A stretch of DNA of 37,729 nucleotides from a virus. Numbering within the stretch: position 1 is the stretch's first letter; each line of letters opens with the position of its first letter. The notes under the pieces were generated by a model that was not told where the DNA came from, did not search any database, and worked only from the letters and a program-made list of their open reading frames with translations. Below are positions 1 to 37,729 of this stretch, in pieces. The stretch is from the IMG/VR virus record IMGVR_UViG_3300005827_000050, positions 1-37,729 of that record; one strand, written 5' to 3'. The position numbers were made by a program, and so were the translations under genes.

Positions 1-51
1 GCGGATATTTGGGCTGCCTTTGCTCGAGTTGTTGCAAAGGATCCGAGATGA
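1..51 (+). CDS. 3' end of the 47-aa ORF 37517..37660, duplicated by the terminal repeat
   Basis: Reads ...ADIWAAFARVVAKDPR*, the same sequence as 37610..37660. Confidence 0.6.
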   Translation, partial: ADIWAAFARVVAKDPR

Positions 52-120
52 GCTTAGTTAAACAAATCCAATCCGAACGTGTATATGATTACGGAGATGC
101 AAAAGTATCACATCAGTCTA
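1..120. repeat. Terminal direct repeat, copy 1 (identical to 37610..37729)
   Basis: Base-by-base reading: gcggatatttgggctgcc...catcagtcta occurs at both ends of the window. Confidence 0.95.
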
Positions 121-314
121 TCGCCAACTTTTGGAATGAGTATCTATCACGCAAACAGCAAGGTAAATCAATATGGATGTTAGACACTACTGACGTTGCA
201 GTTATGTTATCTCTTATGAAAGTATCCCGTATGGCATATAAGCGTAAACCTGATAGTGTTTTAGATTTTGCTTCATACGCTAATTTTGCGTTACAGTTTG
301 AAAATAAAGGTTAA
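48..314 (+). CDS. DUF6378-like conserved phage protein
   Basis: The ATG at 48 overlaps the upstream stop (ATGA). Motifs RVYDYGD, SIANFWNEYL, DVAVMLSLMKVSR and PDSVLDFASYANFA resemble DUF6378-type phage proteins from memory. The track start at 9 is a TTG inside the upstream ORF. Confidence 0.6.
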   Translation: MSLVKQIQSERVYDYGDAKVSHQSIANFWNEYLSRKQQGKSIWMLDTTDVAVMLSLMKVSRMAYKRKPDSVLDFASYANFALQFENKG

Positions 315-317
315 TAA

Positions 318-503
318 ATGAACTATCAAACATACTGCGCTCAAATGCGTGGGTTACGACAGGAGCCAATGAGTGAAAAACAGTTCAACGAAATGGAGGG
401 GATTAGTACTGAGCCAATCATCCCACCATTAACTATTCGACCTAAAAAAGATGCACGCCCTATTAGCGCAACTATGGAAAATCACACAAAGGTAGAGGGA
501 TAA
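318..503 (+). CDS. hypothetical early protein
   Basis: 61-aa ORF tightly packed in the co-directional gene array. No motif recognised. Confidence 0.5.
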   Translation: MNYQTYCAQMRGLRQEPMSEKQFNEMEGISTEPIIPPLTIRPKKDARPISATMENHTKVEG

Positions 504-506
504 ATT

Positions 507-728
507 ATGGAAGAAACATATACATTTAGTCGTGCGCTTCACATGATGCGATATGGTGGTAAGAAGATGAAACCTATAAATATGATGGACGGACGATGGT
601 ATTATGTGGAGAACAATAAATTATACACAGGTCAAGTTTACGAAATGACTATGCCTAACTTTCCGATTAAAAACACAATGAGCCACGATGAAATAATGGG
701 TTCATGGATTGAGGTAAAAGATGCGTAA
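507..728 (+). CDS. DUF2829-like small protein (Tad2-like candidate)
   Basis: 73 aa. The N-terminal TFSRALHMMRYGGKKMK and C-terminal SHDEIMGSWIEV resemble the F-x-x-AL-x-x-K-x-GKK ... DW-x-IV signature of DUF2829. Confidence 0.5.
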   Translation: MEETYTFSRALHMMRYGGKKMKPINMMDGRWYYVENNKLYTGQVYEMTMPNFPIKNTMSHDEIMGSWIEVKDA

Positions 729-987
729 GCGTCCATGTATGAAATCAGCACGAAAATCGATTGATGAGTTCTTTGCAGAGCCTTATATTATTGTTGAGCG
801 TATCCAAGAGCATTTGCAATCTCTTACACCTGAAAAAGTTTTTCAAGAGGATGTTGGGGCTGAACTTGGAATCCCGCCAAACGTGCTATCGATTCTAAAA
901 ACTCGTAAGGCGCAATCATTCCTACCATTTGCTTTTAAATGGTGCTTAGACAATGGGTTAGATATTTCTAAGTTTTGTGAGCGATGA
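721..987 (+). CDS. putative HTH DNA-binding protein
   Basis: 88 aa. The segment QEDVGAELGIPPNVLSILKTRK looks like a helix-turn-helix. Overlaps the upstream gene by 8 nt. Confidence 0.5.
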   Translation: MRKRPCMKSARKSIDEFFAEPYIIVERIQEHLQSLTPEKVFQEDVGAELGIPPNVLSILKTRKAQSFLPFAFKWCLDNGLDISKFCER

Positions 988-1037
988 ATAACTAATAAAA
1001 ATAAATAGGCAACCGGTGGAAAGGTATCATAGAAAAA

Positions 1038-1517
1038 ATGGGATTAATATCAATTGATGACGCTTGTGAAAAATATGGAATGAATAAAAAAACAATCCAA
1101 TCAAGGAAAACAGCTTATTTTAATGCAATAGGCAATAATCCTGAGTGGTACCATGTGCATAATAGAAGAGCTTACATAGATACAAATTTATTTGAGAGCA
1201 TGGGTAAATTAGAGCGTAAAGTATGGTTATACGCTACCGACAAGTTATGGTTTATTTTTGATGATTTGGGGTTTAACTCTGAAAGATTATCGGAAATTAT
1301 GTCGGAGCATTTCGGGGAACCTATACACACATGGAAAGGTTTTTTTTATAAGTATCTTTTTATGATACCGCCGGATATAATGAATGGGTTAGAAAAATCT
1401 ATGACGATTAAATTTGTGCAGTATGGTACAAGATATATTTATGACATGATTAAAAGTGGTGAATTAGACGAATTACAATTTTTACATGATCGAAAGATCA
1501 CCAAAATCCAATACTAG
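1038..1517 (+). CDS. hypothetical protein with N-terminal HTH-like segment
   Basis: 159 aa. SIDDACEKYGMNKKTIQSRK resembles an excisionase/MerR-type HTH. Confidence 0.5.
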   Translation: MGLISIDDACEKYGMNKKTIQSRKTAYFNAIGNNPEWYHVHNRRAYIDTNLFESMGKLERKVWLYATDKLWFIFDDLGFNSERLSEIMSEHFGEPIHTWKGFFYKYLFMIPPDIMNGLEKSMTIKFVQYGTRYIYDMIKSGELDELQFLHDRKITKIQY

Positions 1518-1592
1518 AAAGGCTTGGAAGTAATTTTTGGCTTCATCATTTAGGTGGTGAGGTCAAAGCGTACAGCTTAAAAAGGAGATAAG

Positions 1593-2006
1593 GTGAAAAA
1601 GTTAAAAGCGTTAGAGATATTGAAATCAAGTTGGCAAGATAGTTTTTATGAATGTGATGTAATTCATGTAGAAAAGGATTATATTAAAGAAGCTATTACA
1701 GAACTAGAAGCACTAGAGCAACGTATCAAAGAGTTAGAAAAAAAAGATAATATTGGATTTCAAGCATTAAATTGTAGTCAATGCCAAGGTGGCGGGTGCC
1801 ATGTATGCGGTGGAAGCGGATTAGTATTTGGTAAAATTTTATATAAATATCATACCGAAGATAAAATATGCGGAAATTGCAATTATAGTCATAAAACTGT
1901 ATATGATGGAGTAATTCTTTGTACAATTGGAGCTCATATATCTGGAAGAAAAGCACTAATGCAAAAAGATCATTTTTTTTGTGCAGATTTTGAACCAAAG
2001 GCTTAA
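1593..2006 (+). CDS. Cys-rich protein with DnaJ-type CxxCxGxG zinc-finger insertion; paralog of 30968..31237
   Basis: GTG start 7 nt after AAGGAG. Contains CSQCQGGGCHVCGGSG. The N-terminus MKKLKALEIL..ITELEAL and C-terminus C..C...FFCADF parallel the 89-aa ORF at 30968..31237. Confidence 0.65.
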   Translation: MKKLKALEILKSSWQDSFYECDVIHVEKDYIKEAITELEALEQRIKELEKKDNIGFQALNCSQCQGGGCHVCGGSGLVFGKILYKYHTEDKICGNCNYSHKTVYDGVILCTIGAHISGRKALMQKDHFFCADFEPKA

Positions 2007-2008
2007 TA

Positions 2009-2206
2009 ATGACACCATTTAGAGATCCACCAAATCATGCACCGAAAATCTATGTATCTCAAAAGATGAGAGCGTTATATTTCGATGCTACCGGGAATTA
2101 TGGAACCGATCACGAAGTACATCAGTGGTATTGGGAGAGTTGTGTTGAGCCTACTTACAACTGTCAAAAGCCTCAGATAGAGCCTGATAATCACCGTCAA
2201 GAGTAA
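2009..2206 (+). CDS. hypothetical protein (uncertain; converges into the o-spanin 3' end)
   Basis: 65-aa ORF starting 3 nt after the previous stop (TAATAATG). Overlaps the minus-strand gene by 56 nt. Confidence 0.3.
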   Translation: MTPFRDPPNHAPKIYVSQKMRALYFDATGNYGTDHEVHQWYWESCVEPTYNCQKPQIEPDNHRQE

Positions 2207-2408
2207 TGTATTTTGTTGCGGCGCATTTAGATAGATTGAAATCGTCTTTAATACTTGCACATGACGGCAATTCAGTCTTTAAAGGCTTTGGAGTTCCGCA
2301 AGGTAGATAAATTACTTCTTTTCCGCACCCACTAAAAAGTAGAGCGAAGAACATCCATAGCATTATCGCAATCACTTTTATTTTGGTCATAAATGAATGT
2401 TGTGACAT
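2151..2408 (-). CDS. o-spanin (outer-membrane lipoprotein, Rz1-like)
   Basis: Signal peptide plus lipobox LLFSGC. The small Cys-containing mature part overlaps the 3' end of the i-spanin gene in another frame. Confidence 0.75.
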   Translation of the reverse strand: MSQHSFMTKIKVIAIMLWMFFALLFSGCGKEVIYLPCGTPKPLKTELPSCASIKDDFNLSKCAATKYITLDGDYQALSEAFDSCK

Positions 2409-2649
2409 ATTGAACCTTTGTTTGGGTTTTGTATTGAATCTCTTTTACTTTCTTTTCGACTTCTACCGTCTTAACTTTTTGTTGCTCTGAATAGTTGCCA
2501 ACAATAGCAAGTTGTTCTTTGGCTGATTGTATGTCACTACGAAGCGTTTTAGCATACCACAGCGTAAGAAGTAGCAATACTAATAGCATTGACGCAATGG
2601 TAGATAAAATCACGATAGCGTATGTTTTAAGCCAATCAAACATTATCAA
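2332..2649 (-). CDS. i-spanin (Rz-like)
   Basis: N-terminal TM segment (YAIVILSTIASMLLVLLLLTLW) followed by a charged coiled-coil-like region. Sits at the end of the lysis cassette. Confidence 0.75.
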   Translation of the reverse strand: MIMFDWLKTYAIVILSTIASMLLVLLLLTLWYAKTLRSDIQSAKEQLAIVGNYSEQQKVKTVEVEKKVKEIQYKTQTKVQYVTTFIYDQNKSDCDNAMDVLRSTF

Positions 2650-2866
2650 TCCCTTTGTCGGGGTTAAACTTCAAGGCAACTCCTACCCCTGCTATAACCG
2701 CCCCTAGCCCCATTCCGAAACTCTGAGCATCAAAAGCCCCTGATTTATAAACAACATATCCCTCTGAACCCAAAAATTGAATTAGTGATACTACAGCAAG
2801 AACACGGACTATATCATAAGTTGAATTATCGCTTAATGTAAGAAGGTGCTTTAAGAATGTTGGCAT
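2636..2866 (-). CDS. small two-TM membrane protein (holin/antiholin-like)
   Basis: The ATG at 2866 overlaps the endolysin stop (TAATG). Two hydrophobic segments. The track start at 2884 would overlap the endolysin gene by 19 nt. Confidence 0.55.
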   Translation of the reverse strand: MPTFLKHLLTLSDNSTYDIVRVLAVVSLIQFLGSEGYVVYKSGAFDAQSFGMGLGAVIAGVGVALKFNPDKGIDNV

Positions 2867-3324
2867 TATGCTATCCTTGTCCAAGTTTTATTACCATCGT
2901 TTGAAGTCCAAAAGCCCCGATAATCTCCAGCACTCATAGATACCTCAACATGAAGCCATGAACCCTCTTGTAATACTTTGCGAAGATCAGGCAATAGACC
3001 TGCACTTTTAGCATTCATAAGAATTTTAAATGCTTCATTTACTGTCATATTAGCTGGAGTAATATCCGCCGCCTCAAACTTTAAATGAGCCGATGAAACT
3101 GCTTTACTTCCTACCGCTGCATTCAAGGATGAATTACGAAACCCACTATTAATTTTCAATGGTGCATCACGTAAAATATGTCTAATACTTTCAAGCAGTT
3201 TAGATAATCGCTTACCAGCTAATAAATACTTTTGTGCTTCAATACGATTTTGCGCTACTAACTCAGGATGGTTTACGCTATTTGTAAGTTCCTCAAATGA
3301 GAAATGTTCGCTAAATGATTCCAT
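2866..3324 (-). CDS. endolysin, peptidase M15 family (zinc D-Ala-D-Ala carboxypeptidase-like fold)
   Basis: FSFEELTNS, INSGFRNSSLNAAVG, SAH and EAADI match the M15 peptidase layout (SGxR..LN..VGG..S.H..G.AxD). AAGGAG RBS upstream. Confidence 0.8.
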   Translation of the reverse strand: MESFSEHFSFEELTNSVNHPELVAQNRIEAQKYLLAGKRLSKLLESIRHILRDAPLKINSGFRNSSLNAAVGSKAVSSAHLKFEAADITPANMTVNEAFKILMNAKSAGLLPDLRKVLQEGSWLHVEVSMSAGDYRGFWTSNDGNKTWTRIA

Positions 3325-3410
3325 ATTGTCTCCTTAATTATCGTGCAATAAAGCACACAAATAACGCTACGGCACCCATATATATTAGGTAGTGCTTGAT
3401 ACGTGAGCAT

Positions 3411-3728
3411 TTAAATAGTGGCATCTTTTACCCCCAAAAATGATTTAACACGGTTTGATATAGCTTTAGGCAAAACTGCAATTAAAAAGGCAATAATCTC
3501 AACCGATATAAGCGTTGACATAGCAATCATAGCTGTTGCAATCTTGCTTTGTGGGTCAATATTTGCCAACTCTATAGCTGCTGGAGTTAAATACCATCCG
3601 ACGAATAGCGTTGCTATTATTACAGTCAGAACTAATCTAACCCCGATCTTACCCCCCATTAATAGCTGTAGTAACATACCAAAAATTAATGCAGTAGTAG
3701 TTTGTGTATCCCAGAAAATCTGTGGCAT
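3411..3728 (-). CDS. holin-like membrane protein (about 3 TM segments)
   Basis: 105 aa, strongly hydrophobic with a charged C-terminus, immediately upstream of the endolysin gene. Confidence 0.6.
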   Translation of the reverse strand: MPQIFWDTQTTTALIFGMLLQLLMGGKIGVRLVLTVIIATLFVGWYLTPAAIELANIDPQSKIATAMIAMSTLISVEIIAFLIAVLPKAISNRVKSFLGVKDATI

Positions 3729-3729
3729 A

Positions 3730-4047
3730 TTATGTTCCAGCTGGATATGATGGAATAATCGGCAAAGTTGTGCTGATAGTATCTATACCACTGACTATAT
3801 CACGCAATGATTTTGTATAAGTCTGCCAGTCAAGTGGAAATTTTACCCCTGCTTTTAGGCATCTCAATGCTACTAAATCAGTTTTATCAAGCTCGATTTG
3901 TGCGTTAATTTTTATCAAATCATGAATTTGATTTGCTTCAAGTTCTATAACTTGTTCAGGAGTTGCGACAACATATCCGATTTGAAAATCGGTATCTTTG
4001 CCCATTAAAATACCATCTTGATTAATATATCTTTTAATTTCTTCCAT
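3730..4047 (-). CDS. tail fibre assembly/chaperone protein
   Basis: The ATG at 4047 is preceded by GGAGAGGA and starts 3 nt after the fibre stop. The C-terminal DLVALRCLKAGVKFPLDWQTYTKSLRDI resembles tail fibre assembly (DUF4376-like) proteins. Confidence 0.6.
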   Translation of the reverse strand: MEEIKRYINQDGILMGKDTDFQIGYVVATPEQVIELEANQIHDLIKINAQIELDKTDLVALRCLKAGVKFPLDWQTYTKSLRDIVSGIDTISTTLPIIPSYPAGT

Positions 4048-4049
4048 GA

Positions 4050-5435
4050 TTAAAATCCTCTCCATGCTTTCATTTTATATGACCAATCTGCGGCGGTCAT
4101 AAAGGTGAAGTTTGTCCCATTTTTATATGATGACCCCCATCCATTCTGACCAGCTGTGATTTGATAAGCATTAATGCTTGTTCTAACTACGTTATTTGTA
4201 ACTATCCCCGAAGCTCCAAACGCAGGAGTAAGGTCAATAATGTCTCCAACTGCATATCCCAGATCGATTGTTGTACATAGGGCTAACTCTTTATGCTCAA
4301 CTTCTTTATATCCGATATTGTGATTTTTGCTTACCTGAGTAGAAGCAGATGGCAAGGTAGCTATCCATGGAGTTTCATATCTGCCGTTAAGTGCATATGT
4401 CACAACACTTGTGACAGTTGATGCTCCTGTTACAGCTTCACCAATAGGCACACGCCATGATTGAGGAGCAGTTGAACCGTTTCCAGTATACCCAGTCATT
4501 TGACCGATATTAAATGTGATTAGGTTATTTGTAGTAGCTGGTGTTCCGCCAAATTGTTCTAAGTGTGCGACTGTGTTTGCCGATAGCGTAACTGTTCCGT
4601 TTGTTGCTACATCGGCGTATAGGTAGTTAGTTGCATTTGCGGTAAGACCTGAGATTGTAGTATCTGCGCTAATTGTACCGATACGATCATTTGATACTTT
4701 CCCCCCTGCCGCATGAATTGTTATAGGGACGGTTGTTGCGGCAATATTTACAGCAAGCCCTGTTCCGATTGATATGAAGTTAGCATAACCATTTGAGTCC
4801 ACGGAACCTGATTGAACAGTTTGACGTACTCCAGTGATAGTAGGTATTAATAAATCACCACTTCCTAAAAGTGCAGTACCATTTACAGTTTTTATGCTAG
4901 TACCTGATACAAGAATAGTTTGATAAAATGTGTCAAAATAGGTCTTCATAGTAGCTTTTAAATTTGCCCATGTAAGTTTCTTTAATGAGAATGATGATGA
5001 GCTATCAATTAAAGGTAATTCATCTGCATCTACTGGAGTTGTTTTTGAAGTAGATGCGTGAGTTAGTGAAGCAATTCCTGCCCCTTTCCACGAAGTAGGT
5101 TCGCTTATAGGGTTATTTGATGTATTTATAATACAAATATAATCAGATCCGCTATAAGTCCATGACTCCCCTATTAATGCAGAAGATACCCCTTGCACAA
5201 ATGTGCCTTTATAGTTTGCTGCTGTTGAAGCCACATTAGCACTATTTAAAGCGATTTGTGTATTACTATTAACCTCTACTGCTACTATGTTCATCTCATT
5301 ACCCATTGAGTTCATTTGAGTAATACGTGAATTTTCCTCGCTTAAACGTGAGTCCATATCGGAAGAAAACGTAAGCGGATTTTGCCTAGATGGTGTGTGA
5401 GTAAACAATGAAATAAAAGTAGAAATTACACTCAT
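4050..5435 (-). CDS. tail fibre / receptor-binding protein
   Basis: 461 aa, rich in Ser/Thr/Gly/Asn. Lies between the tail tip protein and the fibre chaperone. Confidence 0.7.
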   Translation of the reverse strand: MSVISTFISLFTHTPSRQNPLTFSSDMDSRLSEENSRITQMNSMGNEMNIVAVEVNSNTQIALNSANVASTAANYKGTFVQGVSSALIGESWTYSGSDYICIINTSNNPISEPTSWKGAGIASLTHASTSKTTPVDADELPLIDSSSSFSLKKLTWANLKATMKTYFDTFYQTILVSGTSIKTVNGTALLGSGDLLIPTITGVRQTVQSGSVDSNGYANFISIGTGLAVNIAATTVPITIHAAGGKVSNDRIGTISADTTISGLTANATNYLYADVATNGTVTLSANTVAHLEQFGGTPATTNNLITFNIGQMTGYTGNGSTAPQSWRVPIGEAVTGASTVTSVVTYALNGRYETPWIATLPSASTQVSKNHNIGYKEVEHKELALCTTIDLGYAVGDIIDLTPAFGASGIVTNNVVRTSINAYQITAGQNGWGSSYKNGTNFTFMTAADWSYKMKAWRGF

Positions 5436-5467
5436 TTAATATCCTTTAATATGAAATTTTAACATAC

Positions 5468-6376
5468 TTATAAAATGCCTTTTATAGTAGTTGAAACATA
5501 AGAGTAATTTATCCCTCTATGAGTTGTAGTGAAATCTTGCCAAGTCCCATATGTTAGTAAATTCTCTACATTTGAGTTAATAGTTTCATCCATAATAAAA
5601 AGACATGGTATAGCATCTAAATCTATAATCTTTCTCTTATGGTTTGGTATAAGTTCAGTTTGTACACGTACTTGAAAAGTATCAAGATTGACGGCTCCTA
5701 TATGGGTTGCTGTATATTCTCCGAAAACATTTATATTCCGTATTGAATAAGATTCTAGTCCAAGACTTCCGCCCATTGCAGTATCTCCAACAAAATAACT
5801 GCGACCGAATACTAAACGACCAATCTTTGCATAGTATCCAGTAGTATTAGTAAGAGTAATTTTGAGTTTTGCCCCATTTCCATAAATAGGTAATACTTTT
5901 AGACTACTTCTTGAAAATTTAAAAGGGTTAAAGCAATATGTAAAAAAATCTACAACACTACTCTCATCTTGAAGTGATTGTGAAATAGTATAAACTACAT
6001 TCCCTAGTGAATCTTTTAATTCATAAGCAACGCTGATCCCATCAATATCAAGAAGTGCTACATAATCATAGTTATCATCTGCTATCTCTATGACTATCTG
6101 ATTCATTACAGCAGTTTGTGAGTCTGTACGACCGTCAAGCATAGCATAGTAGTTAGATGGTCGCATTAATACCCAAGGACATAATGGGTCTGTCTGTAGG
6201 AATGTTGAAGGTGATGCGGTTGTATTGGTTAAATCAGCTCCGCTATAGGCATAAATATAATGACCGTCTCTTGCTTCACTCCCATATGAGTATACTGATC
6301 CACTACTCCAAGCCGTTTCTGTTTCGCTAAAATTTGCAGTAATATAACTTGTTACTTTATTTTCTACTATTGTCAT
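5468..6376 (-). CDS. minor/distal tail protein
   Basis: 302 aa. Its start overlaps the tape measure stop (6376). Call is based on position. Confidence 0.6.
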   Translation of the reverse strand: MTIVENKVTSYITANFSETETAWSSGSVYSYGSEARDGHYIYAYSGADLTNTTASPSTFLQTDPLCPWVLMRPSNYYAMLDGRTDSQTAVMNQIVIEIADDNYDYVALLDIDGISVAYELKDSLGNVVYTISQSLQDESSVVDFFTYCFNPFKFSRSSLKVLPIYGNGAKLKITLTNTTGYYAKIGRLVFGRSYFVGDTAMGGSLGLESYSIRNINVFGEYTATHIGAVNLDTFQVRVQTELIPNHKRKIIDLDAIPCLFIMDETINSNVENLLTYGTWQDFTTTHRGINYSYVSTTIKGIL

Positions 6377-9300
6377 TATGCTACCTCTACAATAATTGCA
6401 TTACCATTTGTAACTGCTCTCATAAGCTGATTAAGTTTAATAATTTCCTGATTCATACTATTCATAGCCTCCATAATACTTAGGTTTGTGTTTACTACTG
6501 CCGTATTAGTATCTGTCGATGTAGCAGTAGCGTTTACTGTTGTACTATTACCAGTATAAATTGTAGGTGTGTATGTAGTGTTATTGGTTGGCATAGTTCC
6601 ATAAGTTCTATGTGCTCCAAATGAAACTGCACGTGCTAATTGCAATGCTGTAACTCTTGAAGCTTGCAGTGCTTGATTAGCTTGTTTCTGTGCTTCATTT
6701 TGAGCCTCTATCGCTTTTGTATAAGCATCGGAACTATTAGCTGCATTTTTTAGAGCATCCCCTAAACTTTGCCATTGCTGTATTGTTTCTGGGGTAAAAC
6801 TTCCTTTTACTGCTTGATTATATTTATCAATATAATTTTCAAGCGTAACCCCATTTGTACCAATTAAAGATTCAACAGCATTAAGGTCTTTTTTTGCCCA
6901 CTCAGACTGAAGTTTTAGAGATTCTAAAGTATTACCACTTCGCTCTAAAGTATAAACTTCAAATCCTCTTTTATATTGTAGAAAATTAGTTATAGTAGTA
7001 GAAAATGCCTCTTGAATTGCTACTCCCATTTTTCCGGCTAACTCACTCCAAGAATTGTAGAAAGTATCTGTTAGGGATTTATTATCTATAAATGCTCGTA
7101 TAAAAGCCTTGTCAATCTCATTAAAAAATGATGTACCTGAATACTTACCTGCACGTACAATAATATCATCAACCCCGCCAAGTTGACCAAGCAAATAATC
7201 ATATGTTGTGAATATTGCCATGATTGACTTAGATTCTTTTTCGCTTAATCCAGTATATTCAGTCCATGATCTAGATTTAAACCAAGATTTTTTATTGTAA
7301 TCGATAAAAGAGCTAATAGCCCCTGCCCCTGATTCTGTATTAATATCAGAAAATGCTTGAATACCTGACCCAGTGACTTTTGTTTTACCGAACATCCCCC
7401 CGATAACTGAACCAAGAGCTGCACCGATACCCGCTCCTATTGCAGTTCCTACACCTGGAAGAATTATGGTTCCTGCTACTCCTCCAATTCCTCCTCCTAT
7501 TGCTCCTCCTACTCCTGCTTTGGTGTTTGCACCAAATAACTTATCTCCAATTGAACCTAAAGCATATCCACCAAGAGCACCTACACCTGCACCGCCTAAA
7601 AGCTGACCAGCTCCCATTGCGCCCATCCCAGCAAATTCTCCACCTGTAAAAACAGAACCCGCTCCTATCCCAAAGTTAGATATCCCTGCCGCTGTGCCAG
7701 TTAGCCCAAGCGCTTGTGCTCCTCCTGCCAAATATTGAAAACCAGTAGCGATATTAGCCCCAATAGCCGCTAATCCTCCAGTTAAAACTTGATAAGCTGT
7801 ATTAATAGATGAAGCTGTGCTTACTATATCCCCTACATTTCCAAGATTATCACTGCCAGCCTTTGTAATTTGTCCTGCCGCATCGTATACAGTACCACCC
7901 GCTGTAGTTGTAAACCCTGCTGAGTCAGTAGTTACACCTTGCAATACGCTTCCAGCTGATAATCCAAGCCCTGCAAGTAATGAAGAACCTCCAGAAGCAT
8001 TTCCAATGATCATAGATTTTAATCCGCCTATCAATGAGTTTGACAACATAGAAGAGGCAGAACGAGCGATAGAAGTAGTAAGTGAAGACCAAAAGTCTTT
8101 TAACCAATTTCCGAACTTATCCCACTTGCCAGTCATAGTGTCGAAGATTTGCTTATCCATAGCTTTTTCAATACCATCAAACATATCAATCCAGAACTTA
8201 TTACGCTCCTCAAATTCTTTTTGGCGCATTTCTGAAAGTTTTTTAGCATCTTCCATCTCTTTTTTAATGCGTTCTTCATTTGTTTTTTTAAGTTCTTTAG
8301 CGGTTTCATCATCAAGTGAAATAACGGATTGTGAAGCCCACTCAGCGATCATTACAGTATCTTGACCGCTCTTTAGTTTAGCCGTTGTCTCGTTTGCAAT
8401 ATCACGTAATTTATTCTCGTATGTGCCGTGAGTTAGCTTGAATATTTGATCTTCCGTTTTTTCGGTTTCTTCGATTAGTTTTTGAGACGCTCTTTTTTCT
8501 TGATCTTCTTTCTGCTTATCATCTCTATCTTTTTGTGCCTTAATTCTTTTATTTTCACGTTCTTGTTCTATAAGTGCTTTTTTACGCTGTTCCACACTTA
8601 ATTTATCAAGTTCTACTTGTTTAGACTTTGCCTCTAATGCTTTTGCATCTGCTATGTTTCTATCATACTGTTTAGTAATAGATACCATTTTTTGATTAAC
8701 TTCAACTTCTGTTAATCCAATTGCAATTAGTGATTTTTTAGCCTTTAATAGCGATGCAGTTCTTTTTTCTTCTTCTGTAGCTTTTGCTTTATCTGATGCG
8801 CTCATAAACTTTGATTGTTCTGCTATTTGTTTTGCTATTTCAGCTTCTTCTTTTTCTATTTTTAATCGTCTTTGTAGAGCTTCTGCATGAGCGTTTATGT
8901 TAGCTACAAATGTACGATCATCTTTAACGGATTGAGGTGTGAAAAAGTCCTGGGCTTTTCCCAGTAATTTTGCTCCTGTTGAAATATTTGTACCAACATT
9001 TGCAGCTACTACTTGAGATAATTTGCCCATTACCCCTATAGCTTTTTGCCCAATAGTTTCTAGCTGAGAAATGCCCTCTTTATGAGTATTAATCCATGCC
9101 GACATAGCTCTGCTATTGCTTATTAAATCATCCGTAAATGATCCAGTACCGCTGCTTAATTCTGTAATTGCATCTGCAAGCATCCCACTTGAGCCAGTCG
9201 CATCGTCAAACTTTGATATTGCATCTGATAGATTATTTTTTAGAATTTGAAATGCTCCGCTAACGGTATGAGGCATTTGTCTTGCTTCTGCTTCTAAGTC

Positions 9301-10188
9301 AGTCATGCTTCTAAGTAATGCGCCACCAACGATTCCAGCGGTTAACTTACCATCTGCTGCCATATCCCGTAATGCACCAGTAGTTACCCCTAAGCTATCT
9401 GCAACGGCTTTGAGTAATCTTGGTGAGTTCTCTGCAATAGAGTTAAATTCATCCCCACGTAATACCCCCGACCCCATAGCCTGAGCAAATTGTAGTGTTG
9501 CGCTTGTTGCTTCTTCGGTTGATGCCCCACTGACTAATAGTGCTTTAGAGAATGAGCTTGTAATATCCAAAGTAGTTCTAAGGGAACCACCTAATTTACC
9601 TATCGGATCGGCTAGCTTTACATATAGTTTACCAACTGAATCTAAAGATACTTTATTCTCATTTGCTATAGTTAAAAGTGATTTTTGTATACCTGCTAAA
9701 TTTGCACTTTCTCCACTTACAAGTTTAATACGGGCTTGTAAGTTATTCATGGCATCTGATGTTTGAATAGCTTTTGAAGCTAAAGCAGTGAATCCAATAA
9801 GACCTATGACAGCCGATAATTTACCCATCGCACCTGATAGCATATCAGTATTTTTAGATGAATTATTCATCTCATTCGATGCTTTTCGGTTTGCCTCTGT
9901 GAGCTTATTTTGAGCTATTATATTTTCTTTTGTAGCTATTGAAACTTTATTATTGGCTTCCGCTAATTTTGCCTCAGCTTTTGCTAGTTCTTCCGCTGAT
10001 TTTGTAGTACCGTCCTGCGCTTTTTTAAGACGTTCCACATCATCTGAGGCTTTTTTTGATGCTTCTTGAAGTTTACGAAGTGAGTTTGCTGATTTTGCGG
10101 CTGATACGTCTGCTTGAAGCAATGCATTACTTAGACCGCCTATTTTGGCTTGACCATTAACACTAACGTCCACTTCAAATTTAGCCAT
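6376..10188 (-). CDS. tail tape measure protein
   Basis: 1270 aa. Coiled-coil N-terminus, a tape-measure core motif (GSGVLRGDEFNSIAENSPRLLKAVADSLGVTTGALRDMAADGKL) and a Gly-rich hydrophobic segment. Lies downstream of the G/G-T chaperones. Confidence 0.92.
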   Translation of the reverse strand: MAKFEVDVSVNGQAKIGGLSNALLQADVSAAKSANSLRKLQEASKKASDDVERLKKAQDGTTKSAEELAKAEAKLAEANNKVSIATKENIIAQNKLTEANRKASNEMNNSSKNTDMLSGAMGKLSAVIGLIGFTALASKAIQTSDAMNNLQARIKLVSGESANLAGIQKSLLTIANENKVSLDSVGKLYVKLADPIGKLGGSLRTTLDITSSFSKALLVSGASTEEATSATLQFAQAMGSGVLRGDEFNSIAENSPRLLKAVADSLGVTTGALRDMAADGKLTAGIVGGALLRSMTDLEAEARQMPHTVSGAFQILKNNLSDAISKFDDATGSSGMLADAITELSSGTGSFTDDLISNSRAMSAWINTHKEGISQLETIGQKAIGVMGKLSQVVAANVGTNISTGAKLLGKAQDFFTPQSVKDDRTFVANINAHAEALQRRLKIEKEEAEIAKQIAEQSKFMSASDKAKATEEEKRTASLLKAKKSLIAIGLTEVEVNQKMVSITKQYDRNIADAKALEAKSKQVELDKLSVEQRKKALIEQERENKRIKAQKDRDDKQKEDQEKRASQKLIEETEKTEDQIFKLTHGTYENKLRDIANETTAKLKSGQDTVMIAEWASQSVISLDDETAKELKKTNEERIKKEMEDAKKLSEMRQKEFEERNKFWIDMFDGIEKAMDKQIFDTMTGKWDKFGNWLKDFWSSLTTSIARSASSMLSNSLIGGLKSMIIGNASGGSSLLAGLGLSAGSVLQGVTTDSAGFTTTAGGTVYDAAGQITKAGSDNLGNVGDIVSTASSINTAYQVLTGGLAAIGANIATGFQYLAGGAQALGLTGTAAGISNFGIGAGSVFTGGEFAGMGAMGAGQLLGGAGVGALGGYALGSIGDKLFGANTKAGVGGAIGGGIGGVAGTIILPGVGTAIGAGIGAALGSVIGGMFGKTKVTGSGIQAFSDINTESGAGAISSFIDYNKKSWFKSRSWTEYTGLSEKESKSIMAIFTTYDYLLGQLGGVDDIIVRAGKYSGTSFFNEIDKAFIRAFIDNKSLTDTFYNSWSELAGKMGVAIQEAFSTTITNFLQYKRGFEVYTLERSGNTLESLKLQSEWAKKDLNAVESLIGTNGVTLENYIDKYNQAVKGSFTPETIQQWQSLGDALKNAANSSDAYTKAIEAQNEAQKQANQALQASRVTALQLARAVSFGAHRTYGTMPTNNTTYTPTIYTGNSTTVNATATSTDTNTAVVNTNLSIMEAMNSMNQEIIKLNQLMRAVTNGNAIIVEVA

Positions 10189-10230
10189 AACAAAACCTCG
10201 TTTATATCATTTAATATGTAATTATAGCAC

Positions 10231-10952
10231 TCACTTATTCCGCTGTTTTGCCTTGATATTTTCGCTATTCATTTCCATAATAAATTGTAAGTATTCTTTA
10301 GGAGGCAAAAAGCAGTTTTTGAGTAAGAATTTTAAATGGTGAAAATCTAATGCGCCATTCTCTCCGATGCGCTGAACCGATTTAAAGCAGTATATAATTA
10401 GTTGCGAGATGTGATCGTCTTGATCGATTACCGTGATAGTGGAGTTGTTTTTAATTTCTTCGGTGTCCCGTTCGTCAAACGTGCTAAAGTCCTGAGCTGA
10501 TGCCAAGTCTTTAGCGTATGATATTAGGCTTTCGAAGCGTCTTTTTTTTTCTCTTCAATGTCTTTTTGAATGGTATCTAGTACAGCAGAATATCCGTACT
10601 CTCTTGCTAGTTCCATAATCTCTTTGTCGCCCTTCATGCACAATTCAAGACGCATCTTAGATACTTCCTCAACAAGATTGAACCCATCAAGCTGTTCGAT
10701 CTTATCATCGAGTAGTGCCATTGATTTTTGTAGCTCTTCAATAACCTTTTCATCGGTGTTATCTTTGGCAAAACGAGCACGTAGGACTTCGATTTTATTC
10801 TCGATCTTTTTCGCTTCTTTGCCGAGCTTGATAAAGTTTTCAGACAATGCTTTCATGTCTTTTGATTGTTTTTTAGTTGGCTCTGAAAGAGTACCTTTGT
10901 AAACGTCGTCTCCGACTTCAATGGTGAATGGGTAATCAATTGTGAATTTCAT
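10231..10952 (-). CDS. tail assembly chaperone G-T fusion (programmed -1 frameshift product)
   Basis: The -1 frame is open from the A9 run (10542..10550) through ORF 10231..10506. I translated it by hand as ...KKRRFESLISYAKDLASAQD... Confidence 0.75.
10524..10952 (-). CDS. tail assembly chaperone (G-like)
   Basis: 142 aa, acidic and coiled-coil-like. Lies directly between the tail tube and tape measure genes and ends just after the slippery A-run. Confidence 0.8.
   Translation of the reverse strand: MKFTIDYPFTIEVGDDVYKGTLSEPTKKQSKDMKALSENFIKLGKEAKKIENKIEVLRARFAKDNTDEKVIEELQKSMALLDDKIEQLDGFNLVEEVSKMRLELCMKGDKEIMELAREYGYSAVLDTIQKDIEEKKKDASKA
10542..10550 (-). promoter_or_regulatory. -1 ribosomal slippery site (GAG AAA AAA AAA GAC)
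   Basis: Nine consecutive A on the coding strand, 5 codons before the G stop codon. The downstream ORF is in the -1 frame. Confidence 0.75.
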
Positions 10953-11024
10953 AAGTTAGCCTCTTAGAATAAATTTATAGTAATTTTACCACAAATATGT
11001 TATTATTCTTTCGTTATGAGATTC

Positions 11025-11091
11025 GATAGGGGGAATTTTCCTCCAAGTCGTTCCCTCTATCAAAATTCATAAAAGACTTGGAGGTCTTTCA
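11025..11091 (+). promoter_or_regulatory. structured 5' leader with SD-sequestering helix
   Basis: Helix A pairs 11025-11034 with 11052-11061 (10 bp, one G.U). Helix B pairs 11040-11049 (CCTCCAAGTC) with 11075-11084 (GACTTGGAGG, which contains the SD). An alternative hairpin pairs 11029-11034 with 11039-11044. Confidence 0.6.
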
Positions 11092-11898
11092 ATGTCGGAA
11101 AAATCAAATATAAAATATATAGCAATGCTAAGCGGTGGTCAAGACAGCTCAGCAATGACGTTAAGACTCTTAGAGTTAGGTAATCCAGTTGATTATATAG
11201 TATTCTCTGATACTACATTGGAATTTGATGAAATGTACGAATATATTGATAAGCTCGATGCTTTTTTTCAGCGTAAGTATGGGATAGCTATTACAAGGTT
11301 AAAGCCTAAATCGTCTTATGAATCATGGGTGTTTAGTGATATTGCAGACTATGGAAAATTAGGAGGTCAGATTAGAGGTGTACCTCTTATTGCTTCGCCT
11401 TGCTATTGGAGAAGAGAAGCCAAAGAGCTTCCGTTTCAAAGATGGCTAAAAGAAGAACAAATTACTGAATATAAAACTTATGTAGGTTACGTTTACAATG
11501 AGTATGATCGGTGGAAAAATGCTTGGCAATATAATGCACTAACTCCACTTGTTGATTGGAAATGGAATGAGCCAGAGGTGCAGAAATATCTCAAAGAAAA
11601 TATGATGGAAAATAAATTATATCAGCATTTTGAGCGATCAGGTTGCGGAATATGTCAAAAGCAAAGCATTGAGGCAAAATATCAGCTATATAAAAATTAC
11701 CCTAAGCAATGGACTTATATGAGCGAATTGGAAACAAGATTAAAAACAGAGAGAGAGAACAGAGGAGAGGCAGTTGTGCCTTCTTTTCATACTTCATTAT
11801 TCACTTGGGATATGGAAAAACTATTTAAACAAAAAGATAAACAGCAGACTTTTGAGTTTGAATTTGAGCCAGTTCAGGACTGCTTCTGTAAGATATAA
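11092..11898 (+). CDS. PAPS reductase-family PP-loop protein (stand-alone moron)
   Basis: PP-loop SGGQDS. VFSDTTLEFDEMYEYI resembles the DTGxEFPET motif of the PAPS reductase family. CGIC near the C-terminus. It is the only plus-strand gene inside the minus-strand structural block. Confidence 0.75.
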   Translation: MSEKSNIKYIAMLSGGQDSSAMTLRLLELGNPVDYIVFSDTTLEFDEMYEYIDKLDAFFQRKYGIAITRLKPKSSYESWVFSDIADYGKLGGQIRGVPLIASPCYWRREAKELPFQRWLKEEQITEYKTYVGYVYNEYDRWKNAWQYNALTPLVDWKWNEPEVQKYLKENMMENKLYQHFERSGCGICQKQSIEAKYQLYKNYPKQWTYMSELETRLKTERENRGEAVVPSFHTSLFTWDMEKLFKQKDKQQTFEFEFEPVQDCFCKI

Positions 11899-11914
11899 GC
11901 CTCTTTTGAGTTCA

Positions 11915-11943
11915 CGGATAAGTCGAGGCTAATCCCTTATCCG
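11915..11943. terminator. hairpin between convergent genes (candidate bidirectional terminator)
   Basis: CGGATAAG (11915-11922) pairs with CTTATCCG (11936-11943): 8 perfect bp with a 13-nt loop. There is no clean U-tract. Confidence 0.45.
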
Positions 11944-11953
11944 CTATTCGCTA

Positions 11954-12922
11954 TTAAACGAAATGCCCGTGAGTGATCTCGATTGCTTTCCCTGCTGAAT
12001 CACCTTGTAGCAACCAAACAAATTCACGTTTAAGAGTTGATTTATCGGTGCTGTCGGTGAACGCTGATGCTTTAGCCAATGCACAATCAATTTTAACTGA
12101 TTTACCATCTACCAGAATACCAGCATTAGTTCCAAGTTTGACTACGATCGCTTCAACTGTTTGAGCCGATAATTTGTTAATTGCCGCATTATAATCGGTG
12201 TTTTCAGGGTAGAATGTGGCAGTGACTTTAATCATATAGTCATTGATATTATACTCTTTGATTCCCATGCCATAGAAGTCATCGACTTGTGCGCCCATAT
12301 CAATTTTTATGGAGTCGGCTTTAACAGCAGTTCCTCCCGCCGTGATAACGTCAGCACATCCTACGATAAGACACGGGTTAGTATTAAGCGTAACTGATGG
12401 AAGTGCCGCCGATGCCGCTACCCCTGCATTGTCAAGGTATGCGCTAAATGTTGCGTTTAGCATTGCTGCTTTACCGATTGCAAAATCAAAGTTTACTGCC
12501 GCTACTGCCGAATTAGTAGCAGTTTGTTTATACCCGTCAAGGAAAGCCGCAATACACCCCTTAGCAGGTGTTTGGCTATTGGTATAAACAACTTTACCTG
12601 TTAATCCTGTACCTGTGATAGTTTCGTCGAACCCTGCAATTTTAAGAAGCTCTCCATATTCAGGCGGAGTTTCTAGGGTTGTACCTGCAATATTTGATGA
12701 ACGCATTTTATGTGCAACTTGAACCGATACCGTAGCTTTGCAGGTATCCGCATAACTGTCGTTTGACCCTAATCTTCCGTTTACACGTTTAAATTCTTCT
12801 ACCGGGATAGAAGGGTTTACTACTAATTCAGACTCGACTTCTAAGAAGCCAGCTGGATAAACTGGTTGCGTAGCTCCTGCTTTTACAAACAAAGCCGAGC
12901 GTTTGGTGTTCATTAATGCCAT
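11954..12922 (-). CDS. major tail (tube) protein
   Basis: 322 aa. Lies between the tail terminator-like gene and the G/G-T chaperones. Call is based on position. Confidence 0.7.
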   Translation of the reverse strand: MALMNTKRSALFVKAGATQPVYPAGFLEVESELVVNPSIPVEEFKRVNGRLGSNDSYADTCKATVSVQVAHKMRSSNIAGTTLETPPEYGELLKIAGFDETITGTGLTGKVVYTNSQTPAKGCIAAFLDGYKQTATNSAVAAVNFDFAIGKAAMLNATFSAYLDNAGVAASAALPSVTLNTNPCLIVGCADVITAGGTAVKADSIKIDMGAQVDDFYGMGIKEYNINDYMIKVTATFYPENTDYNAAINKLSAQTVEAIVVKLGTNAGILVDGKSVKIDCALAKASAFTDSTDKSTLKREFVWLLQGDSAGKAIEITHGHFV

Positions 12923-12985
12923 TTTGATGTCCTTTTTTGGAATGAATATTCAATAGAAATTATATTACATAATATCAATAGCGAT

Positions 12986-13360
12986 TTAACTATGCACTTC
13001 TACTTCAAACGTCGTCATTAGTTCAAAGAAACCATTATCAAGATTAACCGCTGAACCTTGAATTTGCCCGGTTCTGATTTCAATATCTCCGATCTGCTTA
13101 CAATTTAAAAGTGTTGTAACATCATCTGCCAGCTTAAAGCATAGTGGTGATGATTTTGCATAGCACATAACTTGCAGTTGAGCGTTAATATAAGAGCGTC
13201 CACCGAACGATTGGTTATTGCTTACCCCGATATACTTCACACCTATCCATTGTGTAACACCGCTTGTGCTGAACGCTACACCGTCCCATTGAATAGGCGT
13301 GGTTGTCCAATTCGTTTTAATAAATGTTTCGATAGATGATTTAGTGCTAAAATTTCCCAT
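12986..13360 (-). CDS. tail terminator/completion protein (DUF4128-like)
   Basis: 124 aa. The pattern IKTNWTTTPIQWDGVAFS...QLQVMCYAK...LADDV resembles DUF4128 phage proteins. Confidence 0.55.
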   Translation of the reverse strand: MGNFSTKSSIETFIKTNWTTTPIQWDGVAFSTSGVTQWIGVKYIGVSNNQSFGGRSYINAQLQVMCYAKSSPLCFKLADDVTTLLNCKQIGDIEIRTGQIQGSAVNLDNGFFELMTTFEVEVHS

Positions 13361-13361
13361 G

Positions 13362-13682
13362 TTATCCCCTTAGTGCGTCTAATCGCCGTGATAGCTCATT
13401 ATTATGGCGTTGAATAATTGGATATACACCGTCAGGAAGTTGTAACGACCCGATAGTCTTTCCGTCTATGACTTTACGCCCATTAAATATGAAAGAAGCG
13501 TAATTCATGTTATTTGTGAATAGCCATCCGTCACCTACTTTATGGAATTCCCAAGCTGTCTTTAATTGCCCAGTATCTACCGGAGTTTTAGTCTGCAATT
13601 CCGAAAACAAATTCATAGCAGCTTCAGCGATGATTAAGTCCGCTTTTTGCTTCATTGCTTCAAATTCAGATGATAGGCTCAT
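13362..13682 (-). CDS. HK97 gp10-like head-tail joining protein
   Basis: The motif KTPVDTGQLKTAW is typical of the HK97 gp10 family. Confidence 0.6.
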   Translation of the reverse strand: MSLSSEFEAMKQKADLIIAEAAMNLFSELQTKTPVDTGQLKTAWEFHKVGDGWLFTNNMNYASFIFNGRKVIDGKTIGSLQLPDGVYPIIQRHNNELSRRLDALRG

Positions 13683-14041
13683 GATTTTAACAACACTTCG
13701 TATTTGATTACTGTATCTTGAAGATACAACGGCATAACATAGATAATATTCATAGTCTCGCCTCGAAATGTAATTCTATCTCCAATATCAACTACTCCAT
13801 CGAAATAGAACATCGCCGATAGCTGATACGAGTTAAGAGCTACATTATCCGCCACTCGTGCTGATAGCTCTGTACTTGCATACTGTTTAATAATCGCTTT
13901 TGTTGAGGTTGATGCCGTTGTTTCAGTTCCACCAGTTGCAGGGTTATATCCCGTTTGTGTAACACTTATTAATGTGATAGCACTCCCGTATTCTGCTAAA
14001 GCCTCTTTAATATCAATGATTGCTGATTGTGCGTCAGTCAT
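13679..14041 (-). CDS. head closure / head-tail adaptor protein
   Basis: 120 aa, ATGA-coupled to its neighbours within the connector module. Call is based on position. Confidence 0.5.
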   Translation of the reverse strand: MTDAQSAIIDIKEALAEYGSAITLISVTQTGYNPATGGTETTASTSTKAIIKQYASTELSARVADNVALNSYQLSAMFYFDGVVDIGDRITFRGETMNIIYVMPLYLQDTVIKYEVLLKS

Positions 14042-14466
14042 TATGATCTCGTTAGCACGAATGATGAGGTTGATACATATTGATATTGAGCCAAAAGAGC
14101 TGTTACAATATCGGGGAATGCGTTTGAGCTTTCACCCTTTGTAAAAAATTCCTTTTCCAAAGCCCCGTCGATCTTAATCCGCTTGATGTTCTCTTTGCCG
14201 TCGTTATCGGTCATGTCTACACCGATTGAGCTAACTGATAAATGAACCGTAGCAAGCTTCAAATCAGATGGCGTTGAGGTTGTAGCAGGGTCGATAATCT
14301 TCAATCGGATGAGCGTTGTAGATTGCTTTAAGTATAACTCTTTAGTAGCGTTTGTTAAAGCGTTCCATGCCGTTAAGTTGATGATGTTTGCCGATGCGAT
14401 TGTCTCAGCTTCCGCTAGTGATACGTAACTATCCCATGAGGTTGTAGGGTAGATTATGAGTGCCAT
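14041..14466 (-). CDS. head-tail connector protein
   Basis: 141 aa, first gene of the connector module. Call is based on position. Confidence 0.5.
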   Translation of the reverse strand: MALIIYPTTSWDSYVSLAEAETIASANIINLTAWNALTNATKELYLKQSTTLIRLKIIDPATTSTPSDLKLATVHLSVSSIGVDMTDNDGKENIKRIKIDGALEKEFFTKGESSNAFPDIVTALLAQYQYVSTSSFVLTRS

Positions 14467-14475
14467 TTTTTCTCC

Positions 14476-15045
14476 TTATTTTTCAGTATAGTACATATGT
14501 GCCTCATAGGCATTTGATGCACCGCTGAGATTTGTAATCTTAAACATATAAGTAGTATTTTTTTTCAAAATAGCTCCACCTTTGATGCTTCCGTCAGTAT
14601 CAACTCTATTTGTTGCACCTGTTCCAATTACATGAATACGCTTGTGTAATTTTAATGCACCACTTGCCGTTACTGTCCCTCCAGTATATATGGTCATATT
14701 GCTTGTGTTGGTAGATTCAAAATTAAGATTAATAGGGTTAAAAAGTGTTCCATTAGCTGTTACAGTTGGGGACTCATATAGCTCTATAAGCCATCCTCCT
14801 GATGCTGTAGTAACATCTAGCCCTAAAAAATGAACTTCTTTTGATCCAGTCATCCCTAAGAAAATATCAGATGCGTTATTAGCAAGATTAGGATTATAGT
14901 TATCTACTAAAAAAGATACTCCATTATGCACACCCATTGATAATTCATCTATTACCGTCATAGGTCGGTAGAATGAACCTAATAGTCTTTGACCTCTGTA
15001 TAGGAGTTCGTAGATACGGACAAAAGCGTTATCAGTTAGAGCCAT
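14476..15045 (-). CDS. hypothetical structural-module protein (beta-rich)
   Basis: 189-aa ORF with strong coding appearance, lying between the capsid and connector modules. No motif recognised. Confidence 0.55.
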   Translation of the reverse strand: MALTDNAFVRIYELLYRGQRLLGSFYRPMTVIDELSMGVHNGVSFLVDNYNPNLANNASDIFLGMTGSKEVHFLGLDVTTASGGWLIELYESPTVTANGTLFNPINLNFESTNTSNMTIYTGGTVTASGALKLHKRIHVIGTGATNRVDTDGSIKGGAILKKNTTYMFKITNLSGASNAYEAHMYYTEK

Positions 15046-15094
15046 ATTTTCTCCTTATTAGCATTATAGGACGGTACGAATACCGCCCGAAATA

Positions 15095-15268
15095 CTACTT
15101 CTTAGTAGTTTGCTTCTCTTTTTTAGTGAGAATAGGAACATCACGCATTTGTAGGTTTGCGCCTTGAAACTTTGCATCGATGATGGTTAATCCTCGATCA
15201 AGTGCGATTTGCTCCACATTTTCATTATATTGGTCAATAGGAAAATCTAAGTACCAACATCCACCCAT
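15095..15268 (-). CDS. hypothetical 57-aa protein (below the ORF-track cutoff)
   Basis: Hand translation: MGGCWYLDFPIDQYNENVEQIALDRGLTIIDAKFQGANLQMRDVPILTKKEKQTTKK. The start overlaps the upstream stop (TAATG). Confidence 0.4.
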   Translation of the reverse strand: MGGCWYLDFPIDQYNENVEQIALDRGLTIIDAKFQGANLQMRDVPILTKKEKQTTKK

Positions 15269-15384
15269 TATTTACCCTTTTTCTCTGGAGCTTCAAGCGT
15301 ATAACCTGCAGCCAACCATTCTGCAACATCGATTTTATGTGGCACTTTATACTCTTTTCCGTCTTTGTCGTATACGATTGTCAT
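15268..15384 (-). CDS. hypothetical 38-aa protein (below the ORF-track cutoff)
   Basis: Hand translation: MTIVYDKDGKEYKVPHKIDVAEWLAAGYTLEAPEKKGK. Fills an otherwise empty gap. Confidence 0.4.
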   Translation of the reverse strand: MTIVYDKDGKEYKVPHKIDVAEWLAAGYTLEAPEKKGK

Positions 15385-15444
15385 TGCTTTTCCTTTATTT
15401 TAATATGGATATTGATACCCTCAAAAGAGGGCATGATCTCGATA

Positions 15445-15828
15445 CTAACTATCGAGGGTTAGATAACACGCAACTGTTACCGACGTAGCAGTAGTACCTA
15501 CTTTTGTCCCAGTAATACGGAAGTAAGCCGAATTTGCCGCCAACTGCTCAGAACTGAAAGCAATATTATACATTTTAGCTCCGCTTGTAGTTAGAATTGG
15601 GTTACCTACCGGAGTATAAGTACCTCCAAGCGTTGCAGAAGATTCTAACTGAATAGAGTGGTAGTTAGAAGCGTCTACCGTTCCAACAAGTGCGCTAATA
15701 GTGATATTAGCCGCATAAGTTTCTTCACCAACTGCAAGACCAGCGATATTTACTCCAGTGCTTGAAGCCGTAGTAGTGATTGCAGTAGCCGCAAGGACTA
15801 CCGCATTATCGTCATAAAGTTTTACCAT
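15445..15828 (-). CDS. putative head decoration / capsid accessory protein
   Basis: 127 aa, rich in Ala/Thr/Ser/Gly, immediately downstream of the capsid gene. Confidence 0.45.
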   Translation of the reverse strand: MVKLYDDNAVVLAATAITTTASSTGVNIAGLAVGEETYAANITISALVGTVDASNYHSIQLESSATLGGTYTPVGNPILTTSGAKMYNIAFSSEQLAANSAYFRITGTKVGTTATSVTVACYLTLDS

Positions 15829-15840
15829 TTTGTCCCCTTA

Positions 15841-16740
15841 TTAAGCTGTTACAGCTGCATTAGTAATCAAGTTCAAGCGAGCCGCTGAACGTGGAGCGAA
15901 TACACCGAAACCATTGTACCATTCAATACGAGTACGGAATGATGGCTTAGTTTCAAGCTCTCCCATATCACGAACATCCATAGAACCATTTTGGATACCT
16001 GTTACACCACCGTCACGGAATGAAACAACATAGATAGACGTTGTTGAACTTGCTTCCGTAAACCCAAGGATGTCGTTATTATCGTTGTCTTTCCATACGA
16101 TCATAATCGGAATATCATTATACTTAGTGACTTGGCGACCGAAAGCGTCCATGTCATACGTTACCATTCCGCCGATTGATTGGTTACGAGCAGCAGCAGT
16201 CAAACGGCGGCGCATCTCTTTACTCATCAAAATGTGTGTTGGTTCGTCTACTGCATCGATAGCTTCGTCCAATTTCAACAATGAAAGACCCGCTGTTCCA
16301 TTACTGATTAGCGCATCACCTGTCAAACGTTTTTGTAGACCGTCAAACTCTTTAGGATTTGATTCGCTATCACCTTTGATGAATGTCTTTGTCCATGCAA
16401 GTGCAAGGGCTTTGATCTTCATTGCTTCTTGTACTGAACGTTGCTCTGCTCCCATTGTATCGACAATGAATTTATCAACATCCAAGTCACCACCTGCAAT
16501 AGATAGGTTCTCTGTTTGTGGGTTGATGATACCAGTTGATTCGGTATAAGAACCATTCACACCACGGAAACCGATGCCCGGCAATGTTTCTTCGATGTTG
16601 TACTTAAGTGCGTTCCCTGAAATGTCCATAAATGGAAGATTTAAAAGAATGTCTGATGATTGAGCGAATTTGTCAATCACACCTGATAGATATGTGTCAC
16701 CCTCATTAAGTTTTGAGGCTTCAAGAATCGTTAATGCCAT
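15841..16740 (-). CDS. major capsid protein
   Basis: 299 aa, directly after the scaffold gene. The N-terminus MALTILEASKL...FMDISGNALKYN resembles capsid families I recall. Fold not verified. Confidence 0.75.
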   Translation of the reverse strand: MALTILEASKLNEGDTYLSGVIDKFAQSSDILLNLPFMDISGNALKYNIEETLPGIGFRGVNGSYTESTGIINPQTENLSIAGGDLDVDKFIVDTMGAEQRSVQEAMKIKALALAWTKTFIKGDSESNPKEFDGLQKRLTGDALISNGTAGLSLLKLDEAIDAVDEPTHILMSKEMRRRLTAAARNQSIGGMVTYDMDAFGRQVTKYNDIPIMIVWKDNDNNDILGFTEASSTTSIYVVSFRDGGVTGIQNGSMDVRDMGELETKPSFRTRIEWYNGFGVFAPRSAARLNLITNAAVTA

Positions 16741-16743
16741 GTA

Positions 16744-17445
16744 TTATCCTTGTTTTTGTGCTCGACCAATATTCATCTTTTCAACTGCTGAAAGAGTAGC
16801 GGTTTTATCAGATGTATTAGTATGTTGTTGAGGTGGTTTAGCACCCGTTCCGCCTGTCCCAACTGGTTTAAAAAGTGACGCATAAGAAGCTGAGTTTGAT
16901 AACTCATTAACCCGATCTTCTAACGTCATTTCTTTACCATTATTATACTTTGTGGAGCCGTCCTCATTTTTATACACGACACGCCCATCATCCGTATAAC
17001 TTGCACCATTAAGTGCTAATCCCTCTAAAATCGCATATACCTCACCGTTTAACGCTTTTTGCGCTAATCCAGTTTTGGACAATTCCGATTTAAGTGCGTA
17101 ATTTGAAAGTTTAGCTTTGTAGGTTGCTTCGATCTCACCCTTTTCCGCTACTGCTTTTTCAAGCTGAGTTTTGAGGTTCTGGACTTCCGCGTCGCTTCCT
17201 TTACCTTTCAGCACTTTGTCGAGTAGATCATCATCTACGTTATCAAGGTCATCCAACCCTAATTTATCTAACAACTTTTTCGCTTTGGCTTTTACGCCGT
17301 CGCGAGTTTCAAACGCTTTTCTTGAATCGTTCTCTAATACGTTAATACGCTTTGTTAAACTTTCAGTGGTTGCGCTCATCTCTGTGAGAAACTTTTTTGC
17401 CTCTTCATTCTCTCCGAGTAATGCGAGTATTGCATCTAAATTCAT
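16744..17445 (-). CDS. scaffolding protein
   Basis: 233 aa, highly charged and coiled-coil-like. Lies between the MuF-like and capsid genes. Confidence 0.7.
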   Translation of the reverse strand: MNLDAILALLGENEEAKKFLTEMSATTESLTKRINVLENDSRKAFETRDGVKAKAKKLLDKLGLDDLDNVDDDLLDKVLKGKGSDAEVQNLKTQLEKAVAEKGEIEATYKAKLSNYALKSELSKTGLAQKALNGEVYAILEGLALNGASYTDDGRVVYKNEDGSTKYNNGKEMTLEDRVNELSNSASYASLFKPVGTGGTGAKPPQQHTNTSDKTATLSAVEKMNIGRAQKQG

Positions 17446-17502
17446 TTGTGTTCCTTAAGTCCATAAGATATTAAAATTATATCATTTAATATTAGGTATG
17501 TT

Positions 17503-18453
17503 TTAAAAACCCATATCACTAATCGGTAAACTATTGCGTGGCTTCAAGTCCGCAATACCGTTTACTTTGTATATTCCTTTTTTGTAAGCGTCGTATTTAG
17601 TGCGTCCTAATACTTTTAATTGAAATGCTGCATCTTTAGTTTGGAACCATTCTCCATAGGATTGGTTCTTAATTACTCCATCCATAGATGCTCTTGTTTC
17701 ACTTTGGTATTCGTTAGATGTGATTGGTTTTAATGTACTCCGGCAACGGAAATGTAACTTTGGTTTATTAGGCATATCTTTGACTTTACCGAAGAAACGG
17801 CGATGATCATTCTCTCGGCAAATCTCGCTTGTTCTGCCGTCTAGTGTAGCGTCAAACTCATACCCGATCACTACTCCCAACTTCTCCATAGCCTCATAAC
17901 TATCATATAGCGACACCATACGAGCATCTGAAATAGTAGATTGAACCGCACTATAAAGCTGATTTTTGGTCAATGCTTCGTTCTTGATTCCCATCTCCCG
18001 TATGATCTGATTTGTGGGCATTCCCTGTGAAACACCTGATGCAAGTGTGACGCGAAGTTGTCTAATATGGTTTTCTTCCGTAAGTTTAAATAGGTCTTTA
18101 AATTCATATCCTAAAATCTCCCTTTTTCCACTTATTAAATAGTCGAGTGTTTTTTGTGGAAGTACCGCCGTACTAAATTCAAGTAGATACGGAGCATTGG
18201 TAATAATCGATGATTGTACTGATTCTTGTCCGACTTGCTCAAATAATCCTCCGTATGACGCTGTAATCTCGTCGGTTATCATAGCCTTAAGCTCATTGAG
18301 CTGTTTTCGTGTCGGAGTATCTCCTAGTTTAGCTATCTTTGCGTTAATGTGTTCCAAAGCAAGCTCTAATGATATGCGTGTATCGTTGTACCCTTTAGAA
18401 GCGTAAAGGCTCCATAGTGTTTCGGAGGTTAATGCGGTATCCTCGAAGTTCAT
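17503..18453 (-). CDS. head morphogenesis protein (Mu F / SPP1 gp7 family)
   Basis: DATLDGRTSEICRENDHRRF matches the Mu F-like motif. The ATG at 18453 is preferred over the track's TTG at 18456. Confidence 0.8.
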   Translation of the reverse strand: MNFEDTALTSETLWSLYASKGYNDTRISLELALEHINAKIAKLGDTPTRKQLNELKAMITDEITASYGGLFEQVGQESVQSSIITNAPYLLEFSTAVLPQKTLDYLISGKREILGYEFKDLFKLTEENHIRQLRVTLASGVSQGMPTNQIIREMGIKNEALTKNQLYSAVQSTISDARMVSLYDSYEAMEKLGVVIGYEFDATLDGRTSEICRENDHRRFFGKVKDMPNKPKLHFRCRSTLKPITSNEYQSETRASMDGVIKNQSYGEWFQTKDAAFQLKVLGRTKYDAYKKGIYKVNGIADLKPRNSLPISDMGF

Positions 18454-18548
18454 CAAACGCTCAACCTTGCTTTTTCAGCTTCCATCGCTTTATCGTCCAT
18501 AGGTGGCAAAATCTCCCCATCTATAAGCATTTGGATAAGAGTAATCAT
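18453..18548 (-). pseudogene. displaced duplicate of the portal C-terminus (intact 31-codon ORF)
   Basis: MITLIQMLIDGEILPPMDDKAMEAEKARLSV aligns with the portal end LLVLLQEGEILPTMTKEDLQLEKALI (about 11 of 26 identical). ATGA-coupled to the HNH stop and TGATG-coupled to the MuF start. Confidence 0.5.
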
Positions 18549-19357
18549 AATAATCTCCCTATAGAGTTTGCAAACTCTTCTGGCATTTTAGCATGTTTCT
18601 TATTGTTACATGATTTACAACTAACCACTAAGTTACTCAATGTATGCTCACCGCCCTTTGAAAGTGGAATATAGTGATCAATATGTACCTTTTTATTTTT
18701 TAATGAAGCGTTACACCAATAACAAACTTTTGCGTTTTGCTCTAAATTTATAATCTGTTGGTTTGTAATATCGCCTTTATTTTCTTTAATTCTTCTCTTA
18801 TTCTGTAGATTTTTTCTTATAATTTTTCCATTCGTTGATTCTCTATATTTTTTTTGTCTATTCTTAATTTTTTCACCATTCAACTGTCTATATATGCGTT
18901 GCCTTTCCATAATAGCACTTTTATTATTTAATGCGTGTTGCTTAGTTTTTTGTATGGCGCACTTAATACAGTAATTATCCTTACCATCTTTACTAGCTGA
19001 ACGCTTATAAAATAAATCTAATGAGTGGTACTCATTACATGATAAACAAAATTTCATTCCATCTATTTTAATATGCCTTATTATTTTTTCTTCTCTTGTT
19101 TTTTTTAATTTAGTAGATATTTTTTCTTTATTTCTTTCTGCCCATTCTCTACCTCTTTTATTGACATCATCTTTATTTTTAGTTCTATATTCAAGCTCTA
19201 ATTTTTTATTGCACTCTCTACATACGCTTTTAGTGCCATTTTTTACCCTACTACATTTATTAAACATACTTAATAATTTTATATTTTTACATTTAGTGCA
19301 TATTCTTGTTTGATATGTAATTTGAAGTTGTTGTATTTGTTGCATTGCAGTCTCCAT
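18545..19357 (-). CDS. HNH endonuclease with two N-terminal zinc-ribbon repeats
   Basis: The C-terminal CYWCN...HIDHYIPLSKGGEHTLSNLVVSCKSCNNKK is a canonical HNH motif. There are two CxxC...F...CxxC repeats upstream of it. Confidence 0.9.
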   Translation of the reverse strand: METAMQQIQQLQITYQTRICTKCKNIKLLSMFNKCSRVKNGTKSVCRECNKKLELEYRTKNKDDVNKRGREWAERNKEKISTKLKKTREEKIIRHIKIDGMKFCLSCNEYHSLDLFYKRSASKDGKDNYCIKCAIQKTKQHALNNKSAIMERQRIYRQLNGEKIKNRQKKYRESTNGKIIRKNLQNKRRIKENKGDITNQQIINLEQNAKVCYWCNASLKNKKVHIDHYIPLSKGGEHTLSNLVVSCKSCNNKKHAKMPEEFANSIGRLL

Positions 19358-19431
19358 ATTGCGATTTCTCCATTATGCGTATCAAACGAGCGGGTAATTA
19401 GTCCGCTCTACCTCGCAAAAGGATTGTAATA
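18549..19431 (-). mobile_element. free-standing HNH homing-endonuclease cassette inserted between portal and MuF genes
   Basis: The HNH gene interrupts the normally coupled portal-MuF pair and is flanked by a portal C-terminus duplicate. Confidence 0.45.
19388..19408 (-). promoter_or_regulatory. intergenic hairpin between portal and HNH genes
   Basis: GAGCGG pairs with CCGCTC: 6-bp stem with a 9-nt loop. Confidence 0.35.
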
Positions 19432-20742
19432 TTATACCATATTATTATTTATTAATGCCTTTTCTAGTTGAAGATCTTCTTTGGTCATAGTAGGTAAAAT
19501 CTCACCTTCTTGCAAAAGTACAAGTAATTTATCCCAAGATATTACTCCATCTGTGTATAATCCTTTATACGCTGTAACTTCCTGATCGCTCAATCGTTTA
19601 TCAAAGTAATCACGGTTTATATAAATCTTTGAGTCAAAATTTTGAACACCTTGATAAAACGCCATAATTTTAAATGCCTTATTAATACCTTCTTCAACTA
19701 TCTCAGCATAATATCCTAGCTTGCTTTCATTATCGGTATTTTGTATAGATACCTCTTTAGCAGTCTTTTGAATACCATCTGATACAAGTTCAGCAAGATA
19801 CGATCTCATATCCTCCTCGTCGTGTTGGATAAGCGAAGCTAAAATCTCATTGCTATGTCCTGATAATTCCACCCATTCAAACCCACTTTCATTACGTGGA
19901 GATGAGAAACTAATCCCGTTTGTAACTCCAACTTTCAGCCCAGTTTCATTTGAGTTTGGCATATAAACAACAGGAGTTGGATAAGCCGCAATCCGTGCGT
20001 AATATCGTTGTTCACTTGATAAGTTCATATGGTTCATATTAATACGTGCTAAGTCATAAAATGGAGGTATTGCATCTCGTCCGATCTTAATGATAGGGAT
20101 GAAGTTAAGTCCGGTATCATAACTTTCGTGCATATAATTTCGTTTACCGCTTTGTCTCCAAATCTCGACTCTTCCATCATCAAAATATACACGTTGTTGA
20201 GTCTTGATTGATTGCGAGTAAGTTCCGGCTTCTGCTATATATGACTCATCGTAGGTAATCATAGTGAAGTTACCCATTTCGTCCATTTTATAGTTACGAA
20301 TCATTTGTCGCTGAACATTTACAAAATACGGTCGTTTTGCTAATTCATCAGCTCTTGTTTGAACGTCTAAGTATGGCTCTTTTTCAACCAATAGGTAAGT
20401 ATGCCCATCCCTTGCCGCTGATACGGTAAGTTGTTTAGCGAAATTGGTTAAATTGTTTTGATAGTCGATTGTTTCCATATACGGAGCAAGCGGTGACGAC
20501 TCGATCTCACTCATGTCGATCGGTTTGCGGTAGATAATGTCACGGATAGAAGTTACCGCTTTTTTAGTGTAGTTTGATAGCTTGCGAAGTGCTAAACGCT
20601 TCTTATAATCTGTATCGCTTTCTCCGCTGTATTGGATGATATAAGTCGATGCGGTATCAACACCATTATAGAAGTCGTTTACAAACTTAACTTTTTCATA
20701 ATGTGTTTTTACTTCTTCGCTGGTAAAGTTAGGATGGAGCAT
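19432..20742 (-). CDS. portal protein
   Basis: 436 aa, immediately downstream of the large terminase gene. The N-terminal region resembles DUF4055-type portals from memory. Confidence 0.75.
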   Translation of the reverse strand: MLHPNFTSEEVKTHYEKVKFVNDFYNGVDTASTYIIQYSGESDTDYKKRLALRKLSNYTKKAVTSIRDIIYRKPIDMSEIESSPLAPYMETIDYQNNLTNFAKQLTVSAARDGHTYLLVEKEPYLDVQTRADELAKRPYFVNVQRQMIRNYKMDEMGNFTMITYDESYIAEAGTYSQSIKTQQRVYFDDGRVEIWRQSGKRNYMHESYDTGLNFIPIIKIGRDAIPPFYDLARINMNHMNLSSEQRYYARIAAYPTPVVYMPNSNETGLKVGVTNGISFSSPRNESGFEWVELSGHSNEILASLIQHDEEDMRSYLAELVSDGIQKTAKEVSIQNTDNESKLGYYAEIVEEGINKAFKIMAFYQGVQNFDSKIYINRDYFDKRLSDQEVTAYKGLYTDGVISWDKLLVLLQEGEILPTMTKEDLQLEKALINNNMV

Positions 20743-20778
20743 AATTATCCTTATATTGCATAATATGAAATTATAGCA

Positions 20779-22011
20779 TTAAGTGAATGAGCGGGTTGTG
20801 ATCGATGCAGTTGCCCTATTTATTCCATATCGTCTCGCAACAAAATACCCAAATGAGTCGTTATAGTCATCGATAGAACCTGCTTGATTAAACTTCTCAG
20901 GCTCTCCGTTTTTATATACCTGCTGTTCTAATGCTTCCGTACCTTTTGGGCAGTTCTTTGTATTAATAAAATATCGGTCATGTGCTAATAATCCATTTAC
21001 GGAATTAACACGATCTTGTACTCTTCCATTTTGCGATGGAACTTCAATAGTGAATCCTGCATCACGTAATATTTGAATATCTGAACGTGTTGCATTTGAT
21101 CTCTCGCTCTTGCCTGAAGCATCAGGGAACATTATTATTTTGTTATTTGGGTAAATCTTTCTAATATTAGTTGGGATTGAAAAAGTATCATAACTCTCTA
21201 TTTCATTTACTCTTATTATAATATGATCGCGTATTACATGAATAGTTGATATACAAGCACCAACGTTGAAGTCCTGCCCGATATATAAAGTCTCATCCTC
21301 TTCAGCTTCAACATTTACATGGTGCTTTTTGCGGTTAAAATATGAATACACTGATCCACTTGTTAGGTTTACAAATCGACCTTTCATATATGCTTCGAGT
21401 AAATTTGGAGGGTATGATTTCTTTAAATCGTCTATGAAGTCAGCAGGTAGGTATGGATTATTTTCTGTCTCAGCTCTGATAATACGACCGATTTTCATTT
21501 TCTCGAATAGCTCATACGCTCCAGCAAATCCCTCAGGGGTTGTAGTATTGAACATTTGGCGCACGTTACCTTTACGCAAACGCCCTTGCAGCTTCTTATA
21601 TGCCATTAATACTACTTCACGCTTTACTGTGTCCATTTCATCTGTACCAATGAAAGCGGCATTTACCCCGATAAGTCTTTGCCAATTCTCTAATGATCTC
21701 ATTAATATTTTAGTCTCGCCATCTTCAAAACGTATTCTCAAGTTTGGTTGAGGTGATTTAATAAGCGTGTGTTCGATGTCATTGTTTTCCAAAAACGATG
21801 TCATATCAGGTATAAGAATATCGTGTAGTAATGGCGCGGTAGGCTCGAGAAGTATTCCAGTATGTCCGACGTTCTTCGAGGCTAAATCATAGGCTTTAGT
21901 TACAAATGCGAATGTCTTACCAGCTCCATATCCTGCAAGAAGCAATAAGTGACGGGTGAAGTCATCTTGCAGGAACTCTACTTGATGATCGAGTAGCTCA
22001 ATTTCTTCCAT
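20779..22011 (-). CDS. terL: terminase large subunit
   Basis: Walker A LLAGYGAGKT and Walker B-like AFIGTDEMD. 410 aa. Overlaps the small subunit gene. Confidence 0.9.
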   Translation of the reverse strand: MEEIELLDHQVEFLQDDFTRHLLLLAGYGAGKTFAFVTKAYDLASKNVGHTGILLEPTAPLLHDILIPDMTSFLENNDIEHTLIKSPQPNLRIRFEDGETKILMRSLENWQRLIGVNAAFIGTDEMDTVKREVVLMAYKKLQGRLRKGNVRQMFNTTTPEGFAGAYELFEKMKIGRIIRAETENNPYLPADFIDDLKKSYPPNLLEAYMKGRFVNLTSGSVYSYFNRKKHHVNVEAEEDETLYIGQDFNVGACISTIHVIRDHIIIRVNEIESYDTFSIPTNIRKIYPNNKIIMFPDASGKSERSNATRSDIQILRDAGFTIEVPSQNGRVQDRVNSVNGLLAHDRYFINTKNCPKGTEALEQQVYKNGEPEKFNQAGSIDDYNDSFGYFVARRYGINRATASITTRSFT

Positions 22012-22603
22012 TTTCTGCCATTATCTCACGTTTACGCTCTTCGCTCATAGGTTTAAAGCCGACATACTTTGTAACGGTCTGTTGTGCATTAGTAAGGTTT
22101 ATGTCTTGTTTTGGGGCGTGACGATCTGATACTTTTAGAACTACTGAAGCCTTATCTACTGTGTTCATAGCTCTCTCGTAATCACCAGCTTGTAAATCAG
22201 TCTCAATAACATTAGCCTCTTTCATCCCTTCACCAATGTTTGCGGTAGTGACCTTTTGCGCCTTGCCTCCCTCTATCAATTTCTTAACTCCATCCAAAAT
22301 AGAACCTGTTACGTCAAACACTTTTAATCGGTTGTTATCGTCATTAAATTCTTGTTCAAGTCTGTACTTTATAGCATTATCTATAGCCGAAATTTCAGCC
22401 GAACTTTTATTTAACTTTTTTGCTTTTTCAACAATCAACCCAGCTTCGACAATATGGGAGTTTGTTGGCTTTTCTTTTCCGATTATTTTACCCACCATTA
22501 CATCACTAATTTTATATGCTTTTGCTAACTCTGCTTTTGTATATTGTCCAGTGTTCCATTTTGCAATAATATTAATCTTTTGACGTTCTGTGAGTTTAGC
22601 CAT
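21998..22603 (-). CDS. terS: terminase small subunit
   Basis: 201 aa with an N-terminal HTH (QYTKAELAKAYKISDVMVGKII). Lies directly upstream of and overlapping terL. Confidence 0.7.
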   Translation of the reverse strand: MAKLTERQKINIIAKWNTGQYTKAELAKAYKISDVMVGKIIGKEKPTNSHIVEAGLIVEKAKKLNKSSAEISAIDNAIKYRLEQEFNDDNNRLKVFDVTGSILDGVKKLIEGGKAQKVTTANIGEGMKEANVIETDLQAGDYERAMNTVDKASVVLKVSDRHAPKQDINLTNAQQTVTKYVGFKPMSEERKREIMAENGRN

Positions 22604-22614
22604 TCCCCTACCCT

Positions 22615-22926
22615 CTAATCCACATAAAATAATAATCCATGCTCTTGTTTATCTTCATCAAACGTATTATCGCATACATGAGGAGTAATTGCGTGTACGG
22701 CTTCTACAAATGCAATTACACCGTCAATATTGTAATGATCGCTAATAAGTTGATAGATTAGGTTTATTTGAGGCGTTAGCTTATCAAGGTTTGAAGTGTA
22801 TAGTCTGTGTTCCATGATATATGAATGACTTTCTTTTGCACCACACATAATGCACGCCGTAGCAACCTTTGATAGGTCGTCGTTAAAAAGCTCTGATATA
22901 ACAAATAGCTTTTTTTGTGCGGTCAT
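22615..22926 (-). CDS. hypothetical protein (first gene of the late block)
   Basis: 103-aa ORF. No motif recognised. Confidence 0.55.
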   Translation of the reverse strand: MTAQKKLFVISELFNDDLSKVATACIMCGAKESHSYIMEHRLYTSNLDKLTPQINLIYQLISDHYNIDGVIAFVEAVHAITPHVCDNTFDEDKQEHGLLFYVD

Positions 22927-22986
22927 TCTCTAACCTAACCGACCATTTATTAAATCATCTTTTAAAAATATAATTTTTTTCATAAC

Positions 22987-23033
22987 TTCACCTTTTAAAT
23001 AATCTGAAATGGACGCACCGTAAAAAAGGTGAA
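22987..23033. repeat. 10-bp inverted repeat upstream of the late operon
   Basis: TTCACCTTTT (22987-22996) pairs with AAAAGGTGAA (23024-23033), with a 27-nt spacer. Confidence 0.6.
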
Positions 23034-23307
23034 TTAAAAACGATGCGCCTATTTCAAACTATTCTGACCTCTTAACCTATCTTGCGAAGCTACCATTGGC
23101 ACCTTATCAGAAAAGAGGAACCTTTTGTGAAACACACTATGCAGTATCGGATACCGTAAAGGTAGATCATACATCCCGCTATTCATACTGCGTTTATTTA
23201 CGGACGTTTGCTCCGATGTGTGCTTCATTAAAAGTTCCGACGCTCACCTTTCGTGAGTTTGTCGATGCAACCCCCGATTACTCAGTGATTGCGTATGTGA
23301 TATTATA

Positions 23308-23451
23308 CTATTTTTTTGCTTTATTTGCGCGATATTTTTTCATTTTACAAGAGTTAGAGCAAAACTTTTTTACTTTTAACCCTACAATTGTTTTTCCACA
23401 TACCCCACATGATGAATATACTATTTTACGGAATTGATGAATACTACTCAT
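23308..23451 (-). CDS. 47-aa zinc-ribbon protein (CxxC ... FCSxxC, TRASH/FCS-like)
   Basis: Hand translation: MSSIHQFRKIVYSSCGVCGKTIVGLKVKKFCSNSCKMKKYRANKAKK. The ATG overlaps the stop of the IbrA-like gene (ATGA). Below the ORF-track cutoff. Confidence 0.6.
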   Translation of the reverse strand: MSSIHQFRKIVYSSCGVCGKTIVGLKVKKFCSNSCKMKKYRANKAKK

Positions 23452-24650
23452 AATATTCCTTTTTTTGATTTTTTAATCTCTTTAAATCTGATATATGCAT
23501 CTGATTTAGGTTGTGACTGTCCTAATCCTTTACACCAATAATCATTTCTCAAAATACACTTAGCCATTCTTCTCCACGATGGTGCCCATTGTTTTGCCTC
23601 AAGTTCTGCTGGCACTTCATCAGGTATGGTAATATAACCTCTGTCTTGCCACGACTTGATAAACTTTTTAAATCTATCTTTGTAATGCATACCTGTTTTC
23701 CTTGGCAGTGTTTGTAATAACAAATTTGTAAAGCTCTCCCATGTGTGACCGTGTGGTTTTGATATCTTATTATATCCTGTCATATTTCCACTTTCTTGAA
23801 TATATAAAGCTCCACTATTTGCACCATTTACACGGTTTACTACTTTTCCCCACGTTTCAGGCTCTAAGATATGATATAACCATAAGCCTTGACGCTGATC
23901 GTCTCCGTATGGCTGGCATAGGCGTTGCTGTGATAATTTTACACCTGCCATATTCATTTTGTCGTAAATCTCATTATGTCCTAATGAGTTAAATTTACCA
24001 TGAAAACGCCAAATATCTTCTGTTTTCCAGTCATAAATAGGGTAAACATTATAAAGGTTGTCTTCTACTTTAGAAGTCCAGTGATAATCGTTAAACATAC
24101 CATCAATTTTATATGAAGTAATAGCACGATAACGGTGTAGGCTTTCATCTGCACGAATACCAATAAACGCAGCTGTTGGCTGATCTCCTCCGTACCATTC
24201 ACCAAACAACACCATAAACTCTTCAAACTCCATTTTATCAATAAAAAATGGGTAATCTTCTGCTACTTTTGCTTCTTTTGGTTTTTGTCTTACCCAAATA
24301 TCTTTCTTTTCTTCTTCCCAACAGCACCAGCGAGGATCGTAATTTGTAAGCGCATTTCTAAGCAATAATGGAACGCATACCCAATGTAAATCTATTACGT
24401 CTTTGTATTCTTCTATCATGTAGTGAATATGACGTATAGTATCATCGTATTGAGCTTCAAGGTCAATAATTAATAATCCAACAGTACGATTTCTTTTTCT
24501 TGCTTCTTGCAATACTAAATGAGTCATTACCGAACTGTCTTTACCTCCTGAAAAAGAGATATAGATATTATTAAAACCGTCAAAAATATTACTTACACGC
24601 TCTTTTGATGCAGTATATACATCAATATTTTTATATAATTTGGTTCTCAT
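23448..24650 (-). CDS. IbrA-like PAPS reductase-family PP-loop protein with C-terminal extension (DUF3440-like)
   Basis: PP-loop SFSGGKDSSVM, then IIDLEAQYDDT. 400 aa, the size and layout of IbrA-type proteins. Its start abuts the ParB-like gene stop (24650). Confidence 0.75.
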   Translation of the reverse strand: MRTKLYKNIDVYTASKERVSNIFDGFNNIYISFSGGKDSSVMTHLVLQEARKRNRTVGLLIIDLEAQYDDTIRHIHYMIEEYKDVIDLHWVCVPLLLRNALTNYDPRWCCWEEEKKDIWVRQKPKEAKVAEDYPFFIDKMEFEEFMVLFGEWYGGDQPTAAFIGIRADESLHRYRAITSYKIDGMFNDYHWTSKVEDNLYNVYPIYDWKTEDIWRFHGKFNSLGHNEIYDKMNMAGVKLSQQRLCQPYGDDQRQGLWLYHILEPETWGKVVNRVNGANSGALYIQESGNMTGYNKISKPHGHTWESFTNLLLQTLPRKTGMHYKDRFKKFIKSWQDRGYITIPDEVPAELEAKQWAPSWRRMAKCILRNDYWCKGLGQSQPKSDAYIRFKEIKKSKKGIL

Positions 24651-25825
24651 TAGTATAGCTCCGACTGACGAAATGGTTTTGCTTCTTCCATTGATACTTC
24701 ATCACGCCCATTATTTTTTAGCCAAATGTTAAGATATTTTAGTGCCATATTATCAGCACGCAACTGCTCATATTCGTTAAGTAAAAACCAACCGGCTCTA
24801 TATGTTGCAGGTATTCCAGTTGCATAACAAACAGAAGCTTGACCAAGCCATGCAATACGGTTAAATGCAATATTTGTTAGATTTTGCTCGCATGAATATT
24901 TCCAATTATGTACAATATAATTTAATGCCTCTTCAAACTTATTTATGTCTTTTAAAAAGTTTGCGAATTTTTGTTCCGCTTCTTCTTTTTTCATTCCGTC
25001 AACTGAGGTATTAAAAAACCCTGCGGCAAAACATTCCCACTTATCATATGTGTGAAAAATACGGTCATAAGAAGCATTAACTGTATTCCTGAGATTTAAC
25101 CGTTCCATTTCCATTTCTGTAACTTCATCTGTTAAATCTTCCCATGCTTCAAAATTAGCCTCGGTAACATCCCAAGACATAGAAAACTCTTCATCTTTAA
25201 ATAAGTCTTGAAGCCCTGTAATTTGGCAAAGTCTTAAAACTTCATCCTCATCCATCCCAAGCTCTTTACAAATACGAGAATTAGCCCAATTTCTATTTTT
25301 AAGCTCAACAACAATGTCAGACATTGCGTCAACTTTATGCTTTCCTCTTGCTCTGTTATGCCGAATTGTTGAAGCAATACGATCATTTTTATTTTCACGA
25401 TCTGAAGCCACTGCAACAATAGGAAGATAACCGTGAATTCTACTTTGAATTTCATCGCACTCTTTACCTACTCTGTGACGGTGAAAACCATCAATTACCT
25501 CATGATCTACTTTTTCGCTGTTAGACCATGTAACAATAGGCTGTGTATACCCATCGGAAGCAATAGATAGTCTTAATAGCTCCATTTCAGGTGGTGCTAC
25601 CGTATTAGGGTTATAGTCATTAGCCCCAACAGTAGTATTTTTAACCCATTGCACTAAATCTACTGGCTCAGACTTAAAAGGACTAATTTCATGTATTAAA
25701 ACACGCATTAAATTAATACAATCAACTTTTGCATCTAGCTCTAAGTTTTTTAACTTTTCTAGTAAGCATCTAAGCTCAATCTCTACATGAGATAATACAC
25801 CTTGTTCTGCATATTCAAACTTCAT
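24650..25825 (-). CDS. IbrB-like ParB/Srx-fold nuclease-domain protein with unassigned C-terminal domain
   Basis: VIDGFHRHRV and RHNRARGKH motifs. The ATG at 25825 follows AAGGTGG (the track start at 25867 is TTG). The last roughly 170 aa (DKWECFAAGFF...AWLGQASVCYATGIP...) are unassigned. Confidence 0.7.
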   Translation of the reverse strand: MKFEYAEQGVLSHVEIELRCLLEKLKNLELDAKVDCINLMRVLIHEISPFKSEPVDLVQWVKNTTVGANDYNPNTVAPPEMELLRLSIASDGYTQPIVTWSNSEKVDHEVIDGFHRHRVGKECDEIQSRIHGYLPIVAVASDRENKNDRIASTIRHNRARGKHKVDAMSDIVVELKNRNWANSRICKELGMDEDEVLRLCQITGLQDLFKDEEFSMSWDVTEANFEAWEDLTDEVTEMEMERLNLRNTVNASYDRIFHTYDKWECFAAGFFNTSVDGMKKEEAEQKFANFLKDINKFEEALNYIVHNWKYSCEQNLTNIAFNRIAWLGQASVCYATGIPATYRAGWFLLNEYEQLRADNMALKYLNIWLKNNGRDEVSMEEAKPFRQSELY

Positions 25826-25887
25826 AAATCCACCTTTATTTAAGTTACGCAAATAATAACGTAACAAATATTAAACAACGCTTTAAT

Positions 25888-26277
25888 TTAAGCTAATTCC
25901 TTAATTTCAATCATAATTCCAACTCTAAAATAATATTGTTTCCGTGCAATCACGTAGCATACTTGCGAATCGTCAATATAAGCAACTCTATTTAAAGCAT
26001 CTTTAACCCCTTTTTGGAGATTATCAATATCAGGCTTTGACGTATGCCATAGTGTTTCTTCTTTTTTCTTTTTGCTCCATGACTTGGGTTGTTCAAAATA
26101 AAAGTCAACATACATGGCTATCGGTTTATCGGATACTTTAAACTTCGACTTTACGATCAAAGCGATAGCTTTTTTATAGTTTGTGTACTTTGGGTCGTTG
26201 TATGTGCCGTTACGTGTAACTCTTGGTCGTGGTGCCGGAATTGGTTGAAGTGGTACAAACACTTTATGATTTTCCAT
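25888..26277 (-). CDS. rusA: RusA-family Holliday junction resolvase
   Basis: PIPAPRPRVTRNG ... KPDIDNLQKGVKDALNRVAYIDDSQV is the RusA signature. Confidence 0.85.
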   Translation of the reverse strand: MENHKVFVPLQPIPAPRPRVTRNGTYNDPKYTNYKKAIALIVKSKFKVSDKPIAMYVDFYFEQPKSWSKKKKEETLWHTSKPDIDNLQKGVKDALNRVAYIDDSQVCYVIARKQYYFRVGIMIEIKELA

Positions 26278-26599
26278 CTAAATACTCCTCATAATATTTC
26301 TGTGCTATTGCGCGTTGTTCTTCAATCGGATATACTTCACGCCACTTTTTAGGTGAACCGTGAGGCGAAAGATGGTCGCTGTATTTGTGGTGAAACTCAC
26401 ACAACGGCAGAACTTCGTGATCGTTCTTAACGTCGCTAGAGTGTTCCTTTATATGATGAAGCTCAATTTGGGGATTACCGCATACTATACACCCGAAGCT
26501 TTGAGAGTGCATCCACGATAGAAACGCTTTATCTTTTAATGGCTTCGGCTTCAGTGTTCCGTTCTTTTGTAATTGTTCTGATTTTGATAATCCGATCAT
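26264..26599 (-). CDS. DUF968/Ref-like HNH-fold protein
   Basis: CIVCGNPQIELHHIK...KNDHEVLPLCEFHH...HG pattern. The ATG at 26599 is ATGA-coupled to an upstream micro-ORF. Alternative starts exist at 26638 and 26653. Confidence 0.6.
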   Translation of the reverse strand: MIGLSKSEQLQKNGTLKPKPLKDKAFLSWMHSQSFGCIVCGNPQIELHHIKEHSSDVKNDHEVLPLCEFHHKYSDHLSPHGSPKKWREVYPIEEQRAIAQKYYEEYLDGKS

Positions 26600-26682
26600 T
26601 CGATTTCCACACCGTTTAATTTTAATATTGTGTAGCATATAGCTACTACACAAAAAAATAAGTACATATATTTTTCATTCAT
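26596..26682 (-). CDS. 28-aa hydrophobic micro-ORF
   Basis: MNEKYMYLFFCVVAICYTILKLNGVEIE. ATGA-coupled at both ends. Confidence 0.3.
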   Translation of the reverse strand: MNEKYMYLFFCVVAICYTILKLNGVEIE

Positions 26683-26858
26683 TTTACACCTCGCTTCATA
26701 TTTTTATAATCACGGTAAAAATTCCACCATTTAACTATCTCTATCCCGTTAGATGTTGCGAACTCTAACGCCGATACTGTGCCGATACTTTCCCATTGAT
26801 CGATCAGCCCGAACATTTTAAATTCGCATTGTGTGCTTGATTGGTAAGTTATGTTCAT
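26679..26858 (-). CDS. hypothetical 59-aa protein
   Basis: Hand translation: MNITYQSSTQCEFKMFGLIDQWESIGTVSALEFATSNGIEIVKWWNFYRDYKNMKRGVK. ATGA-coupled upstream. Confidence 0.45.
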   Translation of the reverse strand: MNITYQSSTQCEFKMFGLIDQWESIGTVSALEFATSNGIEIVKWWNFYRDYKNMKRGVK

Positions 26859-27019
26859 TTTATTTCCTCATAGAATTTTTTAATGGTTCCCTCATGGATA
26901 TGGTGTGATTGTTTTTTGCCATTTAGCTGATTACAAACCCAGTGACCATTACCTCCGTATTTTTTTATTACTTTGATAATTTTACTGCTTGTTTTACATT
27001 GAAAAGTTTTGCCTTTCAT
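26855..27019 (-). CDS. hypothetical small basic protein
   Basis: MKGKTFQCKTSSKIIKVIKKYGGNGHWVCNQ... An AAAGGGGA RBS lies before the ATG at 27019. The track's longer version (to 27229) overlaps the upstream gene by about 175 nt. Confidence 0.45.
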   Translation of the reverse strand: MKGKTFQCKTSSKIIKVIKKYGGNGHWVCNQLNGKKQSHHIHEGTIKKFYEEIK

Positions 27020-27053
27020 CCCATCCCCTTTAGTTGTTTTGATTATGAGGTTG

Positions 27054-27620
27054 TCATTTTTGCTCCTTATTGTCCAATATCCATTGACAAGATTTGAAGA
27101 TAGCTTCATGTTCGGTATCTGCATGAAATGTTTGATCGTATTTTTGATATGAGAAATTACGTTCAGCAACACAGTATGAAGAAGTAAAAATTCCCTTTGG
27201 TATATAAACACTTTGAAGTATAAAATCATGATTATTAAACGCCCACTCTTTACACTTATGCGCTAGTTCGTAGATGTTTATACCAATAGTTCTAGTTGTT
27301 GGTGTACATAAATCCACATCAACGTATAAAACATTATCAGAAAATTTTAAATTTCCTATTACTTTCAACCCTAAAACTTCACTCAATAATTCTTCACTAA
27401 TCATCTTATTTCCTTTATCGCACTGGGTATTAGTGCTGTTGTATTTGATCGATTCCCGATCTGTTTTATATCTCGATGAGCATACTTTTCCACGCTTTAC
27501 GTAAGTGCCTCGGATTTGTACTACCTTGTGAGGTACTCCTAGTTTTTTCAGCTTCTGCATTATGATACCGATTTGGACTGAATCGTAGCCTAATGCTATG
27601 ATGTGTGATGAGGTTATCAT
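27054..27620 (-). CDS. hypothetical protein (possibly two fused modules)
   Basis: 188 aa. There is an internal Met at MISEELLSEVLG. The C-terminal half (ELAHKCKEWA...TEHEAIFKSCQWIL) looks like a conserved small phage protein. Confidence 0.55.
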   Translation of the reverse strand: MITSSHIIALGYDSVQIGIIMQKLKKLGVPHKVVQIRGTYVKRGKVCSSRYKTDRESIKYNSTNTQCDKGNKMISEELLSEVLGLKVIGNLKFSDNVLYVDVDLCTPTTRTIGINIYELAHKCKEWAFNNHDFILQSVYIPKGIFTSSYCVAERNFSYQKYDQTFHADTEHEAIFKSCQWILDNKEQK

Positions 27621-27769
27621 TTTAATACATTCGCAACATAATAAGCTACTAGTGCATTATAAATCCGATGGTACGCTTCATTATTACGATAATTCGCTAT
27701 TGTGTTCCGGTGGAGACCGTAATAGTCTCCTAGTTTTTGGTCGGATGGTTTTTTTGTTTTGTTATTCAT
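27617..27769 (-). CDS. small HTH protein
   Basis: MNNKTKKPSDQKLGDYYGLHRNTIANYRNN... The ATG at 27769 is ATGA-coupled to the upstream micro-ORF. Confidence 0.5.
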   Translation of the reverse strand: MNNKTKKPSDQKLGDYYGLHRNTIANYRNNEAYHRIYNALVAYYVANVLK

Positions 27770-27861
27770 TTTAATATTTCTAAAATAATCCATAAAATAG
27801 CATAAACTAAAATGCACATTGGCAAAAATGCAATAAAAAAAACTTCTACACTTGTTTTCAT
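27766..27861 (-). CDS. 31-aa single-TM micro-ORF
   Basis: MKTSVEVFFIAFLPMCILVYAILWIILEILK. Confidence 0.3.
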   Translation of the reverse strand: MKTSVEVFFIAFLPMCILVYAILWIILEILK

Positions 27862-27886
27862 TTTGAACCTTTAAATATTATTTAAT

Positions 27887-27921
27887 AGTTGAACTGTCAA
27901 GTATAAGTTTACAGTTCAACT
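27887..27921. promoter_or_regulatory. perfect 11-bp inverted repeat / hairpin
   Basis: AGTTGAACTGT (27887-27897) pairs with ACAGTTCAACT (27911-27921), with a 13-nt loop. It begins directly after a stop codon (27922-27924). Confidence 0.6.
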
Positions 27922-28038
27922 TTATATCTGAATTAGTATTCTAAAAAATGAAATCCACTTTACTTGTCCATAATTTTTATAAAATAGCTTCCATGAAGTA
28001 GTATCATTTTTATGTTTTGTAAATATTCGTATTTTCAT
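27922..28038 (-). CDS. hypothetical 38-aa micro-ORF
   Basis: MKIRIFTKHKNDTTSWKLFYKNYGQVKWISFFRILIQI. TAATG-coupled to the upstream gene. Confidence 0.3.
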   Translation of the reverse strand: MKIRIFTKHKNDTTSWKLFYKNYGQVKWISFFRILIQI

Positions 28039-28253
28039 TAAAAAATCTCCTCATATAGTTTTTGAAATTTTGCTACACATTTATCTCTATACTCTGCTTT
28101 AGTTGCCCATCTAGCATTAGCGGAAGTCATATTTGATCTAGTACAATTAATTCCTATTTCTGCTCTTTTTTGAGCACATTTTAAACTATCTTTTTGGGCT
28201 TTAATTAACTCTGATAGTAGAGCTTTAAGCTCTACAAGTTTTTCGATGTTCAT
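28038..28253 (-). CDS. hypothetical protein
   Basis: 71-aa ORF, helical and charged. Confidence 0.5.
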   Translation of the reverse strand: MNIEKLVELKALLSELIKAQKDSLKCAQKRAEIGINCTRSNMTSANARWATKAEYRDKCVAKFQKLYEEIF

Positions 28254-28423
28254 TGTTGAACCTCAATACTAACCCATTTTTTACCTTTAATCATTTTTGA
28301 TTCATGCTGTTTGTCAAGCATAACAATTAACATTTGCTTTGCATTATCTGAGTCTAATCCTTTCTCAGTTCTAAAATCACAGCTTCCGTCTGTAAACTCA
28401 ACCATAAATCTAAACTCTTTCAT
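28250..28423 (-). CDS. hypothetical 57-aa protein
   Basis: Hand translation: MKEFRFMVEFTDGSCDFRTEKGLDSDNAKQMLIVMLDKQHESKMIKGKKWVSIEVQQ. ATGA-coupled downstream. Confidence 0.45.
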   Translation of the reverse strand: MKEFRFMVEFTDGSCDFRTEKGLDSDNAKQMLIVMLDKQHESKMIKGKKWVSIEVQQ

Positions 28424-28451
28424 CTTCTACACCTTTTTTTAAATATCCGTT

Positions 28452-28479
28452 ATTATAACACAAATATTATGCAATGTAA
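28452..28479 (-). promoter_or_regulatory. sigma70-like promoter (TTACAT, 16-nt spacer, TGtTATAAT)
   Basis: On the minus strand: -35 TTACAT (28479-28474), 16-nt spacer, extended -10 TGTTATAAT (-10 hexamer 28457-28452). Lies upstream of the gene starting at 28423. Confidence 0.5.
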
Positions 28480-28577
28480 AGTGTTTTGCATAAATATTTA
28501 ACTTTTTTGTATGCTTCCGATAAGCTCGGATACTTGGTTATTTATTTTATCGGTTTGTGGTGCTTCGAGTTGCACAA

Positions 28578-29564
28578 TCATAGCGTAAACCCTCCATCAT
28601 TAAAAAGTTTTTCTTCCGGTTCTTTCATTTCGTACTTTGTTTCTACTGCCATTGCGTTCCACCCTTTATAGCCTTGCGTTCGTCCATACTGATCTAGTGA
28701 AAGCTCGACTTTGAAAGTTCGCTCATCTTGTCGATTTTTTGTGCATCGAAGCAAACGCTTCTTTTCATCTTTTGGGTCAATGATATAAAACCACATCATA
28801 TCTGCATCGTACTTCTGATCTCCGCCATTTTTTAGAACCATTCTACTATCCTTAATCGCCTCATCACTCATTTGATTAATCAAGAAAATTATGATGTCTT
28901 TCTCTTGTGCTAACTTTGAAAGCTTAGAAGATATTAACGCCGTTTTTTGATGATCTTTACCATCCCCGTCCACTTCTATTTTCATTCTTGAATCAATAGC
29001 AAAGAATTTAATCCCATCTCGTGCGTATAGAGTTATCTCCATTACAAGCAATTCAAGCCCTCGTGAGTGTGAATCAATGATTAGGTTATCTTTCTGCACT
29101 TCTTCTTTTAGTTTGCGTTCTAACCTATGCCCTATTCGTTTTACGCCCATTTCAAAGTTAAAGAACACACATTTTGAGTATTTTGATATGTTTGCAAGGA
29201 TATCAAGAATTAGAGTTGTTTTGCCTGCACCGCTTTCCCCTGCAAACTGAATAAATGTTCCCGTCTCAATTCCCCCTGATATTCCCATACGTCTATCTTC
29301 ATCACTTGCCAATTCCATATCGATAGCGTGTATTCCAATTGCATATCGTGGAATGTGAGGAAGATTAGAAACAATCTCGATAAGGTTACGTGCTGATATT
29401 CCGTTTCTTTTTTCTTCTTGATCGATCATATCAAGCAGCAATAATTTTGATTGATATAACTCACGTTTCAATTTTATAACTGTATCGTGATCGTCTGCTC
29501 TCTCTGCATTTTGAATATGCAAAGTTAAATTGCGTGTCTTTGCTTGTAGTTCTTCAAATTTCAT
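28578..29564 (-). CDS. DnaB-like replicative helicase, C-terminal RecA-fold ATPase domain
   Basis: Walker A GESGAGKTT. The FNFEMG and IDS...LINQ layout matches the DnaB C-terminal domain. Confidence 0.8.
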   Translation of the reverse strand: MKFEELQAKTRNLTLHIQNAERADDHDTVIKLKRELYQSKLLLLDMIDQEEKRNGISARNLIEIVSNLPHIPRYAIGIHAIDMELASDEDRRMGISGGIETGTFIQFAGESGAGKTTLILDILANISKYSKCVFFNFEMGVKRIGHRLERKLKEEVQKDNLIIDSHSRGLELLVMEITLYARDGIKFFAIDSRMKIEVDGDGKDHQKTALISSKLSKLAQEKDIIIFLINQMSDEAIKDSRMVLKNGGDQKYDADMMWFYIIDPKDEKKRLLRCTKNRQDERTFKVELSLDQYGRTQGYKGWNAMAVETKYEMKEPEEKLFNDGGFTL

Positions 29565-29889
29565 AAACAGCCTTTCTTTTTTTAGCTTGTAGCATTACGA
29601 GATACGTTTTCACAAATTCATATCCTCCCGCCGTCTGTGTTGTTATTTCTAACCACTTTGATACATTCATAGTGTTTTTCTTTACCATTGCTTCACGCAC
29701 CGTTATCTCGTCGATTATAAAGTGTTTAGCGTTTAACTCTTTTATCGTTTGTAAAACTTGCTTATGAAACGAATCGCTGAATAAACTTTCATCAAAATTG
29801 AAGTCGGTAACTTTTAACTCTTTGCCATCACATCGAGAATGAAAAGCCCAAAGCAGTGATGATAATATGGATTGTTCTATTGCTATCAT
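29554..29889 (-). CDS. DnaB N-terminal-domain-like protein (separate polypeptide)
   Basis: IEQSILSSLLW...FSDSFHKQVLQTIKEL...IDEITVREAM resembles the DnaB N-terminal domain. The ATG at 29889 is ATGA-coupled upstream. Overlaps the ATPase gene by 11 nt. Confidence 0.6.
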   Translation of the reverse strand: MIAIEQSILSSLLWAFHSRCDGKELKVTDFNFDESLFSDSFHKQVLQTIKELNAKHFIIDEITVREAMVKKNTMNVSKWLEITTQTAGGYEFVKTYLVMLQAKKRKAVYEI

Positions 29890-30533
29890 CCTACCGTCCA
29901 TTCTTTAGGTTTATTATCACCTAACTCTTTTTTTACCCATTCAAGCTTGATACTCTGCCACTCTTTGTTTTCCATTAGCTCTATAAGGTCATGTAATGAG
30001 TATCCATCCTCTAAACAAACTTTTAACGAGTCAAGATACAATTTTATTGCTTTTATTGTTTTAACAGGCTTTCTGATTGTTTTACGGTATGCAATGAATT
30101 TGTTAATGGTTTCTAATGCTCTATCATTTGGAGTTCCGTATGCTCTTGAAAATTCAGAGATAAGCGAAGCGTATGTATTAATTGTTTTATTAGTCTGTAT
30201 ATTATCTTTAGTCTCTTGCTGTTTTAGTAAGGGGGTCTTACTATTTTGATAAGGGGGTATTACTAAATTAGTAAGGGTTACTATTCTAGTATGGTTGCGT
30301 GAACCGTTCTCTATTTGTATATCAATATAACCCATTTCTTTTAGGTCATTTAGGTTTCTTGATACATTCTCTTTAGTGATACCTATCAATTCTGCAAAGT
30401 GATTATTTGAGGCAAAGCACCCACTATCTAAACTACAAAGCTGCTCTATTTCAGCAAGCATAAACTTCTGTGATTGGTTTAGATTTTTATCGTGCATAAT
30501 CTCGATAGAGACTGTAATGAACTTAGTAGCCAT
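29886..30533 (-). CDS. replication initiator-like winged-helix protein
   Basis: The N-terminal HTH/wHTH (FAELIGITKENVSRNLNDLKEMGYI) resembles phage O/DnaD-type initiators. The gene contains iterons and precedes the helicase genes. Confidence 0.65.
   Translation of the reverse strand: MATKFITVSIEIMHDKNLNQSQKFMLAEIEQLCSLDSGCFASNNHFAELIGITKENVSRNLNDLKEMGYIDIQIENGSRNHTRIVTLTNLVIPPYQNSKTPLLKQQETKDNIQTNKTINTYASLISEFSRAYGTPNDRALETINKFIAYRKTIRKPVKTIKAIKLYLDSLKVCLEDGYSLHDLIELMENKEWQSIKLEWVKKELGDNKPKEWTVG
30226..30282. repeat. three phased palindromic iterons (candidate ori)
   Basis: AGTAAGGGGGTCTTACT (30226-30242), GATAAGGGGGTATTACT (30248-30264) and AGTAAGGGTTACT (30270-30282). Their starts are exactly 22 bp apart. 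Confidence 0.65.
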
Positions 30534-30590
30534 TTGTATCCTTTAGATACGACCGATTTTAAATTAAGTGATTGATTTATATAAAAGTAG

Positions 30591-30653
30591 GCTTGGTCGA
30601 GGTCTTACTTCTTCAAAACACTTTAAACATCACCGAGCGAACGCCTCGACCAA
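30591..30653. repeat. 11-bp perfect inverted repeat in the leader of the replication operon
   Basis: CTTGGTCGAGG (30591-30601) pairs with CCTCGACCAAG (30643-30653). Confidence 0.6.
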
Positions 30654-30734
30654 GATTTGTACTCGATGATTTTTAAAATGTTTTTGGCACCCACCGACTC
30701 AGCCGATAGGTGATAATATTATAGCGTTTTTTTA

Positions 30735-30971
30735 TTAAATTACCTCAATGAAGTATTTTTTATATCTTGCCCCGGATGGAGCTTCGACAAAGTAGTCTTT
30801 GATTTTATGCCCTGCTTTGCGTAGTTCACTTATGCGGCTGCGAAAACTCGTTCCGTATCCGTAGTGCAGTCCGTCAAGTTCGCTAAGGTGTAATCCCTTG
30901 CTAAGAAGGGAAAGTATCTTTTGCGACATTGTTTGCGTATGATCGTTGCTTAGTGCGTGTTGGTCTTTCAT
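30735..30971 (-). CDS. winged-helix DNA-binding protein (HTH_39-like)
   Basis: SFRSRISELRKAGHKI matches the R-x-x-RI-x-ELR-x-x-G-x-x-I signature. Confidence 0.6.
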   Translation of the reverse strand: MKDQHALSNDHTQTMSQKILSLLSKGLHLSELDGLHYGYGTSFRSRISELRKAGHKIKDYFVEAPSGARYKKYFIEVI

Positions 30972-31237
30972 TGTTGAGCCTTTAAACTATGATCTACGCA
31001 TCCAAAATCAAACCGTGTATGTCTTTTAAGTAGCGAGCAATACTTAGATTTATAATCACCAGATGGGATTAGGTAGTGATCGCACGTTTCACACGTCTTA
31101 GGTGCTTGTAGTGCTTTGAGTTCTGATATAGCATCTATAACCTCATAGCCACTAATTGAAAGTCTTTCCATTGGATTGGAAATTGACATATTAGCCAAAT
31201 CGCGTTGTAATATATCTAACGCTTTTAACTTTTTCAT
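30968..31237 (-). CDS. Cys-rich small protein; paralog of 1593..2006
   Basis: MKKLKALDIL...ISELKAL...CETC...YC...FDFGC parallels the 137-aa protein. Confidence 0.6.
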   Translation of the reverse strand: MKKLKALDILQRDLANMSISNPMERLSISGYEVIDAISELKALQAPKTCETCDHYLIPSGDYKSKYCSLLKRHTRFDFGCVDHSLKAQQ

Positions 31238-31545
31238 TTGATTGCCTCCAGTGTTTTATCAAGCTCATTCCACTCTACCGATTTGGGAGTATCATTGCGT
31301 ACTGATTGAATGAACTCTATAGCTATGGTTAGCTTGGATTTGAGGGAGTCAATTTGTTCTTGCATTTTTTCAAGCTCTTCCTCATATCGATCAACCTCAT
31401 CTTGCGTCATAAGTTCTTTGAAAATGTCATTGTCAAAAATCTGAGCCATACTTCTGAATAATGCTTGTTTTTCGCTTTCTTCCATCAAACCATAAGAGTG
31501 ATTCCATGTACCACACATTGAATGGATTATTCGTTCCCGTGTCAT
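31234..31545 (-). CDS. hypothetical coiled-coil protein
   Basis: 103-aa ORF, ATGA-coupled to its neighbours. Confidence 0.55.
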   Translation of the reverse strand: MTRERIIHSMCGTWNHSYGLMEESEKQALFRSMAQIFDNDIFKELMTQDEVDRYEEELEKMQEQIDSLKSKLTIAIEFIQSVRNDTPKSVEWNELDKTLEAIK

Positions 31546-31736
31546 TGCTTTTTACCTCGCTTTAATGCTTTACGATCTCGTTTTAGTTTAGCTTTTAAAA
31601 GAGCTTGGTTACGCTCTTCGTCGGTTTGTTTTGGCTTGTTGCTTGGGATATTTCTTGGAGGGTATGATTGATTACCATTAAATACAGTAGCAAGGGCTAT
31701 CCCCATCATTGCGGTTAAAAACATTTTACCTTTCAT
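31542..31736 (-). CDS. small protein with N-terminal signal/TM segment and Lys/Arg-rich tail
   Basis: MKGKMFLTAMMGIALATVF... followed by KAKLKRDRKALKRGKKQ. Confidence 0.5.
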   Translation of the reverse strand: MKGKMFLTAMMGIALATVFNGNQSYPPRNIPSNKPKQTDEERNQALLKAKLKRDRKALKRGKKQ

Positions 31737-31894
31737 TGGTTATCCTTTTTAGCTTCTAAAAACTTTAATATAACAGGACGTGAAAATTTATACTTTCTCA
31801 TCAGCATACTAATAGAAGCACCATATTTAAAATCCAAAAGAATGTTTTCAGACTGTTCTTCAAGTCTTTTTTGAGTTGAATTAATTTTTTCCAT
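31733..31894 (-). CDS. 53-aa HTH-like protein, first gene of the leftward early operon
   Basis: Hand translation: MEKINSTQKRLEEQSENILLDFKYGASISMLMRKYKFSRPVILKFLEAKKDNQ. AAGGTG RBS upstream. Below the track cutoff. Confidence 0.5.
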   Translation of the reverse strand: MEKINSTQKRLEEQSENILLDFKYGASISMLMRKYKFSRPVILKFLEAKKDNQ

Positions 31895-32113
31895 ATCAAA
31901 TAGTACACCTTTTAACCTTAAAGTAAAATATAAACTTATTTATCATTTTGTTAAATCTTTTTACATTTTTAAAGAAATTATTAAGAAACTTATGCTATCA
32001 TGCTCGTATCGGTTTAGAAATAGATAGGGTTAATTGACTTACATATCGCACTCAGACTTTGCGATCAAACATTAATAAAACTGGTGAGAGGGTTTTGTTG
32101 AAAATCTTTAGCA

Positions 32114-32413
32114 TGGAGCGCATATCGTAGTAATACGTGGTTACAAATATACAGCCTTGTTGCGTATCAAATGGTGCTAATGGAATACGAAACGGTACCC
32201 ATATATGCGTTCCACCATAAAGATTTACATGAAGTGCTATCAAGTGGAGTGTTCTAGTAAGCGCACTGGAAATTAAACTTAAAGTGCAAGGCGAGTTCGT
32301 AATGCGTCAGTAATATACAATGATAGGTATATAAATGGGTAGCACTTCACCGAAATCTTTACATACTGCCCCCCATAGAAGAAATTAAAAGTAGAGTTTT
32401 TGCAAGGGGTAGT
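32114..32413 (+). ncRNA. candidate structured noncoding RNA (three stem-loop domains) upstream of the tRNA
   Basis: Helices: 32114-32125 with 32203-32214 (12 bp, one G.U); 32230-32241 with 32338-32349 (12 bp, one G.U); 32365-32372 with 32406-32413 (8 bp, one G.U). Internal hairpin 32126-32137 has a GUAA loop. Strand is assumed from the adjacent tRNA. Confidence 0.45.
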
Positions 32414-32423
32414 TATAGAGCTT

Positions 32424-32499
32424 ATATGCCTATGTCTCAAGGTGACGAGTTAGACTCCAAATCTGACTGTGATAGGTTCGATTCCTATGGTATATGCCA
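32424..32499 (+). tRNA. tRNA-Trp (anticodon CCA), CCA end encoded
   Basis: Manual cloverleaf. Acceptor 32424-32430 with 32489-32495. D stem TGTC/GACG with GG in the loop. Anticodon stem TTAGA/TCTGA with loop CTCCAAA. 5-nt variable loop. T arm ATAGG-TTCGATT-CCTAT. Discriminator G plus CCA. Total 76 nt. The A-U rich acceptor and short D loop are atypical. Confidence 0.75.
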
Positions 32500-32586
32500 T
32501 TAGTTTTTACTAAATCATCTTTAGAGGTGGTTTTAAATGACTGAAAAAACACTCAACTAAGTTAAATAAAAAAGGTGGATGAAACA

Positions 32587-32790
32587 ATGAAAGCAAAAAT
32601 CGAAGTAATTATTAAGCACACATACAGCGTGGAAATTGAGATTTCCGATTATTCAGAAGATGAAACAGTAGAGGGGCAGGCGGCATGGCTATTGAAAATC
32701 AATGGAGATAGTAAAGCATTGTATGGGATTTGTAAAGAAGAAGTTGACCCATATACAGCAATGGAATCGTCAATCAAGGTTATCAAATGA
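32587..32790 (+). CDS. hypothetical acidic early protein
   Basis: ATG 11 nt after AAGGTGG. The track start at 32575 is GTG. Confidence 0.5.
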   Translation: MKAKIEVIIKHTYSVEIEISDYSEDETVEGQAAWLLKINGDSKALYGICKEEVDPYTAMESSIKVIK

Positions 32791-32858
32791 AAAAAATTAA
32801 GCACTTCCTACTTCGTCAAGAGGTAAAGTTTGGGCGATTAGCTGAAAGGTTGTTTTAA

Positions 32859-33014
32859 ATGAGCGAAACATCAATAAACGCTACCAAAGCACTGCTCCAA
32901 ATATCACTCGAACAAAACAGATCAGCAATAGAAAGAGCGCACTTACTTTCTGTGACTAATGGTGCGATTAAGTGCTTGAATGGATTTACGCAAAAATTGA
33001 GAGGCTTGAAATGA
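32859..33014 (+). CDS. hypothetical 51-aa protein
   Basis: Hand translation: MSETSINATKALLQISLEQNRSAIERAHLLSVTNGAIKCLNGFTQKLRGLK. ATGA-coupled downstream. Confidence 0.4.
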   Translation: MSETSINATKALLQISLEQNRSAIERAHLLSVTNGAIKCLNGFTQKLRGLK

Positions 33015-33235
33015 TACGAATATTTGAACCAAACTACGGAGCCGATGCGGACGATCTGCGTGGTATCCCTATGACGTTTTACGACTTAGAACCATGCGAC
33101 ACACCCGAAATCATCCGACAACTCAAAGAAGAGATTGAAAGCGGAAACGAAGATGATGTTATCGTCGTAAGCTTGGAATGTCAAGAGACTGGCGATATGA
33201 TTGATTTTGATATTATTGTAAAGGATTTTTTATGA
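33011..33235 (+). CDS. small highly acidic protein
   Basis: MIRIFEPNYGADADD... 74 aa with about 20 Asp/Glu and 5 Lys/Arg by my count. The ATG at 33011 is ATGA-coupled upstream. Confidence 0.55.
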   Translation: MIRIFEPNYGADADDLRGIPMTFYDLEPCDTPEIIRQLKEEIESGNEDDVIVVSLECQETGDMIDFDIIVKDFL

Positions 33236-34284
33236 ATTTGTTAAAAAAACCAAGCAATCGCCAAGCGTTTGCGAAGATTGGGTTGTACGGTGATGCAGGT
33301 AGCGGTAAAACTACAACAGCATCTAAAATTGCTATTGGTCTCTCTAACTACTCAGGCAAGCGTGTAGCGTTCTTTGATACAGAGGGAGGTTCTGATTACC
33401 TTATCAAAACTTTCGATGATGCAGGGGTGGAGCTATTCGTTTCTGATATTAGCCGAGACTTTAAGTATTTAATGGCGTTTATGGTTGAGTGTGTGCAAGA
33501 GAAAATTGACGTTGTAATCGTTGACTCTATTACGCATATTTGGAAGCAACTCCAAAGCGATTATTTGAATGAGTTGAATGATCGCAACAAGAAAAACGGG
33601 CGACGTGCTAGATATGCGCTTGAGTTTCAGGACTGGCGATTCATTAAAGACACATGGCAGACGTTTACTGATATGTATCTAACAAGTCCGATGCACGTTA
33701 TTATCTGCGGTCGTATGGCTCAAATTTACGATTACCAAGAAAATTCATCCGGCAAAAAAGAGCTTGTTACAAACGGAACAAAGATGAGCACCGAAAAAGA
33801 GTTAGGCTATGAGCCGTCTTTACTTATTGAAATGATGAAAGAGTTTGACAGTGGGAGCAATCGCCTAATCAATAAGGCTATAGTTGAAAAAGACCGAACC
33901 GATACCCTAAACGGTAAAATCTTCTATATGCCAAACTTTGAGACATTCAAGCCTCATTTTGATTTCTTGAATATCGGCGGTAAGCACTTGGATATTCGCC
34001 CGAAAGAGGGAAATACTTTCGGCGGTGAAATCGGTGATGATACTTTCGGTCAAGAGAAACGATCGCGTGAAATTCAATGCGAAGAGATTCAAGGGCTTAT
34101 GTTGAAATACTACCCGTCAAGATCGGCGGAAGATGCGAAAGCAAAAGCGGAACTATTGGAAAAATTCTTTGAAACTCGATCATGGACTAAAGTCGAGAGT
34201 ATGCGTTCGGCACAACTTAAAGAGAAATTTGAGCTTATGAAAGACTATTTCGATACGGAACAGCACATTTCAAAAGCTGAATAG
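33232..34284 (+). CDS. Sak4-like / AAA_24-family RecA-fold ATPase
   Basis: Walker A GLYGDAGSGKTT, then FFDTEGG and a VVIVDSITH Walker B-like motif. 350 aa. Confidence 0.7.
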   Translation: MNLLKKPSNRQAFAKIGLYGDAGSGKTTTASKIAIGLSNYSGKRVAFFDTEGGSDYLIKTFDDAGVELFVSDISRDFKYLMAFMVECVQEKIDVVIVDSITHIWKQLQSDYLNELNDRNKKNGRRARYALEFQDWRFIKDTWQTFTDMYLTSPMHVIICGRMAQIYDYQENSSGKKELVTNGTKMSTEKELGYEPSLLIEMMKEFDSGSNRLINKAIVEKDRTDTLNGKIFYMPNFETFKPHFDFLNIGGKHLDIRPKEGNTFGGEIGDDTFGQEKRSREIQCEEIQGLMLKYYPSRSAEDAKAKAELLEKFFETRSWTKVESMRSAQLKEKFELMKDYFDTEQHISKAE

Positions 34285-34370
34285 TCGTTTACACTATCGG
34301 AAACAGTACGAAAAAAGAGGTTATTAAATCTCTTCAAAAATGGTGAAAATAAAAAAACAAGGGTTCCACA

Positions 34371-34574
34371 ATGACTGAAGTAATACAAGCTCTTATATCC
34401 CTTTTGCAGGGGATTATAGTATGGATATTATCTATAGGTATATTTATCTCGGTGTATTTAAAATCAGAACGTCTTGAACGAGAGGCGATTGACAATGGTT
34501 TTGCGCATTACAACCATAAAACTAGAAAGTTCACATGGAACTCGGTTGCAGATAATGAAAATAACCCTACGTAA
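34371..34574 (+). CDS. small single-TM protein
   Basis: 67 aa with the hydrophobic segment IIVWILSIGIFISVYL. Confidence 0.5.
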   Translation: MTEVIQALISLLQGIIVWILSIGIFISVYLKSERLEREAIDNGFAHYNHKTRKFTWNSVADNENNPT

Positions 34575-34986
34575 GCAATACGGAACGCTATCCCCATACA
34601 GTGAAGCCGACGCGGAACAACTCGCAACGCTATCGGATGCGGTATATGTTATCGACATTAAAAACATGGATAGCCGTACACTTGCCCAAAATAACGCTTT
34701 ACACCTTTGGGCTTCACAAATCGCAACAGTGCTAAATGAAAACAATCTCTATATGACGGGAATTTTCCAAAATGACATCATGTGGACGATGGAATTAGTC
34801 AAAACACAGATCATAAAAGGTTTGATTAAAACACTGTTCAATATCGACAGCACGACAAAGTTAAAACGTAAAGAGTTGGATACGCTGATAGATTATATCA
34901 CGGCGATATTTGGAGAAAAGAAGGGGATTAAAATTCCACCATTCCCGAGCCGAGAGCTTTGGGATGAAATTAAAAAAGAAGGATAA
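34555..34986 (+). CDS. ninB: NinB/Orf-like recombination mediator
   Basis: DSRTLAQNNALHLWASQIA parallels lambda NinB NRSLDQNRKLWACLGDVS. The ATG at 34555 is preferred over the track start. Confidence 0.6.
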   Translation: MKITLRKQYGTLSPYSEADAEQLATLSDAVYVIDIKNMDSRTLAQNNALHLWASQIATVLNENNLYMTGIFQNDIMWTMELVKTQIIKGLIKTLFNIDSTTKLKRKELDTLIDYITAIFGEKKGIKIPPFPSRELWDEIKKEG

Positions 34987-34989
34987 AAA

Positions 34990-35280
34990 ATGAAATACTT
35001 AGTATTAGCATGGGCTAAAGAAAAAGGAATTTTAGATAAAGCCACCAAAGAGGCACAGATGCTAAAAACAGTCGAAGAGGTTGGGGAACTTTCCAATGCT
35101 TTAGGTAAAAATGATATTGAAGAAATTAAAGATGCAATCGGAGATATTACTATTACTTTAATCATTCAAGCAGAATTATGTGGTCTTGATTTTGATGAAT
35201 GTGTAGACTCTGCATATAGAGTGATTGCAAAGCGCACAGGCAATATGATAAACGGAATTTTTGTAAAGGATGCAGAATGA
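34990..35280 (+). CDS. MazG-like nucleotide pyrophosphohydrolase
   Basis: 96 aa. The EEVGELSNAL ... DAIGDITITL layout is typical of the all-alpha MazG family. Confidence 0.7.
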   Translation: MKYLVLAWAKEKGILDKATKEAQMLKTVEEVGELSNALGKNDIEEIKDAIGDITITLIIQAELCGLDFDECVDSAYRVIAKRTGNMINGIFVKDAE

Positions 35281-35311
35281 GCTATAACAAAGTTATTTTG
35301 GTTGCCTCTTT

Positions 35312-35340
35312 TTGACATTACTCAAAAATCATAGTAGAAT
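35312..35340 (+). promoter_or_regulatory. near-consensus sigma70-type promoter (TTGACA, 17-nt spacer, TAGAAT)
   Basis: TTGACA at 35312-35317, 17-nt spacer, TAGAAT at 35335-35340. Lies 30 nt upstream of the AP2-HNH gene start. Confidence 0.55.
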
Positions 35341-35369
35341 GTTTAAATGTTTTGTTAAAAGGATTAAAT

Positions 35370-36029
35370 ATGATGCCTGAGCTTATAAGTATAGTCGGTA
35401 AAAAAAATTACGGAGGTAAAAAAAGAATTTTTGCCAAGTATAAATGCCCATATTGTTTTACTATATATGAAACTTTAAAATTTAATATTCCAAAAAATGG
35501 GAAAACAAATTGCGGGTGTATGACTAACGAATTAAAAAAGCATACTACTCATAACCTTACCAGTACAAAGCTATACAGGGTTTGGTCTTCCATGAAACAG
35601 AGGTGTTTCAATATAAAATGCACTGGTTATGAAAATTATGGCGGGCGCGGAATATCAGTGTGTGAGGAGTGGAAAAATGATTTTATTTCGTTCTATGATT
35701 GGGCAATGCAAAATGGATATAAAGAAGGTTTAACTATAGACCGAAAAAACAATGATGGAAATTATGAACCTAATAATTGCAGGTTTGTTTCAGTCAAAAT
35801 TCAAAATATGAATAAAAGGTACAAAGGAGTTAAAAATTTTATAGGAGTTGAGAAAAAAGACAATAAATTCATTGCGAGTCTTTCTATTAACAATAAAAAG
35901 CATTATATAGGTTCTTTTGATACAGAGCTTGAAGCATCTCTAGCAAGAGATTTATATATTTGCCAAAATAATCTTCAACATAAACAAAATTTCAACTTAA
36001 AGGAAAACGAATGCCACTACCAACAGTAA
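35370..36029 (+). CDS. HNH-type homing endonuclease with C-terminal AP2 DNA-binding domain
   Basis: YRVWSSMKQRCFN...YENYGGRGISVCEEW...LTIDRKNNDGNYEPNNCRF, followed by an AP2-like segment YKGVKNFIGVEKKDNKFIASLSINNKKHYIGSF..ELEASLARD. Confidence 0.8.
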   Translation: MMPELISIVGKKNYGGKKRIFAKYKCPYCFTIYETLKFNIPKNGKTNCGCMTNELKKHTTHNLTSTKLYRVWSSMKQRCFNIKCTGYENYGGRGISVCEEWKNDFISFYDWAMQNGYKEGLTIDRKNNDGNYEPNNCRFVSVKIQNMNKRYKGVKNFIGVEKKDNKFIASLSINNKKHYIGSFDTELEASLARDLYICQNNLQHKQNFNLKENECHYQQ

Positions 36030-36460
36030 CAATTTTCGGAACGATCAACAACATCGAGTTGAAATACTCACAATCAGGAACTCCTATTTGTTCATTCACT
36101 ATTGAGTGTTCAGAAAAGAACCAAAAGGACGAATGGGAAAACTTACAGTTGAGAGGCTCATGTTTTGATAAACAAGCTGAATTTGTCAATCAATGGTTTC
36201 AAAATGGCGCACTGTGTATAGCCACTGGAAAGCTAATTACAGAGGTATACGAAAAAGACGGTAAGAAAAACTACACTACAAAGCTTAAGTTCCCAAAAAT
36301 TGAGTTCCCTCCAAAAGCCAAAGAACCGAAAGACAGCGGAGATAGCAACCAACAAAACACAGGTGTAAACGCTCCGGTAGATTATAAACCCGCACCGGCA
36401 AGAATGCCGGAAAACAATCTTCCAGAGATTGATATTCAGGATGAGTGTATCCCATTTTAA
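36011..36460 (+). CDS. ssb: single-stranded DNA-binding protein
   Basis: OB-fold-like N-terminus (VTIFGTINNIELKYSQSGTPICSFTI), a disordered linker, and an acidic tip DIQDECIPF like the SSB DDDIPF tail. Confidence 0.8.
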   Translation: MPLPTVTIFGTINNIELKYSQSGTPICSFTIECSEKNQKDEWENLQLRGSCFDKQAEFVNQWFQNGALCIATGKLITEVYEKDGKKNYTTKLKFPKIEFPPKAKEPKDSGDSNQQNTGVNAPVDYKPAPARMPENNLPEIDIQDECIPF

Positions 36461-36471
36461 AAGGACAACAA

Positions 36472-36813
36472 ATGAAAGAGCTATTAACAAAAAAAGAAGC
36501 CCATGAGCTTCTTGGTGTAAAAGAGTGTTCAAAGTGCGGTGGTATAAAACCACTTGACCAATTCCACAAACGTACCCGAGTAAAATGCGGTTATCGTGCT
36601 GAATGTAAAGAGTGTAAAAAGATTGCAGATGCAGAACGGTATAACAAAAATAAAAAACCGTTGCACAAAGAGCCTACTCCTATCGCTTATCCTAAGTCAT
36701 TAGTTATGGTTAGCATGGATAGTGAGAGTTGGACGATGCTCGATTATCTTACTGCTGCAATAACTATTTCTTGTGCAGTAGTTGGAATTTACTTTTATAT
36801 TAAGGGGTTTTAA
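36472..36813 (+). CDS. zinc-ribbon protein with C-terminal TM anchor
   Basis: CSKCGGIKPLDQFHKRTRVKCGYRAECKECKKIADAERYNKNKK is the same repeat type as in the HNH protein at 18545..19357. The C-terminal LTAAITISCAVVGIYFYI is hydrophobic. Confidence 0.55.
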   Translation: MKELLTKKEAHELLGVKECSKCGGIKPLDQFHKRTRVKCGYRAECKECKKIADAERYNKNKKPLHKEPTPIAYPKSLVMVSMDSESWTMLDYLTAAITISCAVVGIYFYIKGF

Positions 36814-37095
36814 ATGCCGCATAAACCGATTGATACAATTCAACAATTAAAAGATGAGAACTACAAGCTAACTATTTTAGCTTATGTATTCTTATTCGCT
36901 TTCGGGCTTGTACTTATCCTTGCTATTAAACAGCGTGGAGAGGTTATACAATATCAAAAGGATATTGTTATGGTAGAAAAAGACCGTGCAGATTGGGAAC
37001 ATAAGTGGACTGATTTTAATAAGTCTTATATCCCTGAAACTGCTTTGCCCCGTGTGCCTGAGATTGAAGCAATTTATAATGAGGAGCGAAAATGA
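36814..37095 (+). CDS. single-TM protein
   Basis: 93 aa with the TM segment LTILAYVFLFAFGLVLILAI. Confidence 0.5.
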   Translation: MPHKPIDTIQQLKDENYKLTILAYVFLFAFGLVLILAIKQRGEVIQYQKDIVMVEKDRADWEHKWTDFNKSYIPETALPRVPEIEAIYNEERK

Positions 37096-37520
37096 GTAAA
37101 GAAGATTTATATGCAAAAATAGGAAGCGGTAGTGCCAATACAGTGTCTTTTAGCGATGCAATAAAAAATGTACTTGATAAGTTCTTTGAATCAAACGTAT
37201 GTATTCCTAAAGGTAATGGCAGACATATCCATGCTGACGTAATGCATGCTTTTGTAGAGGGCGTTAAAATACAGTTCAAAGAGAAACATGAACATGATTT
37301 TAGAGATACATCATATCCTGCTTGGGATATTAATTCAGAATATCGGGTCAAACCATCTGAACCAATATATGAATGGCAGTGCATATATAAACCCTCTGCT
37401 GAAACAGAATACCGTCTAACTTCATTTATGTCGCAAGGTGAAATTATGGAATGGAAAAGTAAGCACGGTAGCGTATGGAACATATGCTATCTTGAAGAAA
37501 CAAAAAGGATTCGATCATGA
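37092..37520 (+). CDS. hypothetical protein
   Basis: 142-aa ORF, ATGA-coupled at both ends. Confidence 0.55.
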   Translation: MSKEDLYAKIGSGSANTVSFSDAIKNVLDKFFESNVCIPKGNGRHIHADVMHAFVEGVKIQFKEKHEHDFRDTSYPAWDINSEYRVKPSEPIYEWQCIYKPSAETEYRLTSFMSQGEIMEWKSKHGSVWNICYLEETKRIRS

Positions 37521-37660
37521 CCAACAAATTAGCACTCGCACTAATCGAGTTTTGTAAAAAAGATAATCCGCCATCGGGAGAGTTAGCTAAAAAGTACTGT
37601 ATCAGTAAAGCGGATATTTGGGCTGCCTTTGCTCGAGTTGTTGCAAAGGATCCGAGATGA
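37517..37660 (+). CDS. hypothetical 47-aa protein spanning the repeat boundary
   Basis: Hand translation: MTNKLALALIEFCKKDNPPSGELAKKYCISKADIWAAFARVVAKDPR. ATGA-coupled to both neighbours. Confidence 0.45.
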   Translation: MTNKLALALIEFCKKDNPPSGELAKKYCISKADIWAAFARVVAKDPR

Positions 37661-37729
37661 GCTTAGTTAAACAAATCCAATCCGAACGTGTATATGATTA
37701 CGGAGATGCAAAAGTATCACATCAGTCTA
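37610..37729. repeat. Terminal direct repeat, copy 2 (identical to 1..120)
   Basis: Base-by-base identity with the window start. Confidence 0.95.

Follow-up and report, generated by a model that had tools for sequence, protein, structure and literature searches.

The locus

The window, that is, the whole 37,729-nt stretch of viral DNA analysed (positions 1 to 37,729 of IMG/VR record IMGVR_UViG_3300005827_000050), contains a block of minus-strand phage genes from about 2151 to 31545. The ORF at 11092-11898 (plus strand, 268 aa) was confirmed as a real gene and is alone on its strand within these ~29 kb. Other plus-strand ORFs of at least 80 aa inside the block had no family matches and overlap or face small minus-strand ORFs. 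The strand isolation stated in the preliminary description holds. The gene is flanked by noncoding DNA at 10953-11091 and 11899-11953. The gene and the features marking its insertion are as follows.

10958-10965, unstranded: left copy of an 8-nt direct repeat, AGCCTCTT, from the junction rebuilt against the cassette-free relatives L172 and L174
11092-11898, plus strand: PAPS-reductase-superfamily ORF, from profiles, the PP-loop SGGQDS, and conserved Cys residues
11898-11905, unstranded: right copy of the direct repeat, AGCCTCTT, beginning at the last base of the stop codon
11915-11943, minus strand: hairpin of 8-9 bp following the tube gene, homologous in L172 and L174

The product of 11092-11898 was matched to Pfam PAPS_reduct (PF01507; E 1.9e-10, 41.5 bits, gathering cut-off 22.5) and to phrog_424 (E 7.9e-38), in agreement with its earlier description as a second PAPS-reductase-family protein. 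The other PAPS_reduct gene, at 23448-24650 (minus strand), has PAPS_reduct plus DUF3440 (IbrA-like) and adjoins a ParB-like gene. The PP-loop SGGQDS occupies residues 14-19, with S14, G15, G16, D18, and S19 invariant among 21 homologues; Cys104, Cys185, and Cys188 are likewise invariant, and Cys264 and Cys266 are kept in at least 90% of the homologues. Assignment as a true assimilatory PAPS/APS reductase (CysH) was rejected (TIGR00434, 25.3 bits against a cut-off of 165.1; PRK02090, 20 against 154), and a search of the PDB with the protein gave best matches at E 0.3-0.6. The nearest models in the defence library were SspD (E 7.9e-14) and BrxP (E 3.5e-7). The protein is therefore a member of the PAPS-reductase superfamily, possibly related to DNA modification.

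In the relatives L172-L174, whose tube protein is 59% identical, the tube stop codon is followed by 70 nt and then the chaperone start, with nothing between. The cassette lying between the 8-nt repeats, about 10966-11897 (0.93 kb), is placed backwards between the tail tube and chaperone genes, and the left repeat, read on the minus strand as AAGAGGCT, is the Shine-Dalgarno (SD) sequence of the chaperone gene at 10524-10952. The moron layout proposed earlier therefore stands as far as an inserted, strand-inverted gene with its own (predicted) promoter between genes that are adjacent in L172-L174, but the "convergent hairpin" at 11915-11943 is not its terminator: a homologous hairpin, GCGGATAGG...CCTATCCGTGA, trails the tube gene just after its end in the cassette-free L172 and L174. 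Its fold is -18.6 (z -2.7) on the minus strand and -14.1 (z -1.4) on the plus strand, and it has no U tract; a terminator was not found inside the cassette. The hairpin belongs to the minus-strand tail operon and not to the cassette.

Architecture of the leader

Upstream of the gene, the sequence and minimum-free-energy folds gave the following elements.

10998-11006, plus strand: predicted extended -10 promoter, TGTTATTAT, conserved across the leader family
11013-11091, plus strand: 5' UTR, a conserved leader of 79 nt, 76 nt of them identical to L008, also described by a covariance model
11015-11023, plus strand: 5' strand of the lower stem P0 (pairs 11015-11020/11066-11071 and 11022-11023/11063-11064)
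11025-11036, plus strand: 5' strand of the upper stem (helix A), pairing with 11050-11061 in 12 bp with two G.U
11037-11049, plus strand: apical loop, UUUCCUCCAAGUC, 13 nt, containing the anti-SD at 11040-11049, which is the 5' arm of helix B
11050-11071, plus strand: 3' strands of the upper stem (11050-11061) and of the lower stem (11063-11064 and 11066-11071)
11072-11089, plus strand: SD region, with the helix B 3' arm at 11075-11084 (GACUUGGAGG) and GGAGG at 11080-11084

The predicted +1 is G11013, 6 nt after the -10 element, and the block of 100% identity common to the window and L008 begins precisely at this base. The start so predicted lies upstream of the anti-SD, which transcripts starting beyond 11049 would lack. 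Helix A (11025-11034, GATAGGGGGA, with 11052-11061, TCCCTCTATC; 10 bp, one G.U), helix B (11040-11049, CCTCCAAGTC, with 11075-11084, GACTTGGAGG; 10 perfect bp), and the GGAGG 7 nt upstream of the ATG at 11092 were all read from the sequence as the preliminary description had placed them. Helix A can be extended to 12 bp (11025-11036/11050-11061) and is the top of a larger 20-bp hairpin at 11015-11071 that competes with helix B. That description had missed this larger hairpin, as well as a local hairpin at the SD and the borrowing from homing-endonuclease genes considered below. The lower and upper stems are separated by a 1x1 mismatch, C11024 x A11062; L114 likewise has C.A, and most other variants keep a 1x1 interruption here. 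The SD starts 3 nt past the base of the 5' hairpin, and the local SD hairpin, which is weak (11072-11078/11083-11089, loop UGGA, -5.4 kcal/mol), is built from helix B and SD bases.

The anti-anti-SD pairing suggested earlier (11029-11034 with 11039-11044) is present in the window (6 bp, one G.U) but missing from L114 and from other variants, and it was rejected as a conserved element (in L114, GGUGG against CCUCC gives a U.U mismatch). A leader peptide (uORF 11016-11072, ending just before the SD region) was also rejected, as it is not a family-wide feature: L207 resembles the window, L089 has a start-stop, L235, L227, and L203 have none, and in L114 the frame is open into the main frame. A promoter-like sequence on the minus strand (TTGATA-17-GAAAAT, 11063-11035) was discarded because it is not conserved in L114.

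Folding and complementarity were compared with shuffled sequences. The 82-nt leader folds with z = -3.2, and none of 200 shuffles folded as well; the loop:SD duplex of the window (-18.8 kcal/mol) was matched by 0 of 2000 shuffled loops. Among members whose apical loop was extracted whole (in L207, L235, and L227 it was divided by the prefix fold), shuffles reached the observed duplex energy 0-2 times in 1000 for the window, L114, L203, L250, and L254 and 14 times in 1000 for L089. A descriptor requiring a hairpin loop complementary to a GGAGG SD ahead of a start codon found no sites in 0.6 Mb other than this leader and those of its relatives, and it gave 0 matches in 20 shuffles.

A leader family in uncultured phages

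At least nine distinct versions of the leader were found, in uncultured phages; the family members compared number ten, the window and L008 among them. Four parts are common to them: a TATAAT promoter followed after 6 nt by the +1, a 5' hairpin of 17-26 bp, an apical loop carrying the anti-SD, and a weak local SD hairpin. The -10 element is present in 10/10 members as TATAAT (TATTAT in the window), followed by 6 nt and a purine (G in nine, A in L114); its TGn extension is present in seven of the ten, and UTR lengths range from 79 to 85 nt. Members were recruited by several routes: L114/L116 by pattern, L089 by covariance model, L235, L227, L203, and L207 by pattern plus a hairpin filter, and L250 and L254 solely for protein resemblance to the L114 endonuclease. 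The covariance model R1 scored 112.9 bits for the window, 43.9 for L114, and 34.4 (E 3.9e-5) for L089. Window positions 11013-11088 (76 nt) are 100% identical to L008 828-903, and in the adjoining CDS identity falls to 87-93% within the first 200 nt and to about 50-60% beyond them.

Among 50,697 records of cultured phages, BLAST found no match to the region or to either leader type, and Rfam scans of the whole window at gathering thresholds and of 10850-11250 at permissive ones gave only noise (FinP, E 0.66; PK-repBA, E 6.2, wrong strand). Exact-pattern scans on window-type arms returned L114/L116 plus chance matches (e.g., L118 and L111-L113), a scan of genome contigs with a 20-mer gave a single chance site in Calothrix, and the leader is absent from the distant AP2/HNH homologues L177-L187. 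Among 85 loci of PAPS-reductase homologues with an assignable gene start, it was found at L008 only; nearly all of these genes lie directly behind a co-directional gene in replication modules, and the closest relatives of the window and L008 proteins (P0002, 82%; P0036, 85%) are in replication modules and have no leader.

The 5' hairpin of 17-26 bp is present in every variant (z-scores -2.7 to -5.3). Stem sequences are nearly all different among the variants yet paired, with 9-14 of 19-20 positions differing on both sides, and an equivalent of the lower stem with another sequence is present in L114, L235, L203, L250, and L254. Pairs were also counted on an alignment derived from the individual fold of each sequence, in which 100% pairing of the long hairpin holds by construction. 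Complementarity between loop and SD is kept in 9/9 variants over 8-11 bp, and four sequence versions of helix B were found.

Version 1: CCUCCAAGUC / GACUUGGAGG
Version 2: CCCUCCAAGGC / GCCUUGGAGGG
Version 3, in L250: UCCUUACACC / GGUGUAAGGA
Version 4, in L254: CUCCCAACCU / AGGUUGGGAG

The 8-bp core of helix B was imposed by the search pattern for four variants, so that only L089, L250, and L254 are unbiased with respect to it; two of the four versions come from members found by protein homology alone. Covariation at the flanking positions of the CCUCCAAG set is only suggestive, with shuffles reaching the percentage paired in 33/500 and the covariation score in 55/500, and in the comparison of helix B extension between family and non-family pattern matches, many of the non-family matches were themselves extended inverted repeats. 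In L089 both sides of the local SD hairpin have changed (A.U to U.G) and still pair, and L254 has this hairpin as well. Both helices A and B are conserved in relatives with compensatory change. The hairpins contain 27 G.U pairs but only 3 A.C juxtapositions, and in 8/10 variants folding is stronger for the sense than for the antisense hairpin, by up to 15 kcal/mol; this excess of G.U and the energy advantage of the sense strand point to sense RNA as the site of the structure. No conserved unpaired nucleotides were found besides the SD and anti-SD.

In the relatives, the gene behind the leader is almost always an AP2-domain homing-endonuclease gene. A C-terminal AP2 domain was found in the ORFs of L114, L089, L227, L203, L250, and L254 (E 2e-5 to 8e-11) and overall in 7/8 endonuclease-like ORFs tested, L235 being the one lacking it; L250 (42.6 bits) and L246 (38.7 bits) scored above the Pfam cut-off. 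The L235 ORF is a 50-54% identical homologue with no Pfam AP2 match, and the L207 ORF is cut off. An HNH part was not detected by Pfam in the endonuclease-like ORFs; in the IPA-HNH class, which combines AP2 with a divergent N-terminal HNH, Pfam likewise misses the HNH part (PMC10448857). By this domain content, the AP2 cargo appears to match the IPA-HNH endonuclease class of PMC10448857. The window and L008 carry the PAPS-reductase-like ORF and not an endonuclease, and the first ~6 codons of the window gene (11092-11109, ATGTCGGAAAAATCAAAT) are similar to those at the start of the endonuclease genes. An endonuclease promoter, leader, start codon, and ~6 codons seem to have been fused to a PAPS-reductase-like ORF in both. 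With a cargo that is not an endonuclease, the leader could be inherited baggage in the window.

Energetics and proposed mechanism

In pseudoknot-free calculations, the long hairpin is 5-11 kcal/mol more stable than nested helix B for most variants. L235 and L227 have the masked state as their minimum-energy fold; the remaining variants, including L203, which is closely related to these two, have the hairpin state. Helix B, with 10 G+C-rich bp, has an energy of -16.7 kcal/mol. For the window, the nested fold comes to -26.3 kcal/mol and the pseudoknot, by a rough estimate, to between -30 and -35 kcal/mol. The energy needed to open the ribosome site of 11092-11898, calculated pseudoknot-free, is 6.2 kcal/mol, mid-range among 49 genes of the window, so masking would depend on partial melting or on the pseudoknot. 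As long as all 20 bp of the hairpin are paired, a linker of 3 nt cannot span the distance to the loop, and helix B could therefore form only once the lower stem has opened. In that case, an H-type geometry (L1 = 3 nt, L2 = 0, L3 = 13 nt across the 12-bp stem) is plausible on lengths.

The apical loop can pair with the ribosome-binding site and probably hides the SD by doing so. In the open state, the full hairpin would form and the SD would be displayed in the weak local hairpin, so that translation would be possible; in the masked state, the lower stem would open and the loop would pair with the SD region, and the helix B so formed, whether nested or making a pseudoknot with the upper stem, would block the ribosome. 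The net effect would be low or conditional translation of the downstream gene, as is known for T4 homing-endonuclease genes. By analogy with those genes, the most likely function of the leader is conformational SD masking that keeps translation low. Taken as a whole, the locus is probably best read as a portable leader of AP2 (IPA-HNH-type) endonuclease genes with two-state SD masking, here fused to a PAPS-reductase-like ORF. A bolder proposal, put forward tentatively and less likely to be right, is that the leader represents a new, widespread class of bistable phage cis-RNA in which a rigid 5' hairpin keeps its anti-SD loop at a distance from the SD and is flipped between translatable and masked states by a specific event in trans, making it a portable switch of timing or dosage that other genes may capture. 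Such a flip might come from cleavage by RNase III, from a phage or host factor that opens the lower stem, or from pairing of the leader with the late transcript of the opposite strand.

Alternative readings

The long stem might instead be an RNase III site whose cleavage removes the anti-SD loop and the 5' hairpin, freeing the SD for good or opening the 5' end to decay, with loop:SD pairing silencing unprocessed transcripts only. Activation by RNase III has precedents in T7 early mRNAs and the lambda N leader. The stems, 17-26 bp long with one 1x1 mismatch that in most variants is 11-12 bp from the loop, resemble two-turn substrates, and nested energetics favouring the intact hairpin imply that something may be needed to change its state; the sequence, however, holds no evidence for cleavage, and RNase III sites have no strong consensus. 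The reading, compatible with SD masking and not exclusive of it, is considered improbable. A comparably low probability is given to the leader being a relic in the window, placed with the endonuclease promoter in front of the PAPS-reductase ORF by recombination and having no selected role. The cargo is indeed atypical of the family, its N-terminal codons are chimeric, and complete identity to L008 could mean recent transfer and not selection. Against this, the PAPS-reductase alleles are only 59% identical in protein, yet the 76-nt leader has 0 changes; in the best-conserved 200 nt of CDS, which adjoin it, about 13% of positions differ, which puts the chance of 76 unchanged positions at ~2.5e-5, and every structural element is intact. 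Control by two transcripts as in T4, with long silent transcripts containing the anti-SD and short translatable ones made from an internal promoter at another time of infection, is documented for I-TevI, segB, and mobE (PMC2988022), and weak -10-like strings occur in the A/T-rich interval 11050-11074. A start 7 nt past those strings would nevertheless land inside the SD, a consensus promoter between anti-SD and SD was absent from all members (in consensus scans, which may not suit the host), and the conserved TATAAT-N6-purine promoter lies upstream of the whole structure in 10/10 members, which leaves this arrangement with little probability.

The inverted repeats could also function at the DNA level, as an operator or a recombination site, or in minus-strand antisense RNA and not in the mRNA. 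As the operon around the leader is on the minus strand, its antisense transcript must exist late in infection; both strands fold well, and TTGACC-17-TATATT (minus strand, 11142-11114) is the best match to a consensus promoter in the region. That match is built from conserved KYIAM and SGGQD codons, is expected in homologues with the same codons, and recurs in L008, while conservation of pairing and not of sequence argues against a protein-binding site and the G.U excess and sense-strand energies given above point to sense RNA; a role as DNA or antisense RNA is very unlikely. Least credible, and likewise very unlikely, is the ligand riboswitch or RNA thermometer suggested in the preliminary description. 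Its attraction is that SAM-II, preQ1-II, and SAM/SAH riboswitches mask the SD by a pseudoknot between loop and 3' tail (PMC7367207) and that the leader has two nearly isoenergetic states. The Rfam scan was negative at gathering thresholds, and the permissive scan gave nothing below E 0.6. A conserved unpaired pocket is absent, as stems, loop flanks, and even helix B change in sequence; the cargoes (AP2 endonucleases and a PAPS reductase) are functionally unrelated, mostly selfish endonucleases and not a metabolic gene set; and the stability of helix B (-16.7 kcal/mol) and of the stems (-20 to -30 kcal/mol) would prevent their melting in the physiological temperature range.

Relation to known systems and implications

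The two-state masking reading has its closest parallels in phage T4 and its relatives. RNA structures that sequester the SD limit translation of T4 I-TevI, I-TevII, I-TevIII, and segB and of Aeh1 mobE, and the T4 late genes e and soc also have structures sequestering the ribosome site (PMC2988022). As in the T4-family endonuclease leaders, a cis structure of the mRNA pairs with the SD and is kept in relatives, presumably for low or timed translation. The T4 structure is a simple hairpin that contains the SD and is relieved by a late promoter inside it (PMC2988022), whereas here the anti-SD is in the apical loop of a separate 5' hairpin of 17-26 bp, two folds compete, and the only conserved promoter is upstream of everything. 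The genes also differ, those of the relatives being of AP2 type and not GIY-YIG or T4-type HNH, and the cargo of the window being no endonuclease. In Aeromonas phage 25, seg43(25) has a very stable hairpin immediately upstream of the ribosome site and excluding it (PMC2988022). That free-standing endonuclease gene shares with the present leader a stable hairpin whose base is just 5' of the ribosome site, although the two have no sequence relationship. In the E. coli rpsO operator, two hairpins are in equilibrium with a pseudoknot that S15 stabilises, trapping the ribosome. The leader is similar in that its hairpins would alternate with a pseudoknot whose loop pairs with the region of the SD and start codon, but it has no homology to rpsO, and the S15 partner is a feature of rpsO, with no protein partner inferable here. 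A hairpin loop pairing with an SD-containing 3' tail is also shared with the SAM-II, preQ1-II, and SAM/SAH riboswitches; H-type riboswitches, however, have 45-80 nt, short stems, conserved pockets, and metabolic genes, whereas the present leader has long stems, no pocket, and no Rfam match. Like phage morons, the cassette is an extra gene with its own (predicted) promoter between genes that are adjacent in relatives; unlike them, it has no terminator of its own, its regulation appears endonuclease-derived, it is antisense to the operon, and it has no evident role in lysogenic conversion.

The annotation of the locus changes accordingly, from a "classic moron with riboswitch" to a chimeric, terminator-less cassette with putative endonuclease-derived signals running against the tail operon. 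Control of free-standing homing endonucleases has been worked out almost only in phage T4, and the leader suggests a different, modular solution (promoter, 5' hairpin, and loop anti-SD) travelling with AP2-type genes in many uncultured phages. As an ~80-nt motif with compensatory variation, it would be well suited to be proposed as a new RNA family and to be developed into a compact, tunable part for controlling translation. Its capture by ordinary phage genes would exemplify the exchange of regulatory modules where such nucleases promote recombination.

Genomic context

The window carries a siphovirus-like phage genome of 37.7 kb. Genes for the major head protein, portal and large terminase were among those identified, along with the following.

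Genes of the window referred to in the text
6376-10188 (-): tape-measure gene
10524-10952 (-): chaperone-position gene
11092-11898 (+): PAPS-reductase-superfamily gene
11954-12922 (-): tube gene
23448-24650 (-): IbrA-like gene (PAPS_reduct + DUF3440), beside a ParB-like gene

A 91-aa ORF with a TTG start (10231-10506, minus strand) lies between the chaperone-position and tape-measure genes; its predicted ribosome-site opening energy is very high (12.1 kcal/mol), and it could represent a frameshift extension of the tail chaperone and not a separate gene.

The preliminary description had 11092-11898(+) as the sole plus-strand gene among minus-strand structural genes, and it is indeed the only convincing one within the minus-strand block of about 2.1-31.5 kb; the remaining plus-strand ORFs there had no family matches and overlap small minus-strand ORFs. 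Its assignment to the PAPS-reductase family was borne out by PAPS_reduct/PP-loop matches (Pfam E 1.9e-10, above cut-off; phrog_424 E 7.9e-38). With the IbrA-like gene, the phage therefore has two different PAPS-reductase-superfamily genes. The IbrA-like gene directly follows the ParB-like gene (phrog_2159; the pair spans 23448-25867, minus strand), just upstream of the terminase genes.

The protein has the PP-loop SGGQDS, invariant Cys104 and Cys185-x2-Cys188, and a C-terminal DCFCKI motif shared by 90% or more of the homologues. It scores far below the cut-offs for true CysH, and its best matches in a defence-system library were SspD (E 7.9e-14) and BrxP. These profile matches place it within the superfamily and assign no reaction; a role in DNA modification is no more than a guess. 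Among cultured-phage records, the closest homologues come from Helicobacter prophages (35-38% identity), a weak hint to the host.

In L172-L174, relatives that lack the cassette (59% identity in the tube protein), the chaperone start lies within 70 nt of the tube stop, with a hairpin between them. The hairpin at 11915-11943, described earlier as bracketing the inverted gene, is located as reported, but it is the counterpart of the L172-L174 hairpin and so belongs to the tail operon, not the cassette. The cassette (promoter, leader and ORF, ~10966-11897) is flanked by an 8-nt direct repeat, AGCCTCTT (10958-10965 and 11898-11905), which is the chaperone gene's Shine-Dalgarno (SD) sequence on the opposite strand; the right copy starts at the last base of the stop codon. 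The repeat may have arisen as a target-site duplication, or it may be microhomology through which illegitimate recombination took place. Terminal inverted repeats were not seen, and the cassette contains no terminator; late transcription has to pass through it in the antisense direction.

The leader and its relatives

In the 79-nt 5' UTR (11013-11091), helix A (upper stem, 11025-11034/11052-11061) and helix B (10 bp, apical loop 11040-11049 with SD region 11075-11084) were both found at the coordinates first proposed, as were the small G-run pairing and the 7-nt spacing between the SD (GGAGG, 11080-11084) and the ATG. The fold of the 82-nt leader beat 200/200 shuffles (z -3.2), and a structural descriptor search matched only this leader and its relatives, with 0 matches in shuffled DNA. 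An 18-codon upstream ORF (11016-11072, plus strand; MRFDRGNFPPSRSLYQNS and stop) begins within the lower stem, and its stop lies 2 nt short of the helix B 3' arm; a similar one occurs in the L207 variant and none or a different one in the others, and it is probably incidental. The best sigma-70-like match of the region is TTGACC-17-TATATT (10/12; 11142-11114, minus strand). The conserved SGGQD and KYIAM codons give rise to it. It points leftward from inside the gene's 5' end, and RNA from it would be antisense to the leader, SD and start codon.

The genes of the window protein's closest homologues (82%, 78% identity and others) lie in phage replication modules, each immediately after a gene of the same direction and without the leader; of the 85 homologue loci with an assignable gene start, nearly all are like this. 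L008, a 1.5-kb metagenome contig, is the exception: its protein is 59% identical, yet the 76 nt preceding the gene are 100% identical to window 11013-11088. Coding-sequence identity between the two is 87-93% in the first 200 nt and about 50-60% thereafter, and the nearest relatives of the L008 protein (80-85%) also lack the leader. The identity block begins 7 nt past the -10 hexamer in both, and G11013 was therefore taken as the predicted +1. The L008 cassette adjoins head genes; the two phages are related and carry the cassette at different sites, the window in the tail module and L008 in the head module. One of these head genes, a 48-aa ORF adjoining the L008 cassette (631-777, minus strand), is ~70% identical to a 38-aa ORF of the window (15268-15384, minus strand).

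The leader family comprises at least nine variants. A pattern for the two helix B arms found the contigs L114/L116, with the same loop and SD region as the window, an entirely different stem and an AP2-domain ORF as cargo. A covariance model from the window and L008 found L089 (34.4 bits, E 3.9e-5); here the leader is flanked by a PAPS-reductase homologue on one side and an AP2-domain ORF of 227 aa on the other. A looser pattern with a hairpin filter found L235, L227, L203 and L207, and also the look-alikes L246, L241 and L198. L250 and L254, the contigs of proteins P0134 and P0082, form an unbiased sample, picked solely by resemblance to the L114 endonuclease, and both (2/2) have the same architecture.

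In all members a TATAAT hexamer (in the window, TATTAT), frequently extended by TGn, is followed after 6 nt by a purine at +1 (G in 9/10, A in L114). The UTR is 79-85 nt, the hairpin begins 1-6 nt from +1, the apical loop is 13-19 nt, the SD lies 6-9 nt past the hairpin base, and the ORF starts ATG-TTA/TCR (ML.. or MSE..). The leader is not in Rfam, and no description was found in the literature searched. Taken together, the comparisons indicate a conserved, portable element.

Covariation

Every variant has a hairpin of 17-26 bp (z -2.7 to -5.3). In most, the upper stem has 11-12 bp (range over all variants, 9-12) and is separated by a 1x1 mismatch from a lower stem with 6-10 bp. When the first three variants are compared in pairs, counting stem positions outwards from the loop, 9-14 of 19-20 differ on both sides, and all still pair. 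The sense hairpins of ten variants contain 27 G.U pairs versus 3 A.C juxtapositions, and in 8/10 the sense hairpin is more stable than its reverse complement, by up to 15 kcal/mol. These observations therefore point to a structure working in sense RNA, not as duplex DNA or in the antisense transcript.

Helix B also covaries, occurring in four sequence versions.

Versions of helix B (paired arms)
Window, L008, L114: CCUCCAAGUC / GACUUGGAGG
L235-type: CCCUCCAAGGC / GCCUUGGAGGG
L250: UCCUUACACC / GGUGUAAGGA
L254: CUCCCAACCU / AGGUUGGGAG

L089 and L207 retain 8 bp, L089 also with a bulged extension. Loop shuffles reached the observed duplex energy 0-2 times per 1000-2000 trials for the window, L114, L203, L250 and L254, and 12-14 times for L089; the test was inapplicable to L207, L235 and L227, where the loop was not extracted whole. 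In four variants the search pattern itself required the 8-bp core, and covariation of the positions beside it is no more than suggestive within this subset; L089, L250 and L254 are free of this bias. A weak local hairpin, its loop containing GGAG, also folds from the SD region; L254 has it, and in L089 it survives a change on both sides of the stem. The bases of the SD region thus serve two pairings and the ribosome, which may explain their complete invariance among the window, L008 and L114.

Origin of the cassette

The cargo of L114, L089, L227, L203, L250, L254 and L246 has a C-terminal AP2 domain (E 2e-5 to 8e-11), which fits the 'IPA-HNH' class of phage homing-endonuclease genes (PMC10448857). 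The L235 cargo, itself a homologue at 50-54% identity, has no Pfam AP2 match, and the L207 ORF leaves its contig after 38 residues. Mutual identity of the endonuclease-like ORFs is 38-60%, and several with the leader are reversed within tail modules, like the window gene (L114/L191, L203, L254).

The first ~17 nt of the ORF in the window (ATGTCGGAAAAATCAAA) and L008 (ATGTTAGAACAATCAAA) match endonuclease 5' ends (L254, ATGTTAGAAAATAATCAAA; L089, ATGTTAAAAAATCAAA), and most PAPS-reductase homologues start directly at MKYIAM. The window gene is thus read as a chimera, in which the promoter, leader and ~6 codons of an endonuclease gene are joined to a PAPS-reductase-like ORF. L089 (1372-3002) could illustrate the route to such a fusion: there the promoter, leader and AP2 endonuclease gene come 170 nt after a PAPS-reductase homologue that shares 39% identity with the window's.

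A homologue of these endonucleases is also present in the window (~35371-36029, plus strand; tblastn 35-42% identity, E down to 1e-44); it has no leader (covariance-model score 7 bits), and its ribosome site, AAAGGA, is an ordinary one. Two strong hairpins follow the L114 endonuclease gene (2369-2485, plus strand) and form in the sense strand only (-26.7 vs -14.4 kcal/mol); unlike the window's, the L114 cassette seems to have 3' structures of its own. L254 has a second endonuclease-like ORF (4001-4636, plus strand), reversed among tail genes, with a GTATAAT promoter-like site and no structured leader.

Proposed mechanism

In T4-family endonuclease genes, hairpins sequester the ribosome site (PMC2988022), and by analogy the same is proposed for this leader. 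Unlike those hairpins, it has its anti-SD in the loop of a separate long 5' hairpin, two competing folds and no internal promoter, and has been captured by a non-endonuclease gene. Four phage contigs of 120-170 kb (L248, L231, L197, L240) with a T4 endonuclease V-like gene (Pyr_excise, E 3e-14) have a simple nested CCUCCAAGG...CUUGGAGG helix upstream that masks the SD, and no long 5' hairpin; this appears to be separate, T4-style sequestration.

When all 20 bp of the hairpin are formed, only 3 nt separate its base from the start of the SD region and the loop is out of reach; helix B therefore requires the lower stem to open. The upper stem and helix B would then form an H-type pseudoknot (L1 = UUU, L2 = 0, L3 = 13 nt), roughly estimated at -30 to -35 kcal/mol versus -26.3 for the hairpin plus local SD hairpin. 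What most weakens the masking model is the ribosome-site opening energy of 11092-11898, which without the pseudoknot is nothing out of the ordinary (6.2 kcal/mol, in the middle of the range of 49 genes). When folded without pseudoknots, most members prefer the hairpin state by 5-11 kcal/mol; L235 and L227 have the masked state as their minimum, and their close relative L203 favours the hairpin, so the family lies near a balance point between the two states. In the open state, the 5' end would be shielded in the hairpin and the SD displayed; in the masked state, the loop would be paired with the SD, and the lower stem's 5' strand would be free. The trigger may be slow post-transcription refolding, cleavage of the two-turn stem by RNase III, or a protein. 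We think that the element attenuates or conditions translation of its cargo.

Follow-up and report, generated by a model that had tools for sequence, protein, structure and literature searches.

An IbrB/IbrA-type prophage operon with a third, unannotated component

The closest described relatives of the operon analyzed here are the IbrA and IbrB genes of Escherichia phage PhiR5_2, which are adjacent, overlapping, and phage-borne and which have chromosomal paralogues, YbdN and YbdM, in E. coli K-12. Pairs of this type are very common, occurring in E. coli K-12 (ybdNM), in 135 deposited phage genomes, and in archaeal viruses. In agreement with a preliminary description of this DNA, according to which the pair has no established biochemistry, the literature searched contained no biochemical or genetic test of the chemistry of any IbrA/IbrB-type protein. 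IbrA-type genes are routinely labeled "PAPS reductase," which carries a risk of misannotation, and phage PAPS-reductase genes in general are tallied as auxiliary genes of sulfur metabolism in virome studies.

Related pairings have been described in DNA modification and defense. In DNA phosphorothioation, DndB, a member of the ParB superfamily, pairs with the PAPS-reductase-like protein DndC (PMC10853773), and in BREX type 4 and Ssp a PAPS-reductase-like enzyme has the all-alpha DNA-binding DUF4007 as its fusion partner (PMC12839542). In a Vibrio crassostreae podophage, a PAPS-domain-Dam methylase fusion and a neighboring gene were shown experimentally to overcome host Dnd (Piel et al., preprint 10.1101/2021.05.05.442762, cited in PMC13551039).

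Gene layout and domain assignments

The window, by which we mean the whole 37,729-nucleotide stretch of IMG/VR record IMGVR_UViG_3300005827_000050, derives from a prophage that carries an IbrB/IbrA pair, i.e., a ParB-like DNA-binding protein and a PAPS-reductase-like ATP enzyme. Three overlapping minus-strand genes at positions 23308 to 25825 encode an IbrB-like protein (391 amino acids [aa]), an IbrA-like protein (400 aa), and a 47-aa zinc-ribbon open reading frame (ORF), which confirmed the three ORFs of the preliminary description. Its proposal of translational coupling was borne out by the overlaps between IbrB stop and IbrA ATG (1 nt, TAATG) and between IbrA stop and the start of the 47-aa ORF (4 nt, ATGA), and all of the motifs that it quoted (DGFHRHRV, RHNRARGKH, DKWECFAAGFF, SGGKDS, and CxxC...FCSxxC) were located in the proteins. 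The operon also closes the leftward block, as had been proposed: it stands at the end of the replication/recombination genes, with RusA, a helicase, and an O-like initiator as neighbors, and directly before the terminase genes, from which it is separated by a strongly structured, noncoding gap of 382 nt (z = -5.6). An alternative IbrB-X start, a TTG at 25867, would give 405 aa; the protein of the closest relative likewise has 391 aa. The features of the locus are as follows.

25830..25837, minus strand: Shine-Dalgarno sequence AAAGGTGG, read from the sequence, 4 nt 5' of the IbrB-X ATG
24650..25825, minus strand: IbrB-X gene, 391 aa from the ATG; ParB/Srx-like domain, helix-turn-helix (HTH), acidic linker, and X domain
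25331..25690, minus strand: ParB/Srx-type nucleotide-binding domain of IbrB, residues about 46 to 165, with the DGFHRHR and RHNRARGKH motifs
25190..25330, minus strand: predicted HTH region of IbrB, residues about 166 to 212 (...SRICKELGMDEDEVLRLCQITGL...), read from the sequence
25070..25189, minus strand: acidic linker of IbrB, residues 213 to 252, pI 4.05, net charge -9
24653..25069, minus strand: X domain, residues 253 to 391 of IbrB-X, an unannotated all-alpha domain
23448..24650, minus strand: IbrA gene, 400 aa; PP-loop domain of PAPS-reductase fold and DUF3440
23958..24566, minus strand: PAPS-reductase-fold PP-loop domain of IbrA, residues 29 to 231, with SGGKDS at 34 to 39
23451..23945, minus strand: DUF3440 region of IbrA, residues 236 to 400, with conserved Cys245 and Cys373
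23496..23660, minus strand: C-terminal "tail" module of IbrA (W..RGY..IPDE.P..LE...APSWRR....LRNDYWCKGLG), fused directly after X in other lineages
23308..23451, minus strand: 47-aa zinc-ribbon ORF, CxxC-x12-CSxxC followed by a basic tail, pI 10.2

The earlier assignment of the two larger proteins to the ParB/Srx and PAPS-reductase/DUF3440 families, and their equation with IbrB and IbrA, was supported by profile searches, by alignments with the PhiR5_2 proteins, and, for IbrA, by Foldseek. IbrA matched PF01507 (PAPS_reduct; E = 2.4e-15, 57.4 bits, gathering cutoff 22.5), PF11922 (DUF3440; E = 1.2e-36, 126.6 bits, gathering cutoff 25), and, in a PHROG profile search, phrog_2302 (1.8e-87). It aligned over its full length with PhiR5_2 IbrA, which has the same PAPS_reduct-plus-DUF3440 architecture (41% identity, E = 8e-110). 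The AF2 model of IbrA was confident for residues 10 to 230, and its best Foldseek matches were CysH (6vpu, 3e-7), CysD (1zun), APS reductase (2goy), and the PAPS domain of FAD synthase (8rom), with E values for CysH, CysD, and APS reductase of 3e-7 to 1e-5 over about 230 columns. Model confidence fell below 50 at residues 233 to 295 and 369 to 389, and the DUF3440 region had no structural match in Foldseek. This region holds the most conserved IbrA motifs, QQRLCQPYGDDQR..GLWLYHILEP and LRNDYWCKGLG. Of 95 IbrA sequences compared, at least 93% kept each of three cysteines (C110, C245, and C373), which the E. coli phage IbrA has as well. A search for IbrA-type proteins returned at least 8,000 candidates at E ≤ 1e-10.

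Several better-known identities were rejected for IbrA. Its equivalog scores were far below the cutoffs for assimilatory PAPS/APS reductase (CysH; PRK02090, 24.4 versus 154; TIGR02057, 19.6 versus 254; TIGR00434, 17.4 versus 165), for the NCBIfam CysD model (29 versus 195), and for DndC (TIGR03183, 20.7 versus 290.4). PADLOC gave weak matches to DndC (7.8e-9, residues 162 to 254 only) and BrxP, and the window, like the flanks of about 110 related loci, encoded neither DndA/D/E nor SspA-C, which argued against IbrA being DndC or SspD.

IbrB, in which DGFHRHRV occupies residues 112 to 119 and RHNRARGKH residues 155 to 163, was matched by phrog_2159, "ParB-like" (6.2e-66, residues 45 to 231, PHROG profile search). 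The Pfam ParB_N match to residues 60 to 123 was below threshold for the window protein (17.4 bits, cutoff 26.3) and above it for a family member, P0121 (29.7 bits). Alignment with PhiR5_2 IbrB (51% identity over 189 aa, E = 6e-68, covering residues 30 to 214 of 214 aa) stopped exactly at the start of X, the window protein being longer by 170 aa. Residues about 166 to 212 probably form an HTH: the region is conserved with the E. coli phage IbrB, and profile searches gave no match to it. The acidic linker differs in length and sequence among relatives. A partition ParB of the ParABS type was rejected, as there was no NCBIfam match and no ParA-like gene among the annotated neighbors; no repeated, parS-like site was found in positions 22500 to 26400.

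The X domain and its links to IbrB and IbrA

The preliminary description had assigned about 170 aa at the C terminus of IbrB to one unassigned domain. The region exists, but it consists of the acidic linker and a core of about 140 aa, X, which carries the motifs DKWECFAAGFF (residues 261 to 271) and NRIAW...AGWF (residues 322 to 347). It is also unannotated, as had been noted, although it is not peculiar to one protein: X is a conserved, separable component in hundreds of loci, and its family comprises 775 clusters at 50% identity in public data. No Pfam domain was found on X among 284 homologues, and the family had no match in Pfam, NCBIfam, PHROGs, PADLOC, PDB sequences, or PDB folds, its sole BFVD match being a homologous 116-aa phage protein (A0A649V0K8). 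The AF2 model of X is all-alpha (pLDDT, 91.4), and the fold that it predicts has no recognizable PDB relative. A family of this size with a confident predicted fold, no PDB relative, and no Pfam or PHROGs entry represents a gap in the databases. X is slightly acidic (median pI, 6.1) and has no universal cysteine (61 to 87%). Relative to locus L033, its dN/dS was 0.040, indicating strong purifying selection of the same strength as in the rest of IbrB (0.039 for the IbrB-X gene); the value for IbrA was 0.021.

X occurs in several arrangements, and in the loci examined it always adjoined both IbrB and IbrA. It was fused to the C terminus of IbrB in 76 of 80 viral contigs, which had been chosen by IbrA similarity, and in about 19 of 29 genome loci. 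In L001, L002, L015, L021, L022, L030, and L119 to L121 it was a free 140-aa gene between a ParB_N gene and a PAPS_reduct/DUF3440 gene, and in L029 it was fused to the N terminus of IbrA (524 aa). In 16 of the best 150 of the 775 cluster representatives, X was joined to a copy of the IbrA C-terminal tail; X was never seen with an unrelated enzyme domain. Alternative fusions are a classic sign of subunits of one complex, and given that X is separable while tied to IbrA and IbrB in this way, the three proteins probably form one physical complex. Since X can be fused to either partner, a ternary complex is predicted, in which X would probably dock at the DUF3440 tail.

The module is an X-bearing, three-component form of the known IbrB/IbrA system, which is itself uncharacterized. 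Cultured phages rarely carry X-bearing systems (3 records, versus 135 with IbrA), which abound in uncultured viral contigs. A large branch of IbrA/IbrB systems has a dedicated third component that is under strong constraint and that either partner can carry as a fusion, and the natural X fusions are ready constructs for expression and structure work.

The 47-aa zinc-ribbon ORF

The third gene had been described as missed by the ORF track and as a part of the system. The ORF is real, and the JGI gene caller did call it (P0391). Its cysteines are arranged as C15xxC18 and F30-C31-S32-x-x-C35, and all four are kept in the homologue at L033, in which 28 of 44 residues are identical (36% divergence). 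With a dN of 0.283, about 7 times that of IbrA, the ORF is coding but fast-evolving. It was present in one of the four closest relatives (L033; absent from L116 to L118), all with an IbrA identity of 94 to 95%; about 110 other loci lacked it altogether, and its only match among 5.8 billion proteins was to itself. Given this distribution, which corresponds to the lack of conservation in relatives that the preliminary description had named as refuting its proposal, the ORF is not part of the system; it is a lineage-specific, separate neighbor gene rather than a conserved partner.

The ORF may be a NinG-type N-terminal ribbon, although the likeness is only suggestive. In both the NinG N terminus and the ORF, a basic helix comes after a CxxC-x(11-12)-CSxxC ribbon, hhalign places the pair in register (pairwise E = 0.002, probability 13%), and NinG genes (lambda NinG/Rap family; representative, Pfam 3.9e-35) directly follow IbrA in a dozen related loci. 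The ORF had no match to Pfam NinG (PF05766) at E ≤ 0.1 and a subthreshold match to the DUF2116 "treble clef" (18.8 bits, cutoff 26.8). Unlike in NinG/Rap, the downstream sequence encodes neither a nuclease domain nor a remnant of such a domain. L116 has a 25-aa NinG-N-like remnant that is ATGA-coupled to IbrA.

Possible roles of the module and comparison with known systems

We favor, at slightly less than an even chance, the reading that IbrB, X, and IbrA constitute a DNA-targeted, ATP-dependent modification system that shields phage DNA from host defenses. The ParB/Srx nucleotide-binding domain and HTH of IbrB would direct the system to DNA. X, tethered here to IbrB by the linker, would serve as a dedicated adaptor or as a specificity subunit and would dock onto IbrA, probably at the DUF3440 C-terminal tail. 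IbrA, with a predicted fold of the PAPS-reductase/CysD/FMN-adenylyltransferase PP-loop type, would use ATP to adenylate a target phosphate or carbonyl, and a nucleophile would then replace the adenylate. If the operon is expressed together with the replication and recombination genes, the phage's own replicating DNA would be the most likely target, and its covalent modification for protection from host defenses would be the most likely purpose. The action would be like that of DndB/DndC or SspD, without membership in those families. We infer the DNA target, the chemistry, and the counterdefense role; modification and self-protection, as proposed in the preliminary description, fit the genomic context and the one experimental precedent of an anti-Dnd phage PAPS-domain protein.

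The enzyme class proposed here is indicated by SGGKDS, the PAPS_reduct match, and the Foldseek matches to sulfate-activation enzymes and FAD synthase. The link to DNA is suggested by the ParB-like and HTH regions kept as in E. coli phage IbrB, by an intein within the ParB motif of one relative (P0128; DG[YF]|TQPIV), and by the neighbors of the module, of which the commonest in about 110 loci were Prim-Pol, ERF, DUF3127, NinG, and a DnaA_C HTH protein. The restriction of X to IbrA/IbrB contexts, in alternative fusions, and dN/dS values of 0.04 for X and 0.02 to 0.04 for its partners are likewise consistent with a joint machine. Against this reading, no cysteine desulfurase (sulfur donor), equivalent of DndD, DndE, SspB, or SspC, or other modification-pathway gene was found in the neighborhoods examined, and IbrA is far below the DndC and CysH equivalog cutoffs. 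In addition, the most conserved IbrA segments have low model confidence, the case for a physical complex is built on fusions throughout, and neither the pI nor the nonuniversal cysteines of X give a chemical hint. The original IbrAB phenotype was reportedly activation of prophage gene expression rather than DNA modification, in keeping with the annotation "co-activator of prophage gene expression."

A more specific version of the modification reading, which we consider doubtful, holds that X is a fold-novel subunit coupling a ParB-type, NTP-gated DNA clamp (IbrB) to an adenylating IbrA and that a new backbone or base modification made during replication evades immunity. If DNA modification is the correct reading, it would represent a new phage counterdefense chemistry; an X-coupled DNA-modifying machine would at last give the very large IbrA/IbrB (YbdN/YbdM) family a biochemical function.

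It is unlikely, in our estimate, that IbrB, with its HTH and a KorB/Noc-like NTP-switch ParB fold, instead binds phage DNA to activate late genes, directly or via an IbrA-dependent step, with the promoter/terminator region just downstream as its site of action here. The annotation inherited from E. coli IbrAB work, the retained HTH, and the lambda-Q-like position of the operon after RusA and before the structured gap and terminase are consistent with such a role, as is the adjacency of packaging genes in L117, L119/L120, FCL-2, and XCL1123. However, about 110 loci were mostly followed by replication/recombination genes (commonest downstream neighbors: Prim-Pol, in 31 loci, NinG, and DUF6291) rather than by packaging genes, which shows that the position at the early/late junction has not been conserved. 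Even the closest relative does not conserve the structured gap, and it is not obvious what a PP-loop enzyme under such strong conservation (dN/dS, 0.02) would do in a pure transcription factor.

Less probable still is modification by IbrA of RNA (e.g., a tRNA base, like TilS, TtcA, TtuA, and NcsA) or of a cofactor or free nucleotide (as with FMN adenylyltransferase and CysD, of the same fold family), in which case IbrB would be a kinase or NTPase of the ParB/Srx type and not a DNA-targeting subunit. Foldseek also matched IbrA to TtuA and NcsA (tRNA thiolases), MesJ/TilS, LarE, and FAD synthase, and the three conserved IbrA cysteines resemble the 3-Cys [4Fe-4S] sites of TtuA/NcsA-type enzymes. 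A cupin (Ectoine_synth) gene that accompanies the system in one variant hints at small-molecule chemistry, and ParB/Srx folds, which bind ATP, GTP, or CTP, include the small-molecule kinases SerK and Srx (PMC12704722). Conversely, the HTH of IbrB is kept, the module lies consistently among DNA replication/recombination genes, profile searches detected no RNA-binding domain (THUMP, PUA, etc.), and the best structural matches belong to the sulfate-activation branch rather than to tRNA enzymes.

We think it very improbable that the module is a prophage-borne defense or modification system like Dnd, Ssp, or BREX type 4 that marks resident DNA and excludes incoming phages. The weak PADLOC matches to DndC and BrxP, the DndB/DndC analogy, and the fusion of a PAPS-reductase-like enzyme to all-alpha DUF4007 (PMC12839542) point in that direction, but neither the window nor the flanks of about 110 loci contained a restriction or effector partner, BrxC, PglZ, BrxL, SspA-C, or DndA/D/E. 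Moreover, shared orientation and translational coupling tie the genes to the lytic replication block, unlike the placement of a lysogeny "moron," IbrA fails the DndC equivalog, and X has no fold match to any solved structure. The view, assumed in virome papers and many phage annotations, that IbrA belongs to the auxiliary metabolic genes and is a genuine PAPS/APS reductase boosting host sulfur assimilation has in its favor the PAPS_reduct match, the top structural match to CysH, and the PHROG category "moron, auxiliary metabolic gene." It is hardly credible given CysH, CysD, and PAPS-reductase equivalog scores of 17 to 29 bits against cutoffs of 154 to 413, a DUF3440 C terminus with WCKGLG instead of the ECGLH tail motif of CysH, obligate pairing with a ParB-HTH protein and X, and the lack of other sulfur-assimilation genes nearby.

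Compared with PhiR5_2, the window has the reverse gene order (IbrB then IbrA, versus IbrA then IbrB in E. coli), and PhiR5_2 IbrB stops at 214 aa, where the linker and X of the window protein begin; no X gene is annotated at the PhiR5_2 locus. The module resembles DndB/DndC in combining a ParB-superfamily protein with a PP-loop ATP pyrophosphatase of PAPS-reductase fold, which in Dnd acts on DNA, and it resembles SspD/BrxP in having an all-alpha accessory domain that is often fused to the enzyme, as with the DUF4007/SspB partner. In contrast to Dnd, Ssp, and BREX type 4, the window lacks DndA, DndD, DndE, SspA-C, BrxC, PglZ, and BrxL, the DUF3440 of IbrA is not a DndC feature, and X has no detectable similarity to any solved structure or Pfam family. 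The setting is also different, being a lytic-cycle phage operon rather than a host defense island. The vibrio phage fusion joins its PAPS domain to Dam, without DUF3440, a ParB partner, or X, and its likeness to IbrA lies in the shared domain: it too is a phage PAPS-reductase-domain protein, in that case one that, together with a neighboring gene, lets the phage escape a host defense based on DNA modification.

Operon layout and the IbrB and IbrA families

The preliminary description had three translationally coupled genes closing the leftward early block, and both the coupling and the position are borne out by the gene order in the window. The ATG of the IbrA gene overlaps the IbrB-X TAA by one base (TAATG), and an ATGA overlap joins IbrA to the start of the 47-aa zinc-ribbon ORF. 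All of the motifs quoted earlier were also found at the expected residues.

Features of the operon and its surroundings (window coordinates)
29886-30533, co-oriented with the operon: O-like replication initiator
28578-29564, co-oriented with the operon: DnaB-like helicase
26264-26653, co-oriented with the operon: HNH/DUF968-like gene
25888-26277, co-oriented with the operon: RusA, directly ahead of the three genes
25830-25837, minus strand: Shine-Dalgarno sequence of the IbrB-X gene, AAAGGTGG
24650-25825, minus strand: IbrB-X gene, 391 aa from ATG
23448-24650, minus strand: IbrA gene, 400 aa
23308-23451, minus strand: zinc-ribbon ORF, 47 aa
22927-23307, minus strand: non-coding gap of 382 nt separating the zinc-ribbon ORF from the packaging genes
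after the 382-nt gap, co-oriented with the operon: 103-aa ORF
21998-22603, co-oriented with the operon: 201-aa ORF in the small-terminase position, without a family match
20779-22011, co-oriented with the operon: TerL

The early replication/recombination block that the operon closes belongs to a temperate-phage-like element; near-identity DNA searches with the operon region and with 25 kb of the window found no near relative among deposited phages. Exact-sequence look-ups with IbrB-X and with the 47-aa protein also returned no recorded contig. A tRNA-Trp (CCA) gene (32424-32499, plus strand), which may be a phage tRNA or a marker of the attachment-site region, lies between the leftward early block and rightward genes that include a Sak4-like/phrog_1366 ATPase (33232-34284). 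The DUF968/HNH-like gene (26264-26653) and RusA (25888-26277) are upstream of IbrB-X/IbrA in the window and downstream in the close relative L117 (L117:2602-3308), and the place of the module in the nin-like region therefore differs between phages that are nearly identical.

Scans of 22400-26400 for promoters, terminators and repeats gave nothing above chance and no parS-like repeats. The 382-nt gap is strongly structured (minimum free energy of -113.2 kcal/mol versus -82.2 +/- 5.5 kcal/mol in shuffled controls, z = -5.6), with a long hairpin at about 22997-23064, and Rfam has no family for it, returning only spurious miRNA-hairpin matches. Its possible contents are a small RNA, a packaging site, or a late promoter plus terminator. 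Coding genes take the place of the gap in L033, the closest relative, where it is not conserved.

The IbrB part of the 391-aa protein matches phrog_2159 ("ParB-like," 6.2e-66, residues 45 to 231) and is 51% identical to IbrB of Escherichia coli phage PhiR5_2 (E = 6e-68), in an alignment that stops at "...SWDVT," the last residues of that 214-aa protein. Its Pfam ParB_N score is 17.4 versus a cut-off of 26.3, and one member of the family scores above the threshold. The 400-aa protein exceeds the Pfam cut-offs for both PAPS_reduct (2.4e-15) and DUF3440 (1.2e-36), matches phrog_2302 (1.8e-87), and shares 41% identity with PhiR5_2 IbrA along the entire protein (E = 8e-110). Given these matches, the two proteins are members of the IbrB and IbrA families, as had been proposed.

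The AlphaFold2 (AF2) model of IbrA was confident for residues 10 to 230. Only the N-terminal domain aligned in its PDB fold matches, the best of which were CysH (6vpu, 3e-7), CysD (1zun), APS reductase (2goy), and the PAPS domain of FAD synthase (8rom), with tRNA thiolases and LarE ranking lower; single-sequence and profile searches of PDB sequences with IbrA and IbrB yielded only marginal CysD and APS-reductase matches. IbrA was rejected as a true CysH, CysD, or DndC, since it scored 17 to 29 bits with the equivalog models against cut-offs of 154 to 413. The PP-loop is kept, and C110, C245, and C373 are conserved as far as the E. coli phage IbrA. The most conserved, nearly invariant parts of IbrA, which include Cys245 and Cys373, are segments in which the model's pLDDT drops below 50 (residues 233 to 295 and 369 to 389; window about 23766-23954 and 23484-23546), a pattern consistent with loops that would become ordered only once a cofactor, partner, or substrate is bound.

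One 637-aa IbrB-X homologue (P0128) appears to contain an intein bearing the LAGLIDADG motif of homing endonucleases (Cys1...TPDHP...LAGFLDGEG...HN|T), inserted exactly in the ParB-domain motif DG[YF]|TQPIV, which corresponds to about 25546-25554 in the window. Pfam returned no match, and the call was read from the motifs (Cys1, TxxH, LAGLIDADG, and HN|T).

X, a third component of the IbrB/IbrA system

The 391-aa protein had been described as ending in an unassigned domain of about 170 aa. The extra residues are present, but they form an acidic linker (residues 213 to 252, pI 4.05) followed by a core of ~140 aa, here called X, rather than one domain. X is a conserved, separable third component of the IbrB/IbrA system. 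A search with residues 226 to 391 recovered 284 homologues, none with a Pfam domain; about half are free-standing proteins of ~140 aa, and the rest are IbrB fusions, often cut by contig ends. When 1.84 billion cluster representatives were searched with a profile, 775 X clusters were recovered at E ≤ 1e-3. The best 150 of these comprise 120 free-standing proteins, 16 in which X is extended by ~90 aa, 8 IbrB-X fusions, and 6 proteins of 176 to 249 aa with extra unassigned sequence. The ~90-aa addition matches the last third of DUF3440, i.e., the IbrA tail, whose motif is W..RGY..IPDE.P..L...APSW/YR..A..L.ND..L..LG.S. No unrelated enzyme domain was attached to X among these best 150 representatives, the sole domain from outside the system being a small-terminase piece in P0124 (locus L115, 316 aa). 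This protein joins an N-terminal part of Terminase_2 to the IbrB HTH helix, linker, and X, with the junction inside the IbrB HTH; it was set aside, as it comes from a single 1.85-kb metagenome contig and is probably a recombinant or an assembly chimera. The module often adjoins terminase genes.

Genomic context was examined in 29 genome loci, which all come from metagenome-assembled genomes and span very diverse bacterial and archaeal phyla; X occurs together with IbrB and IbrA wherever the flanking DNA suffices. About 19 of the 29 have an IbrB-X fusion, four (L015, L021, L022, and L030) have X as a stand-alone gene between IbrB and IbrA, as do the cultured phages Mwe-JY13 (a Microcystis phage) and Amjad_SA, and L029 has X fused to the N terminus of IbrA (524 aa). 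Precomputed Pfam domains likewise place X between an IbrB-type gene and a PAPS_reduct/DUF3440 gene in three further loci (L119 to L121); the upstream gene matches ParB_N in L119 and L120 and encodes 206 aa without a recorded Pfam match in L121. When viral contigs were chosen by IbrA similarity, a full fused IbrB-X lay directly upstream of IbrA in 76 of 80, and in the other four the contig end falls in or just before the IbrB-X position. Across 50,697 deposited phage genomes, IbrA-like genes were present in 135 records and X in 3.

A four-gene variant has the order IbrA, Ectoine_synth cupin, IbrB, and X (L003:2279-5139, L028:1448-4506, and L122:95-3130). In L028 and L122, X is extended by another copy of the C-terminal tail of IbrA, and the tail-like piece is a separate overlapping ORF in L003. 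Several phages have a GenBank entry labelled "ectoine synthase/ParB multidomain protein," an odd name for which the cupin may account.

X was modeled confidently as an all-alpha domain (pLDDT 91.4, pTM 0.86). Foldseek searches with this model found nothing in the PDB (best E = 3.7, TM ≤ 0.34) and only its own homologue in BFVD, the sequence profile matched nothing in the PDB better than E = 0.29, and there was no match in PHROGs. Residues that are almost universal in 150 diverse representatives are W14, E15, G20, W59, N73, A76, G79, and A112 (numbered within the fragment; IbrB residue numbers are 249 higher), and the signature is H..x..WE....G, then W..SCE..L.N...NR.AWLGQA. The three cysteines of X occur in only 61%, 87%, and 72% of the 150 cluster representatives, which argues against thiol or metal-cluster chemistry in X, and a Cys persulfide relay or metal-cluster domain was rejected on this basis. 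A basic DNA-binding domain was also rejected, since X is slightly acidic (median pI 6.1). Comparison with L033 puts X (dN/dS 0.040) close to the ParB/HTH part (0.038), with IbrA lower (0.021).

The 47-aa zinc-ribbon ORF

The 47-aa ORF is a real coding sequence. In its L033 homologue the reading frame and the ATGA coupling are retained, as are all four cysteines, with synonymous changes in the Cys codons. The two proteins differ at 16 of 44 residues, and the JGI gene caller also called the ORF (P0391). Its dN of 0.283 is about seven times that of IbrA.

The ribbon had been counted as part of the system and expected to be conserved in relatives, and here the preliminary description does not hold. 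Beyond L033, the ORF is absent from L116 to L118, in which IbrA is 94 to 95% identical to that of the window and is followed by DUF968/HNH, RusA, or other genes. It was not found in L034 or L035 (IbrA 83% and 80% identical) or in any other locus examined, and a search of 5.8 billion proteins gave only a self-hit. Since it is not conserved, the zinc ribbon is not a component of the IbrB/X/IbrA system but an incidental neighbour.

The CxxC-x12-CSxxC ribbon and basic tail can be aligned in register with the ribbon at the NinG N terminus (pairwise hhalign E = 0.002, probability 13%), and NinG genes directly follow IbrA in a dozen related loci. In L116, a relative with 95% identity, IbrA is followed straight away by an ATGA-coupled 25-aa ORF, MRAKKCKSSECGLTFTPDRPMQKDL (L116:4194-4271), which looks like a decayed NinG N terminus. 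These three observations make it plausible that the 47-aa ORF is a stand-alone or truncated NinG-type ribbon; tblastn found no decayed NinG nuclease domain downstream of it.

Proposed function and comparison with known systems

The module is found consistently among replication/recombination genes (Prim-Pol, ERF, DUF3127, NinG, a DnaA_C HTH protein, and RusA), and no sulphur-donor, Dnd/Ssp, or effector genes were found around it. We favor a reading in which IbrB would target an IbrB-X-IbrA complex to DNA via its HTH and its ParB fold, which would depend on an NTP (such folds have CTP, ATP, or GTP as ligands [PMC12704722]), X would bridge IbrB to IbrA through the DUF3440 tail, and IbrA would adenylate a DNA phosphate or carbonyl group, with a nucleophile then replacing the adenylated group. 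The purpose would be protection of phage DNA. We hold this reading as a whole tentatively, at slightly under an even chance; the three-subunit complex by itself is considerably more probable, and on the DNA-modification chemistry by itself we lean somewhat to the negative.

The best-surviving alternative, that IbrB/X/IbrA regulates late genes, fits the historical name and the Q-like position of the module in the window beside the structured 382-nt gap, but we consider it unlikely, as that position varies from locus to locus and the gap has no conserved counterpart in L033. Modification of RNA or of a small molecule is less probable again. A prophage defence system is quite improbable, given that partner genes are missing and the operon lies within a lytic-cycle block, and a role for IbrA as a sulphur auxiliary metabolic gene can be set aside as very improbable, since IbrA falls below the CysH and CysD cut-offs.

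The pairing of IbrA with IbrB was already known, though the system is uncharacterised: no mechanistic study of IbrA/IbrB, DUF3440, COG3969, or ybdN/ybdM was found in the literature searched. Relative to the libraries and literature searched, what is new is X as a large unannotated domain family without a recognisable fold relative, the three-component branch of the system that it defines, and the Rosetta-stone fusions of X to both IbrB and IbrA. At the PhiR5_2 locus, IbrA precedes IbrB and no X gene is annotated. The chemistry proposed for the IbrA of an IbrB-X-IbrA complex would follow DndB/DndC- or SspD-like logic (PMC10853773 and PMC12839542), and there is experimental evidence that a phage protein fusing a PAPS domain to Dam defeats Dnd (preprint 10.1101/2021.05.05.442762).

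Follow-up and report, generated by a model that had tools for sequence, protein, structure and literature searches.

Phage tRNA genes are usually regarded as accessories for codon usage or anti-defence, and the DNA surrounding them is ignored. In the viral record IMGVR_UViG_3300005827_000050, analysed over its entire stretch of 37,729 nucleotides (the window), a tRNA gene lies in the gap between two divergently oriented genes, which raises the question of what the remainder of this gap encodes. A preliminary description had offered three answers, i.e., a large ornate phage RNA of a known class, a new class of RNA, or a DNA-level element. The evidence presented below points tentatively to an array of small, hairpin-enclosed RNA modules that may be released from a common transcript together with the tRNA.

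Organization and non-coding status of the divergent region

The two genes bordering the gap start at 31894 (minus strand) and 32587 (plus strand), in agreement with the list of open reading frames. The gap is organized as follows:

31993..32001, plus strand: putative extended -10 promoter element TGcTATCAT, read from the sequence (TG 31993-31994; hexamer 31996-32001), with transcription predicted to start at about 32007-32009
32008..32101, plus strand: leader with two hairpins (32045-32065 and 32072-32101) in the MFE fold
32102..32226, plus strand: module M1 with outer linker helix 32102-32110 / 32218-32226, 3x3 internal loop (GCA 32111-32113, CCA 32215-32217), inner stem 32114-32125 / 32203-32214 and interior 32126-32202, including the GNRA hairpin 32126-32137
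32114..32217, plus strand: M1 read as tRNA-like ends, i.e., U-1 32114, G+1 32115, A73 32214 and CCA 32215-32217
32218..32361, plus strand: module M2 with outer helix 32218-32226 / 32353-32361, internal loop (ACA 32227-32229, CCG 32350-32352), inner stem 32230-32241 / 32338-32349 and interior 32242-32337
32357..32420, plus strand: module M3 with outer helix 32357-32361 / 32416-32420, inner stem 32365-32372 / 32406-32413 and interior hairpin 32373-32405
32424..32499, plus strand: tRNA-Trp(CCA) with encoded CCA end, predicted by ARAGORN
32502..32537, plus strand: conserved 3' boundary element AGUUUUUaCUAAAUCAUCUUUAGAGGUGGUUU, 87-92 % identical in the related phages L043, L007 and L095
32537..32560, plus strand: 7-codon mini-ORF directly after the boundary element

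The earlier view that the gap is non-coding is supported by the absence of PHROG matches, the replacement of module interiors in related phages and the lack of SD sequences: (i) neither of the minus-strand ORFs 32052..32243 and 32279..32440 had a significant PHROG match, (ii) the sequence under both is replaced in relatives, the M1 interior covered by the 63-aa ORF 32052..32243 being wholly replaced in every related phage, and (iii) the plus-strand AUG frames of M1 and M2 comprise 5 and 15 codons without upstream SD. A conserved frame, a ribosome-binding site and homologues were not found for the ORFs of the M1-M3 region. The 67-aa protein of the right-hand neighbour has no homologue except itself.

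The element at 31993..32001 was not listed by a consensus promoter scanner, which requires a -35 hexamer. At the matching position, L043 and L105 carry TGaTAGAAT followed by the conserved ATGCTCRTATCGGTT, and related islands likewise begin right after TATAAT/TACAAT boxes, so that the element is regarded as a putative promoter from which transcription may proceed. The leader is the least certain part of the annotation, being no more stable than shuffles (z = -0.65) and weakly alignable to L043 (63 % identity). The boundary element is always located at the downstream edge of an island in L043, L007 and L095, before unrelated genes.

Three helix-enclosed modules on the plus strand

Direct base-pair checks confirmed the three long-range helices noticed previously, with 12 bp including one G.U for 32114-32125 / 32203-32214 as well as for 32230-32241 / 32338-32349, and 8 bp including one G.U for 32365-32372 / 32406-32413. 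The same holds for all four nested hairpins, including CGUA-GUAA-UACG at 32126-32137. Chance formation of the two 12-bp helices had been considered unlikely, and indeed at least two such helices occurred in 0.6 % and at least one in 3 % of 500 dinucleotide-preserving shuffles of 32040-32423. Beyond each 12-bp helix, a 3x3 internal loop leads to a further, outer helix of 9 bp. With an inner helix of at least 12 bp and an outer helix of at least 9 bp, M1 and M2 are the sole bipartite helices on either strand of the 37.7-kb window (chance expectation, 0.02 per block-shuffled window); only these strict limits single them out, a loose scan (inner at least 9 bp, outer at least 7 bp) performing no better than shuffles.

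The plus strand of 32040-32423 folds at -104.4 kcal/mol (z = -3.63), with none of 100 shuffles being as stable, compared to -77.9 kcal/mol (z = -0.56) for the minus strand, supporting a degree of plus-strand structure far above that expected by chance. The strand asymmetry of the single modules is modest and smaller than that of the whole region (z, plus vs minus strand: M1, -3.84 vs -3.02; M2, -4.96 vs -4.41; M3, -2.31 vs +0.18). No pairing between modules is predicted in the fold of 32040-32423, and if the tRNA is included, long-range pairs are confined to those between the 5' leader and the tRNA region.

The standard closing structure, here termed shell, is built from a linker helix of 9 bp, a 3x3 internal loop that is conserved (5'-RYA / 5'-CCR) and a 10-12-bp inner stem which starts with U-G(R)AG and ends with YUYC-A-CC(A/G). 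The M3 shell is smaller (5-bp outer helix, 3x2 loop, 8-bp inner stem). Neighbouring outer helices use a common linker, the 5' linker of M2 being the 3' linker of M1 (32218-32226), and are mutually exclusive. The three linkers of the window carry one coordinated change (AAAUCUUUA / UAAAGAUUU / AAAUCUUUA vs AAAGCUUUA / UAAAGCUUU in relatives). The linkers have a palindromic AAGCTT core.

The module ends resemble tRNA acceptor ends to different degrees (M1, U-GGAGCGCAUAU...A-CCA; M2, U-GAAGUGCUAUC...A-CCG; M3, U-ACUGCCCC...U-AUA). The determinants sought, i.e., U-1, G+1, an 11-12 bp helix, purine 73, C74 and C75, are present in M1 and M2, but not in M3. U-1 was found in every shell examined. The CC(A/G) tail is missing from several shells (M3, the second island described below, L178b and L007b) and is thus not essential to all of them.

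The adjoining tRNA-Trp

The tRNA-Trp(CCA) at 32424-32499, located 10 nt past the last helix, was confirmed by ARAGORN. Its cloverleaf, as read from the sequence, displays a D stem UGUC/GACG, GG in the D loop, a 7-nt anticodon loop with the CCA anticodon at position 34, and the T loop UUCGAUU. Bacterial Trp identity elements comprise A1-U72, G73 and CCA, all of which are present. Within the Rfam tRNA clan, the best score was 28.9 bits with the tRNA-Sec model (threshold 47), the tRNA model scoring lower and being suppressed as an overlapping clan match; the A/U-rich acceptor stem probably lowers the clan score. The homologue in L002 differs by 7 substitutions, all of them structure-compatible and including two compensatory pairs (29:41, A-U to G-C; 49:65, A-U to C-G). 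Taken together, the structured region is physically linked to a tRNA that looks functional.

In case of M1-M3, tRNA models gave no match on 32040-32423, and the module ends aligned to tRNA-Trp no better than shuffles (p = 0.2-1.0). A tRNA ancestry of these three modules by sequence was rejected, since the alignments are not significant.

A second island of the same kind

The window contains a second island in a different location:

22990..23306, minus strand: second island with TATAAT box (23306-23301), two hairpins, shell module, further hairpins and ribosome-binding site
about 23237-23117, minus strand: shell module GGAACUUUUAA-UGAAGCACAC, 80 nt, GUGUGUUUCA-CAAAAGGUUCC

The ribosome-binding site at its end is that of the next gene, and both islands are co-oriented with their flanking genes. 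Its fold is more stable on the minus strand (z = -5.33) than on the plus strand (z = -2.21). The homologous island of L043 (6165-6446, minus strand) is nearly identical in the shell and most of the flanking sequence, with the interior replaced (80 nt vs 32 nt).

Conservation and exchange of modules among related phages

Relatives were retrieved by exact-pattern scans (M1, M2, M3, M4, 3' boundary, shell) of viral, metagenome and genome collections; matches to short patterns mostly occurred by chance in coding DNA. The set of true relatives is small, i.e., about ten uncultured contigs (L002/L004/L102, L007/L097, L043/L100/L105/L001, L095, L109, L110, L160, L173, L178, L219, L231).

Across seven shells from five phages, the two positions can pair in 96.2 % of alignment cells, and both partners differ between shells in 12 of 19 pairs; these counts carry an ascertainment bias because the shells were chosen partly by eye or by a pairing-dependent regular expression. 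The covariation score was reached by none of 500 shuffles, and in slid registers the proportion of pairing cells does not exceed 50 %; three M1 rows of this alignment have one inner stem in common. Among the 219 pairs of thirteen shells (8-21 pairs per shell), the gene-sense strand shows 20 G.U pairs and no A.C mismatch. In case of M3, no such covariation is seen: its homologue in L043/L105 (81 % identity, different interior) retains both stem arms with one uncompensated and no compensatory change.

Shells and interiors evolve differently. The M1 shell also occurs in L002, L007 and L043 with interiors of 81, 70 and 64 nt, its closing helix thereby recurring with four unrelated interiors, and L178a represents a covarying variant of it. 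L219 (3633-3706) possesses an M2-type shell (AUGAAGUGGU / ACCACUUCA-CCG) with one compensatory change and another interior. Pattern scans and comparison with relatives revealed no homologue of the M2 interior, and neither the M1 nor the M2 interior of the window has any homologue in the set of relatives, so that the basis of the nested hairpins is a thermodynamic one. An interior of the L002 type is also found in L007, where two pairs have changed in a compensatory manner, indicating that the cargoes themselves are under structural selection. No motif common to the cargo interiors and no enriched k-mer was found. Thus, a common closing helix evolves by compensatory change while interiors are swapped wholesale among close relatives.

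Module order and context vary as well. M3 recurs beside different neighbours, and M1 alone precedes tRNA-Trp in L002, where the modules are located inside an operon downstream of recombination genes. In other relatives the same modules are found before unrelated genes and in differing orders.

Several relatives contain tRNA-related sequences. In L043, one slot is occupied by a sequence that resembles a tRNA with a shortened anticodon arm (35.9 bits with the Rfam tRNA model), and the M1 of L007 contains a tRNA T-arm plus a 3' acceptor fragment. A further module type, M4, is demonstrably tRNA-derived as judged from its alignments: the 3' half aligns to the tRNA-Trp of the window (z = 7.8) and the 5' part in L007 to the D arm of tRNA-Leu (z = 4.9). 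M2 as a diverged M4 was rejected (z = 0.07-3.5 vs 5-11 among true M4 copies). Relatives also share a conserved promoter-proximal three-way junction, termed motif X, of which there are 9 instances and whose P1 and P2 helices covary; the presence of motif X inside M1 was rejected by a covariance model, and it is missing from the window.

Comparison with known RNA families and processing systems

An assignment to GOLLD, ROOL, HEARO or tmRNA, as initially considered, did not hold, since no Rfam 15 match reached the gathering score in the whole window. Permissive filters (E <= 10) on 31700-32800 retrieved only the tRNA region as relevant, the other matches (E > 0.4) falling to unrelated eukaryotic or enterobacterial families. 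Likewise, gathering and permissive thresholds yielded nothing relevant on the window, the second island and the relatives, and ARAGORN detected no tmRNA. As no described family matches, the proposal of a new class is fair: the DNA beside this phage tRNA represents a structured RNA family described in no database.

GOLLD and ROOL are phage-associated, non-coding, highly structured and often located beside tRNA genes (PMC12286853). The present region is also phage-associated, non-coding and structured, and adjoins a tRNA gene; in contrast to GOLLD and ROOL, its ~380 nt comprise three autonomous modules of ~65-145 nt without a single conserved multi-domain fold and without Rfam match.

The early RNA of phage T7 contains five RNase III signals, and the idealised substrate of this enzyme is a 22-bp dsRNA, in which internal loops lead to single-strand cuts (PMC3867540). 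The corresponding geometry (~20-22 bp dsRNA with internal loop) is found in M1 and M2 (9 bp + 3x3 loop + 12 bp), and as in case of the T7 R-sites a helix of roughly two turns that is interrupted by an internal loop would be placed between units of a phage early polycistronic transcript. Unlike in the simple capped hairpins of T7, structured, unrelated cargo of 30-100 nt lies within the upper stem, and the loop has its own conserved pattern (RYA/CCR); moreover, the present host is probably not an enterobacterium and cleavage is predicted.

In rRNA operons, long-range stems enclose structured RNA, and tRNAs are part of the same precursor. The region resembles these processing stalks in having long-range stems around structured RNA and a tRNA on the predicted precursor. 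Non-tRNA substrates of RNase P include the precursors of C4 antisense RNA (P1/P7), tmRNA and 4.5S RNA, and stable RNAs are co-transcribed with the T4 tRNA cluster. The modules would share with these the origin of a small ncRNA from a longer transcript, an acceptor-like helix, an RCCA-type 3' tail and co-transcription with a tRNA. However, they have no sequence or covariance-model similarity to them, M1 has a CCA tail, M2 a CCG tail and M3 none, and their acceptor-like stem surrounds interchangeable cargoes and is held together by an additional linker helix. In tmRNA and the bacterial Y-RNA-like YrlA, an acceptor-type closing helix is kept and the body replaced, as in the present modules; M4 of the relatives additionally retains a D arm resembling that of tRNA-Leu, and a hairpin similar to a T arm is stacked on its closing stem. 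M1-M3 of the window differ in having no recognisable T or D arms and no tag reading frame, tmRNA was not found by ARAGORN or Rfam, and no Ro/Rsr-type protein is present among the window proteins scanned.

Proposed function and alternative explanations

The leading explanation, to which we assign somewhat less than even probability, is a polycistronic array close to the promoter, in which small RNAs, enclosed by hairpins and resembling acceptor stems, are joined by tRNA-Trp and excised at the shells. The segment 32008-32499 would most likely be non-coding and form the 5' portion of the early rightward transcript, carrying M1, M2 and M3 in tandem and ending in a functional tRNA-Trp. The shell may serve as the signal for cutting modules and tRNA from the polycistronic precursor: RNase P would cut between U and G. 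The ~21-bp helix, which makes two turns and contains the internal loop, could be cleaved by RNase III or by the two enzymes together, in the manner of the T7 early-mRNA sites. Each cargo would then represent a separately selected small RNA, exchanged among related phages, with recombination across conserved arms of the shell as the probable mechanism. Provided that excision occurs and yields stable RNAs, the modules would constitute a new phage route to package and diversify small RNAs as well as candidates for RNA-based counter-defence in a poorly studied lineage, probably Campylobacterota. Antisense targeting within the phage is not indicated, as the region has no meaningful complementarity to other parts of the window. 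Whichever reading holds, the shell pattern can be used for finding further islands in metagenomes.

One may speculate further, though this is considered unlikely, that the shell is a tRNA-acceptor-mimicking frame for expression and processing of a cassette system, in which unrelated cargo RNAs are swapped between phages. Such a system would provide a fast-changing repertoire of tRNA-end mimics, possibly in the role of decoys or sponges directed at host enzymes recognising tRNA ends (such as tRNA-targeting defence nucleases, nucleotidyltransferase toxins, the CCA-adding enzyme or RNase P); the cargoes could instead be aptamers in an arms race.

Rather improbable is also a role as a leader acting in cis on the rightward early operon, with hairpins that modulate elongation, termination, mRNA stability or translation instead of forming stable small RNAs. 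Such a role would fit the position of the region right after the putative promoter and ahead of the first rightward gene, that of the second island between -10 box and ribosome-binding site, the SD-like character of the boundary element (32502-32537) and the strong conservation of the promoter-proximal motif X in relatives. The latter is not present in the window, however, and no terminator-like site was found in the region. Furthermore, the modules vary in order, precede unrelated genes and reside within an operon in L002, and a leader needs neither interchangeable cargoes nor a tRNA.

The DNA-level element left open previously is disfavoured and has a similarly low probability; it would comprise palindromic elements such as MITE/Correia-like insertions, recombination linkers, cruciforms or single-strand initiation signals, with RNA folding being incidental. 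Conserved inverted-repeat arms surround variable interiors and occur at several loci, the linker core AAGCTT is palindromic, and the phage has recombination functions (Sak4-, NinB- and RusA-like). In addition, a module of L160 is flanked by a 57-bp perfect inverted repeat in opposite orientation, an arrangement at the contig end which may be a fold-back assembly artefact. Correia elements of Neisseria are inverted-repeat elements bound by RNase III, which then cleaves or protects; they can supply promoters as well as RNA hairpins for this enzyme (PMC2649163). They are, however, chromosomal repeats with a conserved core, whereas the inverted arms found here enclose unrelated interiors without a core, and no consistent target-site duplication or direct repeat was seen at the shell borders when reading the sequences of relatives. 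Integron attC sites are not indicated either, as the shell ends lack GTTRRRY and no integron-type integrase/recombinase was found among the window proteins scanned (a subset of the ORFs). The 20 G.U vs 0 A.C in the shell stems on the gene-sense strand, the co-orientation of the islands with genes and the compensatory changes within the interior common to L002 and L007 point to RNA-level selection.

Clearly less probable is a decaying tRNA gene cluster, in which M1-M3 are non-functional remnants beside the surviving tRNA-Trp. The truncated tRNA-like slot of L043, the T-arm and acceptor fragment of L007, the resemblance of M4 to tRNA-Trp and tRNA-Leu and the acceptor-like ends of M1 and M2 would agree with decay. 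Remnants should not, however, retain a conserved loop and shell helices kept by compensatory change, fold far more stably than shuffles or undergo precise interior replacement within intact shells, and M1-M3 have no detectable tRNA sequence similarity.

A single folded unit of the GOLLD/ROOL kind, suggested by a densely structured segment of ~380 nt beside a phage tRNA (z of the fold from -3.6 to -3.8), is largely refuted and highly improbable: no Rfam match was obtained, no pairing between modules is predicted, and the domains are independent in relatives, where they are shuffled, replaced, re-ordered and joined to other partners. Least probable of all are small proteins, encoded by the AUG-GAG/AUG-AAG stem starts or the minus-strand 63-aa and 53-aa ORFs; an AUG opens the 5' arm in the M1, M2, L178a, L178b, L219 and island-2 shells, and a 59-aa frame of the second island (23049..23228, minus strand) is still open in L043, the interior differing by 48 nt, a multiple of three, but the M1 frames stop after 5-17 codons differing per phage, the AUG is buried in a 12-bp helix without upstream SD, PHROG matches are missing, the minus-strand ORFs span replaced interiors, and coding leaves the complementarity of the arms unexplained.

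Affiliation of the phage

A blastn search of the region, the second island and one related island against 50,697 phage records gave no match. Related contigs carry a host hint for Campylobacteraceae, a related prophage of this family being represented by L230, and the host lineage is probably Campylobacterota. The phage encodes Sak4-, NinB- and RusA-like recombination functions, and its terminase is ~42 % identical to those of cultured siphoviruses.

Structured region upstream of tRNA-Trp

The stretch upstream of tRNA-Trp is a genuine phage locus for non-coding RNA, modular in build, linked to a tRNA gene and of a kind not described before.

Features of the RNA region
31993-32001: putative extended -10 element TGcTATCAT upstream of the region (aligned site in the related contig L043, TGaTAGAAT)
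32102-32226, plus strand: hairpin-enclosed module M1
32218-32361, plus strand: module M2
32357-32420, plus strand: module M3
32424-32499: tRNA-Trp(CCA), the sole tRNA called by ARAGORN in the window
32502-32560: boundary element CUAAAUCAUCUUUAGAGGUGGUUU

The preliminary description, which had proposed an ORF-free, helix-rich region fused to tRNA-Trp (32040-32499) as a candidate large phage ncRNA, is confirmed as an observation, while its interpretation is partly supported, i.e., apart from the single large RNA and the possible GOLLD/ROOL affiliation. Inspection of the sequence and a base-pair check located the two 12-bp helices and the 8-bp helix (one G.U each) as well as the four nested hairpins, one of them GNRA-capped, all at the positions given. 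The supposed rarity of the long helices was borne out, at least two 12-bp helices occurring in 0.6 % of dinucleotide-preserving shuffles of 32040-32423. Outward of each 12-bp helix, a 3x3 internal loop is followed by a 9-bp helix (M1, M2); with an inner helix of at least 12 bp and an outer one of at least 9 bp, these are the only bipartite helices on both strands of the 37.7-kb window (mean of 0.02 in shuffled windows). The predicted plus-strand fold of 32040-32423 has -104.4 kcal/mol (z = -3.63) versus -77.9 kcal/mol (z = -0.56) for the minus strand. This asymmetry is smaller for single modules, since near-perfect inverted repeats fold on either strand.

Rfam 15 yielded no match in the window at gathering score, and with permissive filters the tRNA region alone scored within 31700-32800 (28.9 bits, tRNA-Sec model). 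Therefore, membership in GOLLD, ROOL, HEARO or tmRNA is excluded as far as covariance models tell. Despite its low model score, the tRNA-Trp is apparently functional, its cloverleaf being regular, with A1-U72, G73 and CCA anticodon; its homologue in the related contig L002 differs at 7 positions, all 7 structure-compatible (including two compensatory pairs).

Modules and shells in related phages

About ten related contigs, obtained by pattern scans and neighbour-gene look-ups, display a chain of modules in place of one large RNA, the latter being refuted by module shuffling. The M1 closing helix (AAAGCUUUA-GUA-UGGAGCGCAUA ... UAUGCGUUCCA-CCA-UAAAGCUUU) is common to L002, L007 and L043, and the enclosed interiors (81, 70 and 64 nt, respectively; 77 nt in the window) have neither sequence nor predicted fold in common. 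In L002, tRNA-Trp is located directly 3' of M1, the unit lying downstream of recombination genes. M3 of L043 has the same stem arms around a different interior and follows a tRNA-like element rather than preceding a tRNA. The closing structure ("shell") of M2 also occurs in L219 with one compensatory change; the M2 interior has no homologue in the sequences scanned. A second L007 locus carries the L002-type M1 interior with 8 substitutions, 4 of which form two compensatory pairs. Judging from these pairs, the enclosed sequence ("cargo") is evidently not junk; no sequence motif is enriched across the interiors.

The shells form one family composed of a linker helix, a 3-nt loop per side (5'-RYA / 5'-CCR; M1 and M2 differ by a G.A to A.G exchange) and an inner stem (5' start U|G(R)AG, 3' end YUYC-A). 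In an alignment of seven shells with interiors removed, 96 % of cells are paired, 12 of 19 pairs show changes on both sides, and the observed covariation score is unmatched by any shuffle; slid registers pair at most 50 % of cells. The 219 pairs of 13 shells comprise 20 G.U and zero A.C mismatches, which fits selection on the transcribed strand, not on duplex DNA; shell counts are biased by the way shells were found, yet both how large the signal is and which way it points are clear. The three consecutive window linkers (AAAUCUUUA, UAAAGAUUU, AAAUCUUUA) differ by one coordinated substitution from the relatives' AAAGCUUUA/UAAAGCUUU. Either neighbouring linker is a possible partner for the middle one, so that adjacent outer helices compete.

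Island 2

A second, gene-free stretch of ~320 nt (22990-23306, minus strand) has a TATAAT box at its start and lies directly downstream of a PAPS-reductase-like/ParB-like cluster.

Features of island 2 and its surroundings
~23117-23237, minus strand: shell module UGAAGCACAC / GUGUGUUUCA, found by shell search
23049-23228, minus strand: 59-aa ORF starting at the shell AUG
11092-11898, 23448-24650 and 24650-25867: two PAPS-reductase-like proteins and a ParB-like protein, at a guess a DNA-modification module

Its fold has z = -5.33 for the minus strand, against -2.21 for the plus strand. In the L043 homologue, shell and most flanking sequence are nearly identical, while the interior comprises an unrelated 32 nt versus 80 nt in the window. 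Throughout this phage group, interiors are repeatedly exchanged with the shell arms as exact borders.

Genome context

The phage is siphovirus-like, the window being a complete JGI contig, and the region shares no DNA with cultured phages.

Genes flanking the RNA region
Left: small genes, O-like replication initiator, DnaB-like helicase
Right: Sak4-like ATPase, NinB/Orf, HNH, SSB

The Sak4-like protein is 73 % identical to one in a Campylobacteraceae MAG prophage, adjoining integrase and tRNA-Leu; this match is the sole hint to the host. The prophage (L230, 12503-13487) is the nearest genome-borne relative, and its integrase adjoins tRNA-Leu(GAG), suggesting a temperate phage group integrating at tRNA genes. 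No integrase was found among the window ORFs scanned.

Alternative explanations

A cis-regulatory leader is consistent with the position of the region. Relatives moreover contain motif X, a ~55-nt three-way junction (invariant GAAUACAGCG..CACUGA..CAUCGG; loop GAUACGGGG) without Rfam match.

Instances of motif X
L002 7524-7591
L105 5218-5291
L110 5334-5401
L160 4108-4177
L173 4992-5066
L178 8802-8871, minus strand
L219 3466-3533
L231 942-1017
L007 2124-2201, minus strand

In these nine instances, 9 of 9 P1 pairs and 2 of 5 P2 pairs covary. The motif lies 7-10 nt 3' of a TATAAT/TACAAT box in several phages and just 5' of a gene start in others, and could represent a leader element, e.g., an antiterminator or riboswitch. 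However, it is absent from the window, and a leader leaves the portable modules unexplained. Palindromic elements acting at the DNA level fit only in part: the inverted repeats and an oddly inverted L160 copy agree, but the G.U/A.C asymmetry does not, and target duplications and a shared core are missing. As to small ORFs starting from shell AUGs, the 59-aa frame of island 2 is still open in L043 despite a 48-nt interior difference and remains the best small-protein case in these islands, although it has no family match and is probably a coincidence; such ORFs are short, variable, and lack ribosome-binding sites and homologues. Pseudogene decay does not fit, being contradicted by the compensatory changes.

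Proposed mechanism

The shell is probably the working part of the modular RNA locus, since it is the conserved part. Bacterial RNase III recognizes a bipartite ~21-bp helix with internal loop, and the early polycistronic RNA of T7 is cut at such signals (PMC3867540). The shells have a helix of this kind, cleavage being proposed here. An early transcript would start at ~32008, and cuts at the shells would release M1, M2, M3 and tRNA-Trp. The shell arms (~20 nt conserved per side) may double as homology for cargo exchange among related phages, which encode Sak4-, NinB- and RusA-like recombination functions. By analogy, the locus would work most like processing-signal and tRNA-like systems, as a member of neither.

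tRNA-like and other elements

U|G ... A-CC are RNase P substrate features. The ends of M1 and M2 resemble an acceptor: U-1 and G+1 are followed by a stack of 11-12 bp, A occupies "73", and CCA (M1) or CCG (M2) stands on the unpaired 3' loop side. This is suggestive, not defining, since CC is missing from several related shells. M1-M3 of the window have no significant similarity to tRNA-Trp; a canonical T arm is present inside the L007 M1.

tRNA-like element and M4 copies in relatives
L043 13046-13112: tRNA-like element, scoring 35.9 bits with the Rfam tRNA model (anticodon arm reduced to 13 nt; no ARAGORN call)
L105 4312-4482: M4
L007 2950-3142, minus strand: M4
L109 5494-5652: M4
L160 4214-4524: M4

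The L043 element occupies one slot there and is enclosed by an extended acceptor helix (GUUGGUAUAUAG / CUAUAUACCAAC) that also encloses M4 in L160. M4, confined to relatives (L043, L007, L109, L160), is by its sequence evidently an expanded tRNA-derived RNA: a T-arm-like hairpin, its stem identical to that of the window tRNA-Trp, stacks on a covarying closing stem, the D arm is tRNA-Leu-like (GUGGCGGAAUAU..AGACGC), and the variable centre reaches ~290 nt. L160 M4 aligns to tRNA-Trp positions 23-76 (z = 7.8) and L007 M4 to the D arm plus the anticodon stem of a tRNA-Leu (z = 4.9). The L160 copy, at a contig end, is reversed and flanked on both sides by a 57-bp perfect inverted repeat, and may reflect inversion or a fold-back assembly artefact.

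In four phages the boundary element, which is conserved, delimits the RNA island at its 3' end, and the genes that follow are unrelated; the element's SD-like AGAGGUGG in the window is positioned 7 nt upstream of a 7-codon mini-ORF (32537-32560). Chance matches to the shell pattern also revealed an unrelated conserved element of 106-109 nt (GGAGCGCA...CCCGAGUACCGCC...CGCGUUCCACCA) with visibly covarying hairpins, located at most 150 nt from the ends of ~2.4-kb viral contigs (L011, L021, L027, L051, L057, L084, L086, L090). Small RNA viruses may carry it as a structured element at their termini.
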